In this document: positions 1 to 64,000 of the stretch, one piece after another
How the letters are laid out: every line of letters begins with the position of its first letter
How positions within the stretch are numbered: the first letter of the stretch is position 1
DNA from: a virus
Reading direction: 5' to 3' (one strand)
Virus record (IMG/VR): IMGVR_UViG_3300008448_000014
Coordinates: 49,910-113,909 of that record
DNA: 64,000 nt
Translations under genes and position numbers: made by a program
The notes under the pieces: generated by a model
What the model was told of the DNA's origin: nothing
Database searches by the model: none
What the model saw: the letters and a program-made list of their open reading frames with translations, nothing else

Positions 1-189
1 ACCTAAGATTTCATATTGTTTCTTTTCCATTGTTATATCTCCAAGTAAAAACACTACATCTTTTTTAGATATAGTGTTATTCCAGTTCTTTACAATAAGC
101 TCATTCATTTCTTCTGCAGAGCTAAATCCTCTTCTGATAGCCATATTCTCATGATGAAAATGTGGATCACTAAATAAATATGTACTCAT
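1..189 (-). CDS. Calcineurin-like metallophosphoesterase (partial, runs off the left edge)
   Basis: Hand translation MSTYLFSDPHFHHENMAIRRGFSSAEEMNELIVKNWNNTISKKDVVFLLGD shows the DxH and GD metallophosphoesterase motifs; not in the ORF track. Confidence 0.8.
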   Translation of the reverse strand, partial: MSTYLFSDPHFHHENMAIRRGFSSAEEMNELIVKNWNNTISKKDVVFLLGDITMEKKQYEILG

Positions 190-192
190 ATA

Positions 193-570
193 TCAATCAT
201 TATGAAATTCAACCATATATCCTTTGGCTATTAGTATTCTAAGACATGTATCATCATCAAATAACTGTACAGCCACTTTATCTCCATCTTCATCAAGACA
301 TTCTACTATCTGATAACCAGCACCATCTGTAGTTTTACCTTCTTTAGCACCACTAATTTGATGTAATATTAATGTTTTACCACTAGAATAGTAAAACACA
401 ATATCTCTCACTCCTTTGGGATTAAATACAACTGTAACATCAGTTTCTTCCCATGGTTGCACTACATCATTTTTCTTTGATATAATAGAATTGTATTTCT
501 TAACAAATGTTTCTTGTGCAAACATTGATGCACTTAATAGCAATAAGCTACAAATTAATAATTTTTTCAT
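193..570 (-). CDS. Secreted/periplasmic hypothetical protein
   Basis: Start moved to MKKLLICSLLLLSASMFAQ, a Sec signal peptide with a Bacteroidota-type A|Q cleavage site; the longer start overlaps the upstream gene. Confidence 0.7.
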   Translation of the reverse strand: MKKLLICSLLLLSASMFAQETFVKKYNSIISKKNDVVQPWEETDVTVVFNPKGVRDIVFYYSSGKTLILHQISGAKEGKTTDGAGYQIVECLDEDGDKVAVQLFDDDTCLRILIAKGYMVEFHND

Positions 571-574
571 AATT

Positions 575-790
575 TTATTGTTTAAATGTTTCGTTGTAGT
601 ATTGTTCATCTTCTTTATACATAGCACCATTATCTCTAAAATCTTGCCGTCCATTATGTCTTGCTGATTTTATATTTTGCTTTTCCATTTCTTTGGCTTG
701 TTTTAAAATTTCTTTTTTAATGACATTACCTTTCATTTGATAATAATTATCTAATTCTTGAAATAACCATTCTACTACTGTTTGTTTCAT
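575..790 (-). CDS. Small phage hypothetical protein (MKQTxVEWL...AKEMEK...YYNETF type)
   Basis: ORF track; tightly packed with neighbours. Confidence 0.7.
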   Translation of the reverse strand: MKQTVVEWLFQELDNYYQMKGNVIKKEILKQAKEMEKQNIKSARHNGRQDFRDNGAMYKEDEQYYNETFKQ

Positions 791-793
791 ATC

Positions 794-1024
794 TTATTTG
801 TTTTTAAATTGTTTAAACCAATCTTTTGCAGTTATACAAGGTAATCTGTTTTGATTACACCTAATACAAAATTCTGCATACTCTTGCATATCTTCCTCAC
901 TATACATTCTTTCAGCTTGCCATTTAGCACCATCAATAACTAAATCCATTAATGCTTTATAATTATCATTGTCAAATGCTCTTGATACTTTTTCAGCAAA
1001 TTCTTCAAGTGTTTCTTTATTCAT
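794..1024 (-). CDS. Hypothetical protein with ETLEE...GAKWQ module
   Basis: ORF track; module shared with the C-terminus of 1041..2000. Confidence 0.7.
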   Translation of the reverse strand: MNKETLEEFAEKVSRAFDNDNYKALMDLVIDGAKWQAERMYSEEDMQEYAEFCIRCNQNRLPCITAKDWFKQFKNK

Positions 1025-1040
1025 GTTATTTCTTTTTAAA

Positions 1041-2000
1041 TTAAAATTTATTATTCAGCCAAGTATAACATCTAAGTTTATATTGCGTATCATTTTCATG
1101 CTCAAATCTTTTAGGTAAGTTACCTAGTTCATTTTGTTCTTGTTGCCATTTTGCGCCAGCTATCCAATTAGGTTTCCTTACTTTATTTTGATAATCTAAA
1201 GATTCATCTCCAGTATTAATAGGAAATAATCTTTCAGCCACTTCCTCAAGCGTTTCTTGTTTATTAACTTTTATTCTTTTTCCTAAATGAATTATAGAAT
1301 TTCCACAAATTTTACATAGACCTTTCATTACATCAAAATCAGGTTCTTTACAAGTACAATCAGGTAATAAAAAACAATCTTGTTTAGGTTCTTCTTTTGG
1401 AATGATTTGCCCCATTTCTAAACCACCAGCATAATCCTCATTAATAATTTGTTGAGTTGTTCTTGGAATGATGATTTTGTATTCTCCAAATGTTTTAAGT
1501 ATTTTTTCAGCTCCTGTAATACCTCTATTATTAAACTTTACCTCAACACTCTTACAACTTGGATTCTTCACAAACCATTCAAGGAAATCATCTGGTATGG
1601 ATTGTATACCTTGTTTGATTAAATCTTGGTCTGTTGTAAGAATTACCTTTTTATCTCCTTCTTGAAAATATAGAAACGCAACACCATCAATGGTTTTAAA
1701 ACCTAAAACACCTTGACTGATTTCTGCTTTAGTTAATCTACCACTTTTAAGTATAACACTATCTCCTTCTTTAATTTCTTCATTGTTGGTGATGTATATG
1801 TTATGAGTTTTAAATGAAGAAGTAATATCTCTAAAACTACCATTTAAGGTAGTGTATTGAATAACATCATCAATAGTAATTGTTTCATTATATCTCCACC
1901 AAGATATACATTCATTTGAAGTTCCTCTCCAAAGATGTCTTAACAGTAAATCTCCTTTAATTGGATTTTTATCTGTTGGCAATACGTGTATGTTTTTCAT
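1041..2000 (-). CDS. Modular hypothetical protein with an internal CxC...CxxC segment and C-terminal ETLEE...GAKWQ module
   Basis: 319-aa ORF. Confidence 0.75.
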   Translation of the reverse strand: MKNIHVLPTDKNPIKGDLLLRHLWRGTSNECISWWRYNETITIDDVIQYTTLNGSFRDITSSFKTHNIYITNNEEIKEGDSVILKSGRLTKAEISQGVLGFKTIDGVAFLYFQEGDKKVILTTDQDLIKQGIQSIPDDFLEWFVKNPSCKSVEVKFNNRGITGAEKILKTFGEYKIIIPRTTQQIINEDYAGGLEMGQIIPKEEPKQDCFLLPDCTCKEPDFDVMKGLCKICGNSIIHLGKRIKVNKQETLEEVAERLFPINTGDESLDYQNKVRKPNWIAGAKWQQEQNELGNLPKRFEHENDTQYKLRCYTWLNNKF

Positions 2001-2002
2001 AT

Positions 2003-2260
2003 CTATCTACATTGTCCTATCTCAGGAATTAAACTTGCATCTGTTGTGCTAAATGTTTTTTGTTTTTGAATATTAGTACATTCATTAATGGTAGTGTACA
2101 CAGTGTGATAAGTGATAGCTGGATTCTGTGGTGTGCCAAGTACATTGTAAGTTGTCTTAGCTACAACCTTATCACAATCACAATTCAATGCAGGAGTTTG
2201 CTCTTCTTCATTATTGCAAGACATTGCAACTAATGATAATAATAATAATACTTTTTTCAT
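2003..2260 (-). CDS. Lipoprotein
   Basis: MKKVLLLLSLVAMS-C lipoprotein signal followed by acidic NNEEEQ; four further Cys. Confidence 0.75.
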   Translation of the reverse strand: MKKVLLLLSLVAMSCNNEEEQTPALNCDCDKVVAKTTYNVLGTPQNPAITYHTVYTTINECTNIQKQKTFSTTDASLIPEIGQCR

Positions 2261-2436
2261 GGTTTTTTAAATTTAATTTCTAATGATTCCATTATTTCAT
2301 TAAAATCTTTTTGTTTTAATGTTTTAGGTTTGTTAATATATAATACATGTGTAGAATTTCCTTCTTCACTAATAAAAGATACAATACCTGTTTCTTTTTT
2401 TAATAGCACTCTTTTAGTTTCTTGTAATAAACTCAT
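2257..2436 (-). CDS. Small hypothetical protein (59 aa)
   Basis: Hand translation MSLLQETKRVLLKK...; ATGA overlaps with both neighbours. Confidence 0.5.
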   Translation of the reverse strand: MSLLQETKRVLLKKETGIVSFISEEGNSTHVLYINKPKTLKQKDFNEIMESLEIKFKKP

Positions 2437-2531
2437 AATTTATTTTTAAATGTATTTAATAATATTTTGTTAATAATTGGTACTATTAAAAAACATATTA
2501 TAATAGCTAAACTTAATCCTTGATTTTCCAT
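2433..2531 (-). CDS. Small membrane peptide (32 aa)
   Basis: MENQGLSLAIIICFLIVPIINKILL...; ATGA overlap with the next gene. Confidence 0.4.
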   Translation of the reverse strand: MENQGLSLAIIICFLIVPIINKILLNTFKNKL

Positions 2532-2551
2532 AATTTAAACTTTTTAAAAAG

Positions 2552-2573
2552 AAAAAGCCCTATTTCTAGGGCT
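2552..2573 (-). terminator. Rho-independent terminator
   Basis: AGCCCTA-GAAA-TAGGGCT followed by a U-run on the minus strand, just after the stop at 2584. Confidence 0.75.
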
Positions 2574-2583
2574 AATTCAAGAA

Positions 2584-2730
2584 TTAATAACCTAATTGTT
2601 CTAAAGATAACTTATCAGCTGTCACCTCGTATACTCCTTTTGTTATTTTACAATCAAACCAAATTTTAAATTCATTTGCTTTTTGTTTAAACTGATAAAA
2701 AGCTGTGGGTTGCATTTTAATTTTTTTCAT
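2584..2730 (-). CDS. Small hypothetical protein (48 aa)
   Basis: Start moved to MKKIKMQP because the ORF-track start lies inside a terminator hairpin. Confidence 0.55.
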   Translation of the reverse strand: MKKIKMQPTAFYQFKQKANEFKIWFDCKITKGVYEVTADKLSLEQLGY

Positions 2731-2761
2731 GTGTTCTATGTTTAATTTGTGATTAAGTGTT

Positions 2762-2796
2762 AAAAAATCCCTACACACTTGAGACATGTGTAGGGA
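2762..2796 (-). terminator. Rho-independent terminator (likely 3' end of the putative ncRNA)
   Basis: 10-bp stem TCCCTACACA/TGTGTAGGGA followed by 6 U on the minus strand. Confidence 0.8.
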
Positions 2797-3395
2797 AATG
2801 GTAAAATTTTACATTCAAAGAATGCAAGCCTCATATGTATGAGCACTTATCAGTTAGTTGTGTATAAGTTAATCAAACCAATGATTACTATTTTAGCACC
2901 TTCTTTCTTATATAAACTGCCTATTATGGTACCTAAATATAAGAGTAAGGTCACGTAGTTTATTGTAATAAGAAGTAAATGTTTCATTACATCCCAATAG
3001 AACTACTTGCTGAGAACTCATTACGTGAGTGTGGAGCCATTCATTATCCACCATAACTAGCACTTTCCTTTCTCAAGGGAACTCACGTTCTAGGATTACT
3101 CCTTGCTACTCTATAGGGTTCTTATGGTTTCCTATTTCACATCTCTCTGGCAATTCAGGATTAGTATCTTTATGTAAATAACAACTTCATAGATGCTACG
3201 TTAACTGTAGAGAAGTTTAATCATCATTTTTATTTACAAACCATCAATGTTTAGGGCTAACTTCTATCAGATTATCAGTTCTGACGCTTTACACAGCTTA
3301 GCTATTGTTTGAGAGTTTTTCATTACAACTCACAAGTGTTGACTTTTCTTCAGTCACCAATAGCACCCATTTAACCTTGGGTACACCAGGATTTA
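2762..3395 (-). ncRNA. Putative large structured noncoding RNA (~630 nt), family unassigned
   Basis: ORF-free and less AT-rich than the flanks; more than 10 nested helices; GNRA tetraloops and G-U pairs work on the minus strand; ends in a terminator. Confidence 0.6.
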
Positions 3396-3749
3396 TTATT
3401 CTTCTAACAAAGCAGCTTGTTTTCTTAAGAAATCTAGCTTAGCATTGTGTAATTCAAGAGCTTCTTCAGCATCAACTAATTTGTTTTGAGCTAATAATAA
3501 ATTAGAAATATAATAATTTCTATCAGTGATTAAATTACCATTGTTTAATCTAGCAAGTCTTAATGACTCTTTTGCTTCTTCTACAGCATCTTCTAAAGAT
3601 ATAGTATCTCCTGTTAATGATGCAATTTGTGTTTTGAAAGCTGAATCAGCTTGTCTTAAGATTTTTTGTGCTGTTGCTTCTGCATCATCTCCTTTAAGTA
3701 AACAAACAATTTCTGTTACAAATGATTTTACAATTTTTTTAGTTGTCAT
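3396..3749 (-). CDS. Coiled-coil hypothetical protein
   Basis: 117-aa helical, heptad-rich ORF directly upstream of the putative ncRNA. Confidence 0.75.
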   Translation of the reverse strand: MTTKKIVKSFVTEIVCLLKGDDAEATAQKILRQADSAFKTQIASLTGDTISLEDAVEEAKESLRLARLNNGNLITDRNYYISNLLLAQNKLVDAEEALELHNAKLDFLRKQAALLEE

Positions 3750-3754
3750 GATTT

Positions 3755-5044
3755 TTAAAATTTAAATTTGTTATTAATTGTTTTTGTGCTTAATTTAACA
3801 CTAACAGAATGCACATTTTCTATTAGTGGTTTTGTTTTTACTGTTTCATATGAATCATGTACATATACAGAGGATTCTTTTTTAATAATATCATATACAT
3901 CTATAGGATGTACATTATCATAAAATTGTTGAAGAGTTATTTCTGTATACCCAACTGGAACACTATTATTCCAATGTGTATATGTTCCATCATGTGCATC
4001 AGAAAGTAACCAACCTGTAAAAGCAATACTTTGTTCAAAAAAGTTAGGTTGTCTTTTTCTCCATTTATTTAATACTTCTTGATTACTTGATGTAATTTTT
4101 AAACACCATTTCTTTGGTAATATAGATAAAGTGGCTACAAACTGAGCATCATATGCTTCTTTAGAAGAAGGTTTGAAACAATCTTTTTCTTTTCTTACTT
4201 GTTGACCACCTTTACCATCTCTTTTATCAAATTGTAGCCTAAAATAACCATTATTAACATCAAAAGAATCAATTTTATATATTCTTCCTTTTTTAGTAAT
4301 ATTCCAACCATAAGGTACTTCAATACATTCTACATATTCAGGAATACTAATAGATGTATCTACAGAAACTTTATCAGAAACTAGTTCCCACTTTGATAAA
4401 TCTAGTGGATTTTGTATAATCATACCATTATTACCTTTAGGAGTTGTATTTAAAACATAAGTTTTTAATCTTTCTAATAAAATTTTAACTGTTTCACCTT
4501 TTTTCAGACCTGTATTATCAGGATTATCAAATAAAGCTTTAATAGTTCTTCCATTGTAACTTTCAGATGTTGTTTTACCAAGAAAATCTTTAGATAAAAC
4601 TACACTTGTATAATAAAAACTGTGATGATTTTTTCTAGCTACTGTCCATTCTTTTCTTGTTCTATTAAACCCAACAAAATACCATTCAGTATTGGCAGTT
4701 TTAGTAGCATACTTATAATAATTAGGATTAATATTTTCTTCTTTTGATTCTAAATAATCAAATACTTTTTTAGAATCAGTCTCAGAGCTACACTCTATTA
4801 ATAAATTTCTATCTATATTTTCCATACTAACTGTTTTTGTTACAAATTTAGATAATTCTTCCCACTTATATTCAGTTTTTGAAGAACTTTGACAAAACCA
4901 ATAAAATTTACTGTTCCAACCAACAAAAATAGCATATGTACTTATAATTTCATTAGATGTTCTATTTTCTTTTAAATATGTTATTAAATCATTTTGGTTT
5001 TTTCCATCAAATTTAAAACAACCTTGAATTGGAAACTCTTTCAT
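3755..5044 (-). CDS. Multi-module hypothetical protein
   Basis: 429-aa ORF made of several ~60-80 aa Trp/Tyr-rich modules. Confidence 0.75.
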   Translation of the reverse strand: MKEFPIQGCFKFDGKNQNDLITYLKENRTSNEIISTYAIFVGWNSKFYWFCQSSSKTEYKWEELSKFVTKTVSMENIDRNLLIECSSETDSKKVFDYLESKEENINPNYYKYATKTANTEWYFVGFNRTRKEWTVARKNHHSFYYTSVVLSKDFLGKTTSESYNGRTIKALFDNPDNTGLKKGETVKILLERLKTYVLNTTPKGNNGMIIQNPLDLSKWELVSDKVSVDTSISIPEYVECIEVPYGWNITKKGRIYKIDSFDVNNGYFRLQFDKRDGKGGQQVRKEKDCFKPSSKEAYDAQFVATLSILPKKWCLKITSSNQEVLNKWRKRQPNFFEQSIAFTGWLLSDAHDGTYTHWNNSVPVGYTEITLQQFYDNVHPIDVYDIIKKESSVYVHDSYETVKTKPLIENVHSVSVKLSTKTINNKFKF

Positions 5045-5205
5045 AACTCTTGTTTTACATATCTAGAAATTCTTTTATATGTCAAAGAGTTATAACTCTG
5101 TAACACAACCAATGCTTTACAACAAGCATATTGTAATGGATTAGTAGAAGCAACTACTTGTCCTACTACCACTTTTGCTGGAATTCTTGGTCTACCTTTC
5201 TTCAT
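5041..5205 (-). CDS. Small basic protein
   Basis: Likely start MKKGRPRIP (AT-hook-like GRPR); ATGA overlap with 3755..5044. Confidence 0.5.
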   Translation of the reverse strand: MKKGRPRIPAKVVVGQVVASTNPLQYACCKALVVLQSYNSLTYKRISRYVKQEL

Positions 5206-5362
5206 CTTTTTTCTTGTTAAGAGAAAATCCAAATATCACAGGAGCAACAATAGGTGCTAATATAAAACAAATAATATCATTCCATGACCAATCTTCTAAA
5301 TGGTCATACTCATTTAATAATATTCCAAATACTATTAAATAACAAACTATACAATATAACAT
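5192..5362 (-). CDS. Small membrane protein (56 aa, two hydrophobic segments)
   Basis: Hand translation MLYCIVCYLIVFGILL...IICFILAPIVAPVIFGFSL; A-rich leader. Confidence 0.5.
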   Translation of the reverse strand: MLYCIVCYLIVFGILLNEYDHLEDWSWNDIICFILAPIVAPVIFGFSLNKKKDEER

Positions 5363-5380
5363 AATTTTTAAATTTTTAAA

Positions 5381-5587
5381 TTAAACATCTTCTGCTTCAT
5401 CAGCAAACATCATATCCCAATCTTCATCAGTGTTACCACTGATTATAAATTCTCTTTCACTAGCATTAAGCTTAGTAAATACATCTTGAGCTAATTCACC
5501 TTGTTCCCAACGTGAAATCTGCTCTGGTGTAACATTTAAATCTTTACTTCTTGTTACACCAAATACAGAGGTTCTAGTTATTATCAT
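5381..5587 (-). CDS. Small phage hypothetical protein (Q.VF..L.A.EREF..SG...DW type)
   Basis: ORF track; motif recognised from small phage proteins. Confidence 0.7.
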   Translation of the reverse strand: MIITRTSVFGVTRSKDLNVTPEQISRWEQGELAQDVFTKLNASEREFIISGNTDEDWDMMFADEAEDV

Positions 5588-5814
5588 ACTCCTATTAATT
5601 TATTTAAATGTCCTTCTTCAATTAATTTTGATAACACTTTTTCATCTTGATTGTTTAAATCATTAAGTTGACTAACAAGTCTTATTCTATCATGAGTGAT
5701 ATTATCACCATATATAGTTTTAACTTTATTACCTAATTCTATTAATTCTGACCAATTACGTTCATCTATTGGATTGAAATTATTATCAACCCATCTTCCA
5801 TTAACAATTCTCAT
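5584..5814 (-). CDS. Hypothetical protein
   Basis: ORF track; ATGA coupling. Confidence 0.65.
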   Translation of the reverse strand: MRIVNGRWVDNNFNPIDERNWSELIELGNKVKTIYGDNITHDRIRLVSQLNDLNNQDEKVLSKLIEEGHLNKLIGV

Positions 5815-5962
5815 ATTTTTCTATTTTTTGTTTGTACAATAATATAATTTGTTCTTGTAATAATATTCTTTCTTGGTAACTACTAATAAGTCTATTATTA
5901 ACATCATTCAAATCTTTTAATATTTGATTTTGTTCTTCTAATGCTTTTGTATATTCTTCCAT
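5801..5962 (-). CDS. Small coiled-coil protein (53 aa)
   Basis: Hand translation MEEYTKALEEQNQILKDLND... Confidence 0.45.
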   Translation of the reverse strand: MEEYTKALEEQNQILKDLNDVNNRLISSYQERILLQEQIILLYKQKIEKYENC

Positions 5963-6191
5963 AATGTTATTTTAGCTTACAGATTGTAACCATTTTTGTT
6001 TATATAGTTATAATCTGTAAGCAGTTTTTGTTAATACTTGCAAATTAAAAAATTTTAAACTAGCTTTGAGCAAGCTTTGAGCTATAAAAGTATTGGAACA
6101 ATATAACACATATCTAATAATAGACATATACACAGAGCAATACTTAATTCTTTTCTTGTTCCTTTAAAGTTAGGAATTACAAATAATGTTA

Positions 6192-6419
6192 TCATAAGTC
6201 TATTAGTTTTGCTTCATCTCTTGATAACCATTTAATAGAATACCCATATTCTTTAAGATGATCAAAAGGTAAACCATCTCTTTCACTTTCTGTTTCCATA
6301 CCATATAGGAGAGAATCAATAAATTGTTCTTCATCATCATAATTAAGTGAATAATTAGGATATACTTCTGATATATTATCAGCAATAGATATTTCTACTA
6401 AAACTGTTAGTTTTTTCAT
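6192..6419 (-). CDS. Acidic hypothetical protein
   Basis: ORF track. Confidence 0.65.
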   Translation of the reverse strand: MKKLTVLVEISIADNISEVYPNYSLNYDDEEQFIDSLLYGMETESERDGLPFDHLKEYGYSIKWLSRDEAKLIDL

Positions 6420-6433
6420 ATAATGCTATATTA

Positions 6434-6637
6434 TTATGGGATTAAATCTTCCCAATTAATACTCTTTATTTTATGTTGCTCATTAGCTAAATAATCATCT
6501 TCATCTTTTAATTGTATAATAGCTGAATATAATTCATCAACATTAGCTTTTGACATTGGTTTATTAAACATAATACCAACCATATCCTCCATTCTTTGTA
6601 ATGTAATTGTTTCTTTTACTTTTGCCATGTGTTTCAA
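6434..6637 (-). CDS. Hypothetical protein
   Basis: ORF track. Confidence 0.6.
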   Translation of the reverse strand: MKHMAKVKETITLQRMEDMVGIMFNKPMSKANVDELYSAIIQLKDEDDYLANEQHKIKSINWEDLIP

Positions 6638-6657
6638 GTTTTAATTTATTACTATTT

Positions 6658-6894
6658 TTATTCATCTACAGAATTTAAATACACTGTATCTCCATTTGTA
6701 GTTAATTGTAATTTCCTAATACCATCTGCAGGTATATCTTTATCAAGTCCTTCCCATTCAAATTTAATATTTGATTTAAGGTTTTCATTAGTGTTGCTCA
6801 AGATATATTCATTAGTAATATAACCACCAACAGCCATACCAAAAAATAATCCACTAATCCATACCCAAATTAAGGAATAATCTATTTTTTTCAT
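6658..6894 (-). CDS. Membrane-anchored hypothetical protein
   Basis: N-terminal hydrophobic helix LIWVWISGLFFGMAVGGYI. Confidence 0.65.
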   Translation of the reverse strand: MKKIDYSLIWVWISGLFFGMAVGGYITNEYILSNTNENLKSNIKFEWEGLDKDIPADGIRKLQLTTNGDTVYLNSVDE

Positions 6895-6928
6895 ATAATT
6901 TTATTTGTTTGTTATTTAAAATTTTTTA

Positions 6929-7120
6929 TTAATAACAATAAAAATCACCAACTTTATAAATTAATGAATTAATATATATAATTGTATTATTTTCTAATGT
7001 TAAATAATGACCTGATTCTTTAGATTCAACTTTTGTAATTTTTAAACAATCTTGTGTGTCTTCTATTGTACAACTTGATAAAGTAAATGACAATATAAAT
7101 AATATTATTATTTTTTTCAT
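6929..7120 (-). CDS. Lipoprotein
   Basis: MKKIIILFILSFTLSS-C lipoprotein signal, then acidic TIEDTQD. Confidence 0.7.
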   Translation of the reverse strand: MKKIIILFILSFTLSSCTIEDTQDCLKITKVESKESGHYLTLENNTIIYINSLIYKVGDFYCY

Positions 7121-7173
7121 TGTTATTTTATTTAATATAATCAGTCAATCCAGCACTACCTGTAATTGACTGA

Positions 7174-7467
7174 CTAAAGTTTTGTTATTAAATTTAATGC
7201 TTTTTCATGTCCTTCAAGAGCATCTTTGTGTGATGTATATCTCTCTTGATATTGATCGTGTTCTCCTCCAAATATCATAGTTTCCCATAACACTGGTATT
7301 TCACTATTCCAACTATGGTTAAGACCTAGGAATACAGTAGATACAAAAACTGTATCAATATGATCTTTAGCTACAGTTTTTATTATACCACCATCTGACC
7401 ATTTTAAATAGTCATGAACATCAATTGCCTTAACAGGTTTATTGTTTTCATCTAATTTGTACCACAT
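7174..7467 (-). CDS. Phage hypothetical protein (VSTVFLG..H...ETMIFGG type)
   Basis: ORF track; recognisable small-phage-protein motif. Confidence 0.75.
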   Translation of the reverse strand: MWYKLDENNKPVKAIDVHDYLKWSDGGIIKTVAKDHIDTVFVSTVFLGLNHSWNSEIPVLWETMIFGGEHDQYQERYTSHKDALEGHEKALNLITKL

Positions 7468-7499
7468 AATTTTGTTATTTAGTCAGTTAATAATTTGTT

Positions 7500-7808
7500 T
7501 TAAAAATCATCTGCTACACCATTGTAAGCAAATGTACCATCCATAGAACATTCATCATACCAATCATTATAAGACATAACTGGTTTTCTAATGATTTTAT
7601 TCTTGTTATATATTCTTTTAAAAGAAGCAAAATCTTGTTGAGCTAACTCTGATATAATTAAATACCAATCAGCATCAACTCTCTTTGGTCTTTTAATACT
7701 ATGCACCTCAAGTGCATACAATGACAATAGTCTTCTCATATCATGAATAGAACATCCATGATTAATGAGAAAACTAAATACACCACTATCTATTTTAATC
7801 TTTTTCAT
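7500..7808 (-). CDS. Hypothetical protein
   Basis: ORF track. Confidence 0.6.
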   Translation of the reverse strand: MKKIKIDSGVFSFLINHGCSIHDMRRLLSLYALEVHSIKRPKRVDADWYLIISELAQQDFASFKRIYNKNKIIRKPVMSYNDWYDECSMDGTFAYNGVADDF

Positions 7809-7810
7809 AA

Positions 7811-8086
7811 CTATACCTCAGTTATATTAATTAAAGAACAAAACCATACTTCTTTATTACTATTATTCTGTATAAGAATATTATTAGAGTATTTATTAGC
7901 TCTCTCTATCAACTCTCCATCTAAATACATAGGAAGAGGAATATTAAACAATAATACAGTCCATTCATCTCTATTCCATCCTATAACAGGTATAAGAGGA
8001 GAAGAATGACTAATAGATCCATTACTAAGTTGTGTAGTCATATAAGACCCATCTATAATCCTAACTTGTGTTCCTTTTGTTATCAT
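7811..8086 (-). CDS. Hypothetical protein (SH3/KOW-like KGTQVRI start)
   Basis: ORF track. Confidence 0.55.
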   Translation of the reverse strand: MITKGTQVRIIDGSYMTTQLSNGSISHSSPLIPVIGWNRDEWTVLLFNIPLPMYLDGELIERANKYSNNILIQNNSNKEVWFCSLINITEV

Positions 8087-8573
8087 AATGCTATATATAT
8101 CTGATTAAAATTTGATTTTTGTTGTTTATTTTTGACCTGTTTGATTGCAGAATGGTCTACACTGCTCTTATTTTACCCACACAAACACATAATATTTTAG
8201 TCTATGTATATCTATTTTACATCATTCTATATGTATTCTCTTACAAAAACATACAATTTAGTATAATAAGTGAACTTTTACCCCTATGTAAATACAAACT
8301 TTTTTCACATTATTCTCTCAATATGTATATATATGCTAATTTGGTATACATACTCCTTATTATGTATATATATATATATTAAGGTATTTATTTATTTGTT
8401 TTAATAAACATATATAATAGTAATAACATTCCTAATATCATAAAGACTACATCATTCATTAGTAATAATGATATACATATAAATAGTATAAATAATAATT
8501 GTTTCATTTGCTTTCTTTGTTTTTTAAATTACCCACCCTGAACAAGTTCTTTTCCCACCACTATATATAATAA

Positions 8574-8595
8574 CAGGCTCAAATTAATGAGCCTG
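8574..8595 (-). terminator. Hairpin, possible terminator after the first early gene
   Basis: 8-bp stem CAGGCTCA/TGAGCCTG just downstream of the stop at 8612; weak U-tract. Confidence 0.5.
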
Positions 8596-8611
8596 CTATT
8601 GTATTACAATA

Positions 8612-9127
8612 TTACATTGCAATAAGGTCTTCCAAATTAATGGCAACACTTTCAAGTTTCTTGTTAAGCATTTCTTCTGTAATACTAACACGAGTTTTTG
8701 ACATATCTTGTCCACCTTGGTTAGAGATTGTGTAAATAACAAGAGGTTTCATTTCTCCTGTTTCTTCGTCTGCTACCATAATTGGCTTACCAAAGTTAGG
8801 AGATGTTTCATCTCTGTCTACTTGTGGTAATTCAAGAATTGGTAACAAAGCAAGATTAGCAAGTTTTTTTTGTAGTTCATTTTCTGATTTAGAAGAACGT
8901 AAATCAGCACTTAATGGGTCAGAACAATTAACGTAAACACGTTGTCCTTTTGCATTATAGATTGCAATAGTAACACGATTAAGTTTACCTGTCTTTTCAT
9001 TAAGCACTCCTTTGAAGTTCTTCTTGCTTGATAGTTCGTGGTAACCACCTATTCCTGCATACTCTGCAACTGTACCAATAGTTTTTAATGTGCTCTCTTG
9101 TTGAGCAACGTCTTTAAATTGTAACAT
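8612..9127 (-). CDS. First gene of the minus-strand arm; unknown function, probably highly expressed
   Basis: 171-aa ORF; uses CGT/TAC/AAC codons as the capsid gene does. Confidence 0.75.
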   Translation of the reverse strand: MLQFKDVAQQESTLKTIGTVAEYAGIGGYHELSSKKNFKGVLNEKTGKLNRVTIAIYNAKGQRVYVNCSDPLSADLRSSKSENELQKKLANLALLPILELPQVDRDETSPNFGKPIMVADEETGEMKPLVIYTISNQGGQDMSKTRVSITEEMLNKKLESVAINLEDLIAM

Positions 9128-9408
9128 AATTTCTAATTTTTAAATTGTTTTTATAATAGAGATAATACTCACGTTGTTAAAAGGGTTTTGGGATGGAGTT
9201 TGTTTTATTTCACAAAATAGCATTCCAACCATAAGATTTGCACAAGTGATGTGCAATGTGTGGGGAGTACCCCAACTACTCAAATTGTATGGGGGGTCTT
9301 GATATGGAGTAACCCACCTTCTCACACATATGATGGCCTTCAAAATTTTGGGAAAAAAATTTTTTTGCATTTTGAAAAAACACATGGCAAAAAATATTCC
9401 TTTAAAAG

Positions 9409-9441
9409 TTTGGGAGAGATATAATTTTATATCTATATTTG
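9409..9441 (+). promoter_or_regulatory. Bacteroidota housekeeping-sigma promoter
   Basis: TTTG (9409-12), 21-nt spacer, TATATTTG (9434-41): exact match to the -33/-7 consensus, 27 nt before the ATG at 9469. Confidence 0.8.
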
Positions 9442-9468
9442 TGAGAATTATTTAAAACCAATTATATA

Positions 9469-9834
9469 ATGTTAGTACAAAAACTAAAAAAGGATGTAGT
9501 GGATGAGTTTCAACTTGCTGAAAAGTATTATGGAATCTTGTCTATTATAAACTCTCTTCAATTAACAGAAAGAGAAATACAGCTTATTGCTTTTACAGCT
9601 ATAAGAGGTAATATATCTAATATGAATTATAGAGAAGAGTTTTGTAAAAGGTATAATACAACAAGTCCTACAATTAATAATATTGTTAGTAAGCTTAAAA
9701 GGATTGGTGTGTTTGTTAAAACAGAGGATAAAGATTCTTCCTACCCAAAGAAGATTAGAGTTAATCCCTCTATTGCTTTAGATTTTAAAAAGGATTTAAT
9801 GTTAGCTATAAGTTTAAAACATGTTATCAGTTAG
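9469..9834 (+). CDS. Winged-helix DNA-binding protein, RepL-like
   Basis: HTH-like TTSPTINNIVSKLKRIGVF followed by RVNP; position matches the RepL-like gene of crAss-like phages. Confidence 0.55.
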   Translation: MLVQKLKKDVVDEFQLAEKYYGILSIINSLQLTEREIQLIAFTAIRGNISNMNYREEFCKRYNTTSPTINNIVSKLKRIGVFVKTEDKDSSYPKKIRVNPSIALDFKKDLMLAISLKHVIS

Positions 9835-10168
9835 AGAAACAATTATAAAACAATTAGCTATTAATAAAATAGCAGATAAATTAATTTCTGAGAAGATTAT
9901 TGATAAGGTTATTTCTCATCAATTTGATTCAGCTCTTAAAGCTACAGTAAAACATAATTCTGTTGAGATTTCTGGGTTTGGAAAGTTTTCTTTTAATCAG
10001 AAAAAAGCAATTAAACAAATGACAAAGTATAATGAGCAAATAGTTTATTATACAGAAAAATTAAATAGTAGTGATTCTGATGCAGAGAAAAGAAATTTAA
10101 GTATGAGAATTAATACAACTTTGCAAAATATAGAAGTGTTAAAATTAAAAATTAAATCTGATGAGTAA
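9821..10168 (+). CDS. HU/IHF-like DNA-binding protein
   Basis: SVEISGFGKFS signature. Confidence 0.6.
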   Translation: MLSVRETIIKQLAINKIADKLISEKIIDKVISHQFDSALKATVKHNSVEISGFGKFSFNQKKAIKQMTKYNEQIVYYTEKLNSSDSDAEKRNLSMRINTTLQNIEVLKLKIKSDE

Positions 10169-10406
10169 ATTAGGAGAGATTGCTGAAGGATGGAAAAACA
10201 ACTTGACACCAGAAAGTATGTTAGATCCACACATTGTAGAGGTGTCTAAAAAAAGAATGTCTATATGTCAAAACTGTGAACACATTTCTACAAAGCATAA
10301 GGGATTAAGACCAGATGTACATTGTGTAGAATGTGGTTGTACATTGTCTGCGAAGACAAAATGTTTGTCTTGTGAATGCCCTAAAGAAAAATGGTTAGCT
10401 GAATAA
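10161..10406 (+). CDS. Cys-rich zinc-finger protein (DUF6171-like)
   Basis: RxxICxxC...CxxCGC...K...CP..KW pattern. Confidence 0.65.
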   Translation: MSKLGEIAEGWKNNLTPESMLDPHIVEVSKKRMSICQNCEHISTKHKGLRPDVHCVECGCTLSAKTKCLSCECPKEKWLAE

Positions 10407-10414
10407 TTATAAAT

Positions 10415-10642
10415 ATGGAAAAGAATAGAATAATATTGAGAAAGATTCCTATAGAGATGGTGATAGAATTATTAGATTCTTTGTATGAAGCAGGTTATGA
10501 TTATTTTGATATAAAAGGTAGTGCAGGAGAAGAACAGGATATTATTCAGATTTTTATAAAGCCTGAATATTTTTCTGAAGAAATAGAAGAAGAAGATGTC
10601 CCTAGAAAGCTTTCTGATGAAGATTTAAATCAATTGATATGA
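10415..10642 (+). CDS. Hypothetical protein
   Basis: ORF track; ATGA coupling. Confidence 0.7.
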   Translation: MEKNRIILRKIPIEMVIELLDSLYEAGYDYFDIKGSAGEEQDIIQIFIKPEYFSEEIEEEDVPRKLSDEDLNQLI

Positions 10643-10893
10643 AAAGTTATTATAATAGAAGCCTGATTGTACTAGAAAGAATAAAAAAGTTTATTCCTAA
10701 CATCACTTTAGGAAAACATTTTGCTACAGCCTTAGAAGACTGTAACATAGAAAATATTTCAGATAAAGATTTATTTATTAAATTAAATGACTATCTTAGC
10801 ACGCTAGAAAGTGATGTCCCTCATTGCCAAGATCTTGAACAGATTATAAAGGAAGGCCTTGATTTAAATCACATTTTAGATAGTGAAGAATAG
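10639..10893 (+). CDS. Hypothetical protein
   Basis: ORF track. Confidence 0.7.
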   Translation: MKSYYNRSLIVLERIKKFIPNITLGKHFATALEDCNIENISDKDLFIKLNDYLSTLESDVPHCQDLEQIIKEGLDLNHILDSEE

Positions 10894-10914
10894 AAATATA
10901 TAATAAACTACATA

Positions 10915-11301
10915 ATGGAAAACCAAGATTTAAGGTGGAATGAAATAACAAATTCATTTTATACATGGAATCAAATGACTTTTACAAAAGAAGATATAAC
11001 AATTCCTTATTTTTGTAATGGTGAAAGATTTGGAACATTTAGAAGAGCACATTTAAATGGTATGCAAGAATTTCTTTGTTCTGATGGTGAAGATGTTTAT
11101 CATTCACAAGAGGAAAGAAGAAGAGAAAGATTTAGAAAGCAGGAATTAGCATTTAAAAATAGACTTGCTGCAGACTCTGAAGAACAACTTAGATACAATG
11201 CTGTAGTAGATAGCATTGTTAATTATAAAGACCATAAGGAATATAAATATAAAACTAGTTTTAAATATAGAATGTTAAAGTTTTTTAAATTAGCTAAATA
11301 A
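10915..11301 (+). CDS. Hypothetical protein
   Basis: ORF track; TAATG coupling. Confidence 0.65.
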   Translation: MENQDLRWNEITNSFYTWNQMTFTKEDITIPYFCNGERFGTFRRAHLNGMQEFLCSDGEDVYHSQEERRRERFRKQELAFKNRLAADSEEQLRYNAVVDSIVNYKDHKEYKYKTSFKYRMLKFFKLAK

Positions 11302-11672
11302 TGGAAAATACACATGAGTTTAAAACTGTACATGATCCTTTATTTTGTGAAGAAGGAGATATTCCTTTTGATGTACATTTAGTAAATAAAGATGGTAGTA
11401 AATTTGTAACTATTCAAGAAGAATTTCATAATCCTAAAGATGTACCAGCTTGTAATCCAGAAAATACTTGTGAAGTGATACAAGACTTTTTAAAAGAAGG
11501 TGAAGATGATAAATTCTATACATTTCGAGCAATGCAACAAAGTTATTACGAAGAAATATATCAATGTCAAAATAGAATAGAGTCTTATAAAAAGAAAATC
11601 AAAGCGGAGATTCAAGATATAATAGCTTACAAACAAAAATTGGATGAAGCATTTAACCAATATTTAGAATAA
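11301..11672 (+). CDS. Hypothetical protein with C-terminal coiled coil
   Basis: ORF track; TAATG coupling. Confidence 0.65.
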   Translation: MENTHEFKTVHDPLFCEEGDIPFDVHLVNKDGSKFVTIQEEFHNPKDVPACNPENTCEVIQDFLKEGEDDKFYTFRAMQQSYYEEIYQCQNRIESYKKKIKAEIQDIIAYKQKLDEAFNQYLE

Positions 11673-12004
11673 TGGCAGTAAAGAAGAATACATATGTATC
11701 AGCTGAGTTAGATTGGGCAGAACAACAGCTTTCTTCTTGGAAAGAATATGTTGATGCTAATCCTTTACATTTGTTAAAAGATAGGATAGAGTGGAAACCT
11801 ACAGCTAAGGGAGGAATGCTTCCAATGGTTATAGCTTCTATTGAAAGTCAAGGTAAATTTGTACAAGAGACAATGAAGAACTATTTAGCTCTTCTTGAAC
11901 AAGTTGATAAGCTACGTGAAAAAGAAGAAGCTAAAACAGTACCTGTAAGAGGAGATGTACAACTTGGAAGTATGGCTGAAGATTTCTTAAAAAGAAGAAC
12001 ATAA
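11672..12004 (+). CDS. Probable terminase small subunit
   Basis: Small helical protein coupled (TAATG) to the large terminase; positional inference. Confidence 0.5.
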   Translation: MAVKKNTYVSAELDWAEQQLSSWKEYVDANPLHLLKDRIEWKPTAKGGMLPMVIASIESQGKFVQETMKNYLALLEQVDKLREKEEAKTVPVRGDVQLGSMAEDFLKRRT

Positions 12005-14025
12005 TGAAATTACATAATATAGAATATAAAGATTGGTTTATTAATCAAGCAAGGATTCCTGATGAAACATCAGATGAATACAAAGCATTCTTTAATTTTC
12101 ATAAAGAACTATGTATGAATGGTGCTATGATGGATGGACAATATATTAATCCATTTCTATATTGGCATTTAAACATATGGCATACAGAGGTGGATGTTAT
12201 AGATGAATATGGACGTATTAATCAGAAATATGCCAACCCATTATTAAGAGATAATGAATGGCTTGTTACAAACGAAATAGATAGAGCACATAAAGAAAAG
12301 AAAGGCCTAGTTATACTAGGTATTAGACGTTTTGCTAAAAGTGTTATTGAAGCTTCATATATAGGACAAGGAGCTACGTTTGATGAAAACTCACAGAATA
12401 TTATTGCAGGACTGAATGCTCCTGATATTAAGCTGATTACAGATAAGATTGATAAGGGATTAAACTTCCTACCTAAAGCTTGGAGATGGCAAAGAGTTGA
12501 AGACAACTGGGCTAAACAAGTTACATTAGGGATTAAAACAAAAGCAGGAGAGAGAATACCTTTTTCTCAGATTCTTATAAGAAACTTAGATGGTGGTAAT
12601 AATGAAGAAGCTATTGCAGGATCAAAACCTAGAAGACTTATTATTGATGAGATAGGTAAAGGAAGCTTTCTTAGAGGACTTCAAGCTGCTATACCAGGGT
12701 TTACAACACCATTTGGTTGGGGATGTTCTCCAATTCTAACAGGTACAGGTGGAGATATGAAGATGTTTATGGATGCAAAAAGTTTAATGTTTGACGTTGA
12801 AAACTTTAACTTCCTAGAATATAACAATGCTAAAGATGATAAGAGAGTTCATGGACTTTTTATATCACATAAATATAGAATGGAAGCCAAAGAGGAAAGT
12901 TCTCTTGGTGCATTTTTAGATAAACCAGCAGGTTCTTCTTTACATCAAGTGAAGATGATGGTGAGTAATGAAGAGAAAGCTACAGAAATCACTAACTCTA
13001 ATTTAGAAAAACTTAAGAAAGCTGGTGATAGAATGGCCTATCTTAAGGAGAAGATGTACTACCCACAAGAAGTGGATGATATATTTTTAAATGAAGATAC
13101 TAATATATTTGATATAGAAGCAGCTAAACGTCAGAAAGCTAGACTACTATATAATGAAAAGGTGGGAACATCTGTTGTGTTATTTGATGATGGTAATGGT
13201 GTTAAACATGAAGTTTCACAAAAACTACCTATATCAAATTTTCCATTAAAGAATAGTGATTTAAAAGATGCTCCTGTAGTTATATATGAATTTCCATTGC
13301 CTGATCCTCCATTTGGATTATATGTTGCAGGGATTGACCCTTATAGACAAGGTAAATCTGCATATTCAAGCTCCTTAGGATCTGTGTATATATACAAACG
13401 TATGCATAGTATATCAGGAGAAGATTATCAAGATATGTTTGTAGCTAGTTATTGTGCTAGACCAGACAAAAAAGAAACATGGGAAGAACAGGCAAGATAT
13501 TTGATAAAGTATTATAATGCTAGAGCTCTCTGTGAAAATGATGAAATTTCTTTTATAGACTATATGATAGCTAAAGGAGATGCACATTATTTAGAAAAAC
13601 AACCAGATTGGTTAAAAGAAATAGTTCCAAATACTACTGTTAGGCGTGATTATGGAATACATAGATCTTCTGAGAAAATTAGAGACTTCTTACATGGAAG
13701 TTTAAAGAAGTATACAGAAGAAGTTATTAATAGAGAACTAGATGATAATGGTGATGTTAAATCTGAAACAAAAGGTATGTCTAAAATACTTGACCCTGTA
13801 CTTTTGGAGGAGATGATACAATATAATGAATCAGGAAACTTTGATAGGATTATTGCTGCAGAATTAGCAATAGCGTTAGCTATGAAAATGGATCCTATAT
13901 ATGGAAGAATAGAAGGAAAGAAAGATGTTAGACTAGAATCTATGTATTCTAAGAAAACAAAAAAGAAATTATTCTCTGAATCATCAGGGATGTTTAATAA
14001 TAACAAACGTAAATTGTTTACATAA
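12004..14025 (+). CDS. terL: Terminase large subunit
   Basis: Walker A-like RRFAKS, Walker B LIIDEIG, coupling motif TGTGG, RNase H-like VAGIDPY, C-terminal NFDR. Confidence 0.92.
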   Translation: MKLHNIEYKDWFINQARIPDETSDEYKAFFNFHKELCMNGAMMDGQYINPFLYWHLNIWHTEVDVIDEYGRINQKYANPLLRDNEWLVTNEIDRAHKEKKGLVILGIRRFAKSVIEASYIGQGATFDENSQNIIAGLNAPDIKLITDKIDKGLNFLPKAWRWQRVEDNWAKQVTLGIKTKAGERIPFSQILIRNLDGGNNEEAIAGSKPRRLIIDEIGKGSFLRGLQAAIPGFTTPFGWGCSPILTGTGGDMKMFMDAKSLMFDVENFNFLEYNNAKDDKRVHGLFISHKYRMEAKEESSLGAFLDKPAGSSLHQVKMMVSNEEKATEITNSNLEKLKKAGDRMAYLKEKMYYPQEVDDIFLNEDTNIFDIEAAKRQKARLLYNEKVGTSVVLFDDGNGVKHEVSQKLPISNFPLKNSDLKDAPVVIYEFPLPDPPFGLYVAGIDPYRQGKSAYSSSLGSVYIYKRMHSISGEDYQDMFVASYCARPDKKETWEEQARYLIKYYNARALCENDEISFIDYMIAKGDAHYLEKQPDWLKEIVPNTTVRRDYGIHRSSEKIRDFLHGSLKKYTEEVINRELDDNGDVKSETKGMSKILDPVLLEEMIQYNESGNFDRIIAAELAIALAMKMDPIYGRIEGKKDVRLESMYSKKTKKKLFSESSGMFNNNKRKLFT

Positions 14026-16613
14026 TGGCAATAATTAGATATACAAAAGATGCAACTATAAGGTATGCATACTTAAACATTTTTCCTGATCAATTTAAGA
14101 CTGAAAAAGAAAAAAAAGATGAGAGTTGGATAAAAAATACAATGGACTATTTTGCCAACAAAGCTTATGCTGAATATGTCAAAAATAGAGACACATTTGT
14201 GAAGAACTATGACCTTGTAAAAGGTATATTACATCAAGAAGATTTTTATCAAGAACCTGATGTAAAAAGTTTTACAGATATATTAGAAGCAGATCTTGCA
14301 CTTCCAGCTTATGTAAAACACTATTCTATTGTTACCACTCCTATTAATGAACTTATTGGTGAGATTAGTAAACGTCCTGATACTTACAGAGTTAAAGCAT
14401 TTGATGATGATAGTCAAGCAGAAGAATTACAGTTTAAAACTGAAACTCTTCAAAATTATATTATGGCTCAAGCCAAACAAAAGATTATTGAAAAAATAAC
14501 TTTGTCTGGACAAGAGATGCCAGAAGAAGAAGAATTACAACAAATGACAATGGAGCAAGTAAAAGAACAATTAGATTCTTATACATCTATTGCAGAGAAA
14601 TGGGCTAACCATATTCTTACATGTCAAAAAGCTGAATTTAATCTTAAAGAAAAATCAGAAGATGCATTTAGAGACTTGTTAATTTCTGCGAGAGAATACT
14701 ATCATATATATGAAGATAATTCAAAACTTGGTTTTAATATTGAAGTGGCTAATCCAAAGAACACTTGGTTTTTGTCTACACCTGATAGAAAATACATATC
14801 AGATCCAACTGGTAGAGCTCAAGGAGCCTATGCTGCTGGTACTGTACAAGTTATGGAATTATCTGAGATTATTGAATCTATTCCAGATATTACTAAGGAA
14901 GAGATTGACCACTTAAGAAGTTCATTGCAAGACTATGGACTGATTAATGTACGTGAATCTAATCTTGGAAATCCTAATGCTCCAGAAGGTATAGACTCTG
15001 TAAATTATGATACATATGATCCATTAGTGTTACAAACAAGAATGATGATTGAGTCTGAGATGAAAGAGAACAATGATGGACTTAAAGATTTTTTAGGACT
15101 AACAAACAATGTTAGTAGCTTTGGGTATAAATATGTTGTTGTAAGAGCTTACTGGATAAGTAAAAAGAAAATTGGTAAGCTGATATATTTAGATGAATTA
15201 GGTAATGAGCAGTCTACACTTGTAGATGAAAATTACAAGTCTGGAACAATGCCTACACAACAATCATTAGAGTGGGGTTGGATTAACCAATGGTATCAAG
15301 GAACAAAGATTGGTCCAGATATATATCACATTAAACCTTTTAACTTATTAAACTACTGTCCTATTATAGGAACAGTTCATGAAGTTAAAAATACAGAAGC
15401 AAGAAGTCTTATAGATATTATGAAACCTTTCCAGGTTATATATAATGTTTGTATGAATCAATTATTTAAACTACTTGAAAAAGAAGTTGGTAAAGTACAA
15501 CTTATGTCATTAAGACATATTCCTATTCCTAAAGATGGAGATGCACAAGATGCTCTTGATATATGGGAAATGGAAGCACGTAACAGAGGAGTTGTATTTA
15601 TTGATGATTCTCCAGAGAATTTAAAATCTCCTAGTTCATTTAATCAATTTACATCTCTTGATCTTACAAGAACACAAGAAATACAATCAAGATATACATT
15701 AGCACAACAAATTAAAGCTGAGTGTTGGGAGTTAATAGGTATGTCAAAACAACGTATGGGCTCTGTAGCAGCATCAGAAAGTGCTACAGGTGTAAATACT
15801 GCTGTACAACAAAGTTATTCCCAAACAGAGCCTCTATTTGTGGCACATGAATATGTAATGGGACAATTGTATCAAGCTATTATAGATGCTGCTCAATATA
15901 TAGAAAGTGATAAACCACAAAGTACGCTATCATATATAACATCAGAAGGACTTTCTGCTTTTATACAAGTGAATGGTAATGATCTTAAGTTTAGAGATTT
16001 AAAAGTGTTTACAACTAATAGACCAGAAGACACTCAAATGTTTAATGAACTTAGACAGCTAGCTCAACCTTTAATGCAAAATGGTGGAAGCTTATATGAT
16101 GTTATTGAATTGTATGGTACTAAGTCTATGAGAGAAATGAAGAAAGTGTTCAAAGATCTTAGAGACCAACAACAAGCTCAACAAGAGCAAGCAATGCAAC
16201 AAAAACAACAACAACTTGATCAACAAAATGAACAAGCACAAGCTGCATTACAACAAGCTGCTCAAATGGCACAAGAACAACAAGCTAATGAAAATTATCA
16301 AAAAGAACTTGATAGACTTTCTAGAAAAGAAATTGCTATTATACAAGCTTCAGGATTTGGTAAAGTTGGTACAGAAGATGTTAATGAAAACTCAGTTCCA
16401 GATATAATGGAAATGAATAAGCTATCCCTAGATCAAGACAAAGCTGCTAAAGACTACCAAACTAAAATGGCAGATATATCTTCTAAGAACAAACAGTTTG
16501 ATACTAAAATGGCTATTGAACAAGAGAAGATAAAAGTAGCTAGAGAGAACATGCAAAATGATTTAGCAGTGGCTAAAGAAAATGCAAAAGGGCGAAATAA
16601 CAAAAAATTGTAA
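14025..16613 (+). CDS. Portal protein
   Basis: 862 aa directly after terL; crAss-type segments (INELIGE.SKRP, WINQW..G.KIG, ELIGMSKQRMG); Gln-rich C-terminal coiled coil. Confidence 0.88.
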   Translation: MAIIRYTKDATIRYAYLNIFPDQFKTEKEKKDESWIKNTMDYFANKAYAEYVKNRDTFVKNYDLVKGILHQEDFYQEPDVKSFTDILEADLALPAYVKHYSIVTTPINELIGEISKRPDTYRVKAFDDDSQAEELQFKTETLQNYIMAQAKQKIIEKITLSGQEMPEEEELQQMTMEQVKEQLDSYTSIAEKWANHILTCQKAEFNLKEKSEDAFRDLLISAREYYHIYEDNSKLGFNIEVANPKNTWFLSTPDRKYISDPTGRAQGAYAAGTVQVMELSEIIESIPDITKEEIDHLRSSLQDYGLINVRESNLGNPNAPEGIDSVNYDTYDPLVLQTRMMIESEMKENNDGLKDFLGLTNNVSSFGYKYVVVRAYWISKKKIGKLIYLDELGNEQSTLVDENYKSGTMPTQQSLEWGWINQWYQGTKIGPDIYHIKPFNLLNYCPIIGTVHEVKNTEARSLIDIMKPFQVIYNVCMNQLFKLLEKEVGKVQLMSLRHIPIPKDGDAQDALDIWEMEARNRGVVFIDDSPENLKSPSSFNQFTSLDLTRTQEIQSRYTLAQQIKAECWELIGMSKQRMGSVAASESATGVNTAVQQSYSQTEPLFVAHEYVMGQLYQAIIDAAQYIESDKPQSTLSYITSEGLSAFIQVNGNDLKFRDLKVFTTNRPEDTQMFNELRQLAQPLMQNGGSLYDVIELYGTKSMREMKKVFKDLRDQQQAQQEQAMQQKQQQLDQQNEQAQAALQQAAQMAQEQQANENYQKELDRLSRKEIAIIQASGFGKVGTEDVNENSVPDIMEMNKLSLDQDKAAKDYQTKMADISSKNKQFDTKMAIEQEKIKVARENMQNDLAVAKENAKGRNNKKL

Positions 16614-16683
16614 TAAAATTTAAAGGAAAAACTAAGTTAATGCTATATTATGTTAAAAATCTTTAGCTAAAGTGAAATTTTTC

Positions 16684-16714
16684 TTTGAAATTAGATATAT
16701 ACATTATATTTTTA
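16684..16714 (+). promoter_or_regulatory. Probable Bacteroidota-type promoter (variant -7)
   Basis: TTTG-N19-TATTTTTA upstream of 16752. Confidence 0.5.
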
Positions 16715-16751
16715 CACTAAATAAAACCAATTATTAAATACAAACTACATT

Positions 16752-17972
16752 ATGGCTGATAATACAGAATTGTCAATGGATAACTTTTCTATTCAAGACA
16801 CTATGGAAATGGGTATGGGTAATCAAGAATTGTTACAAGGTTTATTTGAACCTGAAACAGCATCTAGTAATCCTGAAGATGTTACACCTATTATTAAAGA
16901 GGCAGAACCTGCTAAACCAGATGCTGTTCCTGAAAAACCTAAAGGTAAAACAATTACTCCTACTAATGAGGATGATGATGAAAAAACAAAAGCTCAATCT
17001 GCTATATCAAATTTTTTAGGAAATGATGATGAAGAAGAAGATGATGATGTTTCTCCACCTACAACTCCTACAACAGATGAAGAAGAGGGTGCTCCAGAAG
17101 GAACACAGTTTTCTGCTTTAGCAAATGATCTTTATAAACTTGGAGTTTTTAGTAAAAATGATGAGGATGAAGAAGAGATTTCTACACCAGAACAATTTTT
17201 ACAAAAGTTTGAATCTGAAAAGAAAAAAGGTGCTACTGAAATAGTAGAAAATTTTATTGGACAATTTGGTGAAGATTACCAAAATGCATTTGAAGCTATA
17301 TTTGTAAAAGGGGCAGATCCTAAAGAATATTTTGGTGCTTACAATTCTATTGTAAATTTTGCTGAAATGGATTTAGCACAAGAGAGTAATCAAATTACAA
17401 TCATGAAACAAGCATTAGCTGATCAAGGTTTTGATGCTGATGATATTAATTCAGAAATTGAAAGATTACAAAACTATGGAGATCTTGAAACTGTTGCTAC
17501 TAAACACCATAAAGTATTAGTTAAAAAAGAAGCAACTAAGTTAGAACAAATTGAACGCAAAGCTGAACAAGCTTTACAATATAAGACACAAGTTAGAAAT
17601 CAGTATATATCTAATGTACAGTCTATATTACAAGACAAAATGAAAACTAAAGAGTTTGATGGTATTCCACTAAACCCTAAATTAGTAAATGAGTTACAAG
17701 ATTTTCTTTTAGTAGATAAATGGAAAACTCCTTCAGGAGAAACATTATCAGATTTTGATAGAACTATACTGGATCTTAAAAAACCAGAGAACCACGCTAT
17801 GAAAGTTAAAGTGGGACTTCTTCTTAAGATTTTAGAAAAAGATCCAACATTATCAACCATTCAAAAAACTGGTATAACAAAAGGTACAGATAAATTATTT
17901 GGTGAAGTTGTAAGACAAGTTACAAGAGAAAAACAAACAAACAAATCAAACCCTAGTTCTTGGTTTAAATAA
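16752..17972 (+). CDS. Acidic scaffold-like protein preceding the major capsid protein
   Basis: Acidic disordered N-half and helical C-half, located between portal and capsid genes. Confidence 0.65.
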   Translation: MADNTELSMDNFSIQDTMEMGMGNQELLQGLFEPETASSNPEDVTPIIKEAEPAKPDAVPEKPKGKTITPTNEDDDEKTKAQSAISNFLGNDDEEEDDDVSPPTTPTTDEEEGAPEGTQFSALANDLYKLGVFSKNDEDEEEISTPEQFLQKFESEKKKGATEIVENFIGQFGEDYQNAFEAIFVKGADPKEYFGAYNSIVNFAEMDLAQESNQITIMKQALADQGFDADDINSEIERLQNYGDLETVATKHHKVLVKKEATKLEQIERKAEQALQYKTQVRNQYISNVQSILQDKMKTKEFDGIPLNPKLVNELQDFLLVDKWKTPSGETLSDFDRTILDLKKPENHAMKVKVGLLLKILEKDPTLSTIQKTGITKGTDKLFGEVVRQVTREKQTNKSNPSSWFK

Positions 17973-18009
17973 ACATAAATACAATTATTAAACATAAAAA
18001 TTAAATAAC

Positions 18010-19566
18010 ATGAGTAGTATTCAAACTATCCCTGGATTAACAGGGTTTACCTACGCCAGAGTGGCTTCTATGGATAAGCGTGCTGTAGGTAAACTTACAG
18101 ATTCCAATCACTTAGAGAGTTTTCACTCTACTGAGCCTGCTGACTATGACAAGAAAATCATCAGTTTGTACACACAAAGTTCATTATATAGTAATGACTT
18201 TTTAGACATGATTAACAAAAGCACACCTTATTACATTGATAATAATAGTGATGCTTGGAAATGGCAAATTGCTGTTCCTTACAAATTTCCAAAAATCATT
18301 GACATTCCTGCGTCAACACAAGCTTTACAAAAGCCAGGTATTGATGGACAAGAATTTCAATTAGTATTAGATACTAATGAATTTTCTAAAAATGCAATTG
18401 TTTCTGTAGGTACACGTCAATATGGTCCACGTTTTTATGTAATTAAAGATCCACAACCATGGAACATGGGATTCTTATACACATTTACATTGGTAACTGA
18501 CAATCCAACAGTTGATTTTGTAACTTCTACATTTTTACAAGTTGGTATTGAATTAGAATTGGTTGATGCTGCTATTGGTGAATTTGACCAAGATTTATTA
18601 GGGCTTCCTAGATTAGGGGAGCAAATCACTATGTTTGAATCATTAGGTTCAGGATATGGATATGAACACAAAATTACAGAATGGGCTGATGACAAAATGA
18701 TGAGAGATGCTTCTGGTAAGCCACTTGATATTTTAGTATATGCTCCACAAAGACGTAACCAATTACCTTTAACTCGTAATGATGTTAAATGGGAGCCATT
18801 TGTTGAATTCTGGATGCGTAAATCTATGTTAGAATTAAAAGTTAAACGTATGATCTGGGCTAAACCAGGTACAGTTAAAACTGGAGGTTCTCAACAAAAT
18901 GTTAAACGTACTTCTGCAGGTGTATACCACAGAATGAGAAACAATGGAAACTTAGTTCAATATAACAGAGGTGAATTCTCTGCTAACTTATTACGTTCAG
19001 TATTTGGAGATTTATTCTACAGAAGAGTGGATGTAAAAGACAGAGCAGTTAAAATGTACACTAATGAAGCTGGTTTTGACGTATTCCAACAAGCTTTGAA
19101 AAATGATGCATTAAACTCTGGTCTTACATTTATGGCAGATTCTGGTAACAGATACTTACAAGGTGAAGGACAACACATTACATATAACTTTGCATTTGAT
19201 GCAATGGTTACACGTGAGACAGGTCGTATTGAATTAATTCACTTGAAAGAATTAGATTTACCACAAACTAACTTAGAGTTTGGACAAAACAAAAAATCTA
19301 CTCCAGTATTTATGGTGTTTGATGTTTCTCCAATGTCTGATGGTTCAATGGTGAATAACATTAGAGAAGTACGTATGAAAGGTGCTCCTTCTATGACTTG
19401 GGGTTATATTGATGGTACAAGACACCACTTAGGTTTTGCTAAATCTCAAGGAATGTCTTCTGCTAACAAATTCCCAGGATACGAAATCTGGATGAAAGAC
19501 AGATGTGATGTATTCATTGAAGACTTATCAAGAACTGTTCTTATAGAAGAGATACCACAGTTTTAA
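18010..19566 (+). CDS. Major capsid protein (crAss-like)
   Basis: 518 aa, highly biased codon usage, conserved position, crAss-type segments (MYTNEAGF..F, MTWGYIDG). Confidence 0.88.
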   Translation: MSSIQTIPGLTGFTYARVASMDKRAVGKLTDSNHLESFHSTEPADYDKKIISLYTQSSLYSNDFLDMINKSTPYYIDNNSDAWKWQIAVPYKFPKIIDIPASTQALQKPGIDGQEFQLVLDTNEFSKNAIVSVGTRQYGPRFYVIKDPQPWNMGFLYTFTLVTDNPTVDFVTSTFLQVGIELELVDAAIGEFDQDLLGLPRLGEQITMFESLGSGYGYEHKITEWADDKMMRDASGKPLDILVYAPQRRNQLPLTRNDVKWEPFVEFWMRKSMLELKVKRMIWAKPGTVKTGGSQQNVKRTSAGVYHRMRNNGNLVQYNRGEFSANLLRSVFGDLFYRRVDVKDRAVKMYTNEAGFDVFQQALKNDALNSGLTFMADSGNRYLQGEGQHITYNFAFDAMVTRETGRIELIHLKELDLPQTNLEFGQNKKSTPVFMVFDVSPMSDGSMVNNIREVRMKGAPSMTWGYIDGTRHHLGFAKSQGMSSANKFPGYEIWMKDRCDVFIEDLSRTVLIEEIPQF

Positions 19567-19573
19567 TATAAAA

Positions 19574-19730
19574 GATCAAAGGAACTTAGGAAGCATACCA
19601 TAAGAACTGCTCCTAAGTCTTTTCTTCAGAGAAAGTTCTTTCTAATTCCTCTCCCTTCGTTAGAAAGAAACTACTCAACAGAGTGATGAAACAGAAATGT
19701 AAGCATTAGTCATTTGATTGACACACTCTA
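19574..19730 (+). promoter_or_regulatory. Cluster of three hairpins after the capsid gene
   Basis: ACTTAGGA..TCCTAAGT; TTCTTTCTAA..TTAGAAAGAA; AGAGTG..CACTCT. Confidence 0.5.
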
Positions 19731-19769
19731 CAAATTATAAACCAATTTTTTAATTAAACTACATATATT

Positions 19770-20219
19770 ATGTCAAACAATTCTTCTAAGTATAAAGAAG
19801 ATATTATAAGATTAAGAAGTGAAGGTAAAAATTATCTTCAAATAGTAGAAATACTAAAATGTTCTAAGTCAATAGTATCCTATTATTCTAGTAATAAGCA
19901 ACAGGAGAATGCAAGACTAGCTAGAAAAAAGACTCTTCCTGTTAAAAAAATTAACAGAAAAATAGGAGTTTTTAGAAATAGAAATTATGTAGATAATTTT
20001 TTAAAAGGTAAATCTTGTGTTGATTGTGGTAATACTGATACTAGAGTATTAGAATTTGATCACGTAAGAGGAATTAAAGAAGGACACATTTCACATGCTG
20101 TAAAAAATGCTTGGAGTATTGAAAGATTACAAAAAGAAATAGATAAATGTGAAATTAGATGTTGTAACTGTCATAGAATAGTTACTATTGATAGACGTAA
20201 TAAATGTAAATTAATATAA
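19770..20219 (+). CDS. HNH endonuclease with N-terminal HTH (free-standing homing endonuclease)
   Basis: CVDCG...LEFDH...CEIRCCNCHR; HTH in GKNYLQIVEILKCSKSIVSYY. Confidence 0.85.
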   Translation: MSNNSSKYKEDIIRLRSEGKNYLQIVEILKCSKSIVSYYSSNKQQENARLARKKTLPVKKINRKIGVFRNRNYVDNFLKGKSCVDCGNTDTRVLEFDHVRGIKEGHISHAVKNAWSIERLQKEIDKCEIRCCNCHRIVTIDRRNKCKLI

Positions 20220-20255
20220 ACCAATGAGAAGAAATTCTCGCAAATAAACTAAATA

Positions 20256-21224
20256 ATGGGCAAGTTAGGCAAAATCTCTACAATCAAAAGAGAGTTTAAT
20301 AGTTCACAATTGCAAACAATGCAAAGTGAGCTTTCAAGAAACAATATGACCAGAATTCCTGGTACAGGAGTGTTTAAATATCCTTATAAGGAGTTAGATG
20401 GTCAATATAGAACAGGATTAGATGCAAATGCTGCATACATTAAAAGAATTCAAGATCCAACTGAAAGAGAGTTAGAAATTGCTAGAGTTACAGCATTGCG
20501 TGAAAAATTAGAATATGCTCTTGGAGATATTGATCTTGGACCACGTTCTAAGTTTTGGAATTATGGGTTATCAACATCTACAGATGATGTCACTCACGTA
20601 CAACCTTACAAATTACTTGATGGTGATAACTTTTTTGATTTATCTATTCCTTTTCAAGAATTATCATTTGCTTGGTTAAGAGTTCATCCAACAATTGCAA
20701 GTTCATTTGGAGCTTGGGAAAGAGGAGAATATCCAGCAGATACACAATTTTATATTGTAGATGATGATATTGAAAATGAAATTGTATTTAAGAAAAAACA
20801 ATTAATCAATAGAGCAATTGTTAAATTTGAGGATATGACTCCTGATAAGAAAAAGAAAATTGCAAGATTATTAGGATTACCAGTTACAGAAGACACTAAA
20901 GAAGAAGTTGTATATAACCAAGTGGATAACTTATTAAAACAAACAGAATTCAAAAGTGGTAAACATTCAGGATTAAATCCTATTGAAGTGTTTAATAGAT
21001 TTGCTAACATGAAAGAAGACTTGCTACATATACAAGATTTAGTTAAACAAGCTATTTCACATTCTGTTTATAGAATTAAACCTGATGGTAGGGTTTATGA
21101 AGGTGAGTTTGAAATTGCAAAAGATGAACAAGACTTAGTTAAATTTTTAATTGATGATGATCATCAAGATGAACTAATTGTTTTGGAACAAAAATTAAAA
21201 GGTAAAAAACTAGCTGCTTTATAA
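20256..21224 (+). CDS. Conserved crAss-like protein downstream of the capsid gene
   Basis: Synteny; HPTIA segment. Confidence 0.65.
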   Translation: MGKLGKISTIKREFNSSQLQTMQSELSRNNMTRIPGTGVFKYPYKELDGQYRTGLDANAAYIKRIQDPTERELEIARVTALREKLEYALGDIDLGPRSKFWNYGLSTSTDDVTHVQPYKLLDGDNFFDLSIPFQELSFAWLRVHPTIASSFGAWERGEYPADTQFYIVDDDIENEIVFKKKQLINRAIVKFEDMTPDKKKKIARLLGLPVTEDTKEEVVYNQVDNLLKQTEFKSGKHSGLNPIEVFNRFANMKEDLLHIQDLVKQAISHSVYRIKPDGRVYEGEFEIAKDEQDLVKFLIDDDHQDELIVLEQKLKGKKLAAL

Positions 21225-21250
21225 GTGGCTAGTTTATAAAAATATAAAAT

Positions 21251-21982
21251 ATGATACCAGTAGATAGTTTATTATATAAAATTGATCAAAGATTAAATAA
21301 GCTATCAACTAATGAGCATCAACAGATTCAGCTTGAAGATAAAATTTTAGCTCTTAATGAGGCTCAAATTAAGTTGATAAAGCAAAAGATTGATGGTATG
21401 AGTGTTGCTAATGGCATGGGAATGGACTCATTTAAAAAACGTTATGAAGATTTACAAAGTCTTGTATTAAATTATAACCATCAACCTTTAGAATTAGTAT
21501 TAGAAGATGCTGATTTAAATCAATGGAGAGCTAATATACATCAACTTGAACCTAAATATATGTTCTATATAGATTCATATGTTTTAGCTGATAAAGGAAA
21601 ATGTAAAGATAGAAAGATTTGGATTAATAGAGATTTAGCAAAACATGGTGATTTACAGTTTATATTAAATAACAGTCATTACAAACCAAGTTTTGAATAT
21701 CAAGAAACCTTTAATTTATTATCTTCTGATGAAATAAGTATATTTACAGATGGAACATTTACTCCTACAACTATAAATATAATGTACATGAGATATCCAG
21801 TGTACATTGATAAAACAGGGTATATAAAATTTGATGGTACACCTTCTACAGATGTAGATTGTGAACTTGAAACATATTTAGAAGATGAATTGTTAGATTT
21901 AACAGTACAAAACCTAGCTATGTATACAGAAAATCAAAGTGCTACACAAAGTGCAGCATACAGAATACAAACAAATGAATAA
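21251..21982 (+). CDS. Conserved crAss-like structural (ring/neck) protein
   Basis: LNEAQ...Y.RYP...CEL pattern and synteny. Confidence 0.65.
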   Translation: MIPVDSLLYKIDQRLNKLSTNEHQQIQLEDKILALNEAQIKLIKQKIDGMSVANGMGMDSFKKRYEDLQSLVLNYNHQPLELVLEDADLNQWRANIHQLEPKYMFYIDSYVLADKGKCKDRKIWINRDLAKHGDLQFILNNSHYKPSFEYQETFNLLSSDEISIFTDGTFTPTTINIMYMRYPVYIDKTGYIKFDGTPSTDVDCELETYLEDELLDLTVQNLAMYTENQSATQSAAYRIQTNE

Positions 21983-22008
21983 GTAATTAATAATTAAATC
22001 TAAATAAA

Positions 22009-23151
22009 ATGGCAGATTTTTCTTTAACCACGCTCTTCGTAGTGCCAGCAGCCCAAACAGCTTTGTCTGGTAGTGCTACGCAAGACCTTGCTCCTGGAAT
22101 CATAGGAGTTTATGACAACAACTATAGAGCTGTTCCAGCAGGTACAACAGCTTTTGATGCTAGTGTAGGACCTTATTTCTACATTGCACAAGGTAGAACT
22201 AATAACTATTTACAAGGGTCTAAAAGATCTGACAAAATTGCTGGTTGTAATCAAGCAGTTTCTTGTCAACCAAATGTATTTGAATGGTATAAAGTAGTTG
22301 GATGCCCTACGCCTGTAAACCAAATTACATTAGTGGATAACTTCACTGTACAATGTGGAGAAAGCATTACATTAACTTTACGTGCTCACTCTTCTTACAT
22401 TGATACATTGTATTTCAATGGGTTTACACGTTCAGTAACAATCCAAGCTCCTTGTTGTGCTTGTGATGAAAATCCTTGTGATACTGTATCTCCTGAGATT
22501 ATCATTGACTTGTTAATTGCAAAATTAACTCAACAAGCTCCTGGTATTAATCCTGATAACATTTCTTTTAACAACTTCTTTACCTTTACTAAAATAGGTA
22601 CTACAGGTTTACAAATTGAAGGAAAAGCTTTAACTAAATATGGTCAACCATGTGATGTTGCTGCGTTCCCATTTGAGTATGATAGACTATGGTTTAACAC
22701 ATTTGTATATGCAGGTCCTGCTACAACAGCTGACTTTATTGTTGCTGATGCTTGTAACCTTGTTGCTGATGCAAATGTAGTTCAAACATCAAATTATGCT
22801 AGAGGTACTTCAGAAGAAATTATTCAATTAGAGAAAAATTTCTATAGCTACCAAACAGGTTTCTTGAAACATTTATATAGAATGGCTGGGTACAACCAAG
22901 CATTTGAATCATTTGTTACTCCAGGTACAACTTATACAACTTACTACATTAGATTTAATGAGTATGGTAAAGGTCAGTATAACTTTGGTGATTATATTAC
23001 TATGGATTCTACTGTTATTATTGCTGTACCAACTACTAGTACTGCATTGATTGCTGATCTTGAAAATACATTAGTTCCTGCTTTAGGTGCTGTTGTGAGT
23101 GATGGTGCTGTATGTATTACTACTACTAGTACTACTACTGCTGCACTGTAA
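22009..23151 (+). CDS. Abundant structural protein with Cys cluster and Thr-rich C-terminus
   Basis: Biased codon usage, followed by a strong terminator; synteny. Confidence 0.65.
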   Translation: MADFSLTTLFVVPAAQTALSGSATQDLAPGIIGVYDNNYRAVPAGTTAFDASVGPYFYIAQGRTNNYLQGSKRSDKIAGCNQAVSCQPNVFEWYKVVGCPTPVNQITLVDNFTVQCGESITLTLRAHSSYIDTLYFNGFTRSVTIQAPCCACDENPCDTVSPEIIIDLLIAKLTQQAPGINPDNISFNNFFTFTKIGTTGLQIEGKALTKYGQPCDVAAFPFEYDRLWFNTFVYAGPATTADFIVADACNLVADANVVQTSNYARGTSEEIIQLEKNFYSYQTGFLKHLYRMAGYNQAFESFVTPGTTYTTYYIRFNEYGKGQYNFGDYITMDSTVIIAVPTTSTALIADLENTLVPALGAVVSDGAVCITTTSTTTAAL

Positions 23152-23176
23152 TTAAAATAAAATTTAATACTTAATC

Positions 23177-23210
23177 AAGGGGAAGGAACATCAATTCCTT
23201 TCCCTTTTTT
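23177..23210 (+). terminator. Rho-independent terminator
   Basis: AAGGGGAAGGAA...TTCCTTTCCCTT followed by a T-run. Confidence 0.8.
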
Positions 23211-23226
23211 ATTAAAACTAAATGAC

Positions 23227-23790
23227 ATGCCAACATTAAAATTAGATTTTTTAGTAGTTCCTACATATAATACATTAACTCTTGGAGTTATTGATTCTTC
23301 TATATACCCAACAAATCCACCTTCTGTAACTTCTCCTTTTATAGAAATTACACCACCTGGTTTTGATAAAATAGGAATTGTATTTAATGTTGATGAATAT
23401 AATATTTTTACATCAGCAAATTTAGGAATATCACCAGTAGGTGTTAATCAACCTTTACCTGATGGTATATACCATATAAAATATTCTGTTACTCCTGCAT
23501 TTACTAATTTTGTAGAAAAATCTATTATACGTACAGATAAATTACAAGAAAAGTTTGATGAAGCTTTTATGAAGTTAGATATGATGGAATGTGATAGAGC
23601 TATTAAAACTCAAAGTAAAGTTGAATTGGATTCAATATATTATTTTATTCAAGGAGCTATTGCTGCAGCTAATAATTGTGCAATAGTACAATCAACAAAA
23701 CTATATAACCAAGCAGAGAAAATGTTAAATCATTTTATGAAAAATGATTGTGGATGTTCAGGAAATAACTATATAATTAATTTTCCATAG
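23227..23790 (+). CDS. Tail hub/fibre-attachment-type structural protein
   Basis: LPDGIY.IKYSV motif; C-terminal CGC. Confidence 0.6.
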   Translation: MPTLKLDFLVVPTYNTLTLGVIDSSIYPTNPPSVTSPFIEITPPGFDKIGIVFNVDEYNIFTSANLGISPVGVNQPLPDGIYHIKYSVTPAFTNFVEKSIIRTDKLQEKFDEAFMKLDMMECDRAIKTQSKVELDSIYYFIQGAIAAANNCAIVQSTKLYNQAEKMLNHFMKNDCGCSGNNYIINFP

Positions 23791-23792
23791 AT

Positions 23793-23924
23793 ATGGCAAA
23801 CTGTAGACAATGTGGTATCAACGTAGGTTGTGGCTGCAATTTAATAAATGGATTATGTGCTTCTTGTAATGCACTATCAAAAACTATTAAAAACTTTATA
23901 ACATCATGCTTACACCCAGATTAA
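23793..23924 (+). CDS. Cys-rich microprotein (43 aa)
   Basis: Hand translation MANCRQCGINVGCGCNLINGLCASC...; fills the gap between two genes; below the ORF-track cutoff. Confidence 0.65.
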   Translation: MANCRQCGINVGCGCNLINGLCASCNALSKTIKNFITSCLHPD

Positions 23925-24172
23925 CAAATTGTCCAGAATGTGCTGATATACCAACTTTAATTGCAGAGATTGATTGTAAAATAGCAGATATAAGTAATGC
24001 TTTATATAACAACGTTGTATTTATGTTGAATAAACCATTTGCTTCTGAAACCATATCAGATCTTTTAAAGTATAGAAGAATATTAACTTTTAAAGTTTGT
24101 AATCCAAATTATGCTGGGCATTATTCTGTAAATATGATTTCAAATAAAATCAACCTTTTAAAATTTAAATAA
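23906..24172 (+). CDS. Small structural protein
   Basis: ORF track; TAATG coupling to the tail-fibre gene. Confidence 0.65.
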   Translation: MLTPRLTNCPECADIPTLIAEIDCKIADISNALYNNVVFMLNKPFASETISDLLKYRRILTFKVCNPNYAGHYSVNMISNKINLLKFK

Positions 24173-25293
24173 TGAGTTGCAATAATTGCTTTAATGGATG
24201 TACTGAAACTGTATCAGATCAGTGCGTAAAATATACAGGAAATGATATTCCTGCTTTGGGTATTCTACATGGTGATACTTTACTATCTGTAGAAAATGCC
24301 ATAACATCTTTTTTGACTACAATACTTACAGGAGAGAGTATTACACCTATTATTGATCCAAGTATTATTTGTGAATTAGTTAGTTCTAATTTACCAAATT
24401 GTACTGAGTGTGATGGTATATCTTTAAATGATATTATCACTGCACTTATTAAATCAACATGTAGTTTACAAGCTCAAGTCACTGTAATAAACCAAACATT
24501 AACAACATTAAATTCTCCATATACAGTAGGATGTTTAACAGGTATTGCAAACACTTCTGATACACATGAAGTGTTACAAACTGTTATAACAAAATTATGT
24601 GCAGTTAGCTCAGACCTATCTGCGTTAATTACTAATATTGATGTAAACTATTCTAGTAATGGTGCTGAATTAAATGCACAAATTGCAAACTATTTAAGTT
24701 CTGTACCAGGAGCAAACTTTGTATATAACAAAATGGTTCCATATTCTATAGTTGCTTTTTATCCAACTCCAGCATTTTTAGCTGGTAAATTTAGTTCTAC
24801 AGGAGCTGGTTTAGGAGATTGGCAAAAAATATATTTATGTAATGGACAAAACAATACACCTGATTTAAGAGGAATAACACTTGTAGGTGCTAATTCTATG
24901 GGAACAAATGCTTACACTAATCCTGCAACAAATCCAGCAGTTTCTGGTAATCCAACATATTCTCAAGGTACGTTTCAAGGTGCTAATACAGTTACATTAG
25001 GAATATCACAAATTCCTAATCATACACACCTTAATACTGTTAATACTGTTTTAACTGATCCTGGACATACTCATGCAATATTAGGTTCCACTACTACTTC
25101 AGGGGGTAGCGGAAATTTTGCTGTTAATAATGTAAATAATACTGGAGTATCATTTAACACACAAAGTAGTGGAGTTAATGGTACAGGAATTACAGCAACA
25201 ACAACAATTACAAATGCTGCACAAGGAGGAGGAGAAGCTCATTCTAATATTCAACCTAGTATAGGAGTAAATTATATAATGTATATACCTTAA
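24172..25293 (+). CDS. Tail fibre with tail-collar and His-rich tip domain
   Basis: W...LCNGQNNTPDLRG collar motif; HTH...HTH...H.NIQP...YIM tip pattern. Confidence 0.8.
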   Translation: MSCNNCFNGCTETVSDQCVKYTGNDIPALGILHGDTLLSVENAITSFLTTILTGESITPIIDPSIICELVSSNLPNCTECDGISLNDIITALIKSTCSLQAQVTVINQTLTTLNSPYTVGCLTGIANTSDTHEVLQTVITKLCAVSSDLSALITNIDVNYSSNGAELNAQIANYLSSVPGANFVYNKMVPYSIVAFYPTPAFLAGKFSSTGAGLGDWQKIYLCNGQNNTPDLRGITLVGANSMGTNAYTNPATNPAVSGNPTYSQGTFQGANTVTLGISQIPNHTHLNTVNTVLTDPGHTHAILGSTTTSGGSGNFAVNNVNNTGVSFNTQSSGVNGTGITATTTITNAAQGGGEAHSNIQPSIGVNYIMYIP

Positions 25294-25297
25294 AAAT

Positions 25298-26404
25298 ATG
25301 TGGTCATTCCTACCAAAAAAATGTGATTGTGCTGAAACTCCAACAAATCCTGCAACACCTTGTAATGAAAATTTACAAGTGGCTAGTGATTATGTTTATA
25401 ATGGAGAAGATTTATCTTGTATAGGAGTAAACCAAGGAGATGATTTAACAACTGCTTTACAAAAAATAGATTACTATTTATGTAGTAGAGAATTTACAGA
25501 ATATTTTTTAACTTATGTAGAAAATAATATAGTATTATTTACTGAGTTTATAGAATTAGTTAATGGTGTTATTAATTGTGAAACTATACAAGCTTGTGGA
25601 CCATCGACTACAACTACTACATCTTCTTCTACATCTACATCATCTACTACTACTACAACCACTACATTAGCATGTAATTGTATTGAAGTGTTTGCTACTA
25701 ATGGAGATGAAGTAAATTATACAGATTGTAACGATTTAAAACAAATAGAGTTATTTGCAGGATCTCCGTCTACTATTCCTCCTTATGTTGGGGCTAATTC
25801 TAAACTATATTGTGCAAAATCTGTAATTGTGTTTGGTTCTTTCTTTACTGTAAATCATGGTTTATGTGAATTAGGTAGTTATTGTAATCCTATTACAACA
25901 ACCACCACCACTACATTAACACCTACAACTACAACTACTAGTTCTAGTTCTACAACTACAACAACAAGCACTAGTTCAAGTACAACAACTACAACTACAA
26001 CAATTAATCCTGATTTATTTCCTTTAAGTGGCGAATGGTTAATAAATAGTGTTAATAGTAATGTAAATATTAATAGTATAAATAATTTAAGTGGTAGCTC
26101 TGTAAGTTGTGTAAATGCTTTATGTAATTTTCCTATTAATGCAAGTAGTGGTACTTATGCAGCAACTCCACCAACATCTGATGGATTTACACCTATTATT
26201 ACATCACTTATCACAACATTAACTTTAAATTTAAGTTGGGGTACAGTAATTCCTGGAGCTACATATTATTTTGAAATATATGTAAATGGGGTATTAATAA
26301 CACCAGTAAATGACACTTTTTATGGTACACCTGTTGTAACATTAAATATACCTTTAGTAACAGGTAATGAAGATGTATCAATTGTGTTTAATGGTACAGT
26401 TTAA
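25298..26404 (+). CDS. Cys/Thr-rich tail-fibre-like protein
   Basis: N-terminal module shared with neighbours; two long poly-Thr/Ser tracts. Confidence 0.6.
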   Translation: MWSFLPKKCDCAETPTNPATPCNENLQVASDYVYNGEDLSCIGVNQGDDLTTALQKIDYYLCSREFTEYFLTYVENNIVLFTEFIELVNGVINCETIQACGPSTTTTTSSSTSTSSTTTTTTTLACNCIEVFATNGDEVNYTDCNDLKQIELFAGSPSTIPPYVGANSKLYCAKSVIVFGSFFTVNHGLCELGSYCNPITTTTTTTLTPTTTTTSSSSTTTTTSTSSSTTTTTTTINPDLFPLSGEWLINSVNSNVNINSINNLSGSSVSCVNALCNFPINASSGTYAATPPTSDGFTPIITSLITTLTLNLSWGTVIPGATYYFEIYVNGVLITPVNDTFYGTPVVTLNIPLVTGNEDVSIVFNGTV

Positions 26405-26428
26405 ACTAATAAAATAATAATAAAAAAT

Positions 26429-27025
26429 ATGTGCACAAATAATTCAAATTGTAATTGTACTGACAATACATGTGGATGTAAAACATCTACAGATGAAGTA
26501 GTATACCAAGGACCACCACTATCTTGTGTTGGTATAAATAATTGTGATACTATGACTGATGTATTACAACAATTAAATTCTTATATATGTAGTGAAGAAT
26601 TAGTAACTATTATTATAAATAACATTATAAATAATGTAGAGTTATATCAACAATTTACAACTATAGTAAATAACAGTGTAGATTGTAATACTGTATGGGG
26701 CTGTGAAACCACATCTACAACTACAACAGGTATACCTACGACTACTACTACAACAACAATTCCTTTATTAATTGAATTAAAAATAAGTCCTACAAGTGCT
26801 GGTGATGACACAGATACATGTTTACTAGACACTGATAACCCAGTTTTTATATCAATGGTAATTCCTCCAACTTTACAAATTGGTGATACATTATATACAG
26901 ATAATTTAGGAATAATTCCTTTTATAGGTGGACTTAAATGGTGGAAAATTGCTCAAGGAGTTAATAGATATTCTTGTCAAGTTTCTGATACTGGAGAAAT
27001 ATTAACTAAATTTGTTTGTGTATAA
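26429..27025 (+). CDS. Cys/Thr-rich tail-fibre-like protein
   Basis: Shared N-terminal module, Thr tract, C-terminal IGDTLYTD...F.GG..WW domain. Confidence 0.6.
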   Translation: MCTNNSNCNCTDNTCGCKTSTDEVVYQGPPLSCVGINNCDTMTDVLQQLNSYICSEELVTIIINNIINNVELYQQFTTIVNNSVDCNTVWGCETTSTTTTGIPTTTTTTTIPLLIELKISPTSAGDDTDTCLLDTDNPVFISMVIPPTLQIGDTLYTDNLGIIPFIGGLKWWKIAQGVNRYSCQVSDTGEILTKFVCV

Positions 27026-27041
27026 TTTAATATAAAAAAAT

Positions 27042-27296
27042 ATGACAGTATTAATAACATTAACAACAGCAGGATCTGATTCAGGACCATTTGATTTATA
27101 TTCAAATTTAGATGGGTATACATCAGCATTTGAGTCAGGAGTTTCTAAAGCAGCATTACTTGCAGGATATTCTTCTGCACTTGTACCTGATTATACAACA
27201 ACTATTAGAGTTAAATCTAATGGGGTATTATGTACAAATTATGTAGATATAAATGTAGCTCTTTTACCTACAACCACTACAACTACTACGATATAA
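27042..27296 (+). CDS. Small beta-rich structural protein ending in poly-Thr
   Basis: LT.AG...GPFD module paralogous to the N-terminus of 36633..37502. Confidence 0.65.
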   Translation: MTVLITLTTAGSDSGPFDLYSNLDGYTSAFESGVSKAALLAGYSSALVPDYTTTIRVKSNGVLCTNYVDINVALLPTTTTTTTI

Positions 27297-27331
27297 AAAA
27301 AAAAACAAAGTTTGTTGGTTTTCTTAGTTTT

Positions 27332-27359
27332 CTCCTTAAGATTTTCTTGAGGAGTTTTT
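27332..27359 (+). terminator. Rho-independent terminator
   Basis: CTCCTTAAG-ATTTT-CTTGAGGAG-TTTTT. Confidence 0.7.
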
Positions 27360-27360
27360 A

Positions 27361-27383
27361 TTTATAACTATTTTAGTTATAAA
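27361..27383. promoter_or_regulatory. Perfect 10-bp inverted repeat, candidate operator
   Basis: TTTATAACTA-TTT-TAGTTATAAA upstream of a promoter. Confidence 0.45.
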
Positions 27384-27407
27384 GAATTACCTTAGTAATT
27401 AAAAATA

Positions 27408-27440
27408 TTTGTAATATTTAAAAAGTATTTTTTATCTTTA
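27408..27440 (+). promoter_or_regulatory. Probable Bacteroidota-type promoter
   Basis: TTTG-N21-TATCTTTA upstream of 27467. Confidence 0.6.
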
Positions 27441-27466
27441 CCTAGTTTTAACTAATATAAACACAT

Positions 27467-28687
27467 ATGTTTAATAATGAACATTTATTACAAAGATTAG
27501 AAGGTTTATTATCTAGGAAAAAAAGTAAGAAATTCTATGCCAATATGCTAGGAGTTACTGAAAAAGATATAAATGATTTACTTATACAATTAAAAGGAGG
27601 AAAAACACCAAGAGTTAATATAGTAAAAGAAGAAACTACATCTAAAACTACAAAAGTTAACAATGAAAAAGGAACTATTGAAAGTGTTATAGTTGCAAAT
27701 TTTGAACCTAAGAATGATATTGAATTAGCTAAATTACATAAAATTGATTTAACTAAATATGTAATTGTAAACTATTGGTCTAAGCTTCTTCCTAATGGTA
27801 AATTTACTTCTTCTTGTTTTAGTAAAAGAAAACAACCTGAAGATTATTCTCAAGAAGATTTTGTAAAGTTTTTAGAAGCATATATACCAAAAGAAATAAC
27901 AATTAATTTTAATAAATCTTCTGATAACAAAGAAGATGTAGATTTGGAAATATCCATAGCAGATTTTCATTTAGCTAAAAAAACTTTAGAAGGAGAAACT
28001 ATACAAGACAAAAAACAACAGTTTATATATGTTGTCATGGAATTGTTAGAAAAAGCAACAGCTTCTTTTAATATTAAAACTATTGTTTTTCCTATATCAA
28101 ATGATTTTTTTCATACAGATAATTATCAAAATCAAACTACAAATGGTACACCACAAGATGTTCTTACAGGGTATGATAATGAGTATGAAGAAGGGTTTGA
28201 TTTATTAGTTACAGCAATATCGTTATTAAATGTTTATGCAGATGATGTTGAAGTTATATTAGTACAAGGTAATCATGATAGGACTAAATCATTTTATTTG
28301 GCACATGCTTTGGAAGTGTTTTTTTCAAATAAATCTAGTATTAGATTTCAAAGAGAACATTCAACAACAAAAGTTACATTATTAGGAAATACATTTATTG
28401 GGTATCATCATGGTAATTGTAAAATAGAAGATTTGCCTTTAGTATTTGCTACAGGAAAACATAGTGAAGCTTTTGGCTGTTCTAAATACAGAGAAGTACA
28501 CACAGGAGATAAACATCATTATATGGCTAAAGAAGTCAAAGGTGTTAGAATTCAACAGATGCCAAGTTTGTCAGGTACAGATAGATGGCATTTAGATAAT
28601 AATTATATACATAATATAAGAGCTGGAATAGCTACAGTGTATCATCCTGTTAAAGGACGCATTGCAGAATTTGAGAGTAGAATATAA
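27467..28687 (+). CDS. Calcineurin-like metallophosphoesterase with N-terminal HTH-like region
   Basis: DFH, NDFFH, GNHD, HHG and GDKHH motifs in order. Confidence 0.85.
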   Translation: MFNNEHLLQRLEGLLSRKKSKKFYANMLGVTEKDINDLLIQLKGGKTPRVNIVKEETTSKTTKVNNEKGTIESVIVANFEPKNDIELAKLHKIDLTKYVIVNYWSKLLPNGKFTSSCFSKRKQPEDYSQEDFVKFLEAYIPKEITINFNKSSDNKEDVDLEISIADFHLAKKTLEGETIQDKKQQFIYVVMELLEKATASFNIKTIVFPISNDFFHTDNYQNQTTNGTPQDVLTGYDNEYEEGFDLLVTAISLLNVYADDVEVILVQGNHDRTKSFYLAHALEVFFSNKSSIRFQREHSTTKVTLLGNTFIGYHHGNCKIEDLPLVFATGKHSEAFGCSKYREVHTGDKHHYMAKEVKGVRIQQMPSLSGTDRWHLDNNYIHNIRAGIATVYHPVKGRIAEFESRI

Positions 28688-28692
28688 ATAAT

Positions 28693-29418
28693 ATGGCAAC
28701 AGGACGTAAATTAGTAAGTGATGTTAGAAGTATGCACAAAATACTATCTACAGATTCTTTAATCACAGATAGAGCTATTCTTTCTGAGATTAGGATAAAC
28801 ACTAACCTTTTGGTTAAAAGAGAAACAAATCTTAGAAAACTTTGGGCAACTGATACATTGTTTACTACAATTCCTTGTTTAGAAATGTGTGAAGTTCCTA
28901 TTTCTGAATGTTGTGATTATGTAGATGAATGTACAATTGCTAGAAGTAAAGAAAAATTACCACGTATATCAGAAGGAAATTACCAATATGTAATACAAGG
29001 AGTTTATTCAATTAATGCTTTGAGTGGTAAAGGAGTTAAATTAAAAGAAATAACTGTTAACAGATATGTTAATCTTTTAAAACTTCCTATTATAAAAAAA
29101 GAAGCTTATTATTGGATTGCAAATGGTTATTTATATATTAGTAATCCATTATTACAATCTATTAGATTTGTAGCTTTGTTTGAAGAAGATATTCCTAATG
29201 ATTTATTATATCCAGAATGTGATTGTGGAAAAGAATATACTCTTGAAGAGTTATGTATCAATCCTCTTGATAAGGAGTTTCCTTTACCTGGTTACTTAGA
29301 ACAACAAGTGTTACAACTTACATCTCAGAAATTATTATCTACATATTTTAGACTTAAAACTGATATGGCTGATCAAGGAATAGATGGACAAGCACCTAAT
29401 ACAACACCAACAGCTTAA
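28693..29418 (+). CDS. crAss-like tail ring/structural protein
   Basis: Synteny; Y.Y....YLYI and FE pattern. Confidence 0.6.
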   Translation: MATGRKLVSDVRSMHKILSTDSLITDRAILSEIRINTNLLVKRETNLRKLWATDTLFTTIPCLEMCEVPISECCDYVDECTIARSKEKLPRISEGNYQYVIQGVYSINALSGKGVKLKEITVNRYVNLLKLPIIKKEAYYWIANGYLYISNPLLQSIRFVALFEEDIPNDLLYPECDCGKEYTLEELCINPLDKEFPLPGYLEQQVLQLTSQKLLSTYFRLKTDMADQGIDGQAPNTTPTA

Positions 29419-29421
29419 TAT

Positions 29422-29907
29422 ATGAGAGTAAAAGTTGAATGGAGGAGTGCTAGTAAAGAAAATTATAAAGATTTTTGTAAGAAGCATATAGACGTAGATT
29501 TAACTTATGTTGAATGGAAAAACATAATCTATCAATTTAATGAAGCTTTTAGAATACATATATTAGAGACAGGTGATAAAGTAAAACTTCCATTTGGTTT
29601 TGGAGAGTTTTCAATAGTAAAAAAGAAAAGAAGAAAAGTAAAAGGTGTGGATGGAAAAGAATTTATAAATCTTCCAGTTGATTGGCAAAAGACTAAAGAA
29701 AAAGGAAAGATTATATATAACTTTAATTACCACACAGAAGGATTCTTTTTTGGGTGGAATTGGTTTAAACTAACTTCTAGATTTAAACATTCTACTTTAT
29801 GGTTTTTTAAACCTTCTAGAACAACATCAAGACTTTTGTCTCACTATCTTAAAACTGACAATAAATATCAACATATTTATCGTGAGTGGAATTTAAAACA
29901 AATATAA
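29422..29907 (+). CDS. IHF-like protein of the crAss tail module
   Basis: KVKLPFGFGEFSI.K...VDWQKT...F.HT signature. Confidence 0.7.
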   Translation: MRVKVEWRSASKENYKDFCKKHIDVDLTYVEWKNIIYQFNEAFRIHILETGDKVKLPFGFGEFSIVKKKRRKVKGVDGKEFINLPVDWQKTKEKGKIIYNFNYHTEGFFFGWNWFKLTSRFKHSTLWFFKPSRTTSRLLSHYLKTDNKYQHIYREWNLKQI

Positions 29908-29908
29908 A

Positions 29909-30850
29909 ATGAGTTACTATTATAGATATAATTTTGTTAGTCCAGATCCTGTTTTTGCAATAGTAAAAGAGGAACTTAAAAGTTACTTTGATACAGGTGC
30001 AATAGATGATTTATTGTTTCCTACATACTTAGATAAATGTTTACAGAAATTAGGAAGATCTTCTTATATAATTACAACAACAGTATTACATATAGAGAAT
30101 TATGAAGCAAGACTTCCTGATAACTTTTTTGCTGTAAGAGAAGCTTGGATGTGTTCTGAGATTCCTTTAACATCTTATCAAGATGCTAATTCATTTTATT
30201 CTCAAGCAGAATCTTCTACAACAATACAAGTAAGTCCATTAACTATTGGAGGAACACCTTGTAATAATACACAATGTCAAAATCCACAATGTGATGGTAC
30301 ATGTATGCCTGAACTTATTCAAGCAGTGTATAAAACAAACCACACTACTCCAAGAGCATATAGAAGAAACTTTCTATTAAAACCAGGTAATATATCTAAT
30401 GATCAAAATTGTAATTTAGAATATAATAGAGAATATATACCTCATTCATCATCATTAGATTCTTTTGATATACGTGATAATAAATTTGTTACAAACTTTA
30501 AACAAGGTGTTGTACATCTTCTTATGTATGCTACAGAATATGATGAAATAGGAAATCAAATGATTCCAGATAATTATCGTATAAGAGAATACATAGAAGC
30601 TTTTATTAAATTTAAAGTGTTTGAAACATTATTTAATCAAATTAATGATGAAACATTTAATCAAATTGAAAAAAAATTAATGATGTATAAACAAATGTCT
30701 GATGAGGCATTCATTATGGCAAGCATTGAAATTAAAAAACAAGACTCTTGGGCTAAACAAAGAAGAGTTGAAAAAGATTTAAATAGATTTAATATGTATG
30801 AATTACCAAGATCTAATTATAGTAGATATGGTAGACGTAGAAATAATTAA
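29909..30850 (+). CDS. Tail tubular (ring) protein
   Basis: Precedes the stabilisation gene; TNF..G...L.Y...D..G..MIPD pattern. Confidence 0.7.
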   Translation: MSYYYRYNFVSPDPVFAIVKEELKSYFDTGAIDDLLFPTYLDKCLQKLGRSSYIITTTVLHIENYEARLPDNFFAVREAWMCSEIPLTSYQDANSFYSQAESSTTIQVSPLTIGGTPCNNTQCQNPQCDGTCMPELIQAVYKTNHTTPRAYRRNFLLKPGNISNDQNCNLEYNREYIPHSSSLDSFDIRDNKFVTNFKQGVVHLLMYATEYDEIGNQMIPDNYRIREYIEAFIKFKVFETLFNQINDETFNQIEKKLMMYKQMSDEAFIMASIEIKKQDSWAKQRRVEKDLNRFNMYELPRSNYSRYGRRRNN

Positions 30851-30852
30851 TC

Positions 30853-33800
30853 ATGGCAGATAATACTCAAGAACAAGGGAATATTAGAAATGAATTTAAT
30901 CAAGCTTCTGCAGGGATGAATATGGATAATGCCATAAATCAAATTCCTAAAGGTCAGCTTACATATGCATTAAATGCAGCATTAGAAAATTTTGATTCTA
31001 ATTCAACTAGTTATCAAAATGAACAAGGTAATGAATTTTGTTTACAATTTCCTGCAAATTTTTTATTAATAGGTACTCATTTTATTCCTGAAAAAAATAA
31101 ACATTTATTTTTTATTACCAACCCTACTACAGAAGAATCTGAAATAGGATATATGGACAATAATGATTGTGTATATCGTACACTAGTTAACGCAGCATGT
31201 TTAAATTTTAAAATACAACATCCTATTCATAAAGTTGTACATAAAATTACAAATTGTCAAACAGAAATATATTGGACTGATGGATTTAATCCTAGGAGAT
31301 ATTTAGATATTGAAAATATTCCATATAAATTATCTGATGGTTCTACATTTTGTGATCCTATAGAAAGTAATCAATTAGATTGTAATCAATTAAAGTTACA
31401 ACCTGATTTTAATATTCCTGGTTTAGCTGTTGTTGATGTTATTACAGGAGGAAATTTAACTGCAGGTACATTACAGTTTGCTGTACAATATTGTGATGCT
31501 CAAGGTAATCCATATACATCATATTATTCTGTTACTAATCCTACACCTATTGCAGACACTTTTTTAACCACTGTTAATTTTAATTATCCAGTAGGTAAAT
31601 CTGTAATTGTAGAAGTTAGTAATTTAGATACTACAGGACAATTTCAATATTATAATTTAGCTGTAATTAAAACAGTTAATAATGTAACATCTGTTGAATT
31701 AGCAGGAACATATTTTATTGATAACTCAGTAATACAAATAACATATACAGGACAGATTGTAGATAATATAAGACTTTCTATAAATGATATATTTGAAAAA
31801 CAACCTTACTATGAAATTGCAGAAGATTTAACAGCTGTACAAGATGTTCTTGTATGGGGTGGACTTGTTTCTATAGATAGAATAAACTATCAATCTATTG
31901 CTAATCAAATTTTATTACAATGGGAAACATATAAAATTCCTGCTACAGAAAATTATGCTGATGAATTAAATGCTACAAACTTACGTGGATATTTACGTGA
32001 TGAGGTATATGCATTTGAAATTGTGTTCTTATTAAGAAATGGAAAACAAACAGATGGTTTTCATATACCTGGAAGAGCTGCTACATTATTAGATCTTACA
32101 CCTGTAGATAATACTAATAATGATTTTATAGGAGAACCTGATCCTAATACCACAACTAGTCCTTATTGGAAAATATATAACACAGCTTCTGTAGTTGGTT
32201 CTTCTACAGGTTTACCTATTGGTAATGCTACACCATATCAATATGGTGATTTTGCTTATTGGGAGTCTACAGAAGAATACCCTTGTAATACAGAAGTGTG
32301 GGGAGAACTTGCTGGTCAAAAAATTAGACATCATAAATTTCCAGATGTTCTTGTAAGTCCTATATATGAATCTGCTTTATTGACAGGTACAGGTCTTTAT
32401 AATATGGTGATGCAAAATGATGCAGTATATCCTATTGGAGTAAAGATTGACACAGATCAAATACAATCATTAATATCTTCATCTGATTTAACAGATTCTC
32501 AAAAAGAAGATATAGTTGGGTATAAAATAGTAAGAGGAGATAGAAGTACAAATAAATCTATTGTAGCAAAAGGAATGTTACGTAATGTAGGTAAATATAC
32601 AAGAGAGAATGAAGATTTTATATATCCTAACTACCCATATAATGATTTAGGGGAAGACCCTTTTATTTTAGAAAATAATAATGCATATTCTTTAATATGT
32701 GAAACATGGTTATTATATATAAGATTTTTAAATCCAGACCCTAATGGTGGTCCTGATTTTGTAGAAATAGAATATACAGATTGTAATACAAATAAAAGAA
32801 CTAAACAAAAATTTACAACAATAGGAGAAATAGAAATTTGTTCTATAAGTAAACCTATATTTATAGGAAATACAAAAGGACCTCTTGTTACTGTACCTTT
32901 TAATAGATATTTATATAATGAAGTTGGTTATGCTAATTATGATACATATGAATTAAGATCTGTAGGACTATGTAGAGGATGGAGAGCTGTATGGAATGAT
33001 ACTATTGCTGGTCCAAATACAACAGAATATTTACAAGGTTGGGGTTCTTGGGAGGGAAATAGATCTCTTACAGTTAATGTTGTAGTAGGTAGTGTTCCTG
33101 GCTGTATAGAGTTTTGTGATCGTTGTGGTAGAAGTATAGAATTTAGAGGTGGAAGAAGATCTACAAAAAATTGTAAAGATCCAGGACCACTACAAAGTAT
33201 TAGTGGAGAGGATTCTTTAAAATATAGACAAATATTTAATTCACCTGAAACTTCTTTTGGTCAACCATTTTTAGGAAATGTTCTAAAGCTTGAACAAGTT
33301 ATGTATGGTGCGGGTAAATCTCATTTTGTTGAAGTAAAAAATAATGCTAAATACAGACTTTTAACTTATGAAGCACAGCTTGATGCATTAAATAGCTCAA
33401 GAGATGTTGCGGGTATAACAGCTAGTTTTAATGTAGGAGCAATGTTTGCTGTTTACCAATCTTACTTAACTATATATATAAATGGTATAACAAGAAAGAA
33501 TTATGCTTATTCATTTAACTCTAGAGCTAACTATGATTATAGTGTATCTATTCCTAATAACCAGGGAATTAAACAAAGAGAAATTGATGTAGCTAGATAT
33601 TTAATTCCTGTTGTACAAAATGTTGGAGATAAAATAGGAATTAAAGACGTTAATATAAATAATTATCAAAGAGAAACCTCTGTTTACATAAAAACAAAAG
33701 GATCTGATAATAGTATACCTGCACTACCTTTTCCTAGTGACAGTCCTAATATGAGTGTTACAGGTATAAAAGATTACTCTAGATTTACTATTGGTGATTC

Positions 33801-36630
33801 TAATTTATGTGCTACACCTAATGCAGAACAAGACATTAGTGTTGTTTCTTATTATGCTTCTATGAAAAATATATTTGTAAACCAGTGGGGTCAAATATAT
33901 ACATATAGTACTATTGATACAGGGTTTCAAAAATTGTTTAATACAAATTCAACACAAGAAACTATATTTGGAGGGGATACATTTATATCTAGATTTGCTT
34001 TTAAAACAAAACTTCCTTATTTTATAGATAATAGAGTAAATGGTTTAGATGATTCAGATATATTTTATGATGAAATTGGTAATATAGGGTATCCAAAATA
34101 CTGGCATTCTGCTAGATCTATATTAAAAGATTGGAATGGTTCTGGTGTAGGAACTCTTGTTAATATAATTTCTTATAAAGCACATAATTTTGATTGTCCT
34201 AATAATCAAGAACCTGCTATAGGTAATCCTGATAGAACATTTTATGATGGATACTTCTATTTGTTTGCTTATGGTATTCCTAATTTTTATTGTGAAAGCT
34301 CTTACAATACAGATTTAAGACAAGCATTTAATAATAAAGAAGGAGATTTTTGGCCACATGTTAGTAATGGTATTCCTGATAACTGGTTACAAGAAAGTTT
34401 TGTATCTATAGCTAATGATAATACATATAACTATAACATAACATATTCTAAACAAAATAAAGAAAATTTCTTTAGTCATATACCTTTTGACTGGAAAGAA
34501 ACTTGTTATACATATTACCCATTTAGAGCTATATATTCAGATCCACAAAATACAGATGTTGATAATAGAGTTAATAACTGGTTGACATATAAAGCAGTTT
34601 CATATTTTGATTTTCCTCAAAACTATGGAAAACTTGTATCATTAGATGGTATTCAAAACAGAGCTGTATTAGCTAGATTTGAAAACAAATCATTAATGTA
34701 TGATAACCTTCTTACAATTGATACAAGTAACCCTCAAGCAGCATATATGGGTAATCCATTAATGTTTAGAAAATCTCCACCAATAGATTTTGCTGAAACA
34801 GATCTTGGATATGTAGGAAGTCAGAATAAGCTGTTATTAAAGATTCCTCAAGGACAACTTACAATTGATGCTAAAAGAGGACAAGTGTTTCTTATACAAG
34901 GAACACAAGCTATGGATCTTTCACAGTTTGGTTCTGGTATGAATAGATTTTTTACAGACCATTTAGCTTTTGAAATATTAAGATATTTTCCAGAAGTAGA
35001 TACTGATAATCATTTTAATGGTGTAGGACTTCATGCAGTATATGATAGCAAGTTTGATAGAATAATAATTTCTAAATTAGATTATATTCCTTTATATAAA
35101 GATATAAAATACTATAATGATAGTAAAGAATTTTATTTAGAAGAAGTACAATCTAATGGTGTTATTATAAAAACTCTTGTTTATTTAACAGATCCTGAGT
35201 ATTTTTGTAATAAATCTTGGACACTTTCTTATAATATAAACACTAAAAGTTGGGTTAGTTTCCATAGTTATATACCTAATTGGTATATAGCAGAAAATAA
35301 CTTCTTTTATTCAGGTATTAATGGGTGTTGTTCAGATATTGATTTAGATGTAACAGGCTCATTTGATGCTATTGTAGGAAGAACAGACTTACCAGAAACT
35401 ACTACAACTACTACAACTCTTATGTTTATAACAACTACTAGTACAACAACACTAGTTACAAATTGTGTTTTAAGAGGATATATAGAAGAAACAAGTTGTG
35501 TTTTAGATGGTACTGCTGTTATAACTGTAGAACCAATACCTACAACAACAATATGTAGTAGACCAGCAGGATTAACAATTTATTCATTTACATCAGGGTA
35601 TCAAATAGATGCTTTACCTCCTGTAGTTTCTTCAGGTAGTTATGAAGATGCTTGTAATGCTATTGCATTATTTGATTTTGCAGATCCTACAACAATTACA
35701 GTGGATGGTTTTAACATAATGGCATTTGATTTAAATGTTAATTCTACAGTTTATTTAAACATAAATTCAGATTGTAATTTAGTTCCTGATGGTTGGTATT
35801 TTACAGAAGAAAGTTCAAACGTTGGGGATGTTTATAATGTTGTAGGAGGAGTTATAGAAGGTGTATACAATTGTGATTGTACTCCTACTACCACAACTAC
35901 CACTACTATAAATATAGAACAATGTTGTAGTACATTATTTAATTCAGGTTCTAACATATATTATTATAATTCTAATGATACATCATTAACATTATTAGAT
36001 GTACCAGGATTTACAACAACTTACGGAATAGCAATGACTGCTAATTATTTGTGGTCTTTAGATACAGCTATAGAACAATGGGATATATTCTTAACACCAT
36101 TTAGTGCAACATATAATACATCAATTACATTACCTATAGGATTTGTTGCTTCAACTGGATTAGTTGCTAAAAATGATGATGTAATTATTACAACAGATAT
36201 TTCTACTTCACCAGTAAATGTAGTTGAACTAGATGTAACTAGTAGTGTAGCAGTGTTAACAGTTATGTTTGTACTTCCTACTGATAGAATTAATATAACA
36301 AATATGTTATATACTACAGATGAGAAACTTATTATGGTTACACAAAATACTGTTACATTTGATTATTACATTACACAATATGATTATACAACAGGAACAA
36401 TTGAACTTGATATTAATATTGGTATATTTGAGCCAACATCTATATTTGAGTGTGAATGTAGTATAATGTTAACAGATGCAGCAGGAAAAGTATATATAAT
36501 AGAAAAAACTAGTCCATACACTATATCAGAAATGTTAACCTTACCTATTCTTATAGATGGAGCAACACAAGTACAATCATGTATAGTGAGTTCTTTAATA
36601 GAAACTACCACAACAACAACAACTATTTAA
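30853..36630 (+). CDS. Tail stabilisation/muzzle protein, N-terminal part, with a Thr-rich C-terminal extension
   Basis: GMN.D, YWTDG.N..R, RGYLRDEVY.F, IRHHKFPD, FGGDTFI and W.SFHSY.P motifs. Confidence 0.8.
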   Translation: MADNTQEQGNIRNEFNQASAGMNMDNAINQIPKGQLTYALNAALENFDSNSTSYQNEQGNEFCLQFPANFLLIGTHFIPEKNKHLFFITNPTTEESEIGYMDNNDCVYRTLVNAACLNFKIQHPIHKVVHKITNCQTEIYWTDGFNPRRYLDIENIPYKLSDGSTFCDPIESNQLDCNQLKLQPDFNIPGLAVVDVITGGNLTAGTLQFAVQYCDAQGNPYTSYYSVTNPTPIADTFLTTVNFNYPVGKSVIVEVSNLDTTGQFQYYNLAVIKTVNNVTSVELAGTYFIDNSVIQITYTGQIVDNIRLSINDIFEKQPYYEIAEDLTAVQDVLVWGGLVSIDRINYQSIANQILLQWETYKIPATENYADELNATNLRGYLRDEVYAFEIVFLLRNGKQTDGFHIPGRAATLLDLTPVDNTNNDFIGEPDPNTTTSPYWKIYNTASVVGSSTGLPIGNATPYQYGDFAYWESTEEYPCNTEVWGELAGQKIRHHKFPDVLVSPIYESALLTGTGLYNMVMQNDAVYPIGVKIDTDQIQSLISSSDLTDSQKEDIVGYKIVRGDRSTNKSIVAKGMLRNVGKYTRENEDFIYPNYPYNDLGEDPFILENNNAYSLICETWLLYIRFLNPDPNGGPDFVEIEYTDCNTNKRTKQKFTTIGEIEICSISKPIFIGNTKGPLVTVPFNRYLYNEVGYANYDTYELRSVGLCRGWRAVWNDTIAGPNTTEYLQGWGSWEGNRSLTVNVVVGSVPGCIEFCDRCGRSIEFRGGRRSTKNCKDPGPLQSISGEDSLKYRQIFNSPETSFGQPFLGNVLKLEQVMYGAGKSHFVEVKNNAKYRLLTYEAQLDALNSSRDVAGITASFNVGAMFAVYQSYLTIYINGITRKNYAYSFNSRANYDYSVSIPNNQGIKQREIDVARYLIPVVQNVGDKIGIKDVNINNYQRETSVYIKTKGSDNSIPALPFPSDSPNMSVTGIKDYSRFTIGDSNLCATPNAEQDISVVSYYASMKNIFVNQWGQIYTYSTIDTGFQKLFNTNSTQETIFGGDTFISRFAFKTKLPYFIDNRVNGLDDSDIFYDEIGNIGYPKYWHSARSILKDWNGSGVGTLVNIISYKAHNFDCPNNQEPAIGNPDRTFYDGYFYLFAYGIPNFYCESSYNTDLRQAFNNKEGDFWPHVSNGIPDNWLQESFVSIANDNTYNYNITYSKQNKENFFSHIPFDWKETCYTYYPFRAIYSDPQNTDVDNRVNNWLTYKAVSYFDFPQNYGKLVSLDGIQNRAVLARFENKSLMYDNLLTIDTSNPQAAYMGNPLMFRKSPPIDFAETDLGYVGSQNKLLLKIPQGQLTIDAKRGQVFLIQGTQAMDLSQFGSGMNRFFTDHLAFEILRYFPEVDTDNHFNGVGLHAVYDSKFDRIIISKLDYIPLYKDIKYYNDSKEFYLEEVQSNGVIIKTLVYLTDPEYFCNKSWTLSYNINTKSWVSFHSYIPNWYIAENNFFYSGINGCCSDIDLDVTGSFDAIVGRTDLPETTTTTTTLMFITTTSTTTLVTNCVLRGYIEETSCVLDGTAVITVEPIPTTTICSRPAGLTIYSFTSGYQIDALPPVVSSGSYEDACNAIALFDFADPTTITVDGFNIMAFDLNVNSTVYLNINSDCNLVPDGWYFTEESSNVGDVYNVVGGVIEGVYNCDCTPTTTTTTTINIEQCCSTLFNSGSNIYYYNSNDTSLTLLDVPGFTTTYGIAMTANYLWSLDTAIEQWDIFLTPFSATYNTSITLPIGFVASTGLVAKNDDVIITTDISTSPVNVVELDVTSSVAVLTVMFVLPTDRINITNMLYTTDEKLIMVTQNTVTFDYYITQYDYTTGTIELDINIGIFEPTSIFECECSIMLTDAAGKVYIIEKTSPYTISEMLTLPILIDGATQVQSCIVSSLIETTTTTTTI

Positions 36631-36632
36631 TT

Positions 36633-37502
36633 ATGGCAACAATAGATATAGTTATAAAATTAACAAAAGCAGGCCCAAGCACTGGGCCTTTTGATATATC
36701 TACTAATAGAGGAGATGTATTAGACACTAATGTTTCTTTTGCAAGACTTACACGTGGTATTGGTTACACTATAGATGATGATGTATCAGTTATAAATATA
36801 CAATCCATAGGAGATTGTAGAATTAAAAAAAGTTTTCCTATAGGTTCATATACAAAAAGTGAATACACTAATGCATCTTTTACACAAACTAAAACAGGAT
36901 GTATATGGAGACACTTAACAGATACAAAACACTATAATTTCTTTTATGGAAAAATAGCTCCATATATTATTGAATATCCTTTTGCTTATCAATATCAAGA
37001 TGAAATATTACAGAATGTAAAAGACTACACTAAAGCATATGAATACTTTCCTATGACTAATGGAGTATTTGATGATTTTGCAAAAGTTGAAACAAATAAC
37101 AAATGGTTTAATAAGGCTATTCTTTATAATGGTCAACAAAGCTCTGGTTTATTAGAATTAGTTGCAAAACCAATGAATAATTTGCAAGCTTATAATCAAT
37201 TTCCTATCTTTAACCCAAATAGTAAAACTATTACATATACTAAGAGTGATAACTTCTATCTTTTTAATAATTTTTGGGCACTTAATAAATCATCTCAAGT
37301 TCCAATGTTTTTAACTAGTTGTGAATCCATGTCAATTGATAAAATAATTAATCAATCTAATATGGATTACTCTGCAAGATCATTTAAAAAAGCTCCTTTG
37401 CGTGCTAAAGATTTAAAGGTTAGAATGATTTTAGACAATAGTGCTACAACTCATTTAGTTTCACAATTTATTATTACAGAAAGTCAAATAAGTTATAAAT
37501 AA
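36633..37502 (+). CDS. C-terminal part of the tail stabilisation protein with an added N-terminal small domain
   Basis: Start moved to MATIDIV; WRH...FYG...PYIIE and FNKAILYN.QQSSG.L.L motifs. Confidence 0.65.
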   Translation: MATIDIVIKLTKAGPSTGPFDISTNRGDVLDTNVSFARLTRGIGYTIDDDVSVINIQSIGDCRIKKSFPIGSYTKSEYTNASFTQTKTGCIWRHLTDTKHYNFFYGKIAPYIIEYPFAYQYQDEILQNVKDYTKAYEYFPMTNGVFDDFAKVETNNKWFNKAILYNGQQSSGLLELVAKPMNNLQAYNQFPIFNPNSKTITYTKSDNFYLFNNFWALNKSSQVPMFLTSCESMSIDKIINQSNMDYSARSFKKAPLRAKDLKVRMILDNSATTHLVSQFIITESQISYK

Positions 37503-37503
37503 A

Positions 37504-37535
37504 TTAGGAAAGTTACTAGAATATTATTACATTTG
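37504..37535 (+). promoter_or_regulatory. Probable Bacteroidota-type promoter
   Basis: TTAG-N20-TACATTTG upstream of 37557. Confidence 0.6.
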
Positions 37536-37556
37536 GGAAATTAAAAAATCCAAAAA

Positions 37557-38231
37557 ATGAGTTCTAAAATAAATTATAATAGTGGTGAAAAAATAGGAGA
37601 GTGTGTTTTTATATCAGAAATATTACAAACTGATAATACAAAAAACTTTCGTAGACAAGCTATATTTGAATGTAGTTGCGGTAAACATTTTGAATCTAGA
37701 ATAAGTCATATAAAATCTAGGTGGACAAAATCTTGTGGATGTTTACAAAAAAAAGCTATGAAAGATGTAGGTGTTAAAAAAATAACACATGGAAAATCTA
37801 GACATCCTTTATTTGGAACATGGAGAAGTATGATTCAAAGATGTCAAGATAAAAAAAGTATTAATTATCCATTATATGGAGAGAGAGGTATTACTGTTTG
37901 TGACAGATGGTTGGATGTTAATAATTTTATTGAAGACATGTACCCTACTTATAAAAAAGAGTTACAGTTAGATAGGATTAATAATAATGGTAATTATGAA
38001 CCAACTAATTGTAAATGGAGTACTAAAAAAGAAAATTGTAATAATAGAAGATCTAATAGAATTATAGAATATAAAGAAGTAAAAAAAAATATTACTGAGT
38101 GGACAGAAACATTAGGAATAACAAAAGCTGTTCTTACTTATAGATTAAATAATTGGGAAGATATAGATAAGATATTTACACAAGTACCAAGACAAACAAA
38201 ACGAACTCCTAAAATAAAAAAGAATGAGTAG
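37557..38231 (+). CDS. HNH homing endonuclease
   Basis: CSCG...SCGC...W.SM..RC...YG.RGI.VCDRW...DRINNNGNYEP.NCKW. Confidence 0.88.
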   Translation: MSSKINYNSGEKIGECVFISEILQTDNTKNFRRQAIFECSCGKHFESRISHIKSRWTKSCGCLQKKAMKDVGVKKITHGKSRHPLFGTWRSMIQRCQDKKSINYPLYGERGITVCDRWLDVNNFIEDMYPTYKKELQLDRINNNGNYEPTNCKWSTKKENCNNRRSNRIIEYKEVKKNITEWTETLGITKAVLTYRLNNWEDIDKIFTQVPRQTKRTPKIKKNE

Positions 38232-41200
38232 TGGTAAAGTAAAATGCACATGTGGATGGAGCTGGAACAAATCTGATTCTAGTAAGAAAGATATGTATAT
38301 ATGTCATGAATGTGGTAGAGACAATAGCAACAACATGAAGAATGGTGGTTGGTTAGATAATTATGGAACACAAGAGAATTATAATGATTATAAAGTTTCT
38401 GCACCTGAAGGAATGGTAGGAGATGGATTCTCTAATGTAGGAAGAAATTATTCTCCTGCATGGGGAGGATCATTTCAAGAAGGAGGAGAAATCCCTAATG
38501 CACAAAGTGGTAGAGCTACAAGAGCTGATAGTCTTGCTGTATTTAATAACACAAGAGCTATAGATGATTATTATAGAAAACAAGGATATGTAAAAGAAAA
38601 AGTTAAAGATTCAAAAGATTATAAAGAAAGAATAAAAAATCGTAAAGAATGGGTTAATTCTTCTCAAAAATATTTAAAAGAAGCTAAAAATGTACCAGTT
38701 GATATTTTTTATACACAAACAGATAAAAATAAAAATATTGCAGAACAAAAAAAATATTTAAAAGAAGCACAAAAAAGACTTTCTGAGACTATTGATGAGA
38801 ATAACCCAAAAAACTATATTAAAAAATTAGAAGCTTCTAAAAAAATTTTTGAAACAAAAGCAAAAGATATAGGTAGATATGTAGATGAACAAAATAACCT
38901 TGTAGAAGGAAAGCCTTCTGTCGAAAAGTTTTATTCACCTATAGATGAAAATAAGTTTTATCAAAGAGAACAATCTCAAGGGTTTTTAGATTTAAGATCA
39001 CCAATGCCACTTTATGATAAAAGAATCACTCCTCAAGATTTATCTAGATTTAAATCTCCTAATTCAGTTTTAGGTGAACAGTTACTTGATAAAATAATTA
39101 ACTCAAAAAACAAAAAAGAAAGAGAAGCATTGGAAAAACAAATGGATGCTCTTGTTTATTCTGACAATGTAGAAATGTATGAATATGATCCTCTTGCTGT
39201 AATGCCTTTTGATATGGTTCCTCTTGAACAACAAGAGGAAAGAATTAGAAAATATGGTTCTAGTGGTGTGCCAACAAGTATTATACAACAACATCCTGAT
39301 TGGGTAAACTCTAACACTAAACCAATATCTAATCCAACAAAACATAACGTAGAAGGATTAAAACCAATGAATGTTGCAGGTTTACAAGATGTAGATAATA
39401 GATTTGAAACTAATTTAGATATTCCAACTCCTGTACAAAGAAAACCTAAGTATTATAACATAACAGATGTTAATAATCAATATGGTGGTGGAGATACATC
39501 ATATAGAGTTGATAGTTTAGATGAGCTAAGAGAACTTCCAAAAGAACAATGGGATAGAAAAATCACTCCTCAATATCAAATGGGTGGTAATATATATCCA
39601 GTTAATTATGTTCCTCAAGCACAAGGAGGAATGTCTATGCCAGGTGCTGTTGGTTTTTCATATGCAAGAATAGGAGCTCCTAGTAAAGGACCACGTAGAA
39701 ATCAAACTGATGTTACAGATGCTTCTGCACAGAATGGTAAAGAAATGCAATACTATAGAGAAGGACTTGATTGGAAACCTAAGAGTATTGGACAAGAAGG
39801 TACACAAGTAGTTAATTCTAGACAAAAGAGAGGACTTGATTTATTAGTCAAAGAAACTAACAATGCTAAAAAAGATAGAGAAGAATTAAATACAACAGGA
39901 CAAATAAAAAAACCACGTTCTTTACATTATAAAAAGCTTACTCCAAAACAACAACCTACATTATCACAAGATAAAATGTCAGTAGTTGATAGACAAAAAG
40001 CTAATAATGCTATGGAGCAAGTAAATAAAGAGCAATTAGGCGTATTAGAAAGACCTCTTATTTATCTAGCAAGTCCTGAAAAAGTTTTAGGTGATATAGG
40101 TGTACCAGGAATGGAAACTTCAGAAGAAGATAGACAGAAGATAATGGTTAATAGGTATAACCCTTATCAGTCAAATGAAGATAGGTTAAAGAATACCATT
40201 GAGATGGGCCTAGGGTATGTACCTGAAGCAACAGTAAATACAGGATTAGCTATGATGGGAATGGAAAACCCAACAGTAGGAAAATTAGCAAATGAAATTT
40301 TTAACCCTTTAGCAGGAATTAAAACAAGTATATCTCCTGAGTTAAGACAAGGATTACAAACTAATGGGTTTTTAGATATGTTTAAATCTAAAAAACCTAC
40401 AAATATATCAGGACAAGATTGGTTACATAAATGGAACAATGATCCAATTACATTAAATAAAATAGCTGAACGTGAAAAATTATCAGAAAGTTTTTCTCAT
40501 CCTCGTTTTGAAGAAGCTTTTCCTGAATATCCAGTTATTAGAGAAGGACAGTTAGCAGACAAAGAACTTAATGATATAAAAACTAAATTTATTAATAGTA
40601 TTAGTAATGAAAGAAGTTTTCCAATTAATACAGATGTAAAAAAAATTCCTGTATTAAGTTATGAAGATTTAAAAATAAATGACCCAAAAACATATGAAGA
40701 ATCTATAAATACAACTGTAGGTGTATCACCAGGAAGAGGTAAGGTATATATAGATGATGCACAATTTAAAAACCAACCTTCAAAAACAAAAGAATCAGCA
40801 ACTGTTCACGAACTTACACATTTTTTAGAAAATAATGGAAGTAATTTAACAATTAATGAACAAAAAGAATTGTTAGCACCTTTTGGTAAAAATAATTTTC
40901 AATTGGATAGACCAACTTGGGATGGTAAAATTTATGATGAATCATATTATACAGAACCAACAGAAATACATGCTAGAATGAATGAAGCAAGATTTCAGTT
41001 AGGGCTTTCTCCAAAAGACAAATTTACTGAAGAAATGTTTAATAAGGTATCTAAAGAAAATAATTGGGAAGGAATGGGTGAATATATAAAAGATAAAAAA
41101 GGATTTATAGATTTAATGAATAATTTTTGGGCTGTTCCACCAGTAGTAATAGGAGCTGGAGCATTACAACAAACTAATCAAGAAGAAGCTCCACAAATGA

Positions 41201-41511
41201 AAAAAGGAGGAATCATTAAAGATGATAGAGGACAATGGGAACACCCTGGAGAAATAACAGAAATCAATTCTCCATATATAACAATGAAAGGAGTACCTTA
41301 TCCTGTATTAGGAATATCAGATACAGGAGATATGCAAATGATGTACCCAGAAGAAGAATATGAATTTGATGGAGAGAAGGTTACAGAATACCCAATGGCA
41401 AAAAATGGAAGAAGACAAGAACAAAAAGGTTTGGTTAATCTAGACAATCTACTTAACTTTACAAATTATAATAAACCACAACCAGGTGGATGGTTGAACA
41501 AATACAATTAA
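38224..41511 (+). CDS. Virion cargo protein with N-terminal Zn ribbon and zincin-like metallopeptidase domain
   Basis: CxC...CxxC; HELTH (40807-21) plus downstream PTE..AR; repeated xxGG motifs. Confidence 0.65.
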   Translation: MSSGKVKCTCGWSWNKSDSSKKDMYICHECGRDNSNNMKNGGWLDNYGTQENYNDYKVSAPEGMVGDGFSNVGRNYSPAWGGSFQEGGEIPNAQSGRATRADSLAVFNNTRAIDDYYRKQGYVKEKVKDSKDYKERIKNRKEWVNSSQKYLKEAKNVPVDIFYTQTDKNKNIAEQKKYLKEAQKRLSETIDENNPKNYIKKLEASKKIFETKAKDIGRYVDEQNNLVEGKPSVEKFYSPIDENKFYQREQSQGFLDLRSPMPLYDKRITPQDLSRFKSPNSVLGEQLLDKIINSKNKKEREALEKQMDALVYSDNVEMYEYDPLAVMPFDMVPLEQQEERIRKYGSSGVPTSIIQQHPDWVNSNTKPISNPTKHNVEGLKPMNVAGLQDVDNRFETNLDIPTPVQRKPKYYNITDVNNQYGGGDTSYRVDSLDELRELPKEQWDRKITPQYQMGGNIYPVNYVPQAQGGMSMPGAVGFSYARIGAPSKGPRRNQTDVTDASAQNGKEMQYYREGLDWKPKSIGQEGTQVVNSRQKRGLDLLVKETNNAKKDREELNTTGQIKKPRSLHYKKLTPKQQPTLSQDKMSVVDRQKANNAMEQVNKEQLGVLERPLIYLASPEKVLGDIGVPGMETSEEDRQKIMVNRYNPYQSNEDRLKNTIEMGLGYVPEATVNTGLAMMGMENPTVGKLANEIFNPLAGIKTSISPELRQGLQTNGFLDMFKSKKPTNISGQDWLHKWNNDPITLNKIAEREKLSESFSHPRFEEAFPEYPVIREGQLADKELNDIKTKFINSISNERSFPINTDVKKIPVLSYEDLKINDPKTYEESINTTVGVSPGRGKVYIDDAQFKNQPSKTKESATVHELTHFLENNGSNLTINEQKELLAPFGKNNFQLDRPTWDGKIYDESYYTEPTEIHARMNEARFQLGLSPKDKFTEEMFNKVSKENNWEGMGEYIKDKKGFIDLMNNFWAVPPVVIGAGALQQTNQEEAPQMKKGGIIKDDRGQWEHPGEITEINSPYITMKGVPYPVLGISDTGDMQMMYPEEEYEFDGEKVTEYPMAKNGRRQEQKGLVNLDNLLNFTNYNKPQPGGWLNKYN

Positions 41512-41513
41512 TC

Positions 41514-44500
41514 ATGAAAGCACAAATTTTAAAAATCGCTGGTGTTAAATCTGAAAAGGAGTTCTACAAGAAGTATCCTTCTGAAGAAGCATTCATGAAA
41601 AAGCATGGTAAAGAGTTTAAGAAAGCTCAAACAGCTAATGCTATTGATAAAGCACAACTTGGTGCTGATATAAATAAAAATGGAATTCCAGATTATTTAG
41701 AGTTAAATCCTCCTACTTCTAATCAAGCATTTGGTCCACAGAATCAATGGAACTTTGGTAACAACATATCAAACACTCCTTCATTTGGTGCACCTAGTGT
41801 ACAACAAATGGCTGATAATACTTTCCAGCCTGCAGCAGATCCTTTTGCTATGCAAAACTATGGTAATCAATTTGTACAAAATAATCCATTACCAGCTAAC
41901 AATCCTAATTCACAATTTTCTAATAGTGTATTTCTAGAAGATAAATCTGTTACAGGTGGTTTAGGTGGTAAAGATTATGGTAAAGGAGATGGTATGTCAA
42001 AAGCTATGCCTTATGTTAATGCAGGTATGGATGTTATACAAGGTATTAGTGAGATTAAAAGACAAAAAGAAAGAAAAAGAGCAGCTAAACAAAATTCTTT
42101 AGTTACAGGTAAATTAGCAGAAGCTGAAGAAAGTGTTGATGTAGATGCTGAAAGACAACGTCAAGACTACGCTACTAGAAAAAGAAATGCTTTTATGGCT
42201 CCTCAAGTAGGAGAATCTTTATTTCCTGTAATAGGTGTAGGTTCTAACCCTCTTGCTCAATATGGTGGAGAGATACAAAATACATATGCTCCTAAATATG
42301 ATATATATGATGATGGAGGATATGAACCATTAAATGATAGTGATAAAGTTAAAACTTATCAAATGGGTGGAAACTTTTCTGAAAAATATGGAGAATATGC
42401 ACAATATGAGCCATATGCTACAGCATTAAGTAATAGATTCTTAAATCAAGGTGGACAACCTGATGCAGGTTCTATGATTGGTGGTGGAATTGGTAGTGCA
42501 GCAGGTACAGCTATTGGAGGACCATTAGGAGGAGCTATTGGTAAATTTGCTGGCAGTGCTATTGGTGGCCTTATTGATACTACTGATAGAGATATTAAAA
42601 AATTTCAAAATGAATCTCAAAGAAACATAGGTAGAGTAACAGGACAAGCTTTTCGTAAAGGAATACAAGACCAAAATCAATCTTATATGGAAGATGGTGG
42701 CTATGTAAGTAATGATTGGACTCCACAAGTGATTGCTAAATTTGGTGATCACACAGCAGAAGACTATTATAACTATGCTCATGAATATGATACACTAAGA
42801 GCAGGAGGACATGTTAAGTCTGAACAATACACACCTGTAAGTAATAGAGGAATGGAAACTGCTGCATTAGGTGGTAGTGTAAAAACATTATGGGGTGGTG
42901 AAGTTAAACCAATTTCTTATAATCCATATATGCCTAACTCTGGAGAAACAGTTAATTTCTATGGACAATCACATGATGATGGTGGTATAGGTGTTAAATA
43001 TGGACAAGGTGGTGAATCTCAACAAGGAGAAGAAGCTAGTGTAGAAGTAGAAAGAGGAGAACCTTCTTTTGAGATGATAGATCCTAATACAGGAAATCCT
43101 ACATTAAATGTTCTTGGAGATAGAAAGGTACATGCTAGCTTTGCAAAGCAATTAGGTGATCCAGATTTGATTAAAATTGCTAAACAATATGATGGTAAGA
43201 AATTTAAAAATATTGGCTTAGAACTCTCTAAAAAAGAAAATAAATATACTTCTGTAATTGATAAAAATACTAAAGAGTTAAATGATTTAACTCCTAAAAA
43301 TCAATTTGATAAATTAAAGCTTAATGCATTAGAAAAAAATATTGAAGGAGCTCATTTAGGTCTTAAGCAAATTGCTGATACTAAAATGACTCTTACACAT
43401 TTTCAAAATGCTATTAATGATACAGCTGATGAACTAGGAGAAAACTTAGGGAAAGATATTAGCTCAAGTAATCTTAATAAAGGAAAAGTTATGTTTGGAA
43501 AAGACAAAGGACAAATTGCTAAATATGGTGCTACAGTTAAAAAAGCACAAGATGGTACTACTACAAGTACACCTAAGTTAACAAAAGAACAATATCAAGA
43601 GTTACAAGATGCTTATATAAAATCTAAAGTTGCGCAGAAGGGTCCTGAAGTTGAAGGTTTTCAAAAATTGTTTCATAAATATTTTCCAAAAGAAGCTGTA
43701 GATATTATTAAGAAAGCTGGAAAAGATAGAGGTATTACAACAAGAGGTGTTGAATTAGGATTAACTAAGGAAGAGTTAGAAAAAGGAGAAAACTCTGCTA
43801 AGATATTAGGAAGTAATGAGGAAGGTATATTTGGTCCTAGAACTGAACAATATTGGAAAACAGCTAGTGATGCATATAATCAGTCTCTTACTACACCAGC
43901 AATTACACAAACAACTGCTGCTAAGCAAGAAGAAGATAAAGTTTATGATGTTAAAGCTAATAAGAGAAATCCTTATATTGATGCTGGTAATCAAATTCTT
44001 AGATATTTAAGACCTAGTGATGCTGAAGAATTAGATCCTAATCAATTATATGGAGAACTATATGGTTTAGCAAATAATCAAGTTGAACCTGTACAAGCAC
44101 AATTCTATCGTCCAGAATTAAATGTTCCTTATGATATTAATAGACAAGCTGCTAAGAATGATTTAGTAGCACAAACAAGAGCTGCTCAAAGAATGGTTGG
44201 ATATAATCCAGCTGCACAAGCTATGATTGCTGCACAGGCTTATAATCCTATGCAACAATTAAATGAACAAGATTTTATAGATAATCAAAGAATGAAAGAT
44301 CAGGTGTATTCTGGTAACAGAGCTACATTAAATGATGCTCAACTTAAAAACTTAGCTATAGCTGATAATCAATATACAAGACAAGAAGCAGCTAAGAGTA
44401 ATACTAAAGCAATTAATCAAGCTGCTCTTAATTCTATTGCTAGTAAATATGCACAAAACAAATTAGAAAACAGAACATTAAGAACATATGAGAATATGTA

Positions 44501-44753
44501 CAATTATAGATTTGGTGATGATTTTGTTGCAGATAATTACAATGGAATATTCCAAGCTAATATGCCTAGTGTATATGATAAAGGAAGTAAGAAAGCTAAT
44601 ATGGTTCCTGTACTTAACTCTAAAGGAGAAACTATACGTTTTCAAGAAGTTGATGCAACAGAAGATGAACTAACTCCTATCCCTTCTTTAGCTACCAACC
44701 CTATAAAAGCAGCTAAAAATGGTTCTATTGTTAGTGCATACAAAAAACTATAA
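41514..44753 (+). CDS. Virion cargo/ejection protein with glycine zipper
   Basis: Start moved to MKAQILKI; GGGIGSAAGTAIGGPLGGAIG zipper; G.SH..GG and EVE.GE motifs; Gln/Ala-rich helical C-terminus. Confidence 0.65.
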   Translation: MKAQILKIAGVKSEKEFYKKYPSEEAFMKKHGKEFKKAQTANAIDKAQLGADINKNGIPDYLELNPPTSNQAFGPQNQWNFGNNISNTPSFGAPSVQQMADNTFQPAADPFAMQNYGNQFVQNNPLPANNPNSQFSNSVFLEDKSVTGGLGGKDYGKGDGMSKAMPYVNAGMDVIQGISEIKRQKERKRAAKQNSLVTGKLAEAEESVDVDAERQRQDYATRKRNAFMAPQVGESLFPVIGVGSNPLAQYGGEIQNTYAPKYDIYDDGGYEPLNDSDKVKTYQMGGNFSEKYGEYAQYEPYATALSNRFLNQGGQPDAGSMIGGGIGSAAGTAIGGPLGGAIGKFAGSAIGGLIDTTDRDIKKFQNESQRNIGRVTGQAFRKGIQDQNQSYMEDGGYVSNDWTPQVIAKFGDHTAEDYYNYAHEYDTLRAGGHVKSEQYTPVSNRGMETAALGGSVKTLWGGEVKPISYNPYMPNSGETVNFYGQSHDDGGIGVKYGQGGESQQGEEASVEVERGEPSFEMIDPNTGNPTLNVLGDRKVHASFAKQLGDPDLIKIAKQYDGKKFKNIGLELSKKENKYTSVIDKNTKELNDLTPKNQFDKLKLNALEKNIEGAHLGLKQIADTKMTLTHFQNAINDTADELGENLGKDISSSNLNKGKVMFGKDKGQIAKYGATVKKAQDGTTTSTPKLTKEQYQELQDAYIKSKVAQKGPEVEGFQKLFHKYFPKEAVDIIKKAGKDRGITTRGVELGLTKEELEKGENSAKILGSNEEGIFGPRTEQYWKTASDAYNQSLTTPAITQTTAAKQEEDKVYDVKANKRNPYIDAGNQILRYLRPSDAEELDPNQLYGELYGLANNQVEPVQAQFYRPELNVPYDINRQAAKNDLVAQTRAAQRMVGYNPAAQAMIAAQAYNPMQQLNEQDFIDNQRMKDQVYSGNRATLNDAQLKNLAIADNQYTRQEAAKSNTKAINQAALNSIASKYAQNKLENRTLRTYENMYNYRFGDDFVADNYNGIFQANMPSVYDKGSKKANMVPVLNSKGETIRFQEVDATEDELTPIPSLATNPIKAAKNGSIVSAYKKL

Positions 44754-44794
44754 TAATTTTAATTAAAATGAATTAACTAATTGCATTATGTAGT

Positions 44795-44826
44795 ATTGGA
44801 AGATTTAATTTTTTCTATTACATTTG
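44795..44826 (+). promoter_or_regulatory. Probable Bacteroidota-type promoter
   Basis: ATTG-N20-TACATTTG upstream of 44843. Confidence 0.65.
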
Positions 44827-44842
44827 CTAATAAATATTTGAT

Positions 44843-45463
44843 ATGGCTTCATTTACAGGAATTATATATTTAACAACAAATTTAATAAATGGTAAAATTT
44901 ATATAGGACAAAGTTTTTCTACTAGTTGTTACTATAAAGGAGGAGGAAGTGCCTTAAAAAAAGCTATAGCTAAATATGGTAAATGTAATTTTAAAAAACA
45001 AATTTTAATAGATAATGTAGAAACAGCTAATCAATTAAATTGTTTAGAAAAATTTTATATTAAATTATATGATTCTTCAAATAAAACTATAGGATATAAT
45101 ATAAGAGAAGGTGGTGAAAATAAAGCTTTTAAACACACAAAAGAAGCAAAACTTAAAATTATAGAAAGAAGTAACCAATCAGATAATAAAAAAAGAATAA
45201 AAGAAATACAAAAATTAGCAGCAATTTCTAGAGTAGGAACACATCATACAACTTTTTCTAAATTAAAAATGTTAACAACAAAATTTGGAAGATTAAAAGA
45301 AATTGAAATTTATGATAAAGAAAATAATTTATTGTATACTTGTAATTTTTCTACAGAAGCTGAAAAATTAACTAATGTTAAATCATCTGGTATAAGAAAT
45401 AACCTATCTGGATTATCACAATCTGCAGGTGGATTTGTTTTCAGATATAAAAATATAAAATAA
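44843..45463 (+). CDS. GIY-YIG homing endonuclease with NUMOD-type C-terminus
   Basis: GIIY.TTNLINGKIYIGQ, Y.G.G, E..YI, GYN motifs; C-terminal SAGGFVFRYK. Confidence 0.9.
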   Translation: MASFTGIIYLTTNLINGKIYIGQSFSTSCYYKGGGSALKKAIAKYGKCNFKKQILIDNVETANQLNCLEKFYIKLYDSSNKTIGYNIREGGENKAFKHTKEAKLKIIERSNQSDNKKRIKEIQKLAAISRVGTHHTTFSKLKMLTTKFGRLKEIEIYDKENNLLYTCNFSTEAEKLTNVKSSGIRNNLSGLSQSAGGFVFRYKNIK

Positions 45464-48090
45464 TGAGTTCATTTACAGATAACCCTCAAGCACTTTCCAC
45501 ATTTAATCCATACATTCAACAGCTCCCTGTTGAAGCTATGGTTAAAGTTGGTATGCAAAAACAACAACAGTATGATGAGGGTATACAAAAAATACAAACT
45601 AATATAGATAACATTGCTGGTCTAGATGTTGTAAGAGATGTTGATAAAGCATATTTACAAACTAAAATTAATGAGCTGGGAAACAATTTAAAAATTGTAG
45701 GAGCTGGAGATTTTTCAGATTTCCAACTTGTTAATTCTGTTAATGGAATGACTACTCAAATAGCAAAAGATCCTAATGTTCAAAACGCTGTTTCTTCTAC
45801 AGCTAAACTTAGAAAAGAACAAGCAAGAAAAGAAAAAGCTATACAAGATGGTAAGTCTTCTCCAGATAATGAATGGTTTTTTGGTAAACAAGTTTCAAAT
45901 TATTTAAATGATTCAAATTTAGATCAATCTTTTAATGGCCAATATATAGAATATAAAGACGTAGATAAGAAACTTAGAGCTTTAGCATCTGATTTACAAA
46001 AAGCTGGAGTTGATACAACTATTGATAATCCTTTTAAAAGAGATAATTTAACAGGCAAAACTCTTTATTATAATAAAGATGGTTCTGTTTCTACAGACCC
46101 TTCTAAAGGGGGTACTCCTCAAATTGCTACTTCAATGCTTAAAACAACAGTGAGGGGGGTAGGTGCTGAAAAAATATTAAATAACTTTTATGACAGTTTA
46201 GATGAAGGAGATAAAAGACAATTAAACATTACAGCTCAGTATCACTATAGAGATTCTACTCCTGTTACTTTTCAAAATGATATTATTAGAACATATGATC
46301 AAAAGAAAAAAATATATTCAGAAGCTATTGTTGATGCTTCTGTAAAATTAGTTACAGCAGATCTCACGAAAGAACAAAAAACTATTCTTGAAAATGAAAT
46401 AAATAAAGCAAAAGCACTTGTTTATGATGGAGGTCTTGATAAACAGATGCAAGAAGATATAGCTGCTGTTGATACAGAAGCTGAAGCAGATGCTTACAAA
46501 TATAAAATATATACACAGAAGTATTTAACTAATCTTGCAAAAGATGTGGCTAATGAAACTGTATCTACAGAATATAAAGATAATCCAGATTTTAAAGCAA
46601 TGATGGATCAAAAAAGATTACAGTTTGATATTCAAAAACAAAATCAAGAACATCAAGAATGGTTAGCAGGGCATTTATTAGAAAAAGATAAATTTGCTTA
46701 TGAAAAATTAAAAGATGCTAAAGCTGATGCTGCTAATCAACCTTTAGTTACACCAGGACCTTTAGATACAAATACACCTAAAGTCTATTTAGATGATGTA
46801 TGGGCTGAGATTCAGAATTTAAACAAAGATAAGCAAGAAACTAATAATAAATATGGAAATGTTATATTTCCAAATTTAAAAGGGGAAGACAGACAAAAAG
46901 CTTTGGATAAGTTATATGATGATTACAAACTAAATCCTAAAAAATCTTTAACTCCTAACCAAAAAGAATATCTTAAAGAAAGAGGAATTTTAGAAACTAA
47001 CTTAGCAGATAAAAACAATTTATATAAAGGTGCAGTTAATTCTACTAAAAATTATAATGAATATATTGATAATATAGTAAATAATGAAAAAGGGGTTATA
47101 AATACAAGAACTGGAAAAGTTATGTATAGTGCTTCAACTATGTATAAATTGTTTAATGAAGCAATTAATAACCATTCTTCTACAGCATCTACAACAGATG
47201 CAATGGGAAATGTATATTCTACTAAAACGTTATCTCCAACATTTTTAAATAAATATAAAGGTACTGGAAATTATGCTTTAGCTAAGTCTATTTATAATGG
47301 ATATAATGGTGCTGGAATGAGTGGGGATGAAAAAGTAATATATAATAAAATTCAACAAATTTCTAAAAATGTTAATTCTAAAGTAAAAAGTACATTAAAA
47401 GAACAACAAGAAAAACAATCACAGTATATAATGTCCAAAATGCCAGAGTATCAAACTCAGGTAGGTACAATTAATTTAGCTAATGAAGGTGTAGTGAATA
47501 AATTAAATGCATTATTAACATTAAAAGCTACACAGTATGAACAATATGGAGATTTAAATCAAGAAAGACCAGATGATTATGATCCTGATGAAGTTGTTAA
47601 AATTAGAAAAAATGAATCTAAATCAGTAGGGTATCAGATAGTAAAAAAATATGATGGCTCTGCTACATTAATACTTACTGATGGTGCTAAAGTTCAAAAA
47701 GTTCCTGTGTCACAAGCAGAGATGAATATTTATTTTCCAGAATACTCTAGAAGAAATATTGTAAGTGATATAAAAAGTGCTGTAATAGCTTCTCCTAATA
47801 TGACAACAAACTTAGCTGGAACTATGGATCCAGTTAATGCAAGAATGACAGGATTTAGCTTACCTGGACTTTCAGGAAGTGGTCTAGAAGAAAAAACTAG
47901 ATATGATGTTATAGGAAGTCCTTTTAATAATGGTAGTGATAATGACAAATTTCAAGTTGTTATGTATTTTAATAGCTCAAAAGGATGGGTTACTAAAGTT
48001 GTAAATGAATCAGAATATGTAACAGAACAAGGGGTAAGTAATATAATAAACAATATTAGTCCTTATACAATTAATACAATGTTAAAATAA
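45463..48090 (+). CDS. Virion cargo protein preceding the RNA polymerase
   Basis: FNPYIQQLPVE...KQQQYD N-terminus; helical; synteny. Confidence 0.65.
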   Translation: MSSFTDNPQALSTFNPYIQQLPVEAMVKVGMQKQQQYDEGIQKIQTNIDNIAGLDVVRDVDKAYLQTKINELGNNLKIVGAGDFSDFQLVNSVNGMTTQIAKDPNVQNAVSSTAKLRKEQARKEKAIQDGKSSPDNEWFFGKQVSNYLNDSNLDQSFNGQYIEYKDVDKKLRALASDLQKAGVDTTIDNPFKRDNLTGKTLYYNKDGSVSTDPSKGGTPQIATSMLKTTVRGVGAEKILNNFYDSLDEGDKRQLNITAQYHYRDSTPVTFQNDIIRTYDQKKKIYSEAIVDASVKLVTADLTKEQKTILENEINKAKALVYDGGLDKQMQEDIAAVDTEAEADAYKYKIYTQKYLTNLAKDVANETVSTEYKDNPDFKAMMDQKRLQFDIQKQNQEHQEWLAGHLLEKDKFAYEKLKDAKADAANQPLVTPGPLDTNTPKVYLDDVWAEIQNLNKDKQETNNKYGNVIFPNLKGEDRQKALDKLYDDYKLNPKKSLTPNQKEYLKERGILETNLADKNNLYKGAVNSTKNYNEYIDNIVNNEKGVINTRTGKVMYSASTMYKLFNEAINNHSSTASTTDAMGNVYSTKTLSPTFLNKYKGTGNYALAKSIYNGYNGAGMSGDEKVIYNKIQQISKNVNSKVKSTLKEQQEKQSQYIMSKMPEYQTQVGTINLANEGVVNKLNALLTLKATQYEQYGDLNQERPDDYDPDEVVKIRKNESKSVGYQIVKKYDGSATLILTDGAKVQKVPVSQAEMNIYFPEYSRRNIVSDIKSAVIASPNMTTNLAGTMDPVNARMTGFSLPGLSGSGLEEKTRYDVIGSPFNNGSDNDKFQVVMYFNSSKGWVTKVVNESEYVTEQGVSNIINNISPYTINTMLK

Positions 48091-48096
48091 TAGATT

Positions 48097-51000
48097 ATGC
48101 CAATTTTTGATAATGAACTTTTAAATAATAATTCTGATAGAAACTATGATACTGGTATTGATAGACCTTTAGGTTCTGCAGATATAGGAGAAGTAAATGT
48201 AAACTTAGATATGTCAACAGGTGCATCTTCTGGATTTGGTGTAGCATTTAAAGATTTAGCAAAGTTGGGACAAGCTCCAACTTCTACAGGATTTGATGCT
48301 CCTTTTCAGATGGTTCCTAGAAGTGAGCTGATGGCTAATCAACGTTACCCATTATATGAGAGGGGTCTTGATCTTGAAAACGTATATGGACTACAACAAT
48401 CAGGACTTGCACAATTAGGAAATGGGTTAGTTAAAATGGGGGCATTTGCATTAGGTACATTTGGACAATCATTTGCTACAATTCCTAATACATTTTCTGC
48501 TATTAAAAATGGAAGTTTATCAGATTTATCAAATCCTGATGGATATGAAGCTTCTATAGATGATTGGATGAAAAATGTAGAAGACTACTTTCCAAATTAT
48601 GTAACAAATTATGAAAGATCAAGAGGACTTGCTACAGCTATTCCTTTTACATATGGATCAGCTAACTTCTGGGGAGATAAAATTTTAAAGAACTCAGGGT
48701 TTATGGTGGGTGCAATTGCAGGTGCAGTTGCTCAAGATTTTGCTATTGGTGCTGTTACAGAAGGAGTGGGTGCAGTTCCATTAGTTGCTGTTCAATTAGG
48801 AAAAGCTTCTTTATATTTAAATAAATTATTTTCAGGTGCTAATAAAGTTGATAGAGTGCTAGATCTTGCTAGAGCTACTGGTAAATCTGAACAAACATTA
48901 TTGAACATTGAAAGACTTGGACAACTTGCTGCTGCTACAAAATTAAATAATGGATTTAGATATGGAATGTCTATATATGGTTCTGCAAGAACAGAAGCAG
49001 CTATTGAATCAAGAGAATCTTATAGAACAATAAAAGAAGAACTTACAGAACAATATAAGTTAGATAACTTTGGTGATGAACCTACACCAGAAGCAATTCA
49101 ACAAATAGAAGAATATGCTACAGATGCAATGAATGCTAGATTTGGTATTAACATGGCATTACTCACTGTTTCCAACGCTGTACAGTTTGGTAATTTATTT
49201 AAATCATTTACAGGAGCACAAAAAGGTGTTACATCTTCTTCATTAAATGAATTTGGATCTGCTGGTAAAATAGGACTTAAAGAAGGAACACTTGATACAT
49301 TTGAAAAGAAACTTCCTCAAACATTTTCTGGTAAAGCTTGGGAGTTTGCAAAACCAAAAGCAATTAATATATTTACAGAAGGTGTTTACGAAGAAGGTGG
49401 ACAGTTTGCTGCACAAAAAGGTGTAGAAGATTATTACACAAGAAAATACAAAACAGGAAAAGAAAGTTGGGATTTTGTAAAAGAAGCAATGTATTCTACA
49501 AACAAAGGTTTGTCAGAACAGTTTGGTTCTTCTGAAGGTATAGAAAGCATGGTGATTGGTGCTATTACAGCTGCTATTACTGGACCTGTTGTAGATAGAA
49601 TTACAGGCAAATCAAAAGCAGATAATCAAAGACTTAATAGTACACTTAACATATTAAATCAATATGGAATGACAGGTGTGCTTTCTGATAAGTATGAAAA
49701 TACATCAAGAAGTGTTGAGATAGCAAAACAGATGAATGAAGCTGTTAATTCTGGAAACATCTTTAAATTTAAAAATTTAAAAGCTGACATGTTCTTTGGA
49801 TTTGTAAACTCTCGTATTCCTATAGGAATGCATGATGTTACAATTGAACAATTACAAATGTTGAAAGATCTTCCTAAGGCAGAATTTGAAAAAACATTTG
49901 GAATGGATTTTAATAGTTCAAATCAGTCTACTGTTAGTGGATATGTTGATGCATTAATAACAAAAGCTAATAACATTAATGATATAACAACATCTTTAAA
50001 TTCTACATTTAACAATCCTTATAATAGAATTATAGATCCTAAAACAGTAGAAGAAAAAAATGAAGGTAGAAAATATACAATGTTTGAGAGCTGGAAAACA
50101 GATCTTGCACATCTATCTTACATTCAACAAGATTCTAATCAAAGAATTACAGACATACAAACATCTATATCACAAGTAAATCCTCTTCTTACAAATAATC
50201 TTTTAACATTAGCTTCTAGTGAAAAAGGATTAAAAGAGTTAAGTAATTCTTATGAGCAAAAAGCAAATATGTTAAGTGAATCTCTTGCTAATCTTTCTCC
50301 TGTTGAGAGAACATCTAAACGTGAAGAGATTAAAAAACTTAGAACGCTATCTGAAAAAATAAGCATTTCTTTAAATTCTAATAAAATTGATGATCCAAAA
50401 TTATTTAATGAGTTAATTAATTTTGAATTAAACAATCAAGATTTTTCTCAATCAAATGCTTTAAGAATTGATGAAACTTCAAATCTTGCAACATATGCTG
50501 AAGACTTAAATAAAATAATAGATAGAAGAGAAAAAGCTGCTACACAGTTTGAAGATCTTTCTACAGAGAAAGGATTTGATAAATATTTTGCACAGGAAGA
50601 AGAAATTCAGAAAGAGAAAGAAGAAGAAGGACAACAATCATTATTTCCTCAAGATGAAAAGTTTGGATTTTTAAATAAATCTGGTAAAAAAGAAACAGCA
50701 GAAGTTGGTAGAGAATATCAGATTCCTAATATGTCTCCTGCTAAAGTCAGAAAAACAGGTGAACAATTTAAAGTGACATCACCTACAGGTGAAGTTAAAT
50801 ACTATGATACTAGAGAAGAAGCTAAGCAAGCTGCTGATGATCTTAATGTAGATTTTTCAGAACTAACCACTGTAAAAGTGATAGCTTTAAATGAAGATGG
50901 TACAATTAAAGTGGAAGACTTAGCTGGCAATATTCAAAACATTAATCTATCTACACTAAAAGGGTATGAAAGATTACAAACAGAAGAAGAAAAACTAGCA

Positions 51001-54000
51001 AAGGATAAAGAAACTCTTGATAGAGAATTAGAACAATTAGCACCTACAGGAGGATCTGTACAATCTATTTCTCCTACACCAGGAGAGTTTATTGGTACAG
51101 ATAATAAAGCTAAAGATGTTGATATAGTGTTCTTAGCTACAACATCTCCTTCTGAAGATACAGGAGGTGCTGAAACTAATAATCTTCCTCATATAAAAAG
51201 AGCTAGAACATTTTTAAATAATTTTAAATTCTTTAAGAATAGAAATAAAATAAAAACAATTATTGTCACTCCTAGTAATGTAAATGAATTAGGGTTAGAA
51301 GGACTTATACAACTTTCTTATAATAAAAACATAACTGATGAATTAACAGAAGATGAAACTAATGTTGAAACAGGGTTTATGGCTCAAGTGTTTATTATAC
51401 AAACACCTGAAGGGAACTTCTTTGTTAATGATAAAGGAGAGAAGTTAAATAAAATAGGAGAATCATCATCTACAATACTTGATAATGTTGTATTTCAAAC
51501 AATGACTTCTGCTAGTTTAGTTACAGAAGGAGGGTATACAAAAATTAGAAAAGGACAAGAAGAACAAGCTGATATAGCATTAGAAGCATATAAAATATTT
51601 AGACAAGAGCTGTTTGGACAAACTGGTTATACACCTTATCCATTTGCTATATCAAGAGGTATACCAAATCAAAATGTAGTTAATGGTGTATATGAAGACA
51701 ATCACATGTCTGATATACTTGGACCAAATGCAGAAAGAATAATAGCTGAACATAATGGATTGATTGAAGTTGTTACTACTGGTCAAGTAGAAAACAATGG
51801 AGAACTATTATCTTTTCCTGTAGGAACAACATTAATTAGATTTGGGGATTTGTTAGACTTTGCAAATAATAAAGTGTTAACTAACAAACAAGCTAATAAT
51901 GTATTCCATGTAATAAATGCAATGGCTAAAGATTTAATTGCTAAATCTAGTACAGCTAAAGCAGGTAAACCTGATTATGGATATATTACATTCTTAAAGA
52001 ATGTTTTATATTTTAAATTTAAAGGAAACCCAACTACTCCTAGTCAAATAAGTATTGACACTACAACAATGAATTTTAGAATAGGAAATAAATCTTTTCC
52101 TTTTTCTGAAATTGAAACTAGAAAACAAGAATTAATGGATGCTTTACAAGAAGCATTTATTAGTGTTAACAATAAAACCCTAACTGACTTAGGAACATCT
52201 AAAGAGTTTACAGAGTATGTAGCTGATAAAGATGGAAACTTAACAAAAGTTGTATGGGCAAATTATCAATCATTTTTATTATCTAGTAAAAATCCTGATG
52301 GTTCTACAAGATCTGTAGGAGAAACTCCTTTGATTACACATACATCTAAACCAACAGAAAATACAAATTCATATAAGCAAAAGTATTCCTATATAACAGA
52401 TACAGATATACTACCATATGATAGAGTTCCTGTTAAAGAAGTTAAACCAACTCCTACACAATCTCCAAATAAAATTGGAGAATATGAAGTTAATACATCT
52501 ACTGCTCAAACATTTCCTATTAACTCAGGACCAATATTGTTTACAGCAACATTATCTCCTGAAGGAGAAATTGCTGTCACTGTACAAAGCAATCAAACAA
52601 TCTCTGATCTTTCTACAGACCCTATAAAGATTAAAACTATTGATAGCTCATTAAAAGCAAATTTATCTCCTGAAGAAATTCAAGAATTTGATAAAAAATC
52701 AAATGAAGATAAAGCTAAATTGTTTATTGGAGCAGCAATAACACAATCATTAAACAAAACATTAGCAGAACAACAAACTACTCCTGCAGTAGAAGAAGTT
52801 GTACAACCAATGGCTCCACCAGAAGTTGTAGCTCAACAAGATATAGAAGCTAAGAAAGCTGATATAGAAAAAAGAAGACAAGAAGAATTAATATCTGCTG
52901 TAACTACTCTTATATCTTATGAAGATTTTACAAAAACTAAACCTAAAGAAGTTATAGTTAATAATTTTGATGTATATCAATATGATAAATATTTAAAAAA
53001 GTATGTATTAGTTGGTGCAGTTTCTTCAACAGATACAAGCTTAGAAAGTATTGCAGCAAGAGAAGAAGGAGCTAAAGATGTAGACTTTTTTAAAGATAAG
53101 TCTTTAAAGCTTGATACAGTAAGCTTTTTTTGGGCTGAGAGAACAACTGGAAGAAGTCCAATTACTAGATTAACTAACTATAAACAACGTACAAAACAAG
53201 GAAGAATAGATGAAAGAGTTGGTCAATTATTGGTAGATATCAATGCTAAATATGATGTAGAACTAGCTGCTTTAGAAGAAACTAAACCTGTAGAAGATGC
53301 CCCATATGATCCTTCTAAGAAAAAAAGAAGAGGGGAAGCTCCTGAGTTTAGAATGGTAGGAGCAGCAGATGTTTCTGATAGAATGACTGATGCTGATTTT
53401 GAAGCATTCAAACAATGGCATGCAGAAAAAGTTCCTTTCATTCCTTTTGAAGATCTTGAAAGAATGGTTAATGTGAATGACACTGAAGAAGCTTGGGGTG
53501 TATTTGAAAATGGTATAGCTAAGTTTGTAAGAGGTGGATTAAGAGGTACAGAGTATCATGAAATTGGTCATGGTATATGGACTATGTTGTCTACTGCAGA
53601 ACAAGAAGCTTTATTAAATGAATTTAGATCTAAACCTGGTACATTTACAGATAGAGCGTCTGGTAAGAAGATAGAGCATATAGATGCTACAGATACTCAA
53701 GCTGAAGAAAGAATATGGGATGACTTCTCTGATTTTAGACTTGGTAAACTTCCAGCTAGATCATTAGGAGAAAGAATTCGTAGATTATTTAAAATGGTTA
53801 TGGACTTCTTTAAATCATTTGGAAGTAAACCATCATTGAAAAATGAATTGTTTGAAGCAATTGAAGCTGGTAGATTTAAAGAAACAAAACTATCAGAAAG
53901 AGCTAAGACCATGGCTCCTAAATATAGAGCAATAGAAGGATTAACAGAAGAGCAAACTAACAACTATATCAATGATATGGTATTTCAAGTTAGTCGTATT

Positions 54001-57000
54001 ATATTTAGAGAAGGAAATAAAGATGCTTTATTTAATCCTGAACAATTGACAGGTGAACAAGTATTTAATCAAGTTAGAGAGAACTATGAAGAGCTTGGTG
54101 AAATAGATGCATTAGGAGAAAAGAGATATAATGAACTTGTTAAGAGAACTATTAATTCAATAAGAACAAGAGGTATATCATTTAACGCTGATGAGGTGGT
54201 AACTATAAATGATGAAAATGCTAATTCAAGAGATTATGCTCCAGAAGCTTTTTCTGTAGACTGGAAAAAACATTCTACAGGAGCTCTTAAGTTTTTACTA
54301 TCTACATTAGCAGAAAGAAAAGCATTAAATCAAACTAATGTTGAAAAATTAACACCATTAAAACCTGCTGCATATAATTTATCTAATGAAGGATTTAAAA
54401 TATTAAACTTTAATAGAGTGTTTGCTACATTGTTAGATAGACTACATAATACAAACAGTCCTGAAGAGTTTACTAAAAAGTTTATACAATTAGCAAAAGA
54501 AGATTCAAACTATCTTGCTTTGTTTGTATCATTAGGAGGTAATACAGTTACACATGAATTTGATTTTCCTAACTTTGGAGAGTCAGACTGGAAACTATTT
54601 ATACAATTTTTTAATACATTCTCTAGACAAAAACCAGAAGCATTAATTCAATATACCTCTGAAGAAGGAGATATATACACAGGCCCTGCAAATCTATTCA
54701 CAACAGTTAAACAAACTACTGAAGGATGGATTGATAACATGCGTACTATTGGTAAAGGTGAAGGTGGATTAATTAATTACGATAAAGCTAATAAAGTATA
54801 TAAAATAAACACTGTAAAAATTAAAGATTTATCTGTTAAAAAATCTACAGATCAAATTAAATTTTTAAATGAATTAGGTATAGAATTTAATCAAGGTACT
54901 TATAATGCTCTTAGTAATAAAGAAGCTATTATAAAAGGAGAAACAACTACAGAGGTAAAAGAATTTAATAAAGCTGTATCTAAAATATATACACAACTAG
55001 GAAAGAATAATGACTTAATGACATTTGATGCTAAAAGACTAGCTATTAATGGACCATTAAGAACATTAGCTGAATTATATACAAGAGTTAATAATCCTAA
55101 TCAAGATTCTACATATTTTGGTGTAGAGGGGCAACGCATTGGTTCATTCTCTGAAAACAATGCTCCTTCTTATTTTGAGAATACATTTAATGAGTCTAAC
55201 ACATTAACAGAGCTTTTAGAAAAAATGCCTCAATTAAATGATGTATATTCTAGAGGAAGTGAAATATTAAAACCAGGAGGATTATTTTTTGATAAAGATG
55301 GTAATAGAATAGCTGAACTTAAAGTTGGATATATACAAGGAAGTAAAAATCAATTAGATGGTACAGCAAAAACTACATCTAGATTATCTAGAGGACAAAG
55401 ATTTGTACAAGAAATAAATCAAAATATAAATGGTAATTACTATGTACTTATTCCTGGGGATAGTTCTACAGAGTGGATGATGAACTTAGGAAATGTCATT
55501 TCAATGGATGATGTATTAGATGGTAAGCATTGGGATAAAGTATATAGTATATATAACAACTATTTAAATGATGAAATTAATTTAGCATTATCAGATAGAA
55601 CACAAAACATTTATCAAAGAGCTAAGTCTAAAGAACTTAGAATAATGAAAGATGTACTTCCAGAAAAAATTGTTGAGAAAATAGAATCAATGATTGATAA
55701 TGGAAAAACTTACGATGCTATACAAGAATACATTTCTGATAATAGAACAGATATAAATTCTTCTATAAAAGATTTTATTGATGATATGTCAAAAGAAACA
55801 ATTGATATATTATTAAACTCTAGCCAAATTATAATGGTTGGAGAAAATGAATATGTTATTAATAAGTTTGATACAGAATTCTTAAAAAAATATAATTTAA
55901 ATGATAAAATAACTTTTGATGAGTTAATGAATGTTATAAACTTTGTTAACATTAATTATCAAATAAACAATCAAGAATATCACAAAGTATTATTTGGAGA
56001 TCCTTATCAGTTTAAAACTGCTAAAGGAAAACTAGATGAAACAAAACGTATTAAATCTTTCTTATCTCCTAGAAGAAGAACATTTAATATGACAGAATAT
56101 AATAACTTTTTAAATGATCAATATAACTCTATAGATGGTATTGAACTAGAAGAAGGTGTTCCAGGAAGTCATAAGTATAAATCATATACTAATACTGTAA
56201 CACTTAACACTGTAGAGATTGTTGGTAGTATTGCAACACTTCCTAATGTTCCTGAAAATATAAAAAGTACATTTGCTAAAACAGATGAAACAGATGCAAT
56301 GTCTTGGTTGATGGATAATACACATAAAGAAATTGCTCTTAAAGAAGGACAATGGACAGAACAAGCTGAGGCATTTCATCAATGGCATATGGCTTACACT
56401 AGAAGAGCATTTGATAAAAAAGGGATTAAAGCATACACAAGTGAACAATTAAAAGCAAAAGATGCTAAATTGTTAGAATCTCCTATACCTAAACATAAAC
56501 TTGCTGTAAGAAAACCTATTGTATCTGGTAACAAGTTTAACAAAACAGAAATAGATCTTGTATTAGATAAAACATCTCAGATTCCTTTATATTACAACAT
56601 GGTTGAAGGTACTAATTTAGAGAACATGTATATTCAAATGTTTAATCAAAACATTGGATATAGTATTGTTACAACTGGTAGAAAAGTAGGAGCTGAAGGA
56701 TTACATAATATATATAATAGTGATGGTACATTTAATACAGAACAATTTAATAATGTAATAGAAGTTCCTTGGATAGCGTATGGTACACAAGTGGAAACTA
56801 TGTCTGAAGGAGATAAAACCCAAACAAGAGGTTCTCAACTTACAAAATTAGCTAGCTCTGATTTATATAAAAATGGAGAAGCTATTACTGAAGAAGGTAA
56901 ACAAGCATATGAAAGAAACAATAAAGCATTAGATATGCTTAATGAGAATGCATATAATGAATTATTAAATAAGCTTGGTGTTGTAGATCTTGGAAATACA

Positions 57001-60000
57001 TATGCTCTTGAGAACAAACAAATAATATCAGAAACTCTTATGTATGAAATGATGCGTAGAGACCTTTCTGAAAATGCTATTGATACAATTCAATTAAATG
57101 AAAATGGTGAGTTTATTATGCCATTTGAAGCTTCTCCTTCTTATACACAAATAAAAAACATTCTTTATTCTATGGTGAATAAAGCATTAATTTCTCCTTC
57201 AATGAGTGGTGCTCCACATGTACAGGTTCCTGTAACAATGTTTGAAAAAGCTACAGAAGGAAGAAGTTTTGCTAGAAAAACTGATACAGGTTGGGAGAAG
57301 ATTTCTAAAGCTCAATATAAAGCTCTTACAGAAGAAGAAAAGAAATCTGTTATGCTTACAGATGATACACTTAAATTTTATGAGAATAAAGATGGCAAAC
57401 GCTATTGTGAAGTGATGCTTCCTCATTGGTTTAAGAATAAGTTTGGAGATATGACAGATAAAGAAATATTATCTTACTTAAATACTTCTGAAGGCCAAAA
57501 AATATTAACTGGTATAGGATTTAGAATACCAACACAATCTCTCTCTTCTATAGAAGTATTTAGAGTTAAAGGATTTCTTCCACAGTATATGGGATATACA
57601 GTTGTTGTTCCTTCTGAAATAACTACTAAAGCTGGATCTGACTTTGATATTGATAAATTAAACATGTATCTTAAATCTATATACACTGATAGAAATGGAA
57701 ATGTTAAATTAGTTAAATGGCAAGGAACAGAACAAGCTACAAAAGATTTCTTTGCAAAGGTATATGATGAATCAACAGAAAGAAAAGCTTTAAAGAAAGC
57801 AGAGCTTATAGAAGCTATTGATATATTAGTATATGGACTAGAAGACACTAAAGGATTATTAAACAAATATGGAGAGTATATTCTTTCTATACAAGATAAA
57901 TACGAAGATCCTTTTATGTTTAGAGCTGAAATGGAAAAAGAATTAGATAGATTAAATGATGCTAATCTAAATGCTGAACTAAGACAATCTTACATAAATA
58001 CAATGTATAAGAAATCTCTTGAGAATGAATACTATGATTCATTAGAAGAACTTCTTACACTTGAAGAAAACTTCAATAAACTTATTAGTCCTGTAGATGA
58101 TGCTGGTCTTGAAAAAATGTCTGAAGTATTAGATAGTGCTAGAGGATATAATGAATCTAGTGTTAAAGGAAGACTTATTAATAGAAATTACATGACTAAT
58201 TTACGTCATGCATTTATTACTGGTAAAAGATGGGTTGGTATTGCTGCTGTTAATATTACAAATCTTTCATTGAGACAGAAAAGTAAAGTGTATTTAAACC
58301 CTGCTAAACTTTCTTCTTTATCTGCACAAGAACGTAAGTTTGTACAAGACTTATCAATTGTTCTTCCACATAATAAAGTGAATATTGAGGGACAACAATA
58401 TGTTTCTTTATCTGGAACAAAAACTTCTGATGATAGTCAATTTATTTCAGAAAGATTATCTGGGTATGCTACAGCATTTGTGGATATTGCAAACAAACCT
58501 TTTATTACTAAGATTATAAAGAGTGATATAGTAGTTTCTACATTTATGTTTTTAGAATCTATAGGTGCTGGTAATTCAGGAATATATTTCTTAAATCAAC
58601 CTATTATAGAAAAGTATTTAGAATACTTAGATGGTATAGGATCAAAAAGTGTTATGGGAAAAGATAATCTTGCTTATATAAGAAACATGTTCCCTACAAC
58701 AGAAAAAGCAATAGAAGATGCTAGTATATCTGTAGAAGGATTATTAGATAATATAAAAGAATATTCTGAAAAAGGTGAGTTTTATAGTAACGCTAAATAT
58801 GCTGAACAACAATTAATATTGAATGAGTTTATTAAATACAAAATATTAGCAGATCAGTTATTTAGTTATACACAAGCTACAAACTATGATACAACAAAGT
58901 TTGGCAGTTCAGATTTATATTTCAAAAAACAATTAGGAACAATTGCTGCAAGTAATTTTAATTTGATTTCTAATGTTGATGATGTATTAAAAAATACATT
59001 TATAGGAAAGCAATCTGAGTTATTAGGAAAATCATTCAATGCTTTTGGAGCAATAATGAAAACAGAAGATCCTAAAATAAAAGCATACATGATTGATACT
59101 CTTAAGAAATATGCTTCAAGAAAATACATGTCTGCAGATGATTATATGAAGATTGCTAATTTGATTAACAATTCTTTTATAGATTACATTATACAGAACG
59201 ATAGAACTTATTACAATTTGATTAAGCCAGACCTTGTAGATTCTGCAACAGCTGTTGTAACTAAACTAGAACAAGCTAAACAAAAATATCCTTCTATAAA
59301 ACTATTACAAGACCTTGTTCCTGTACTTAGTAATAGAGAAGATGGAGCTAAATCTATTCAATTGAAAGCAAACGTCAAAGATGCATATAGTGAAAACTTA
59401 TATGTAGGAATGATGAGAGAGTTAAGAGATATTAATCCAGAACTTAATAGTCTATATAATAATATTATTAATGTTGCTATATTACAAGGAACTGCACAAT
59501 CAGCTATATCTTTAAGAAATATTATTCCTGTAGAAGATTATGCTGCTAAGATTACTCCTATTATAAATAATCTTCAACCAAACATAAACTTAGAATCTTT
59601 TTCTAATGGAATGTTTGAAAGAAATAATTTTAATAACAAAGATGTATTTATGGATTATACTCCTTTTGCTAATCCTTCACAAAGAGAAGCAGATGAAATA
59701 CTTAATCCTAATACAGGAGAAACTGAAATATTATATTATATACCAGCATTTAAACAAACAAAAGGTTCACAAAAAGGATTGCTAGTTTTAAATGATAAAT
59801 ACAATTCATTTCAATTAAGCTCTGATTTTATTAAAGTTCCTAAAGTTATAACAGCTAGAGATGGAAGTAAAGTTAATATAGCTACAAGAAGTGAAGTTAC
59901 AGCTAGAGATTATGCATTAATGAAACAAAAAGGTTCACAAGATCTTTATGATGCATACTATTATAAAAAAGTGTATACAACTAATATGGATGAGTTTGGC

Positions 60001-60897
60001 AATCTTCTCCCATTAGTAGTTCCTACTATTGATAAAAAAACAGGAGATGTTCTATATAACTATTATTATAAACAAGTTAATGTATATGGAGATGGTAATA
60101 GAGCTGTAGAATTTAATACAAACTTCACACCTTCTGTTATTGATAATGGTTCTATAACAATTCAAGAAGAACTATCAGACAGTGAAATAGTAAATCAATT
60201 TACTCCACAGATTGCAGAAGAAGTTGTATCTTTACCAATTAAACCAAGTATGCCTAGCAAACCAGCTATTATATCTGAAACAACTGTGACTCAACCTACA
60301 CAACCATTGACTGGAGAAAAAATTAATATCTATGCAGGTACAGGAGAGAATGCTGAGTTAAGTAATTTTGCTGACAGACCTTTTATAGATACAGATGGAG
60401 CAATAGGTTTTGGGTATTCAGAAGTTACAGGTAAGGATATTACTTTTAAAACAGTTGAAGGATATTTTCAAGCTACTAAACTTATATATACAGATGCTTC
60501 TGAATATTGGACAAAAGAAAATACATTAACAGAGCAGGGAATAAAACTTGTAGAACAGTTTGCTAATGCTACTGGAGCACAGGCTAAGTCTTTAGGCAGA
60601 ACTGTAAAAGAATTAAATAAGAAAGATTGGGATGATATTTCTTCTGCTGTAATGAGTGATGGTTTAAGAATGTCTTTTGAACAAAATCCAAATGCTCTTG
60701 CTAAGTTATTAGCTACAGGTAACTCAGAATTAACGCATACACAAGATAAAGGTAAATGGGGCAAAGAGTTTCCAAGATTACTTATGGAAGTAAGAGAAGA
60801 ACTTAGACCTGCGCAAATAGGAGAACAATTAGATTTGTTTACAGAAGAAGACTTAGGTCTTAATACAGATTTTAACCAAGATGATTTTAAATGTTAA
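48097..60897 (+). CDS. Giant virion-packaged two-barrel RNA polymerase polyprotein (N-terminal hydrophobic helices, zincin motif, RNAP core, C-terminal NADAR)
   Basis: 4266 aa; GFRIPTQ...AGSDFDIDK (DFDID at 57640-54), the crAss-like vRNAP catalytic loop; HEIGH at 53557-71; NADAR motifs at ~60319-60807. Confidence 0.9.
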   Translation: MPIFDNELLNNNSDRNYDTGIDRPLGSADIGEVNVNLDMSTGASSGFGVAFKDLAKLGQAPTSTGFDAPFQMVPRSELMANQRYPLYERGLDLENVYGLQQSGLAQLGNGLVKMGAFALGTFGQSFATIPNTFSAIKNGSLSDLSNPDGYEASIDDWMKNVEDYFPNYVTNYERSRGLATAIPFTYGSANFWGDKILKNSGFMVGAIAGAVAQDFAIGAVTEGVGAVPLVAVQLGKASLYLNKLFSGANKVDRVLDLARATGKSEQTLLNIERLGQLAAATKLNNGFRYGMSIYGSARTEAAIESRESYRTIKEELTEQYKLDNFGDEPTPEAIQQIEEYATDAMNARFGINMALLTVSNAVQFGNLFKSFTGAQKGVTSSSLNEFGSAGKIGLKEGTLDTFEKKLPQTFSGKAWEFAKPKAINIFTEGVYEEGGQFAAQKGVEDYYTRKYKTGKESWDFVKEAMYSTNKGLSEQFGSSEGIESMVIGAITAAITGPVVDRITGKSKADNQRLNSTLNILNQYGMTGVLSDKYENTSRSVEIAKQMNEAVNSGNIFKFKNLKADMFFGFVNSRIPIGMHDVTIEQLQMLKDLPKAEFEKTFGMDFNSSNQSTVSGYVDALITKANNINDITTSLNSTFNNPYNRIIDPKTVEEKNEGRKYTMFESWKTDLAHLSYIQQDSNQRITDIQTSISQVNPLLTNNLLTLASSEKGLKELSNSYEQKANMLSESLANLSPVERTSKREEIKKLRTLSEKISISLNSNKIDDPKLFNELINFELNNQDFSQSNALRIDETSNLATYAEDLNKIIDRREKAATQFEDLSTEKGFDKYFAQEEEIQKEKEEEGQQSLFPQDEKFGFLNKSGKKETAEVGREYQIPNMSPAKVRKTGEQFKVTSPTGEVKYYDTREEAKQAADDLNVDFSELTTVKVIALNEDGTIKVEDLAGNIQNINLSTLKGYERLQTEEEKLAKDKETLDRELEQLAPTGGSVQSISPTPGEFIGTDNKAKDVDIVFLATTSPSEDTGGAETNNLPHIKRARTFLNNFKFFKNRNKIKTIIVTPSNVNELGLEGLIQLSYNKNITDELTEDETNVETGFMAQVFIIQTPEGNFFVNDKGEKLNKIGESSSTILDNVVFQTMTSASLVTEGGYTKIRKGQEEQADIALEAYKIFRQELFGQTGYTPYPFAISRGIPNQNVVNGVYEDNHMSDILGPNAERIIAEHNGLIEVVTTGQVENNGELLSFPVGTTLIRFGDLLDFANNKVLTNKQANNVFHVINAMAKDLIAKSSTAKAGKPDYGYITFLKNVLYFKFKGNPTTPSQISIDTTTMNFRIGNKSFPFSEIETRKQELMDALQEAFISVNNKTLTDLGTSKEFTEYVADKDGNLTKVVWANYQSFLLSSKNPDGSTRSVGETPLITHTSKPTENTNSYKQKYSYITDTDILPYDRVPVKEVKPTPTQSPNKIGEYEVNTSTAQTFPINSGPILFTATLSPEGEIAVTVQSNQTISDLSTDPIKIKTIDSSLKANLSPEEIQEFDKKSNEDKAKLFIGAAITQSLNKTLAEQQTTPAVEEVVQPMAPPEVVAQQDIEAKKADIEKRRQEELISAVTTLISYEDFTKTKPKEVIVNNFDVYQYDKYLKKYVLVGAVSSTDTSLESIAAREEGAKDVDFFKDKSLKLDTVSFFWAERTTGRSPITRLTNYKQRTKQGRIDERVGQLLVDINAKYDVELAALEETKPVEDAPYDPSKKKRRGEAPEFRMVGAADVSDRMTDADFEAFKQWHAEKVPFIPFEDLERMVNVNDTEEAWGVFENGIAKFVRGGLRGTEYHEIGHGIWTMLSTAEQEALLNEFRSKPGTFTDRASGKKIEHIDATDTQAEERIWDDFSDFRLGKLPARSLGERIRRLFKMVMDFFKSFGSKPSLKNELFEAIEAGRFKETKLSERAKTMAPKYRAIEGLTEEQTNNYINDMVFQVSRIIFREGNKDALFNPEQLTGEQVFNQVRENYEELGEIDALGEKRYNELVKRTINSIRTRGISFNADEVVTINDENANSRDYAPEAFSVDWKKHSTGALKFLLSTLAERKALNQTNVEKLTPLKPAAYNLSNEGFKILNFNRVFATLLDRLHNTNSPEEFTKKFIQLAKEDSNYLALFVSLGGNTVTHEFDFPNFGESDWKLFIQFFNTFSRQKPEALIQYTSEEGDIYTGPANLFTTVKQTTEGWIDNMRTIGKGEGGLINYDKANKVYKINTVKIKDLSVKKSTDQIKFLNELGIEFNQGTYNALSNKEAIIKGETTTEVKEFNKAVSKIYTQLGKNNDLMTFDAKRLAINGPLRTLAELYTRVNNPNQDSTYFGVEGQRIGSFSENNAPSYFENTFNESNTLTELLEKMPQLNDVYSRGSEILKPGGLFFDKDGNRIAELKVGYIQGSKNQLDGTAKTTSRLSRGQRFVQEINQNINGNYYVLIPGDSSTEWMMNLGNVISMDDVLDGKHWDKVYSIYNNYLNDEINLALSDRTQNIYQRAKSKELRIMKDVLPEKIVEKIESMIDNGKTYDAIQEYISDNRTDINSSIKDFIDDMSKETIDILLNSSQIIMVGENEYVINKFDTEFLKKYNLNDKITFDELMNVINFVNINYQINNQEYHKVLFGDPYQFKTAKGKLDETKRIKSFLSPRRRTFNMTEYNNFLNDQYNSIDGIELEEGVPGSHKYKSYTNTVTLNTVEIVGSIATLPNVPENIKSTFAKTDETDAMSWLMDNTHKEIALKEGQWTEQAEAFHQWHMAYTRRAFDKKGIKAYTSEQLKAKDAKLLESPIPKHKLAVRKPIVSGNKFNKTEIDLVLDKTSQIPLYYNMVEGTNLENMYIQMFNQNIGYSIVTTGRKVGAEGLHNIYNSDGTFNTEQFNNVIEVPWIAYGTQVETMSEGDKTQTRGSQLTKLASSDLYKNGEAITEEGKQAYERNNKALDMLNENAYNELLNKLGVVDLGNTYALENKQIISETLMYEMMRRDLSENAIDTIQLNENGEFIMPFEASPSYTQIKNILYSMVNKALISPSMSGAPHVQVPVTMFEKATEGRSFARKTDTGWEKISKAQYKALTEEEKKSVMLTDDTLKFYENKDGKRYCEVMLPHWFKNKFGDMTDKEILSYLNTSEGQKILTGIGFRIPTQSLSSIEVFRVKGFLPQYMGYTVVVPSEITTKAGSDFDIDKLNMYLKSIYTDRNGNVKLVKWQGTEQATKDFFAKVYDESTERKALKKAELIEAIDILVYGLEDTKGLLNKYGEYILSIQDKYEDPFMFRAEMEKELDRLNDANLNAELRQSYINTMYKKSLENEYYDSLEELLTLEENFNKLISPVDDAGLEKMSEVLDSARGYNESSVKGRLINRNYMTNLRHAFITGKRWVGIAAVNITNLSLRQKSKVYLNPAKLSSLSAQERKFVQDLSIVLPHNKVNIEGQQYVSLSGTKTSDDSQFISERLSGYATAFVDIANKPFITKIIKSDIVVSTFMFLESIGAGNSGIYFLNQPIIEKYLEYLDGIGSKSVMGKDNLAYIRNMFPTTEKAIEDASISVEGLLDNIKEYSEKGEFYSNAKYAEQQLILNEFIKYKILADQLFSYTQATNYDTTKFGSSDLYFKKQLGTIAASNFNLISNVDDVLKNTFIGKQSELLGKSFNAFGAIMKTEDPKIKAYMIDTLKKYASRKYMSADDYMKIANLINNSFIDYIIQNDRTYYNLIKPDLVDSATAVVTKLEQAKQKYPSIKLLQDLVPVLSNREDGAKSIQLKANVKDAYSENLYVGMMRELRDINPELNSLYNNIINVAILQGTAQSAISLRNIIPVEDYAAKITPIINNLQPNINLESFSNGMFERNNFNNKDVFMDYTPFANPSQREADEILNPNTGETEILYYIPAFKQTKGSQKGLLVLNDKYNSFQLSSDFIKVPKVITARDGSKVNIATRSEVTARDYALMKQKGSQDLYDAYYYKKVYTTNMDEFGNLLPLVVPTIDKKTGDVLYNYYYKQVNVYGDGNRAVEFNTNFTPSVIDNGSITIQEELSDSEIVNQFTPQIAEEVVSLPIKPSMPSKPAIISETTVTQPTQPLTGEKINIYAGTGENAELSNFADRPFIDTDGAIGFGYSEVTGKDITFKTVEGYFQATKLIYTDASEYWTKENTLTEQGIKLVEQFANATGAQAKSLGRTVKELNKKDWDDISSAVMSDGLRMSFEQNPNALAKLLATGNSELTHTQDKGKWGKEFPRLLMEVREELRPAQIGEQLDLFTEEDLGLNTDFNQDDFKC

Positions 60898-60916
60898 AAC
60901 CAAAAAATAATAAATT

Positions 60917-63900
60917 ATGAGTTGTGATTTAGGTATACAAAGAATAACAAAAAAGGTTTTAAATAATAAGCCTTGGTTTGAATATCAAGAAGGGGATAAA
61001 TATATTCGTATAATAGATTCTCCTAGTGGAAAAATTAATCAAAGCAACTATAAAGGTGTAGCGGATACAACAGCTAGTGCTATTAATAAAGCAATAAACA
61101 AAGGTTATAAGAATATAGGAGATATTGCTTATTCTATATTTTTAAATGGAAAAGGTGTTGTTGAATTAAATCCTTCTAAAAAACAATTAGATTTATTAAA
61201 TGCTCAAAGAGAAGAAGAAATAGCAGAAATACAACAAGAAGTAGATGAAGAAAATCAAATAAAGGAATTTGATAAACTTAATCAAGAAGCTAATATAAAT
61301 ATTGAAGAAGGTGAAGTTTCACCTATGTTACAGTTACAGAAAGAAGGACAAAAAGCTGCTTCTCCAAAACTAATTAAATTAATGAAAGAATTCATTAAGC
61401 AAATTGGTGTTGATTACAAACTAGTTGAAAATATTGTTGTAAATGGAAAGAAGCAAGATGCTAATGGTGTAGCTCTCATAATGCAGAAACTTATTCAAGT
61501 GGTAGAAGGACAAGAAGATGTTGCTCTACCAGAAGAAGCTATGCACTTTGCTGTAGAGATTATAAAACAAACCAATCCTAAATTATACCAACAGCTTCTT
61601 AAAGAAATCAATGATCATTCCAAATTGAATGAAGTGATTGCTTTATATGGAGATCATCCATTATATCAAAAAGATGGTAGACGTGACATAGTTAAACTTA
61701 AAGAAGAAGCTATTGCTCAAGTGTTAGCAGATAGAATGGAAGATGTTGTTGCAAGAACTTGGTGGCAAAAAATTCTTGATTGGTTAACTCCTAGATTTTT
61801 AAAAGCTGGATTTGACAAAGCTTCTATGGATGTATTGGCAGGTAGACTAGCTAGTGTAGAAGACATTGATGTTTCTAAAGGAAGTGCTTATTTCCAATTA
61901 CAAAAAGGAGAACAAGTGTTCAATGATTTATTAGAAACTTCTAAAAGAATAGAAACAAAAGATGGTGGATATGAATTAGATGGAATAAAATCTGTACGAA
62001 GAGTTTCTGATTTTGCAAAAGAGTTTTACGAAAGAATATTTCCACAGATAGGCAAGACAGCATTTGAAGATGCTGTAAATACATTAAAGGCAGAAAAAGG
62101 AACTGCAGGGCATGCTGATATTGAACATGCTTTAAAGGTGCTTGTAGATCCAGAAACAGGGTTATTGAGAGATCAAATGTTAGATGATGAAGATTATGTT
62201 TCAGAACTTAATTCTAATGATAGAAGAATGTATGAGATACTTAGAGATAATCTAAAAGAACGTTTATTATCATTTAATGAAGGTAATAATAAAGGAACTA
62301 GATTTATGTCTGAGGTAAAGATATTTGATAAGAAAAGAAAAATAGCTGGAACTGTAGATTTTATTGCTGTCACTCCTGAAGGTAAAGTGACCATACTTGA
62401 CTGGAAGTTTATGGATCTTGATACAGATAAGTATGAAGACATTCCTTGGTATAAAGTGGAAGCTTGGAGAATACAGATGGGTAAATACAAAGACATTGTA
62501 GCTACTAATTATAATGTAAAGAGTCAAGACTTTGATCAAACAAGAATGATTCCTATATTAGCTAAGTATACAAAAGCTGATTTTGAAAAAGAAATTCTTC
62601 CTAGACTTTTAGAAATAAGAATAGGAAGTACGAATGTTCAGAACATCCAAGAAGATTACTTACTTCCTTTAGGAACTATGGATGAAAAGACAGGAAATAA
62701 AAAAATTGATAAGTTGATAGAAAAGTTCAATGCTACATATAGAAAACTTGCCGAAGAAAAAGTTAATGAAAATGAAAGAGGAAGTAAAGCTGAACAACTA
62801 AATTCTTTATATAAAGCTATTAGACATTTACAGATTAAAGGAAACATTGTTCCATTAATTAATCAGGCTAAAATATTGAACAAGCAAGTATCAATGTTGT
62901 TAAAAAGATATAAAACTGACTTTGAAGGTAAAGAACCTTCTGAAGTAGATAGTGATAAAATAAATGCATTTGCAGGAATGATTAGAGTGCATCTTGAAGC
63001 ATTACAACCTTACTTAGATCTTAAACAACTAGGAACATTGCTTACTGATGAAACAGAGGAAAATGATAAATTAAAGATAGAACTTAGTCTTACTAGAGAT
63101 AAAGTTGAAGATTTTATATCTGAACTTGTAGACTTAGATGAAACTTTTGGAGAAAAGTTTAATAATACTAGTAGTACACCAGAAAAAGTTGTAAAAGGTA
63201 TTAGTAAATGGTTTTCTAGTATTTCTACAATACAGGTTGCAAATATTCAAACATTATATAAACTTGCAAATAAAGCATTTGCTTTAGCTAATATAGAAAC
63301 TACTGAACAAGTAAAAAGATTAGAAAATCTAAAAGATGAATATCAAACATGGGCATCTTCTAAAGGTTTAAATGTTGGTAATTATTTTAATATTCTTATG
63401 AAAAAAGATAAGAATGAATTAATTGACCAATACTCTAATGAGTTTTATGATGAGTTAAAGAAAAGAATAGCTAAAAAAGATTATAATTGGATACTTAATA
63501 ATGTTAATCAAGATTTGTACAGAGCACATTTAGAAGAATTAACTGAAAAAGAAATACAAGAAATATTATCAAGGCCAAGAGTTGGTACAGAAGAAGACGT
63601 AAAGGCTTCTATAAAGAAAGATATGGCTAAGATTTATAATAAATATGATCTTACTACTAAAACTTCTAATGGTTGGTTAATATATAAACAAGTTAAACTA
63701 TTTCCAATAATAGATAAATGGGAGTCTGCAGAATGGAAAGAACTTAATAAACCAGAGAATGCTCCAGCTAAAAAATTCTATGATTATATAGTAGAAAGAA
63801 ATAAATATTTTCAATCAGTAGGATATTTAAATGGTAAAGCTGCTAAAAGATTTCTTCCTTGGATAAGACAAGGATTTACAGAAGGTCTTATATTTGATGG

Positions 63901-64000
63901 TAAATCAAGAGGACTTGGAGAACAATTTCTTAGAAATATATCAATGGATGAGAATGAAGCTGGATATGGACAAACAAATCCTATTACAGGTGAATTAATT
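60917..64000 (+). CDS. Giant virion cargo protein (partial) with degenerate zincin and PD-(D/E)XK nuclease domain
   Basis: Starts MSCDLG and appears open to the window end; PEEAMHF...EEAI; GTAGH...SEVKI...AGTVD...ILDWK...Q...Y. Confidence 0.8.
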   Translation, partial: MSCDLGIQRITKKVLNNKPWFEYQEGDKYIRIIDSPSGKINQSNYKGVADTTASAINKAINKGYKNIGDIAYSIFLNGKGVVELNPSKKQLDLLNAQREEEIAEIQQEVDEENQIKEFDKLNQEANINIEEGEVSPMLQLQKEGQKAASPKLIKLMKEFIKQIGVDYKLVENIVVNGKKQDANGVALIMQKLIQVVEGQEDVALPEEAMHFAVEIIKQTNPKLYQQLLKEINDHSKLNEVIALYGDHPLYQKDGRRDIVKLKEEAIAQVLADRMEDVVARTWWQKILDWLTPRFLKAGFDKASMDVLAGRLASVEDIDVSKGSAYFQLQKGEQVFNDLLETSKRIETKDGGYELDGIKSVRRVSDFAKEFYERIFPQIGKTAFEDAVNTLKAEKGTAGHADIEHALKVLVDPETGLLRDQMLDDEDYVSELNSNDRRMYEILRDNLKERLLSFNEGNNKGTRFMSEVKIFDKKRKIAGTVDFIAVTPEGKVTILDWKFMDLDTDKYEDIPWYKVEAWRIQMGKYKDIVATNYNVKSQDFDQTRMIPILAKYTKADFEKEILPRLLEIRIGSTNVQNIQEDYLLPLGTMDEKTGNKKIDKLIEKFNATYRKLAEEKVNENERGSKAEQLNSLYKAIRHLQIKGNIVPLINQAKILNKQVSMLLKRYKTDFEGKEPSEVDSDKINAFAGMIRVHLEALQPYLDLKQLGTLLTDETEENDKLKIELSLTRDKVEDFISELVDLDETFGEKFNNTSSTPEKVVKGISKWFSSISTIQVANIQTLYKLANKAFALANIETTEQVKRLENLKDEYQTWASSKGLNVGNYFNILMKKDKNELIDQYSNEFYDELKKRIAKKDYNWILNNVNQDLYRAHLEELTEKEIQEILSRPRVGTEEDVKASIKKDMAKIYNKYDLTTKTSNGWLIYKQVKLFPIIDKWESAEWKELNKPENAPAKKFYDYIVERNKYFQSVGYLNGKAAKRFLPWIRQGFTEGLIFDGKSRGLGEQFLRNISMDENEAGYGQTNPITGELI

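What the first reader, a model, noticed from the sequence alone, without database searches (positions are those of the whole stretch)
2762..3395. ~630-nt highly structured putative ncRNA in the early region, directly behind a coiled-coil gene
Seen: the longest ORF-free gap in the minus-strand arm, and unlike the AT-rich gap at 8087-8611 it is densely self-complementary. Pairings in plus coordinates: TGTAAATA 3173-80 with TATTTACA 3231-38, enclosing AACTTC/GAAGTT and CTAC/GTAG; ACGTGAGT 3023-30 with ACTCACGT 3081-88, enclosing GTGGA/TCCAC and a hairpin at 3067-78; GTAGTT-TATTG 2955-65 with CAATA-G-AACTAC 2995-3006. Further hairpins lie near 2830, 3267, 3310, 3340 and 3365. On the minus strand two hairpins close with GNRA loops (AGGA-GUAA-UCCU, CCUU-GAGA-AAGG), and the 5' helix extends only through G-U pairs, which fixes the orientation. 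3023-30 has an alternative partner (ACTCA near 3016), a possible switch or pseudoknot. It starts right after the stop of 3396..3749 and ends in a terminator. Known: phages encode ornate RNAs of this size class (ROOL, GOLLD) with unknown function. I see no tRNA, tmRNA, RNase P or group I/II intron signatures. Inference: a large phage RNA, perhaps unclassified, possibly forming an RNP with the upstream 117-aa protein.
Basis: partly seen in the sequence, partly recalled or inferred. Interest (0 to 1): 0.85.

Follow-up and report, generated by a model that had tools for sequence, protein, structure and literature searches.

The report
Uncatalogued pseudoknotted phage RNA gene
The gene-free 630 bases encode a real, intricately folded non-coding RNA built from separable modules; its roughly 370-base core belongs to a phage-only family found in over 140 uncultured phage contigs, missing from the RNA catalogue Rfam, made in large amounts by one cultured phage, and of unknown function.

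Summary
Window 2762-3395 (minus strand) has no credible ORF, is richer in G+C than its flanks, folds better than shuffles (z -5.5) and ends in an intrinsic terminator. It has no Rfam 15 match.

It is a composite rather than one uniform 630-nt RNA:
- a roughly 80-nt three-hairpin module A (3308-3387), which in other phages also stands alone with its own terminator;
- a roughly 50-nt module B (3258-3305);
- a roughly 370-nt core (2891-3258);
- a lineage-specific trailer and terminator.

Two exact probes from the core hit 103 and 91 IMG/VR contigs (147 in all) but only 3 of 185,579 prokaryote genomes. On 45 sequences the seven-helix model is 94% paired, against 38-53% in slid controls, and 27 of 46 pairs show compensatory changes. 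A loop-to-junction pseudoknot has three compensatory events.

Cellulophaga phage phi14:2 carries a member in an intergenic stretch that probably matches one published as an abundant, early, stable transcript of unknown function. In 28 of 123 phages the core lies just upstream of a tmRNA-like gene, but this phage has no tmRNA or tRNA.

The proposed RNP with the 117-aa protein and the proposed switch are not supported. This scan's earlier notes report the same family on other phage DNA. The function is unknown. My best guess is a stable trans-acting RNA aimed at translation or RNA processing.

The parts
3308..3387 (-). Module A: three hairpins, A1 3360-3387, A2 3338-3357 and A3 3308-3336. It is a separable small-RNA module.
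   Evidence: On 13 homologues it is 97.2% paired, against 32-54% in slid controls, and 5 pairs show compensatory changes. It is fused 5' of the core in L042, L050, L187, L114, L123 and L188. It stands alone with its own terminator in L034, L190 and L196.
3258..3305 (-). Module B: an optional element of about 50 nt, probably a small three-way junction, lying directly 5' of the core.
   Evidence: It is conserved at the same place in L083, L058, L034, L135, L055, L098 and L094, and absent from most family members. Its structure was not tested.
2891..3258 (-). Core RNA of the family, with helices H1-H7, variable hairpins V1-V5 and an invariant 3' tail UGCUAA.
   Evidence: nhmmer finds collinear conserved islands in more than 140 phage contigs.
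3239..3258 (-). H1 hairpin: AGCC/GGUU here, AGGU/ACCU in most members, with a nearly invariant 12-nt loop (UAAACAUUGA..).
   Evidence: The G-C to C-G swap at the third pair occurs in 4 sequences.
3173..3238 (-). H2 (3231-3238 pairing with 3173-3180), enclosing variable hairpin V1.
   Evidence: 5 of 7 pairs show changes on both sides and 94.9% of cells are paired. RNAalifold recovers this helix independently.
3090..3172 (-). Junction J2/3 (UAAAGAUA, 3165-3172) and H3 (CUA 3162-3164 pairing with UAG 3090-3092). This is the 'long form', with a 69-nt multi-hairpin insert that ends in the GGA-GUAA-UCC hairpin at 3093-3102.
   Evidence: All 3 outer pairs and all 3 apical pairs covary. Short-form members replace the insert with CUAUCA-GUAA-UGGUAG.
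3023..3088 (-). H4 (3081-3088 pairing with 3023-3030), enclosing H5 (3065-3080) and variable hairpin V3 (3031-3052).
   Evidence: In H4, 5 of 6 pairs are compensatory: GUGAGU/ACUCAC here, GUGUUG/CAACAC in most members and AUGCAG/CUGCAU in L096. The outer H5 stem also covaries.
3070..3076 (-). Pseudoknot strand 1: the H5 loop, UUGAGAA.
   Evidence: It is complementary to 3010-3016. Compensatory events are seen in L153, L173 and L148.
3007..3022 (-). Junction J4/6 (AAUGAGUUCUCAGCAA), the most conserved stretch of the family. It contains pseudoknot strand 2, UUCUCAG, at 3010-3016.
   Evidence: A 19-mer spanning this junction and the start of H6 matches 103 IMG/VR contigs exactly. It stays nearly invariant in members found with a different probe.
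2955..3006 (-). H6 (3001-3006 pairing with 2955-2960), enclosing variable hairpin V4.
   Evidence: 92.4% of cells are paired, and the arms flank an insert of variable length. Covariation is weak: 2 of 7 pairs.
2891..2954 (-). J6/7 (GUGA, 2951-2954), H7 (2938-2950 pairing with 2899-2912) enclosing V5, and the tail UGCUAAAA (2891-2898).
   Evidence: In the inner H7 helix 4 of 6 pairs are compensatory. The outer CCCU/AGGG part is nearly invariant; here it is CCUU/AAGG, which is itself a compensatory change.
2797..2890 (-). 3' trailer with two or three local hairpins. It is not conserved outside this lineage.
   Evidence: An nhmmer search with the 3' part finds only the terminator in L007 and L075.
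2762..2796 (-). Intrinsic terminator: an 11-bp stem, a 7-nt loop and a U run.
   Evidence: Found. The same terminator sequence closes the tmRNA-like gene of the relative L007.

Best explanation
Window 2762-3395 (minus strand) is a non-coding RNA locus of a 114-kb phage related to crAss-like phages. It is probably transcribed with, or just after, the small upstream genes, and it stops at the terminator at 2796-2762.

The transcript is modular, in this order:
- a small three-hairpin RNA (module A);
- an optional adaptor (module B);
- a roughly 370-nt core;
- a lineage-specific trailer.

The core is a member of a widespread, phage-restricted structured-RNA family that Rfam does not list. Seven helices hold nearly invariant junction strands together, and a 6-7-bp pseudoknot joins the H5 loop to junction J4/6. 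Five peripheral hairpins vary freely in length and sequence.

Shown here: the family membership, the fold, the strand and the modularity. Shown for relatives: the phi14:2 member lies in an ORF-free stretch that probably corresponds to a published abundant early transcript that stays abundant late in infection.

Inferred: the RNA acts in trans as a folded molecule. It would use its invariant knotted core to bind or act on a conserved component of translation or RNA processing. This is the same functional neighbourhood as the phage tRNA and tmRNA genes among which the family is so often embedded. Where it lies in tRNA/tmRNA arrays, the enzymes that process its neighbours would cut it free.

My confidence is about 0.95 that this is a real member of the RNA family, and about 0.3-0.35 that the mechanism is the one stated.
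For: Non-coding and structured: there is no ORF; folding z is -5.5 on the minus strand; a terminator closes the region.

Family:
- nhmmer finds collinear islands in L002/L004, L016 and L019.
- The 19-mer probe hits 103 IMG/VR contigs. A second probe hits 91 contigs, 44 of them new.
- 152 fetched loci, 135 of them distinct, carry the element.
- Only 3 of 185,579 prokaryote genomes match, and all 3 are MAG contigs.

Fold:
- 94.1% of cells are paired, against 38-53% in slid controls.
- 27 of 46 pairs are compensatory.
- 0 of 500 shuffles reach the observed values.
- The same helices appear in a 102-sequence profile alignment, and some are recovered de novo by RNAalifold.

Pseudoknot: the strands are complementary and nearly invariant. 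Compensatory changes are UGAAAA/UUUUCA (L153), UGAGCA/UGCUCA (L173) and CGAGA/UCUCG (L148).

Expression:
- The phi14:2 member lies at KC821624 2915-3359.
- The paper reports two long intergenic regions transcribed rightward, above the level of most genes, early and persisting (bioRxiv 10.1101/2020.03.07.982082).
- One freshwater RNA library holds a 238-nt contig identical to window 3011-3248. Relatives appear in other river and lake RNA libraries.

Context: a tmRNA-like gene lies within 1 kb downstream on the same strand in 28 of 123 distinct elements, mostly 1-90 nt away. tRNA genes lie within 1.5 kb in 30 of 138. In some loci tRNA or tmRNA genes abut both ends of the core.
Against: - No experiment or computation here shows a target or an activity.
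- This phage has no tRNA and no tmRNA gene, so any link to translation cannot depend on phage-encoded partners.
- About three quarters of family members have no tmRNA nearby.
- A near-identical pair of phage genomes (99.3-99.8% identity) differs by a 933-nt cassette that holds the core. The RNA is therefore dispensable, at least in some settings.
- The conserved strands show no complementarity to E. coli rRNA beyond chance.
- The RNA-library evidence rests on assembled contigs. These cannot show ends, strand or level, and DNA carry-over is not excluded.
- I inferred the match between the paper's gene numbers (g004-g005) and the GenBank coordinates from the position and size of the gaps. I could not check it in the supplement.
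Confidence: 0.55

Rival explanations
1. The core is a ribozyme. It would be a trans- or cis-acting catalytic RNA, for example one that processes or modifies the RNAs encoded around it.
For: The conservation pattern is the one typical of catalytic or ligand-binding cores. Junction strands and a pseudoknot are nearly invariant across phages that are otherwise unrelated, while five peripheral hairpins vary freely. It often sits within RNA gene arrays that need processing.
Against: No Rfam ribozyme model matches, even at E up to 10 on 1.2 kb or E up to 0.1 on 20 relatives. Natural tandem copies scanned across their junction, which serve as a test for circular permutation, also give nothing (L132). 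No conserved cleavage-site signature was recognised. This phage has no tRNA or tmRNA to process.
Confidence: 0.18
2. It is an RNA-only architectural particle, like ROOL or GOLLD. The core would multimerise into a cage or ring whose role is structural or sequestering.
For: It shares the ecological and genomic niche of ROOL and GOLLD: phage-borne, near tRNA genes, ornate, abundant and of unknown function (papers listed). Its conserved hairpin loops (the H1 loop and the GUAA loop of H3) could make contacts between molecules.
Against: There is no sequence or structure match to the Rfam ROOL or GOLLD models. The core is about half their size. The one conserved loop that could be tested pairs within the molecule. 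No assembly data exist.
Confidence: 0.13
3. It is an anti-defence decoy. It would be an abundant early RNA that soaks up, or mimics the substrate of, a host RNA-targeting immune nuclease, for instance one that attacks tRNA.
For: Several features fit accessory counter-defence cargo:
- expression is early and sustained;
- it is co-located with tRNA genes;
- a cassette-like presence/absence difference separates near-identical phages;
- copies are tandemly duplicated in some phages.
Against: Decoys usually resemble their target. No tRNA-like or CRISPR-repeat-like element was detected in the core. Such extreme conservation across very different phages argues for a universal target rather than a variable defence system.
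Confidence: 0.1
4. It forms a ribonucleoprotein with the upstream 117-aa coiled-coil protein.
For: The 117-aa gene lies directly upstream of the RNA here and in L135, L016 and L002.
Against: The protein is found only in crAss-like relatives. In L007, L006, L021, L008/L009 and L003 it has no adjacent RNA, and in L017/L078 the RNA is about 8 kb away. Most of the 135 distinct RNA loci show no such gene in the fetched flanks. The adjacency can be explained by conserved gene order.
Confidence: 0.05
5. It is not a functional RNA. The conservation would reflect a DNA-level signal (origin, packaging site or promoter array) or a hidden coding region.
For: Under TAG=Q a 137-codon frame opens on the plus strand.
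Against: - All 28 long ORFs of the window are intact in the standard code.
- The compensatory changes preserve pairing, not codons.
- The inserts have arbitrary lengths.
- G-U pairs are strand-specific.
- The homologue in phi14:2 is probably the abundant transcript reported there.
Confidence: 0.02

Closest known systems
The unnamed abundant 'long non-coding RNA' of Cellulophaga phage phi14:2 (reported as the g004-g005 intergenic junction; Drobysheva et al., bioRxiv 10.1101/2020.03.07.982082, later published in Nature)
   Same: It belongs to the same RNA family. The family profile matches KC821624 2915-3359 at E = 3.9e-35, with all conserved islands in order. Like the window, it has the long form of H3. 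It lies on the gene strand in the early small-gene region of a crAss-like phage.
   Different: - The phi14:2 copy has no modules A or B.
- It is followed about 0.7 kb downstream by a tmRNA-like gene, called by ARAGORN but below the Rfam threshold.
- GenBank annotates small minus-strand ORFs across it.
- The paper reports only its abundance, with no structure, family or function.
- I inferred the link between the paper's gene numbers and these coordinates.
ROOL (RF03087) and GOLLD (RF01998), the large ornate phage-associated RNAs
   Same: All are large structured RNAs carried by phages, often beside tRNA genes. All are abundant and of unknown function.
   Different: The window does not match either covariance model, even at permissive E-values. 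The core is 270-490 nt rather than about 580-800 nt, and its helix layout is different. Nothing is known about multimerisation.
tmRNA (RF00023)
   Same: It is a frequent immediate downstream neighbour on the same strand. Both RNAs contain pseudoknots.
   Different: The two are not homologous. The core has no tRNA-like domain or tag reading frame. ARAGORN and Rfam find no tmRNA in this window or genome.
Group I intron / RNase P RNA (large bacterial and phage ribozymes)
   Same: Both have conserved junction strands, a core pseudoknot and variable peripheral helices. From memory, J2/3 (CAUAAAGAUAC) resembles the group I J8/7-P7 'S' element.
   Different: There is no match to Rfam RF00028 or to any RNase P model. 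The element does not interrupt a host gene. The helix order does not fit P3-P9. There is no P4-type consensus.

Membership tests
phi14:2-type phage structured RNA (uncatalogued; defined here) | The conserved sequence islands occur in fixed order: the H1 loop, AUUUACAUAAAGAUACUA, GGAGUAAUCC or its short form, CCUUGAGAAAGG, AAUGAGUUCUCAGCAAGUAG, ACUACGUGACCCUAC and GGGUGCUAA. | tested here: met
   All are present at window 2891-3258 (-), with 1-2 substitutions that are compensated within helices. The profile score is 357 bits.
phi14:2-type phage structured RNA (uncatalogued; defined here) | Helices H1-H7 are supported by covariation, with variable hairpins at fixed insertion points. | tested here: met
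   94.1% of cells paired, 27 of 46 pairs compensatory, 0 of 500 shuffles as high. The window sequence forms every helix.
phi14:2-type phage structured RNA (uncatalogued; defined here) | A pseudoknot joins the H5 loop to junction J4/6. | tested here: met
   Window 3070-3076 (UUGAGAA) is complementary to 3010-3016 (UUCUCAG). Family support comes from 3 compensatory events, against 1 uncompensated mismatch.
phi14:2-type phage structured RNA (uncatalogued; defined here) | It is transcribed as a stable RNA. | tested here: inconclusive
   Only contig-level evidence exists for this locus: a 238-nt contig identical to 3011-3248 in one RNA library. Direct evidence exists only for phi14:2, and there the coordinates are inferred.
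ROOL / GOLLD (Rfam RF03087 / RF01998) | A match to the family covariance model. | tested here: not met
   No hit at the gathering threshold on 64 kb, at E <= 10 on 2500-3700, or at E <= 0.1 on 20 relatives.
Group I intron (RF00028) | A match to the covariance model, and insertion within a host gene with flanking exons. | tested here: not met
   There is no Rfam hit. The element lies between complete genes, or between complete tRNA and tmRNA genes.
RNase P RNA (bacterial A/B, archaeal, type T) | A match to the covariance model, and a P4 pseudoknot with the conserved AAAGUCC / ACAGAA strands. | tested here: not met
   There is no Rfam hit. The motifs, as I recall them, are absent from the consensus.
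tmRNA (RF00023) | A tRNA-like acceptor/T-arm domain and a tag ORF. | tested here: not met
   ARAGORN and Rfam find none in the window or genome.
Rho-independent terminator | A G+C-rich hairpin followed by a U run, at the 3' end of the unit. | tested here: met
   At 2796-2768 there is a stem of 11 pairs, 5 of them G-C, followed by UUUUUU.

The most novel reading that the evidence does not exclude
The core is a new class of functional RNA machine. It would be a ribozyme, or a specific binder of a universal translation component such as a ribosome, tRNA or the tmRNA-SmpB complex. Many unrelated phages would deploy it early in infection. Phages would also shuffle it with other small structured-RNA modules (A, B and at least one more) the way proteins shuffle domains. 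On this reading these 'RNA islands' are a previously unrecognised, mobile layer of phage takeover functions.
Probability: 0.25. Interest if true: 0.85.

Novelty: new variant of a known kind. Interest (0 to 1): 0.68.

Why it matters
Large, highly conserved structured RNAs with unknown jobs are rare, and each one solved so far (RNase P, tmRNA, the 6S RNA, the ωRNAs that guide IscB/TnpB nucleases) revealed new biology.

This family has the marks of a functional core. Its junction strands are nearly invariant and include a 19-nt stretch matched exactly in 103 phage contigs. It has a pseudoknot supported by compensatory changes and freely varying peripheral hairpins. It is almost confined to phages, and Rfam does not list it.

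One member sits in a cultured, tractable phage-host pair (phi14:2 and Cellulophaga baltica), where it probably corresponds to a transcript already reported as very abundant. The question 'what does it do?' can therefore be tested directly by deletion, pull-down and structure determination.

The modular make-up seen in this window, and the clean presence/absence of an RNA cassette between near-identical phages, also suggest that structured RNA genes move as accessory cargo.

Tried and rejected
I used the search for related loci and the DNA search instead.
- A blastn search of 1.2 kb against cultured phages at the default E-value found nothing. Only a shorter query at E <= 10 revealed phi14:2.
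- A single-protein search of IMG/VR with the 429-aa neighbour found nothing. An alignment query was needed.
- The promoter scan gave no more hits than shuffles, 11 against 10, so the transcription start is unknown.
- Pairing of J4/6 AGCA with the tail UGCU is rejected, because the mismatches are not compensated.
- RNAalifold proposed an alternative pairing, UACU (J2/3-H3) with AGUA (the start of H6). It is invariant and competes with H3 and H6, so it remains undecided.
- Antisense complementarity of the conserved strands to E. coli 16S, 23S and 5S rRNA and tRNA-Glu reaches at most 9 nt, within the range of shuffles.
- A recurrent neighbouring protein family (window 1041-2000; phi14:2 gp006) was tested as a possible partner. 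It lies in 40 of 135 element loci, always on the same strand. It also lies in 13 of 30 loci without the element. It has no Pfam family. The AlphaFold model has pLDDT 64.5 and no Foldseek PDB match at E <= 0.001. No partner can be claimed.
- Other recurrent neighbours (SPFH/Band-7, vWA, MoxR, DNA polymerase exonuclease, HNH and GIY-YIG endonucleases) gave no RNA-related lead.
- The supplementary tables of the phi14:2 paper are not held, so its gene numbering could not be checked.
- The metatranscriptome contigs show no cover of the flanking genes. The tool warns that this proves nothing.
- The literature search found no description of the family. Fremin et al. 2023 (PMC10690425) list 8,495 unnamed IMG/VR candidates of 29-151 nt, which may include fragments of it. 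I did not check this.
Full report
**What is in the window**

The window is bases 49910-113909 of a 113.9-kb IMG/VR phage genome with direct terminal repeats. Its terminase, portal and major head proteins match phage families. The nearest cultured terminases are Leptolyngbya phage Lbo-JY46 (39.6% identity), Cellulophaga phi4:1-type phages (31.7%) and crAss-like phages (about 29%).

Genes at 1-9127 run on the minus strand and are small. The interval 2788-3395 has no ORF above 51 aa, and recoding does not plausibly rescue one. All 28 long ORFs are intact under the standard code. The interval is richer in G+C than its surroundings, at 35-36% against 25-29%. It folds well below dinucleotide shuffles on the minus strand (z -5.5, against -3.2 on the plus strand; 20 shuffles each). 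It ends in a strong intrinsic terminator at 2796-2762. Rfam 15 has no match, either at the gathering threshold on the whole window or at E <= 10 on 2500-3700. ARAGORN finds no tRNA or tmRNA.

**Relatives**

I therefore reached related phages through an alignment of homologues of the upstream 429-aa protein. nhmmer then found collinear, island-like similarity to the gap in four lineages.

The most conserved island, a 19-mer, matches 103 IMG/VR contigs of 4-270 kb exactly. It matches only three contigs among 185,579 prokaryote species genomes, all of them MAG contigs. A second island matches 91 contigs, 44 of them new. Together 152 fetched loci, 135 of them distinct, carry the element. Twenty relatives scanned against Rfam at E <= 0.1 gave only tRNA and tmRNA hits beside the element and nothing on it.

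**The fold**

A MAFFT alignment of 45 full-length members (A2) shows seven conserved sequence islands separated by five hairpins of free length and sequence. I derived a seven-helix model from the short members. It forms standard pairs in 94.1% of cells, against 38-53% when the 3' partners are slid by 1-3 columns. Of its 46 pairs, 27 show changes on both sides (135 cells, against 28-43 when slid). None of 500 column shuffles reaches the observed values.

- H4 is the clearest helix. It reads GUGUUG/CAACAC in most members, GUGAGU/ACUCAC in the window and AUGCAG/CUGCAU in L096.
- H6 and the outer part of H7 are supported mainly by conservation and by their position around variable inserts.
- A profile alignment of 102 distinct sequences gives the same pairs and extends H4 to seven pairs.
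- RNAalifold recovers H2, the H3 apex, H4 and outer H7 de novo.
- Frequent U-G and G-U pairs fix the strand.

The apical sequence of H5 is better read as a 7-nt loop, UUGAGAA, than as a GNRA tetraloop. It is complementary to UUCUCAG in the invariant junction J4/6. Members found with the second probe show compensatory changes: UGAAAA with UUUUCA, UGAGCA with UGCUCA, and CGAGA with UCUCG. There is one uncompensated A-C mismatch. A second candidate tertiary pairing, J4/6 with the 3' tail, failed.

**Anatomy of this copy**

The family core occupies 2891-3258. Here it has the 'long' H3, with a 69-nt multi-hairpin insert where many members have only CUAUCA-GUAA-UGGUAG.

Two further conserved modules lie upstream.
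- Module A (3308-3387) has three hairpins. On 13 homologues it is 97.2% paired, against 32-54% when slid, and five pairs are compensatory. It is fused directly to the core in six phages. In three others it stands alone and is followed by its own terminator. It is therefore a separable small RNA.
- Module B (3258-3305) is an optional adaptor seen in eight phages.

The 94-nt trailer between the core and the terminator is not conserved elsewhere. So the '630-nt RNA' is a composite transcript. Whether it is later cut into pieces is unknown.

**Expression**

The only cultured member I found is Cellulophaga phage phi14:2 (KC821624 2915-3359). Drobysheva et al. report that two long intergenic regions of phi14:2 are transcribed rightward at higher levels than most protein genes. 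[quoted passage not shown] The paper calls them long non-coding RNAs of undetermined function.

The two large ORF-free stretches at the left end of the genome are 2905-3589, which holds the family member, and about 4102-4601. The second holds a tmRNA-like gene. ARAGORN calls it, and it is homologous to tmRNAs that pass the Rfam threshold in other loci. It is itself below the Rfam gathering score. I infer that these two stretches are the published regions. The supplement with the gene numbering is not held.

For the window's own RNA, one freshwater RNA-seq library contains a 238-nt contig identical to 3011-3248. Several river and lake metatranscriptomes contain relatives. This is contig-level evidence only.

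**Context**

A tmRNA-like gene lies within 1 kb downstream on the same strand in 28 of 123 distinct elements with enough flank, mostly 1-90 nt away. tRNA genes lie within 1.5 kb in 30 of 138. In some loci complete tRNA or tmRNA genes abut both ends of the core. This defines the core as an independent unit that the 5' and 3' processing of its neighbours would release.

This phage, however, has no tRNA or tmRNA and only one copy of the RNA. In the close relative L007 a tmRNA-like gene and a tRNA occupy a comparable ORF-free position, and the tmRNA-like gene ends in the same terminator.

Two genomes that are 99.3-99.8% identical differ by a 933-nt cassette flanked by an AAAAAAAC repeat. The cassette holds the core, another conserved RNA-like module and a tRNA-like gene. 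The RNA therefore behaves as accessory, exchangeable cargo.

**Protein partners**

Homologues of the 117-aa protein (54-77% identity) occur only in crAss-like relatives. The protein is adjacent to the RNA in four lineages, has no adjacent RNA in at least five, and in L017/L078 the RNA lies about 8 kb away. The adjacency can be explained by conserved gene order.

A different protein family (window 1041-2000; phi14:2 gp006) recurs within a few kb on the same strand in 40 of 135 loci. It is also present in 13 of 30 loci without the RNA. It has no Pfam family and no structural match. No partner can be named.

**Mechanism**

The following are shown: a real, strand-specific, pseudoknotted RNA family that is phage-restricted, modular and probably abundant in one cultured phage.

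The rest is inferred. Nearly invariant junctions combined with free peripheral hairpins are typical of RNAs whose tertiary core binds or acts on something that does not co-evolve with the phage. The recurrent embedding among tRNA and tmRNA genes points to translation or RNA processing.

I therefore favour a stable trans-acting RNA aimed at a conserved host component of that machinery (about 0.3-0.35). The rivals are:
- a ribozyme (about 0.18);
- a ROOL/GOLLD-like RNA-only assembly (about 0.13);
- an anti-defence decoy (about 0.10);
- an RNP with the 117-aa protein (about 0.05);
- a non-RNA explanation (about 0.02).

A simple antisense model against rRNA found nothing beyond chance.

**Comparison and novelty**

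The family is absent from Rfam 15. As far as the held literature shows, it has not been described beyond the phi14:2 abundance remark. It is not a member of ROOL, GOLLD, group I introns, RNase P or tmRNA, because the model matches were tested and failed. It resembles ROOL and GOLLD in niche, not in structure.

Earlier notes of this scan report the same family in several other phage genomes. They gave me the lead to the phi14:2 paper. I re-derived the family, the tmRNA adjacency (searches came before I read the notes), the pseudoknot and the composite nature independently. This window adds three things: a member in a phage without tmRNA or tRNA, the fusion of modules A and B with the core, and the presence/absence cassette.

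Noticed in passing
L004:10144-11076 versus L003:10126-10143: Two IMG/VR phage genomes are 99.3-99.8% identical but differ by a clean 933-nt indel flanked by an AAAAAAAC repeat. The extra segment holds the core RNA, a second conserved RNA-like module and a tRNA-like gene. It looks like an exchangeable 'RNA cassette'.
   Followed up: partly
L004:10856-11040 (approximately; equals L002 about 5792-5976): A tRNA-like gene has a normal acceptor 5' end (GUCAGGUGGCGGAA) and a normal T-arm and acceptor 3' end (GGUUCGAAUCCUGUCCUGAC). About 100 extra nucleotides lie inside it, including an apparent insert in the D-loop region. Neither ARAGORN nor Rfam at the gathering threshold calls it.
   Followed up: no
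L004:10610-10855; also L016:5056-5267, L008:5224-5433, L048:10713-10886, L022:2492-2593: This is a further conserved ORF-free module of about 210-250 nt. It ends in CCACUAGAAUUUGG.CAAGUGAUUUUU and is found next to the core in several phages, upstream in some and downstream in others. It is probably another small RNA gene. It was not looked for in this window.
   Followed up: no
L139 (KC821624) 3106-3431: The GenBank record of phi14:2 annotates three minus-strand ORFs of 34-39 codons (gp007-gp009) across and just past the 3' part of the structured RNA. These are probably spurious calls.
   Followed up: no
L139:3562-4099 (KC821624 about 4079-4616); L007:5075-5429: The tmRNA-like genes of phi14:2 and of the relative L007 are recognised by ARAGORN and/or by homology to Rfam-positive phage tmRNAs. 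They fall below the Rfam gathering score, so phage tmRNAs of this group are under-called.
   Followed up: partly
window 1041-2000 (-): This 319-aa protein belongs to a family (phi14:2 gp006; phrog_15656) that recurs on the same strand within a few kb of the RNA in 40 of 135 loci. It has an N-terminal beta-rich domain and a C-terminal long-helix domain. It has no Pfam family and no PDB fold match.
   Followed up: partly
window 2584-2787 (-): The mechanical ORF start at 2787 lies inside the terminator stem. The real start is more likely the ATG at 2729-2731, which would give a protein of about 48 aa.
   Followed up: no
L063:3864-4679, L132:759-1427, L138:988-1668, L022:2318-2990: In several phages two copies of the core lie head to tail, either complete or partial plus complete.
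   Followed up: no
L140, L172, L179, L159, L162 (upstream of the ACTACGTGACCCTACTC match): This is a divergent, smaller subgroup of the family. It lacks H1 and H2, and its junction reads UUGGGAGUUCUCAGCAAGUAG instead of CAAAUGAGUUCUCAGCAAGUAG. It starts right after a protein gene.
   Followed up: no

Follow-up and report, generated by a model that had tools for sequence, protein, structure and literature searches.

We identify a NADAR domain carried on a mobile, in-frame cassette that occupies an accessory slot near the C terminus of a giant homologue of crAss-type virion RNA polymerases (vRNAPs), encoded in a 64,000-nucleotide window of viral DNA (the window being the whole stretch analysed; Table 1). 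Its probable role is to counteract, as a ready-made antidote, a host defence acting by ADP-ribosylation of nucleic acids. The explanation that best joins the observations, which we hold with slightly better than even confidence, is that a catalytically competent, His-variant NADAR occupies the slot as a mobile cassette, is delivered by the virion, and strips ADP-ribose added by a host ART from phage nucleic acid.

Table 1. Positions of the features discussed, in window coordinates
Feature	Position	Strand	Basis
TerL	12004-14025	+	
Portal	14025-16613	+	
MCP	18010-19566	+	
Giant ORF, 4,266 aa, crAss-type vRNAP polyprotein homologue with cassette	48097..60897	+	ORF list, translation
RNAP core, aa 2590-3560, homologous to phi14:2 gp66	55864..58776	+	phmmer against PDB 6VR4
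Catalytic DFDID (DxDxD) motif, aa 3182-3186	57640..57654	+	aligned to 6VR4 DFDID
In-frame 585-nt cassette (linker, NADAR, 3' joint)	60235..60819	+	DNA alignment with L052/L053
Pro/Ser/Thr linker, aa 4048-4072, IKPSMPSKPAIISETTVTQPTQPLT	60238..60312	+	translation
NADAR domain, aa 4073-4238	60313..60810	+	Pfam, profile, AF2, Foldseek, VIA-align
Pfam NADAR (PF08719) match, aa 4085-4223	60349-60765	+	E 5e-16
VEGYFQATK with Glu4121 and Lys4128 (equivalents PnNADAR E43/K50, T4 AdfN E36/K43)	60457..60480	+	
LTHTQDKGKW with His4214 and Trp4221 (= PnNADAR W133)	60730..60759	+	cassette alignment
Conserved terminal peptide, 25 aa, GEQLDLFTEEDLGLNTDFNQDDFKC	60820..60894	+	identical or near-identical in NADAR-less relatives

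Identification of the polymerase and its NADAR domain

The giant ORF closes the structural module, with TerL, portal and MCP upstream on the same strand. A phmmer comparison matched it to phi14:2 gp66 (6VR4; E 3.2e-17), pairing GSDFDIDK of the ORF with GSDFDIDK of 6VR4, and by this alignment the ORF is homologous to the virion RNA polymerase of phi14:2 and has the gp66 two-barrel core and its DFDxD motif, in agreement with the original prediction of a crAss-type polymerase. The two-barrel core and the NADAR domain stand together in a single ORF, as expected of a polyvalent protein. A megablast of the polymerase gene against phage records gave no match. Farther upstream in the protein, a HEIGH sequence at aa 1821 was considered as a zincin-like metallopeptidase motif, a reading that was not adopted because the aligned relatives mostly carry HExxE (112 of 167) and the region has no PDB match; it has no Pfam match either.

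Assignment of the domain rests on both sequence and structure. The Pfam NADAR family scored 59.8 bits against the ORF, above its curated gathering cut-off of 35.1, and a profile of 28 orthologous cassettes matched E. coli YbiA (2B3W) over its full length (E 3e-14) as well as PnNADAR (8BAU; E 1.8e-10). For the AF2 model of the domain (pLDDT 90.6, pTM 0.88), the significant Foldseek matches (E <= 0.001) were 2B3W and 8BAU only, with 8BAT next at E 0.086. Structure comparison with VIA-align placed PnNADAR bound to ADP-ribose (8BAU) at Z 16.1 (rmsd 2.3 A, 145 aa), YbiA at Z 13.4 and the G. lovleyi NADAR (8BAT) at Z 8.7, and all non-NADAR structures fell below Z 3, the best of them at Z 2.6. The domain is therefore a NADAR by family and fold, with an alpha-helical core flanked by small beta sheets, and as modelled it is structurally nearer the YbiA/PnNADAR type (Z 13-16) than DarG1. 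The original prediction had proposed this fold from a Pro/Thr linker followed by a NADAR motif series at 60319-60807 (aa 4075-4237); linker and motifs are present exactly as quoted, the coordinates coincide with the domain, and structure prediction bears out the fold. Pfam Phage_30_3 (PF08010) gave no match to the domain at E <= 1. That family is found as a separate domain in some other NADAR-bearing giant proteins.

Conservation of catalytic residues

Glu4121 and Lys4128 are invariant in all 28 cassettes and align with 8BAU, YbiA and T4 gp30.3, and they are spaced by seven residues, as are E43/K50 of PnNADAR and E88/K95 of the E. coli C7 NADAR. The third catalytic position, held by a catalytic Glu or Asp in other NADARs, is occupied by His4214: L-T-H4214-T aligns with V-L-K-H-S of T4 gp30.3, and in the YbiA alignment the Glu column corresponds to a gap or a Thr beside His4214. 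The LTHTQDKGKW motif is invariant in the aligned cassettes, the same motif being among the scan patterns by which cassettes were selected. The Lys of AKxLGR (K115 equivalent) is also present; three residues that contact ADP-ribose in PnNADAR are changed (Y84 to L, D86 to K and R93 to S), and the position of PnNADAR R79 varies among cassettes. The inspection of catalytic residues suggested at the outset thus finds the Glu/Lys pair retained and, at the third position, the His of T4 AdfN.

The Glu, Lys and third-position residues are required in the E. coli C7 NADAR and T4 AdfN, and replacement of the conserved Glu (PnNADAR E125) or Asp (DarG1 D171) by His has been described for phage NADARs (PMC11543638, PMC11825919). 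Judged by its sequence, the domain is a phage-type, His-variant NADAR that is AdfN-like at the third catalytic position, and we infer that it is catalytically competent as an ADP-ribosyl-glycohydrolase.

An exchangeable cassette in the polymerase

The NADAR domain is a mobile in-frame cassette. In the NADAR-less relatives L052/L053, where the flanking DNA is about 95-100% identical, 24 nt stand where the 585-nt cassette sits. The insertion lies between the polymerase body and the Cys-ending terminal peptide, which stays C-terminal with or without the cassette when protein tails and DNA are compared, and 119 of 120 relatives have a Cys among their last five residues. The predicted fusion to the polymerase C terminus consequently holds for the C-terminal part of the protein but not for its very end, as the insert is upstream of the conserved peptide. 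This presence/absence structure of the NADAR domain is new here. The domain begins, with KINIYAG, directly after the low-complexity linker (the first 10 residues of the model have pLDDT 65). Within the linker, the stretch MPSKPAIIS resembles the end of the AlkB cassette found in relatives.

The 28 cassettes compared share 43-79% identity, and one from another phage, which matches the present cassette at 79%, sits beside a polymerase body that matches at only 63%. Cassette GC is slightly higher, at 33-35% against 25-29%. The cassette is under purifying selection, with dN/dS of 0.31-0.50. The NADAR type recurs in at least 1,327 giant metagenomic proteins, and among the best 120 of these NADAR-bearing proteins 118 contain an RNAP core and 8 contain ART-PolyVal (PF18760) in the same polypeptide. 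Cultured phages in the phage collection yielded none with a NADAR cassette, the Cellulophaga phages giving no NADAR match.

A survey of slot domains in related vRNAPs, also suggested by the original prediction, covered 120 close polymerases, the present ORF included, and revealed several enzyme types, with the slot empty in 66 (55%). Other occupants are AlkB and a Pif1/RecD helicase, both Pfam-supported, and the weakly macro-like DUF7831; ASCH-like and DprA/SLOG-like modules are candidates below the Pfam cut-off, and cpYpsA (PF12694) is found in the same slot or protein family. For DUF7831, structure comparison (VIA-wide) returned mostly macrodomains and Foldseek gave no match; because the macrodomain matches reach only Z about 5, the macro-like reading stays weak.

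It could be speculated, and we put this forward tentatively, at somewhat less than even confidence, that the slot is a standardised plug-in site for exchanging pre-packaged nucleic-acid "eraser" or processing enzymes that would act before phage gene expression. Such a site would comprise a 5' joint (TEEV.T.PTQ), a 3' joint (EQV.QPGEQL.LF) and the Cys-ending peptide, obligatorily last, and its cargo would include NADAR, AlkB, the Pif1/RecD helicase, DUF7831 and the candidate SLOG/DprA-like and ASCH-like modules, each tethered to a polymerase reading the incoming single-stranded template.

Proposed function and alternative explanations

When these results are placed into the context of an infection, the following course can be hypothesized. 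The NADAR cassette would have been acquired in-frame at the C-terminal slot, and, being part of the polymerase chain, would travel inside the capsid and be ejected into the host together with the DNA or before it, as relatives suggest. The earlier expectation that crAss-like vRNAPs are packaged and ejected stands for those relatives on literature grounds: phi14:2 gp66 is translocated with DNA and strongly prefers ssDNA to dsDNA as its template (bioRxiv 10.1101/2020.03.07.982082), and mass spectrometry of PhicrAss001 virions identified RNAP-associated proteins as virion cargo (PMC10172136). By analogy, the present polymerase is most likely injected with the phage DNA. A host ART defence, DarT1-like or otherwise directed at guanine or cytosine, would ADP-ribosylate bases of the phage DNA, ssDNA being what DarT1 modifies (PMC11543638), and the NADAR would strip ADP-ribose off the single-stranded or melted DNA that the polymerase transcribes, with nascent early RNA possibly also cleaned.

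Every NADAR subtype tested, T4 gp30.3 included, removes guanosine-linked ADP-ribose from DNA and RNA (PMC11125620, PMC11833690), and the substrates of tested NADARs extend to RNA and cytidine-linked ADP-ribose (PMC11833690, PMC12945103). AdfN shields T-even phages from DarTG1, and its authors suggested localisation by another factor (PMC11825919); tethering to the polymerase would bring the domain to nucleic acid, a localisation missing in free phage NADARs. T4 gp30.3 and YbiA remove guanine-linked ADP-ribose in vitro, yet on their own they failed to relieve DarT1 toxicity in expressing cells (PMC11125620), and the in vitro activity of the class therefore does not predict the in vivo target. 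Slot occupants, whether Pfam-supported or candidates, are nucleic-acid or ADP-ribose enzymes, which we count towards the explanation favoured here. Against it stand the altered ADP-ribose-contacting positions, the 55% of close relatives with an empty slot, the absence of the cassette from cultured phages in the collection and the chance that the polyprotein is cleaved before packaging.

Soluble ADP-ribose derivatives met at entry, such as cyclic-ADP-ribose-type TIR/Thoeris-like signals or by-products of NAD+ consumption and RNA repair, could be degraded in place of modified nucleic acids; for phage NADARs, Iyer et al. 2022 consider soluble ADP-ribose substrates the more likely (PMC9503650), and the candidate SLOG/DprA-like module, cpYpsA and the macro-like DUF7831 of the slot or protein family are domains of the network they propose. 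Cleavage of such signals has been shown for no NADAR, however, all tested NADARs acting on base-linked ADP-ribose in DNA or RNA (PMC11125620, PMC11833690, PMC12945103), and a nucleic-acid substrate is the better fit for both the polymerase tether and the co-occurrence with AlkB and a DNA helicase; we regard the soluble-substrate reading as unlikely. Protection of RNA and not DNA, through removal of ADP-ribose placed on nascent early transcripts or host RNAs by an RNA-directed ART, appears rather unlikely as well. The domain is tethered to the maker of the first phage RNAs, RNA carrying ADP-ribosylated guanosine is restored by NADARs, T4 gp30.3 among them (PMC11833690), and NADAR/Macro domains sit likewise in RNA-virus replicase polyproteins (PMC9503650); yet the sole in vivo role so far for a phage NADAR is against DNA-directed DarT1 (PMC11825919), ADP-ribose on RNA phosphate ends is not acted on by NADARs (PMC11833690), and specificity for RNA or DNA is not separable from sequence.

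The 8 proteins with ART-PolyVal in the same polypeptide would suit an antidote or regulator of the phage's own injected ART, limiting self-damage to phage DNA or proteins, but most NADAR-bearing polymerases are without an ART, and the complete 113.9-kb phage genome gave no match to ART-PolyVal or DarT (PF14487), a result to be read with the control genomes, which were also matchless and leave the sensitivity of the search unproven. On this result the NADAR is an orphan, and we give the own-ART reading very little credence. It is just as improbable that the domain rides along with no enzymatic role, as a recent insert, neutral or structural, into a linker region that tolerates insertions: the many unrelated inserts, the share of relatives with none and the slightly higher GC of the cassette would fit such an arrival, but the dN/dS values, the catalytic residues invariant across such divergent cassettes and the recurrence of the domain argue against it. 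A YbiA-type role as N-glycosidase of riboflavin intermediates was also considered and, by inference only, appears unlikely for a virion-polymerase cassette in a phage without an ART match.

If a host-ART antidote is indeed delivered in this way, it would differ in timing from known phage antidotes to DarT-type DNA ADP-ribosylation, which are made post-infection, as it would be at work on the template itself from time zero. CrAss-like phages, dominant in the gut and widespread in aquatic habitats, would then hold a readable modular record of host defences, in which NADAR may stand for guanine- or cytosine-linked ADP-ribose, a macro-like domain for thymine-linked or other ADP-ribose, and AlkB for alkylation. 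The slot could also serve to deliver chosen enzymes with the phage genome in laboratory phage-host systems. The finding raises the testable question of whether tethering to a polymerase is what makes an effective counter-defence of a NADAR with weak specificity.

Comparison with known systems

Among the closest known systems is AdfN (anti-DarT factor NADAR, T4 gp30.3), likewise a phage orphan NADAR with no cognate toxin, with the same catalytic Glu and Lys and with His replacing an otherwise conserved Glu, whose family has proven guanine-ADP-ribose glycohydrolase activity and an anti-DarTG1 role (PMC11825919, PMC11125620). The present domain shares 24% identity with AdfN and lacks a PF08010 match. 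AdfN is a free 152-aa protein from the T4 early-gene region, made post-infection, whereas the present domain lies within a structural-module protein that is presumably made in advance and injected. DarG1, the DarTG1 antitoxin (BC4488 subfamily, 8BAT; PMC11543638), shares the NADAR fold, the Glu/Lys pair and the AKxLGR Lys. However, its Asp171 is His here, its basic N-terminal beta-beta-alpha ssDNA-binding extension is absent, as the domain starts directly after the linker, and no adjacent DarT1 gene was matched (nor was one in control genomes); on these grounds the domain is not of the DarG1 type.

The phi14:2 gp66 polymerase (PDB 6VR4) has the homologous DFDID core and is likewise encoded where the structural module ends, but it has 2,180 aa and no NADAR, the present protein being about twice as long. 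In positive-strand RNA viruses, NADAR/Macro domains also place an ADP-ribose-removing domain in a viral polymerase polypeptide (PMC9503650), although these are eukaryotic viruses whose RdRp is translated after entry, compared with a phage DNA-dependent RNAP that would be pre-packaged. Polyvalent proteins of phages and conjugative elements, including the N4 vRNAP-MPTase/ART/lysozyme proteins, are similarly giant late-gene products joining a virion RNAP to unrelated effectors, and share the logic of co-injection for the earliest phase of infection, the present protein probably being packaged as its relatives are. Iyer et al. 2017 (PMC5512222) name neither NADAR nor crAss-type two-barrel RNAPs among them; here the RNAP is gp66/QDE-1-like and the effectors share one slot with conserved joints and a terminal peptide. 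Our literature search found no paper describing a NADAR-crAss-type vRNAP fusion, and the fusion falls under two known kinds, namely phage orphan NADARs in counter-defence and polyvalent virion proteins.

Results

Genomic setting of the polymerase

The source record is complete (113,909 bp, with direct terminal repeats), and the window is its right-hand 64 kb. A crAss-type structural module on the + strand is followed by a run of very large ORFs, the last of which is a giant ORF of 4,266 amino acids. Residues 2590-3560 of this ORF match gp66 of Cellulophaga phage phi14:2 (6VR4, a solved virion RNA polymerase; E = 3.2e-17), and the catalytic GSDFDIDK aligns residue for residue between the two. 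Among sequenced phages, the closest TerL is that of Leptolyngbya phage Lbo-JY46 (40% identity), followed by those of Cellulophaga and Flavobacterium phages (~32%), and the GC content of the phage is ~28%. From the structural module, the gp66 match, the TerL relatives, and the GC content, the phage is therefore an environmental crAss-like phage, and we infer that its host most plausibly belongs to the Bacteroidota.

Two further observations concern this block. The ORF at 60917-64000 (>1,027 aa, running past the window edge) has no PHROG match and is probably part of the block of giant virion and transcription proteins to which the polymerase ORF belongs. Within the polymerase, a HEIGH motif in the pre-core region (53557-53571, aa 1821-1825) resembles a zincin signature, but the site reads HExxE in 112 of 167 aligned relatives and has no Pfam or PDB family match; its His-Glu pair is conserved.

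Features identified in the window
Feature	Position (nt)	Strand	Basis
TerL	12004-14025	+	PHROG match
Portal	14025-16613	+	PHROG match
MCP	18010-19566	+	PHROG match
Giant ORF, 4,266 aa	48097-60897	+	ORF calling, homology to gp66
Cassette, 585 nt, in frame	60235-60819	+	DNA alignment with NADAR-less relatives L052 and L053
Linker IKPSMPSKPAIISETTVTQPTQPLT	upstream of NADAR domain	+	Translation
NADAR domain, aa ~4073-4238	60313-60810	+	Pfam, profile, structure comparison
Terminal peptide	60820-60894	+	Comparison with C termini of polymerase homologues P0122-P0237

A NADAR domain within the polymerase

The presence of a NADAR domain near the end of the polymerase, claimed in the original prediction, is confirmed. 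Pfam matches PF08719 in the polymerase ORF (E = 5e-16), scoring 59.8 bits where the cut-off is 35.1, and a profile built from 28 orthologous cassettes matches E. coli YbiA (2B3W; E = 3e-14) and the ADPr-bound PnNADAR (8BAU; E = 1.8e-10). The AF2 model (pLDDT 90.6, pTM 0.88) returns YbiA and PnNADAR as the only significant Foldseek matches, the third solved NADAR (8BAT) coming next at E = 0.086. With VIA-align, the model aligns to PnNADAR-ADPr with Z 16.1 (rmsd 2.3 Å over 145 aa), to YbiA with Z 13.4, and to G. lovleyi DarG1 with Z 8.7, and all non-NADAR structures stay at Z ≤ 2.6.

Guanine-ADPr hydrolysis needs PnNADAR E43, K50, and E125, equivalent to E88, K95, and D171 of the E. coli C7 NADAR, and phage NADARs carry His at the E125 position (Schuller et al., PMC11543638). 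Alignment to solved NADARs and T4 gp30.3 places Glu4121 and Lys4128 within VEGYFQATK, the equivalents of PnNADAR K75/G78/R79 within AKSLGR, and Trp4178 and Trp4221 as counterparts of W89 and W133. Because His4214, in L-T-His-T, aligns with the His of V-L-K-His-S in T4 gp30.3, the domain is a His-type NADAR, as AdfN is (PMC11825919). LTHTQDKGKW was one of the scan patterns, so its strict invariance in the cassette alignment is partly an ascertainment effect. The Arg of LGR is not constant among the 28 cassettes, and some PnNADAR contacts to adenine or the proximal ribose are altered (Y84 to L, D86 to K, R93 to S). The cassette NADAR shares only 24% identity with T4 gp30.3 and has no match to Pfam Phage_30_3, the family of that protein.

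A variable slot before a conserved terminal peptide

Comparison of the 120 closest homologues of the polymerase, a set that includes ours (core identity 57-98%), reveals a conserved body ending at aa ~4047, then zero to several modules, and then a short terminal peptide conserved whatever module precedes it. The slot is without a module in 66 of the 120 and holds NADAR in 6 (ours included), alone or behind an AlkB or a DprA/SLOG-like module. Other occupants are AlkB (PF13532), DUF7831 (PF25176, E = 9e-37), a Pif1/RecD-type helicase, and a coiled coil, with ASCH-like (E = 0.026) and DprA/SLOG-like (E = 0.013) candidates below the Pfam cut-off. Modules sit between a recurring 5' joint, TE(E)V.T.PTQ, and a recurring 3' joint, (E)QV.QPGEQL.LF, which are adjacent in cassette-less polymerases.

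The terminal peptide falls into six recurrent classes (..EIGKILKSIC, ..PEGLPPIDRTPKQC, ..SQEEKNKINEC, ..LGLNTDFNQDDFKC, ..EEDNNDTCVPF, and ..VINKLKDCY), each of which forms the very end of the protein, 3' of any cassette. A Cys lies among the last five residues in 119 of 120 close homologues, and the peptide could possibly be a packaging, ejection, or anchoring signal.

In L052 and L053, 24 nt stand in place of our cassette, and the flanks, with the entire terminal peptide, are ~95-100% identical to ours; NADAR is likewise absent from P0122, the relative with the highest core identity (98%). The most similar NADAR cassette, that of L006, is 79% identical to ours, whereas the adjacent polymerase body is only 63% identical; the L052 body is 87% identical to ours and has no cassette. 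Because cassette and body identities disagree in this way, the cassette moves between polymerases. GC content over the cassette region (60100-60850) is 32-35%, slightly above the 25-29% of the adjoining polymerase sequence and of the gene that follows. Cassette dN/dS ratios of 0.31-0.50 (NG86, rough at 28% GC), beside 0.25-0.41 for the adjoining body, show purifying selection on the cassette.

Before NADAR, the linker (60238-60312, KPSMPSKPAIISETT) is similar to the sequence with which the AlkB cassette ends in relatives (PLEPGMPSKPAIIST), and one relative, P0009, carries AlkB and NADAR in tandem. The linker may be a remnant of an AlkB module since deleted. DUF7831 is a frequent alternative or companion cassette (L061-L111 in related viral contigs; aa 3966-4074 of the homologue P0202), with I-Y-x-F-G-D-N, R, N, and G invariant. 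Its model (pLDDT 95.8) has mostly macrodomains in the top VIA-align rows, including the DarG macrodomain, at a Z of ~5 that is weak by the standard of the tool.

Recurrence of the fusion

Cassette-type NADARs occur in at least 1,327 giant proteins, in a search limited to lengths of 2,346-7,466 aa, and 118 of the best 120 also contain the RNAP core. The domain is mostly near the C terminus and in some proteins N-terminal or internal. Some giant polymerase proteins (e.g., P0014, P0085, and P0095) combine a PF08719 NADAR with a PF08010 (T4 gp30.3-type) domain. Sequenced Crassvirales with NADAR inside giant proteins are cr126_1 (2,402 aa, annotated "DUF1768 domain-containing protein"), cr130_1 (5,801 aa), cr131_1, and cr272_1 (6,386 aa); the cassette type was found in none of the cultured phages of the phage collection.

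When 1.84 billion representatives were searched exhaustively with HMMER, 947 clusters passed E ≤ 1e-3, and 168 passed E ≤ 1e-30. Among the 136 newly returned top-match sequences, 57 are ≥2,000 aa long, and contig truncation probably accounts for many of the shorter ones. Only six contigs matched in 185,579 species genomes, all from MAGs and three of them 85-115 kb long, the size of a crAss genome; their MAG labels are Dehalococcoidia, Clostridia, Bacilli, Pseudomonadales, Saccharibacteria, and Zoogloea. As these few matches are all probably mis-binned crAss-like phage contigs, the clade is essentially phage-borne.

Discussion

When these results are placed into the context of crAss-like phage infection, a role for the fusion can be proposed. 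gp66 is a virion component that enters with the DNA and transcribes early genes, with a strong in vitro preference for single-stranded or denatured DNA (bioRxiv 10.1101/2020.03.07.982082), and in PhicrAss001 virions the three RNAP-associated proteins are capsid cargo and are believed to be partly unfolded on ejection (PMC10172136). All tested NADARs remove ADPr from guanosine on DNA and RNA, and some also from cytidine (PMC11125620, PMC11833690, PMC12945103). Most likely, the fused NADAR enters the cell together with the polymerase and would strip ADP-ribosylated bases from its template or transcripts ahead of phage gene expression. T4 AdfN overcomes DarTG1, performs poorly outside T-even phages, and may require a localising factor (PMC11825919); here, the polymerase would supply localisation. 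The AlkB, helicase, and weakly macro-like DUF7831 modules fit such a nucleic acid or ADPr "eraser kit."

Other readings are less likely. Iyer et al. 2022 (PMC9503650) favour soluble ADPr derivatives as what the NADAR, Macro, and SLOG domains of phages act on, a view that accords equally well with SLOG-like and macro-like modules occurring alongside NADAR. Sequence cannot separate an RNA from a DNA target. An antidote to an ART of the phage itself would fit some carriers, since ART-PolyVal accompanies NADAR in 8 of the best 120 NADAR-bearing giant proteins, but does not fit the genome studied here: neither DarT nor ART-PolyVal has a match in the complete genome (the control genomes had none either in both searches), and because of this NADAR appears to be an orphan. 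A neutral passenger is unlikely in view of the conservation of the cassette.

For the proposed clearing of ADP-ribosylated bases, the specific DarT1 link is the weakest step. DarT1 targets guanine in ssDNA (PMC11543638). The original prediction had presented the domain as a possibly injected anti-ADP-ribosylation enzyme, and this interpretation is partly supported: its fusion to a crAss virion RNA polymerase homologue stands, but the domain is not DarG1-like. In addition, free T4 gp30.3 and YbiA failed to rescue DarT1 toxicity (PMC11125620).

We found no description or interpretation of a NADAR-vRNAP fusion or of the cassette slot in the literature searched, although Yutin et al. 2021 show "recognized domains" of these proteins in their Figure 3, which may already depict the fusion. 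Automatic annotation already labels such giant proteins DUF1768/YbiA, and the parts themselves are known: counter-defence by orphan phage NADARs, polyvalent virion proteins including N4 vRNAP fusions, and the crAss vRNAP.
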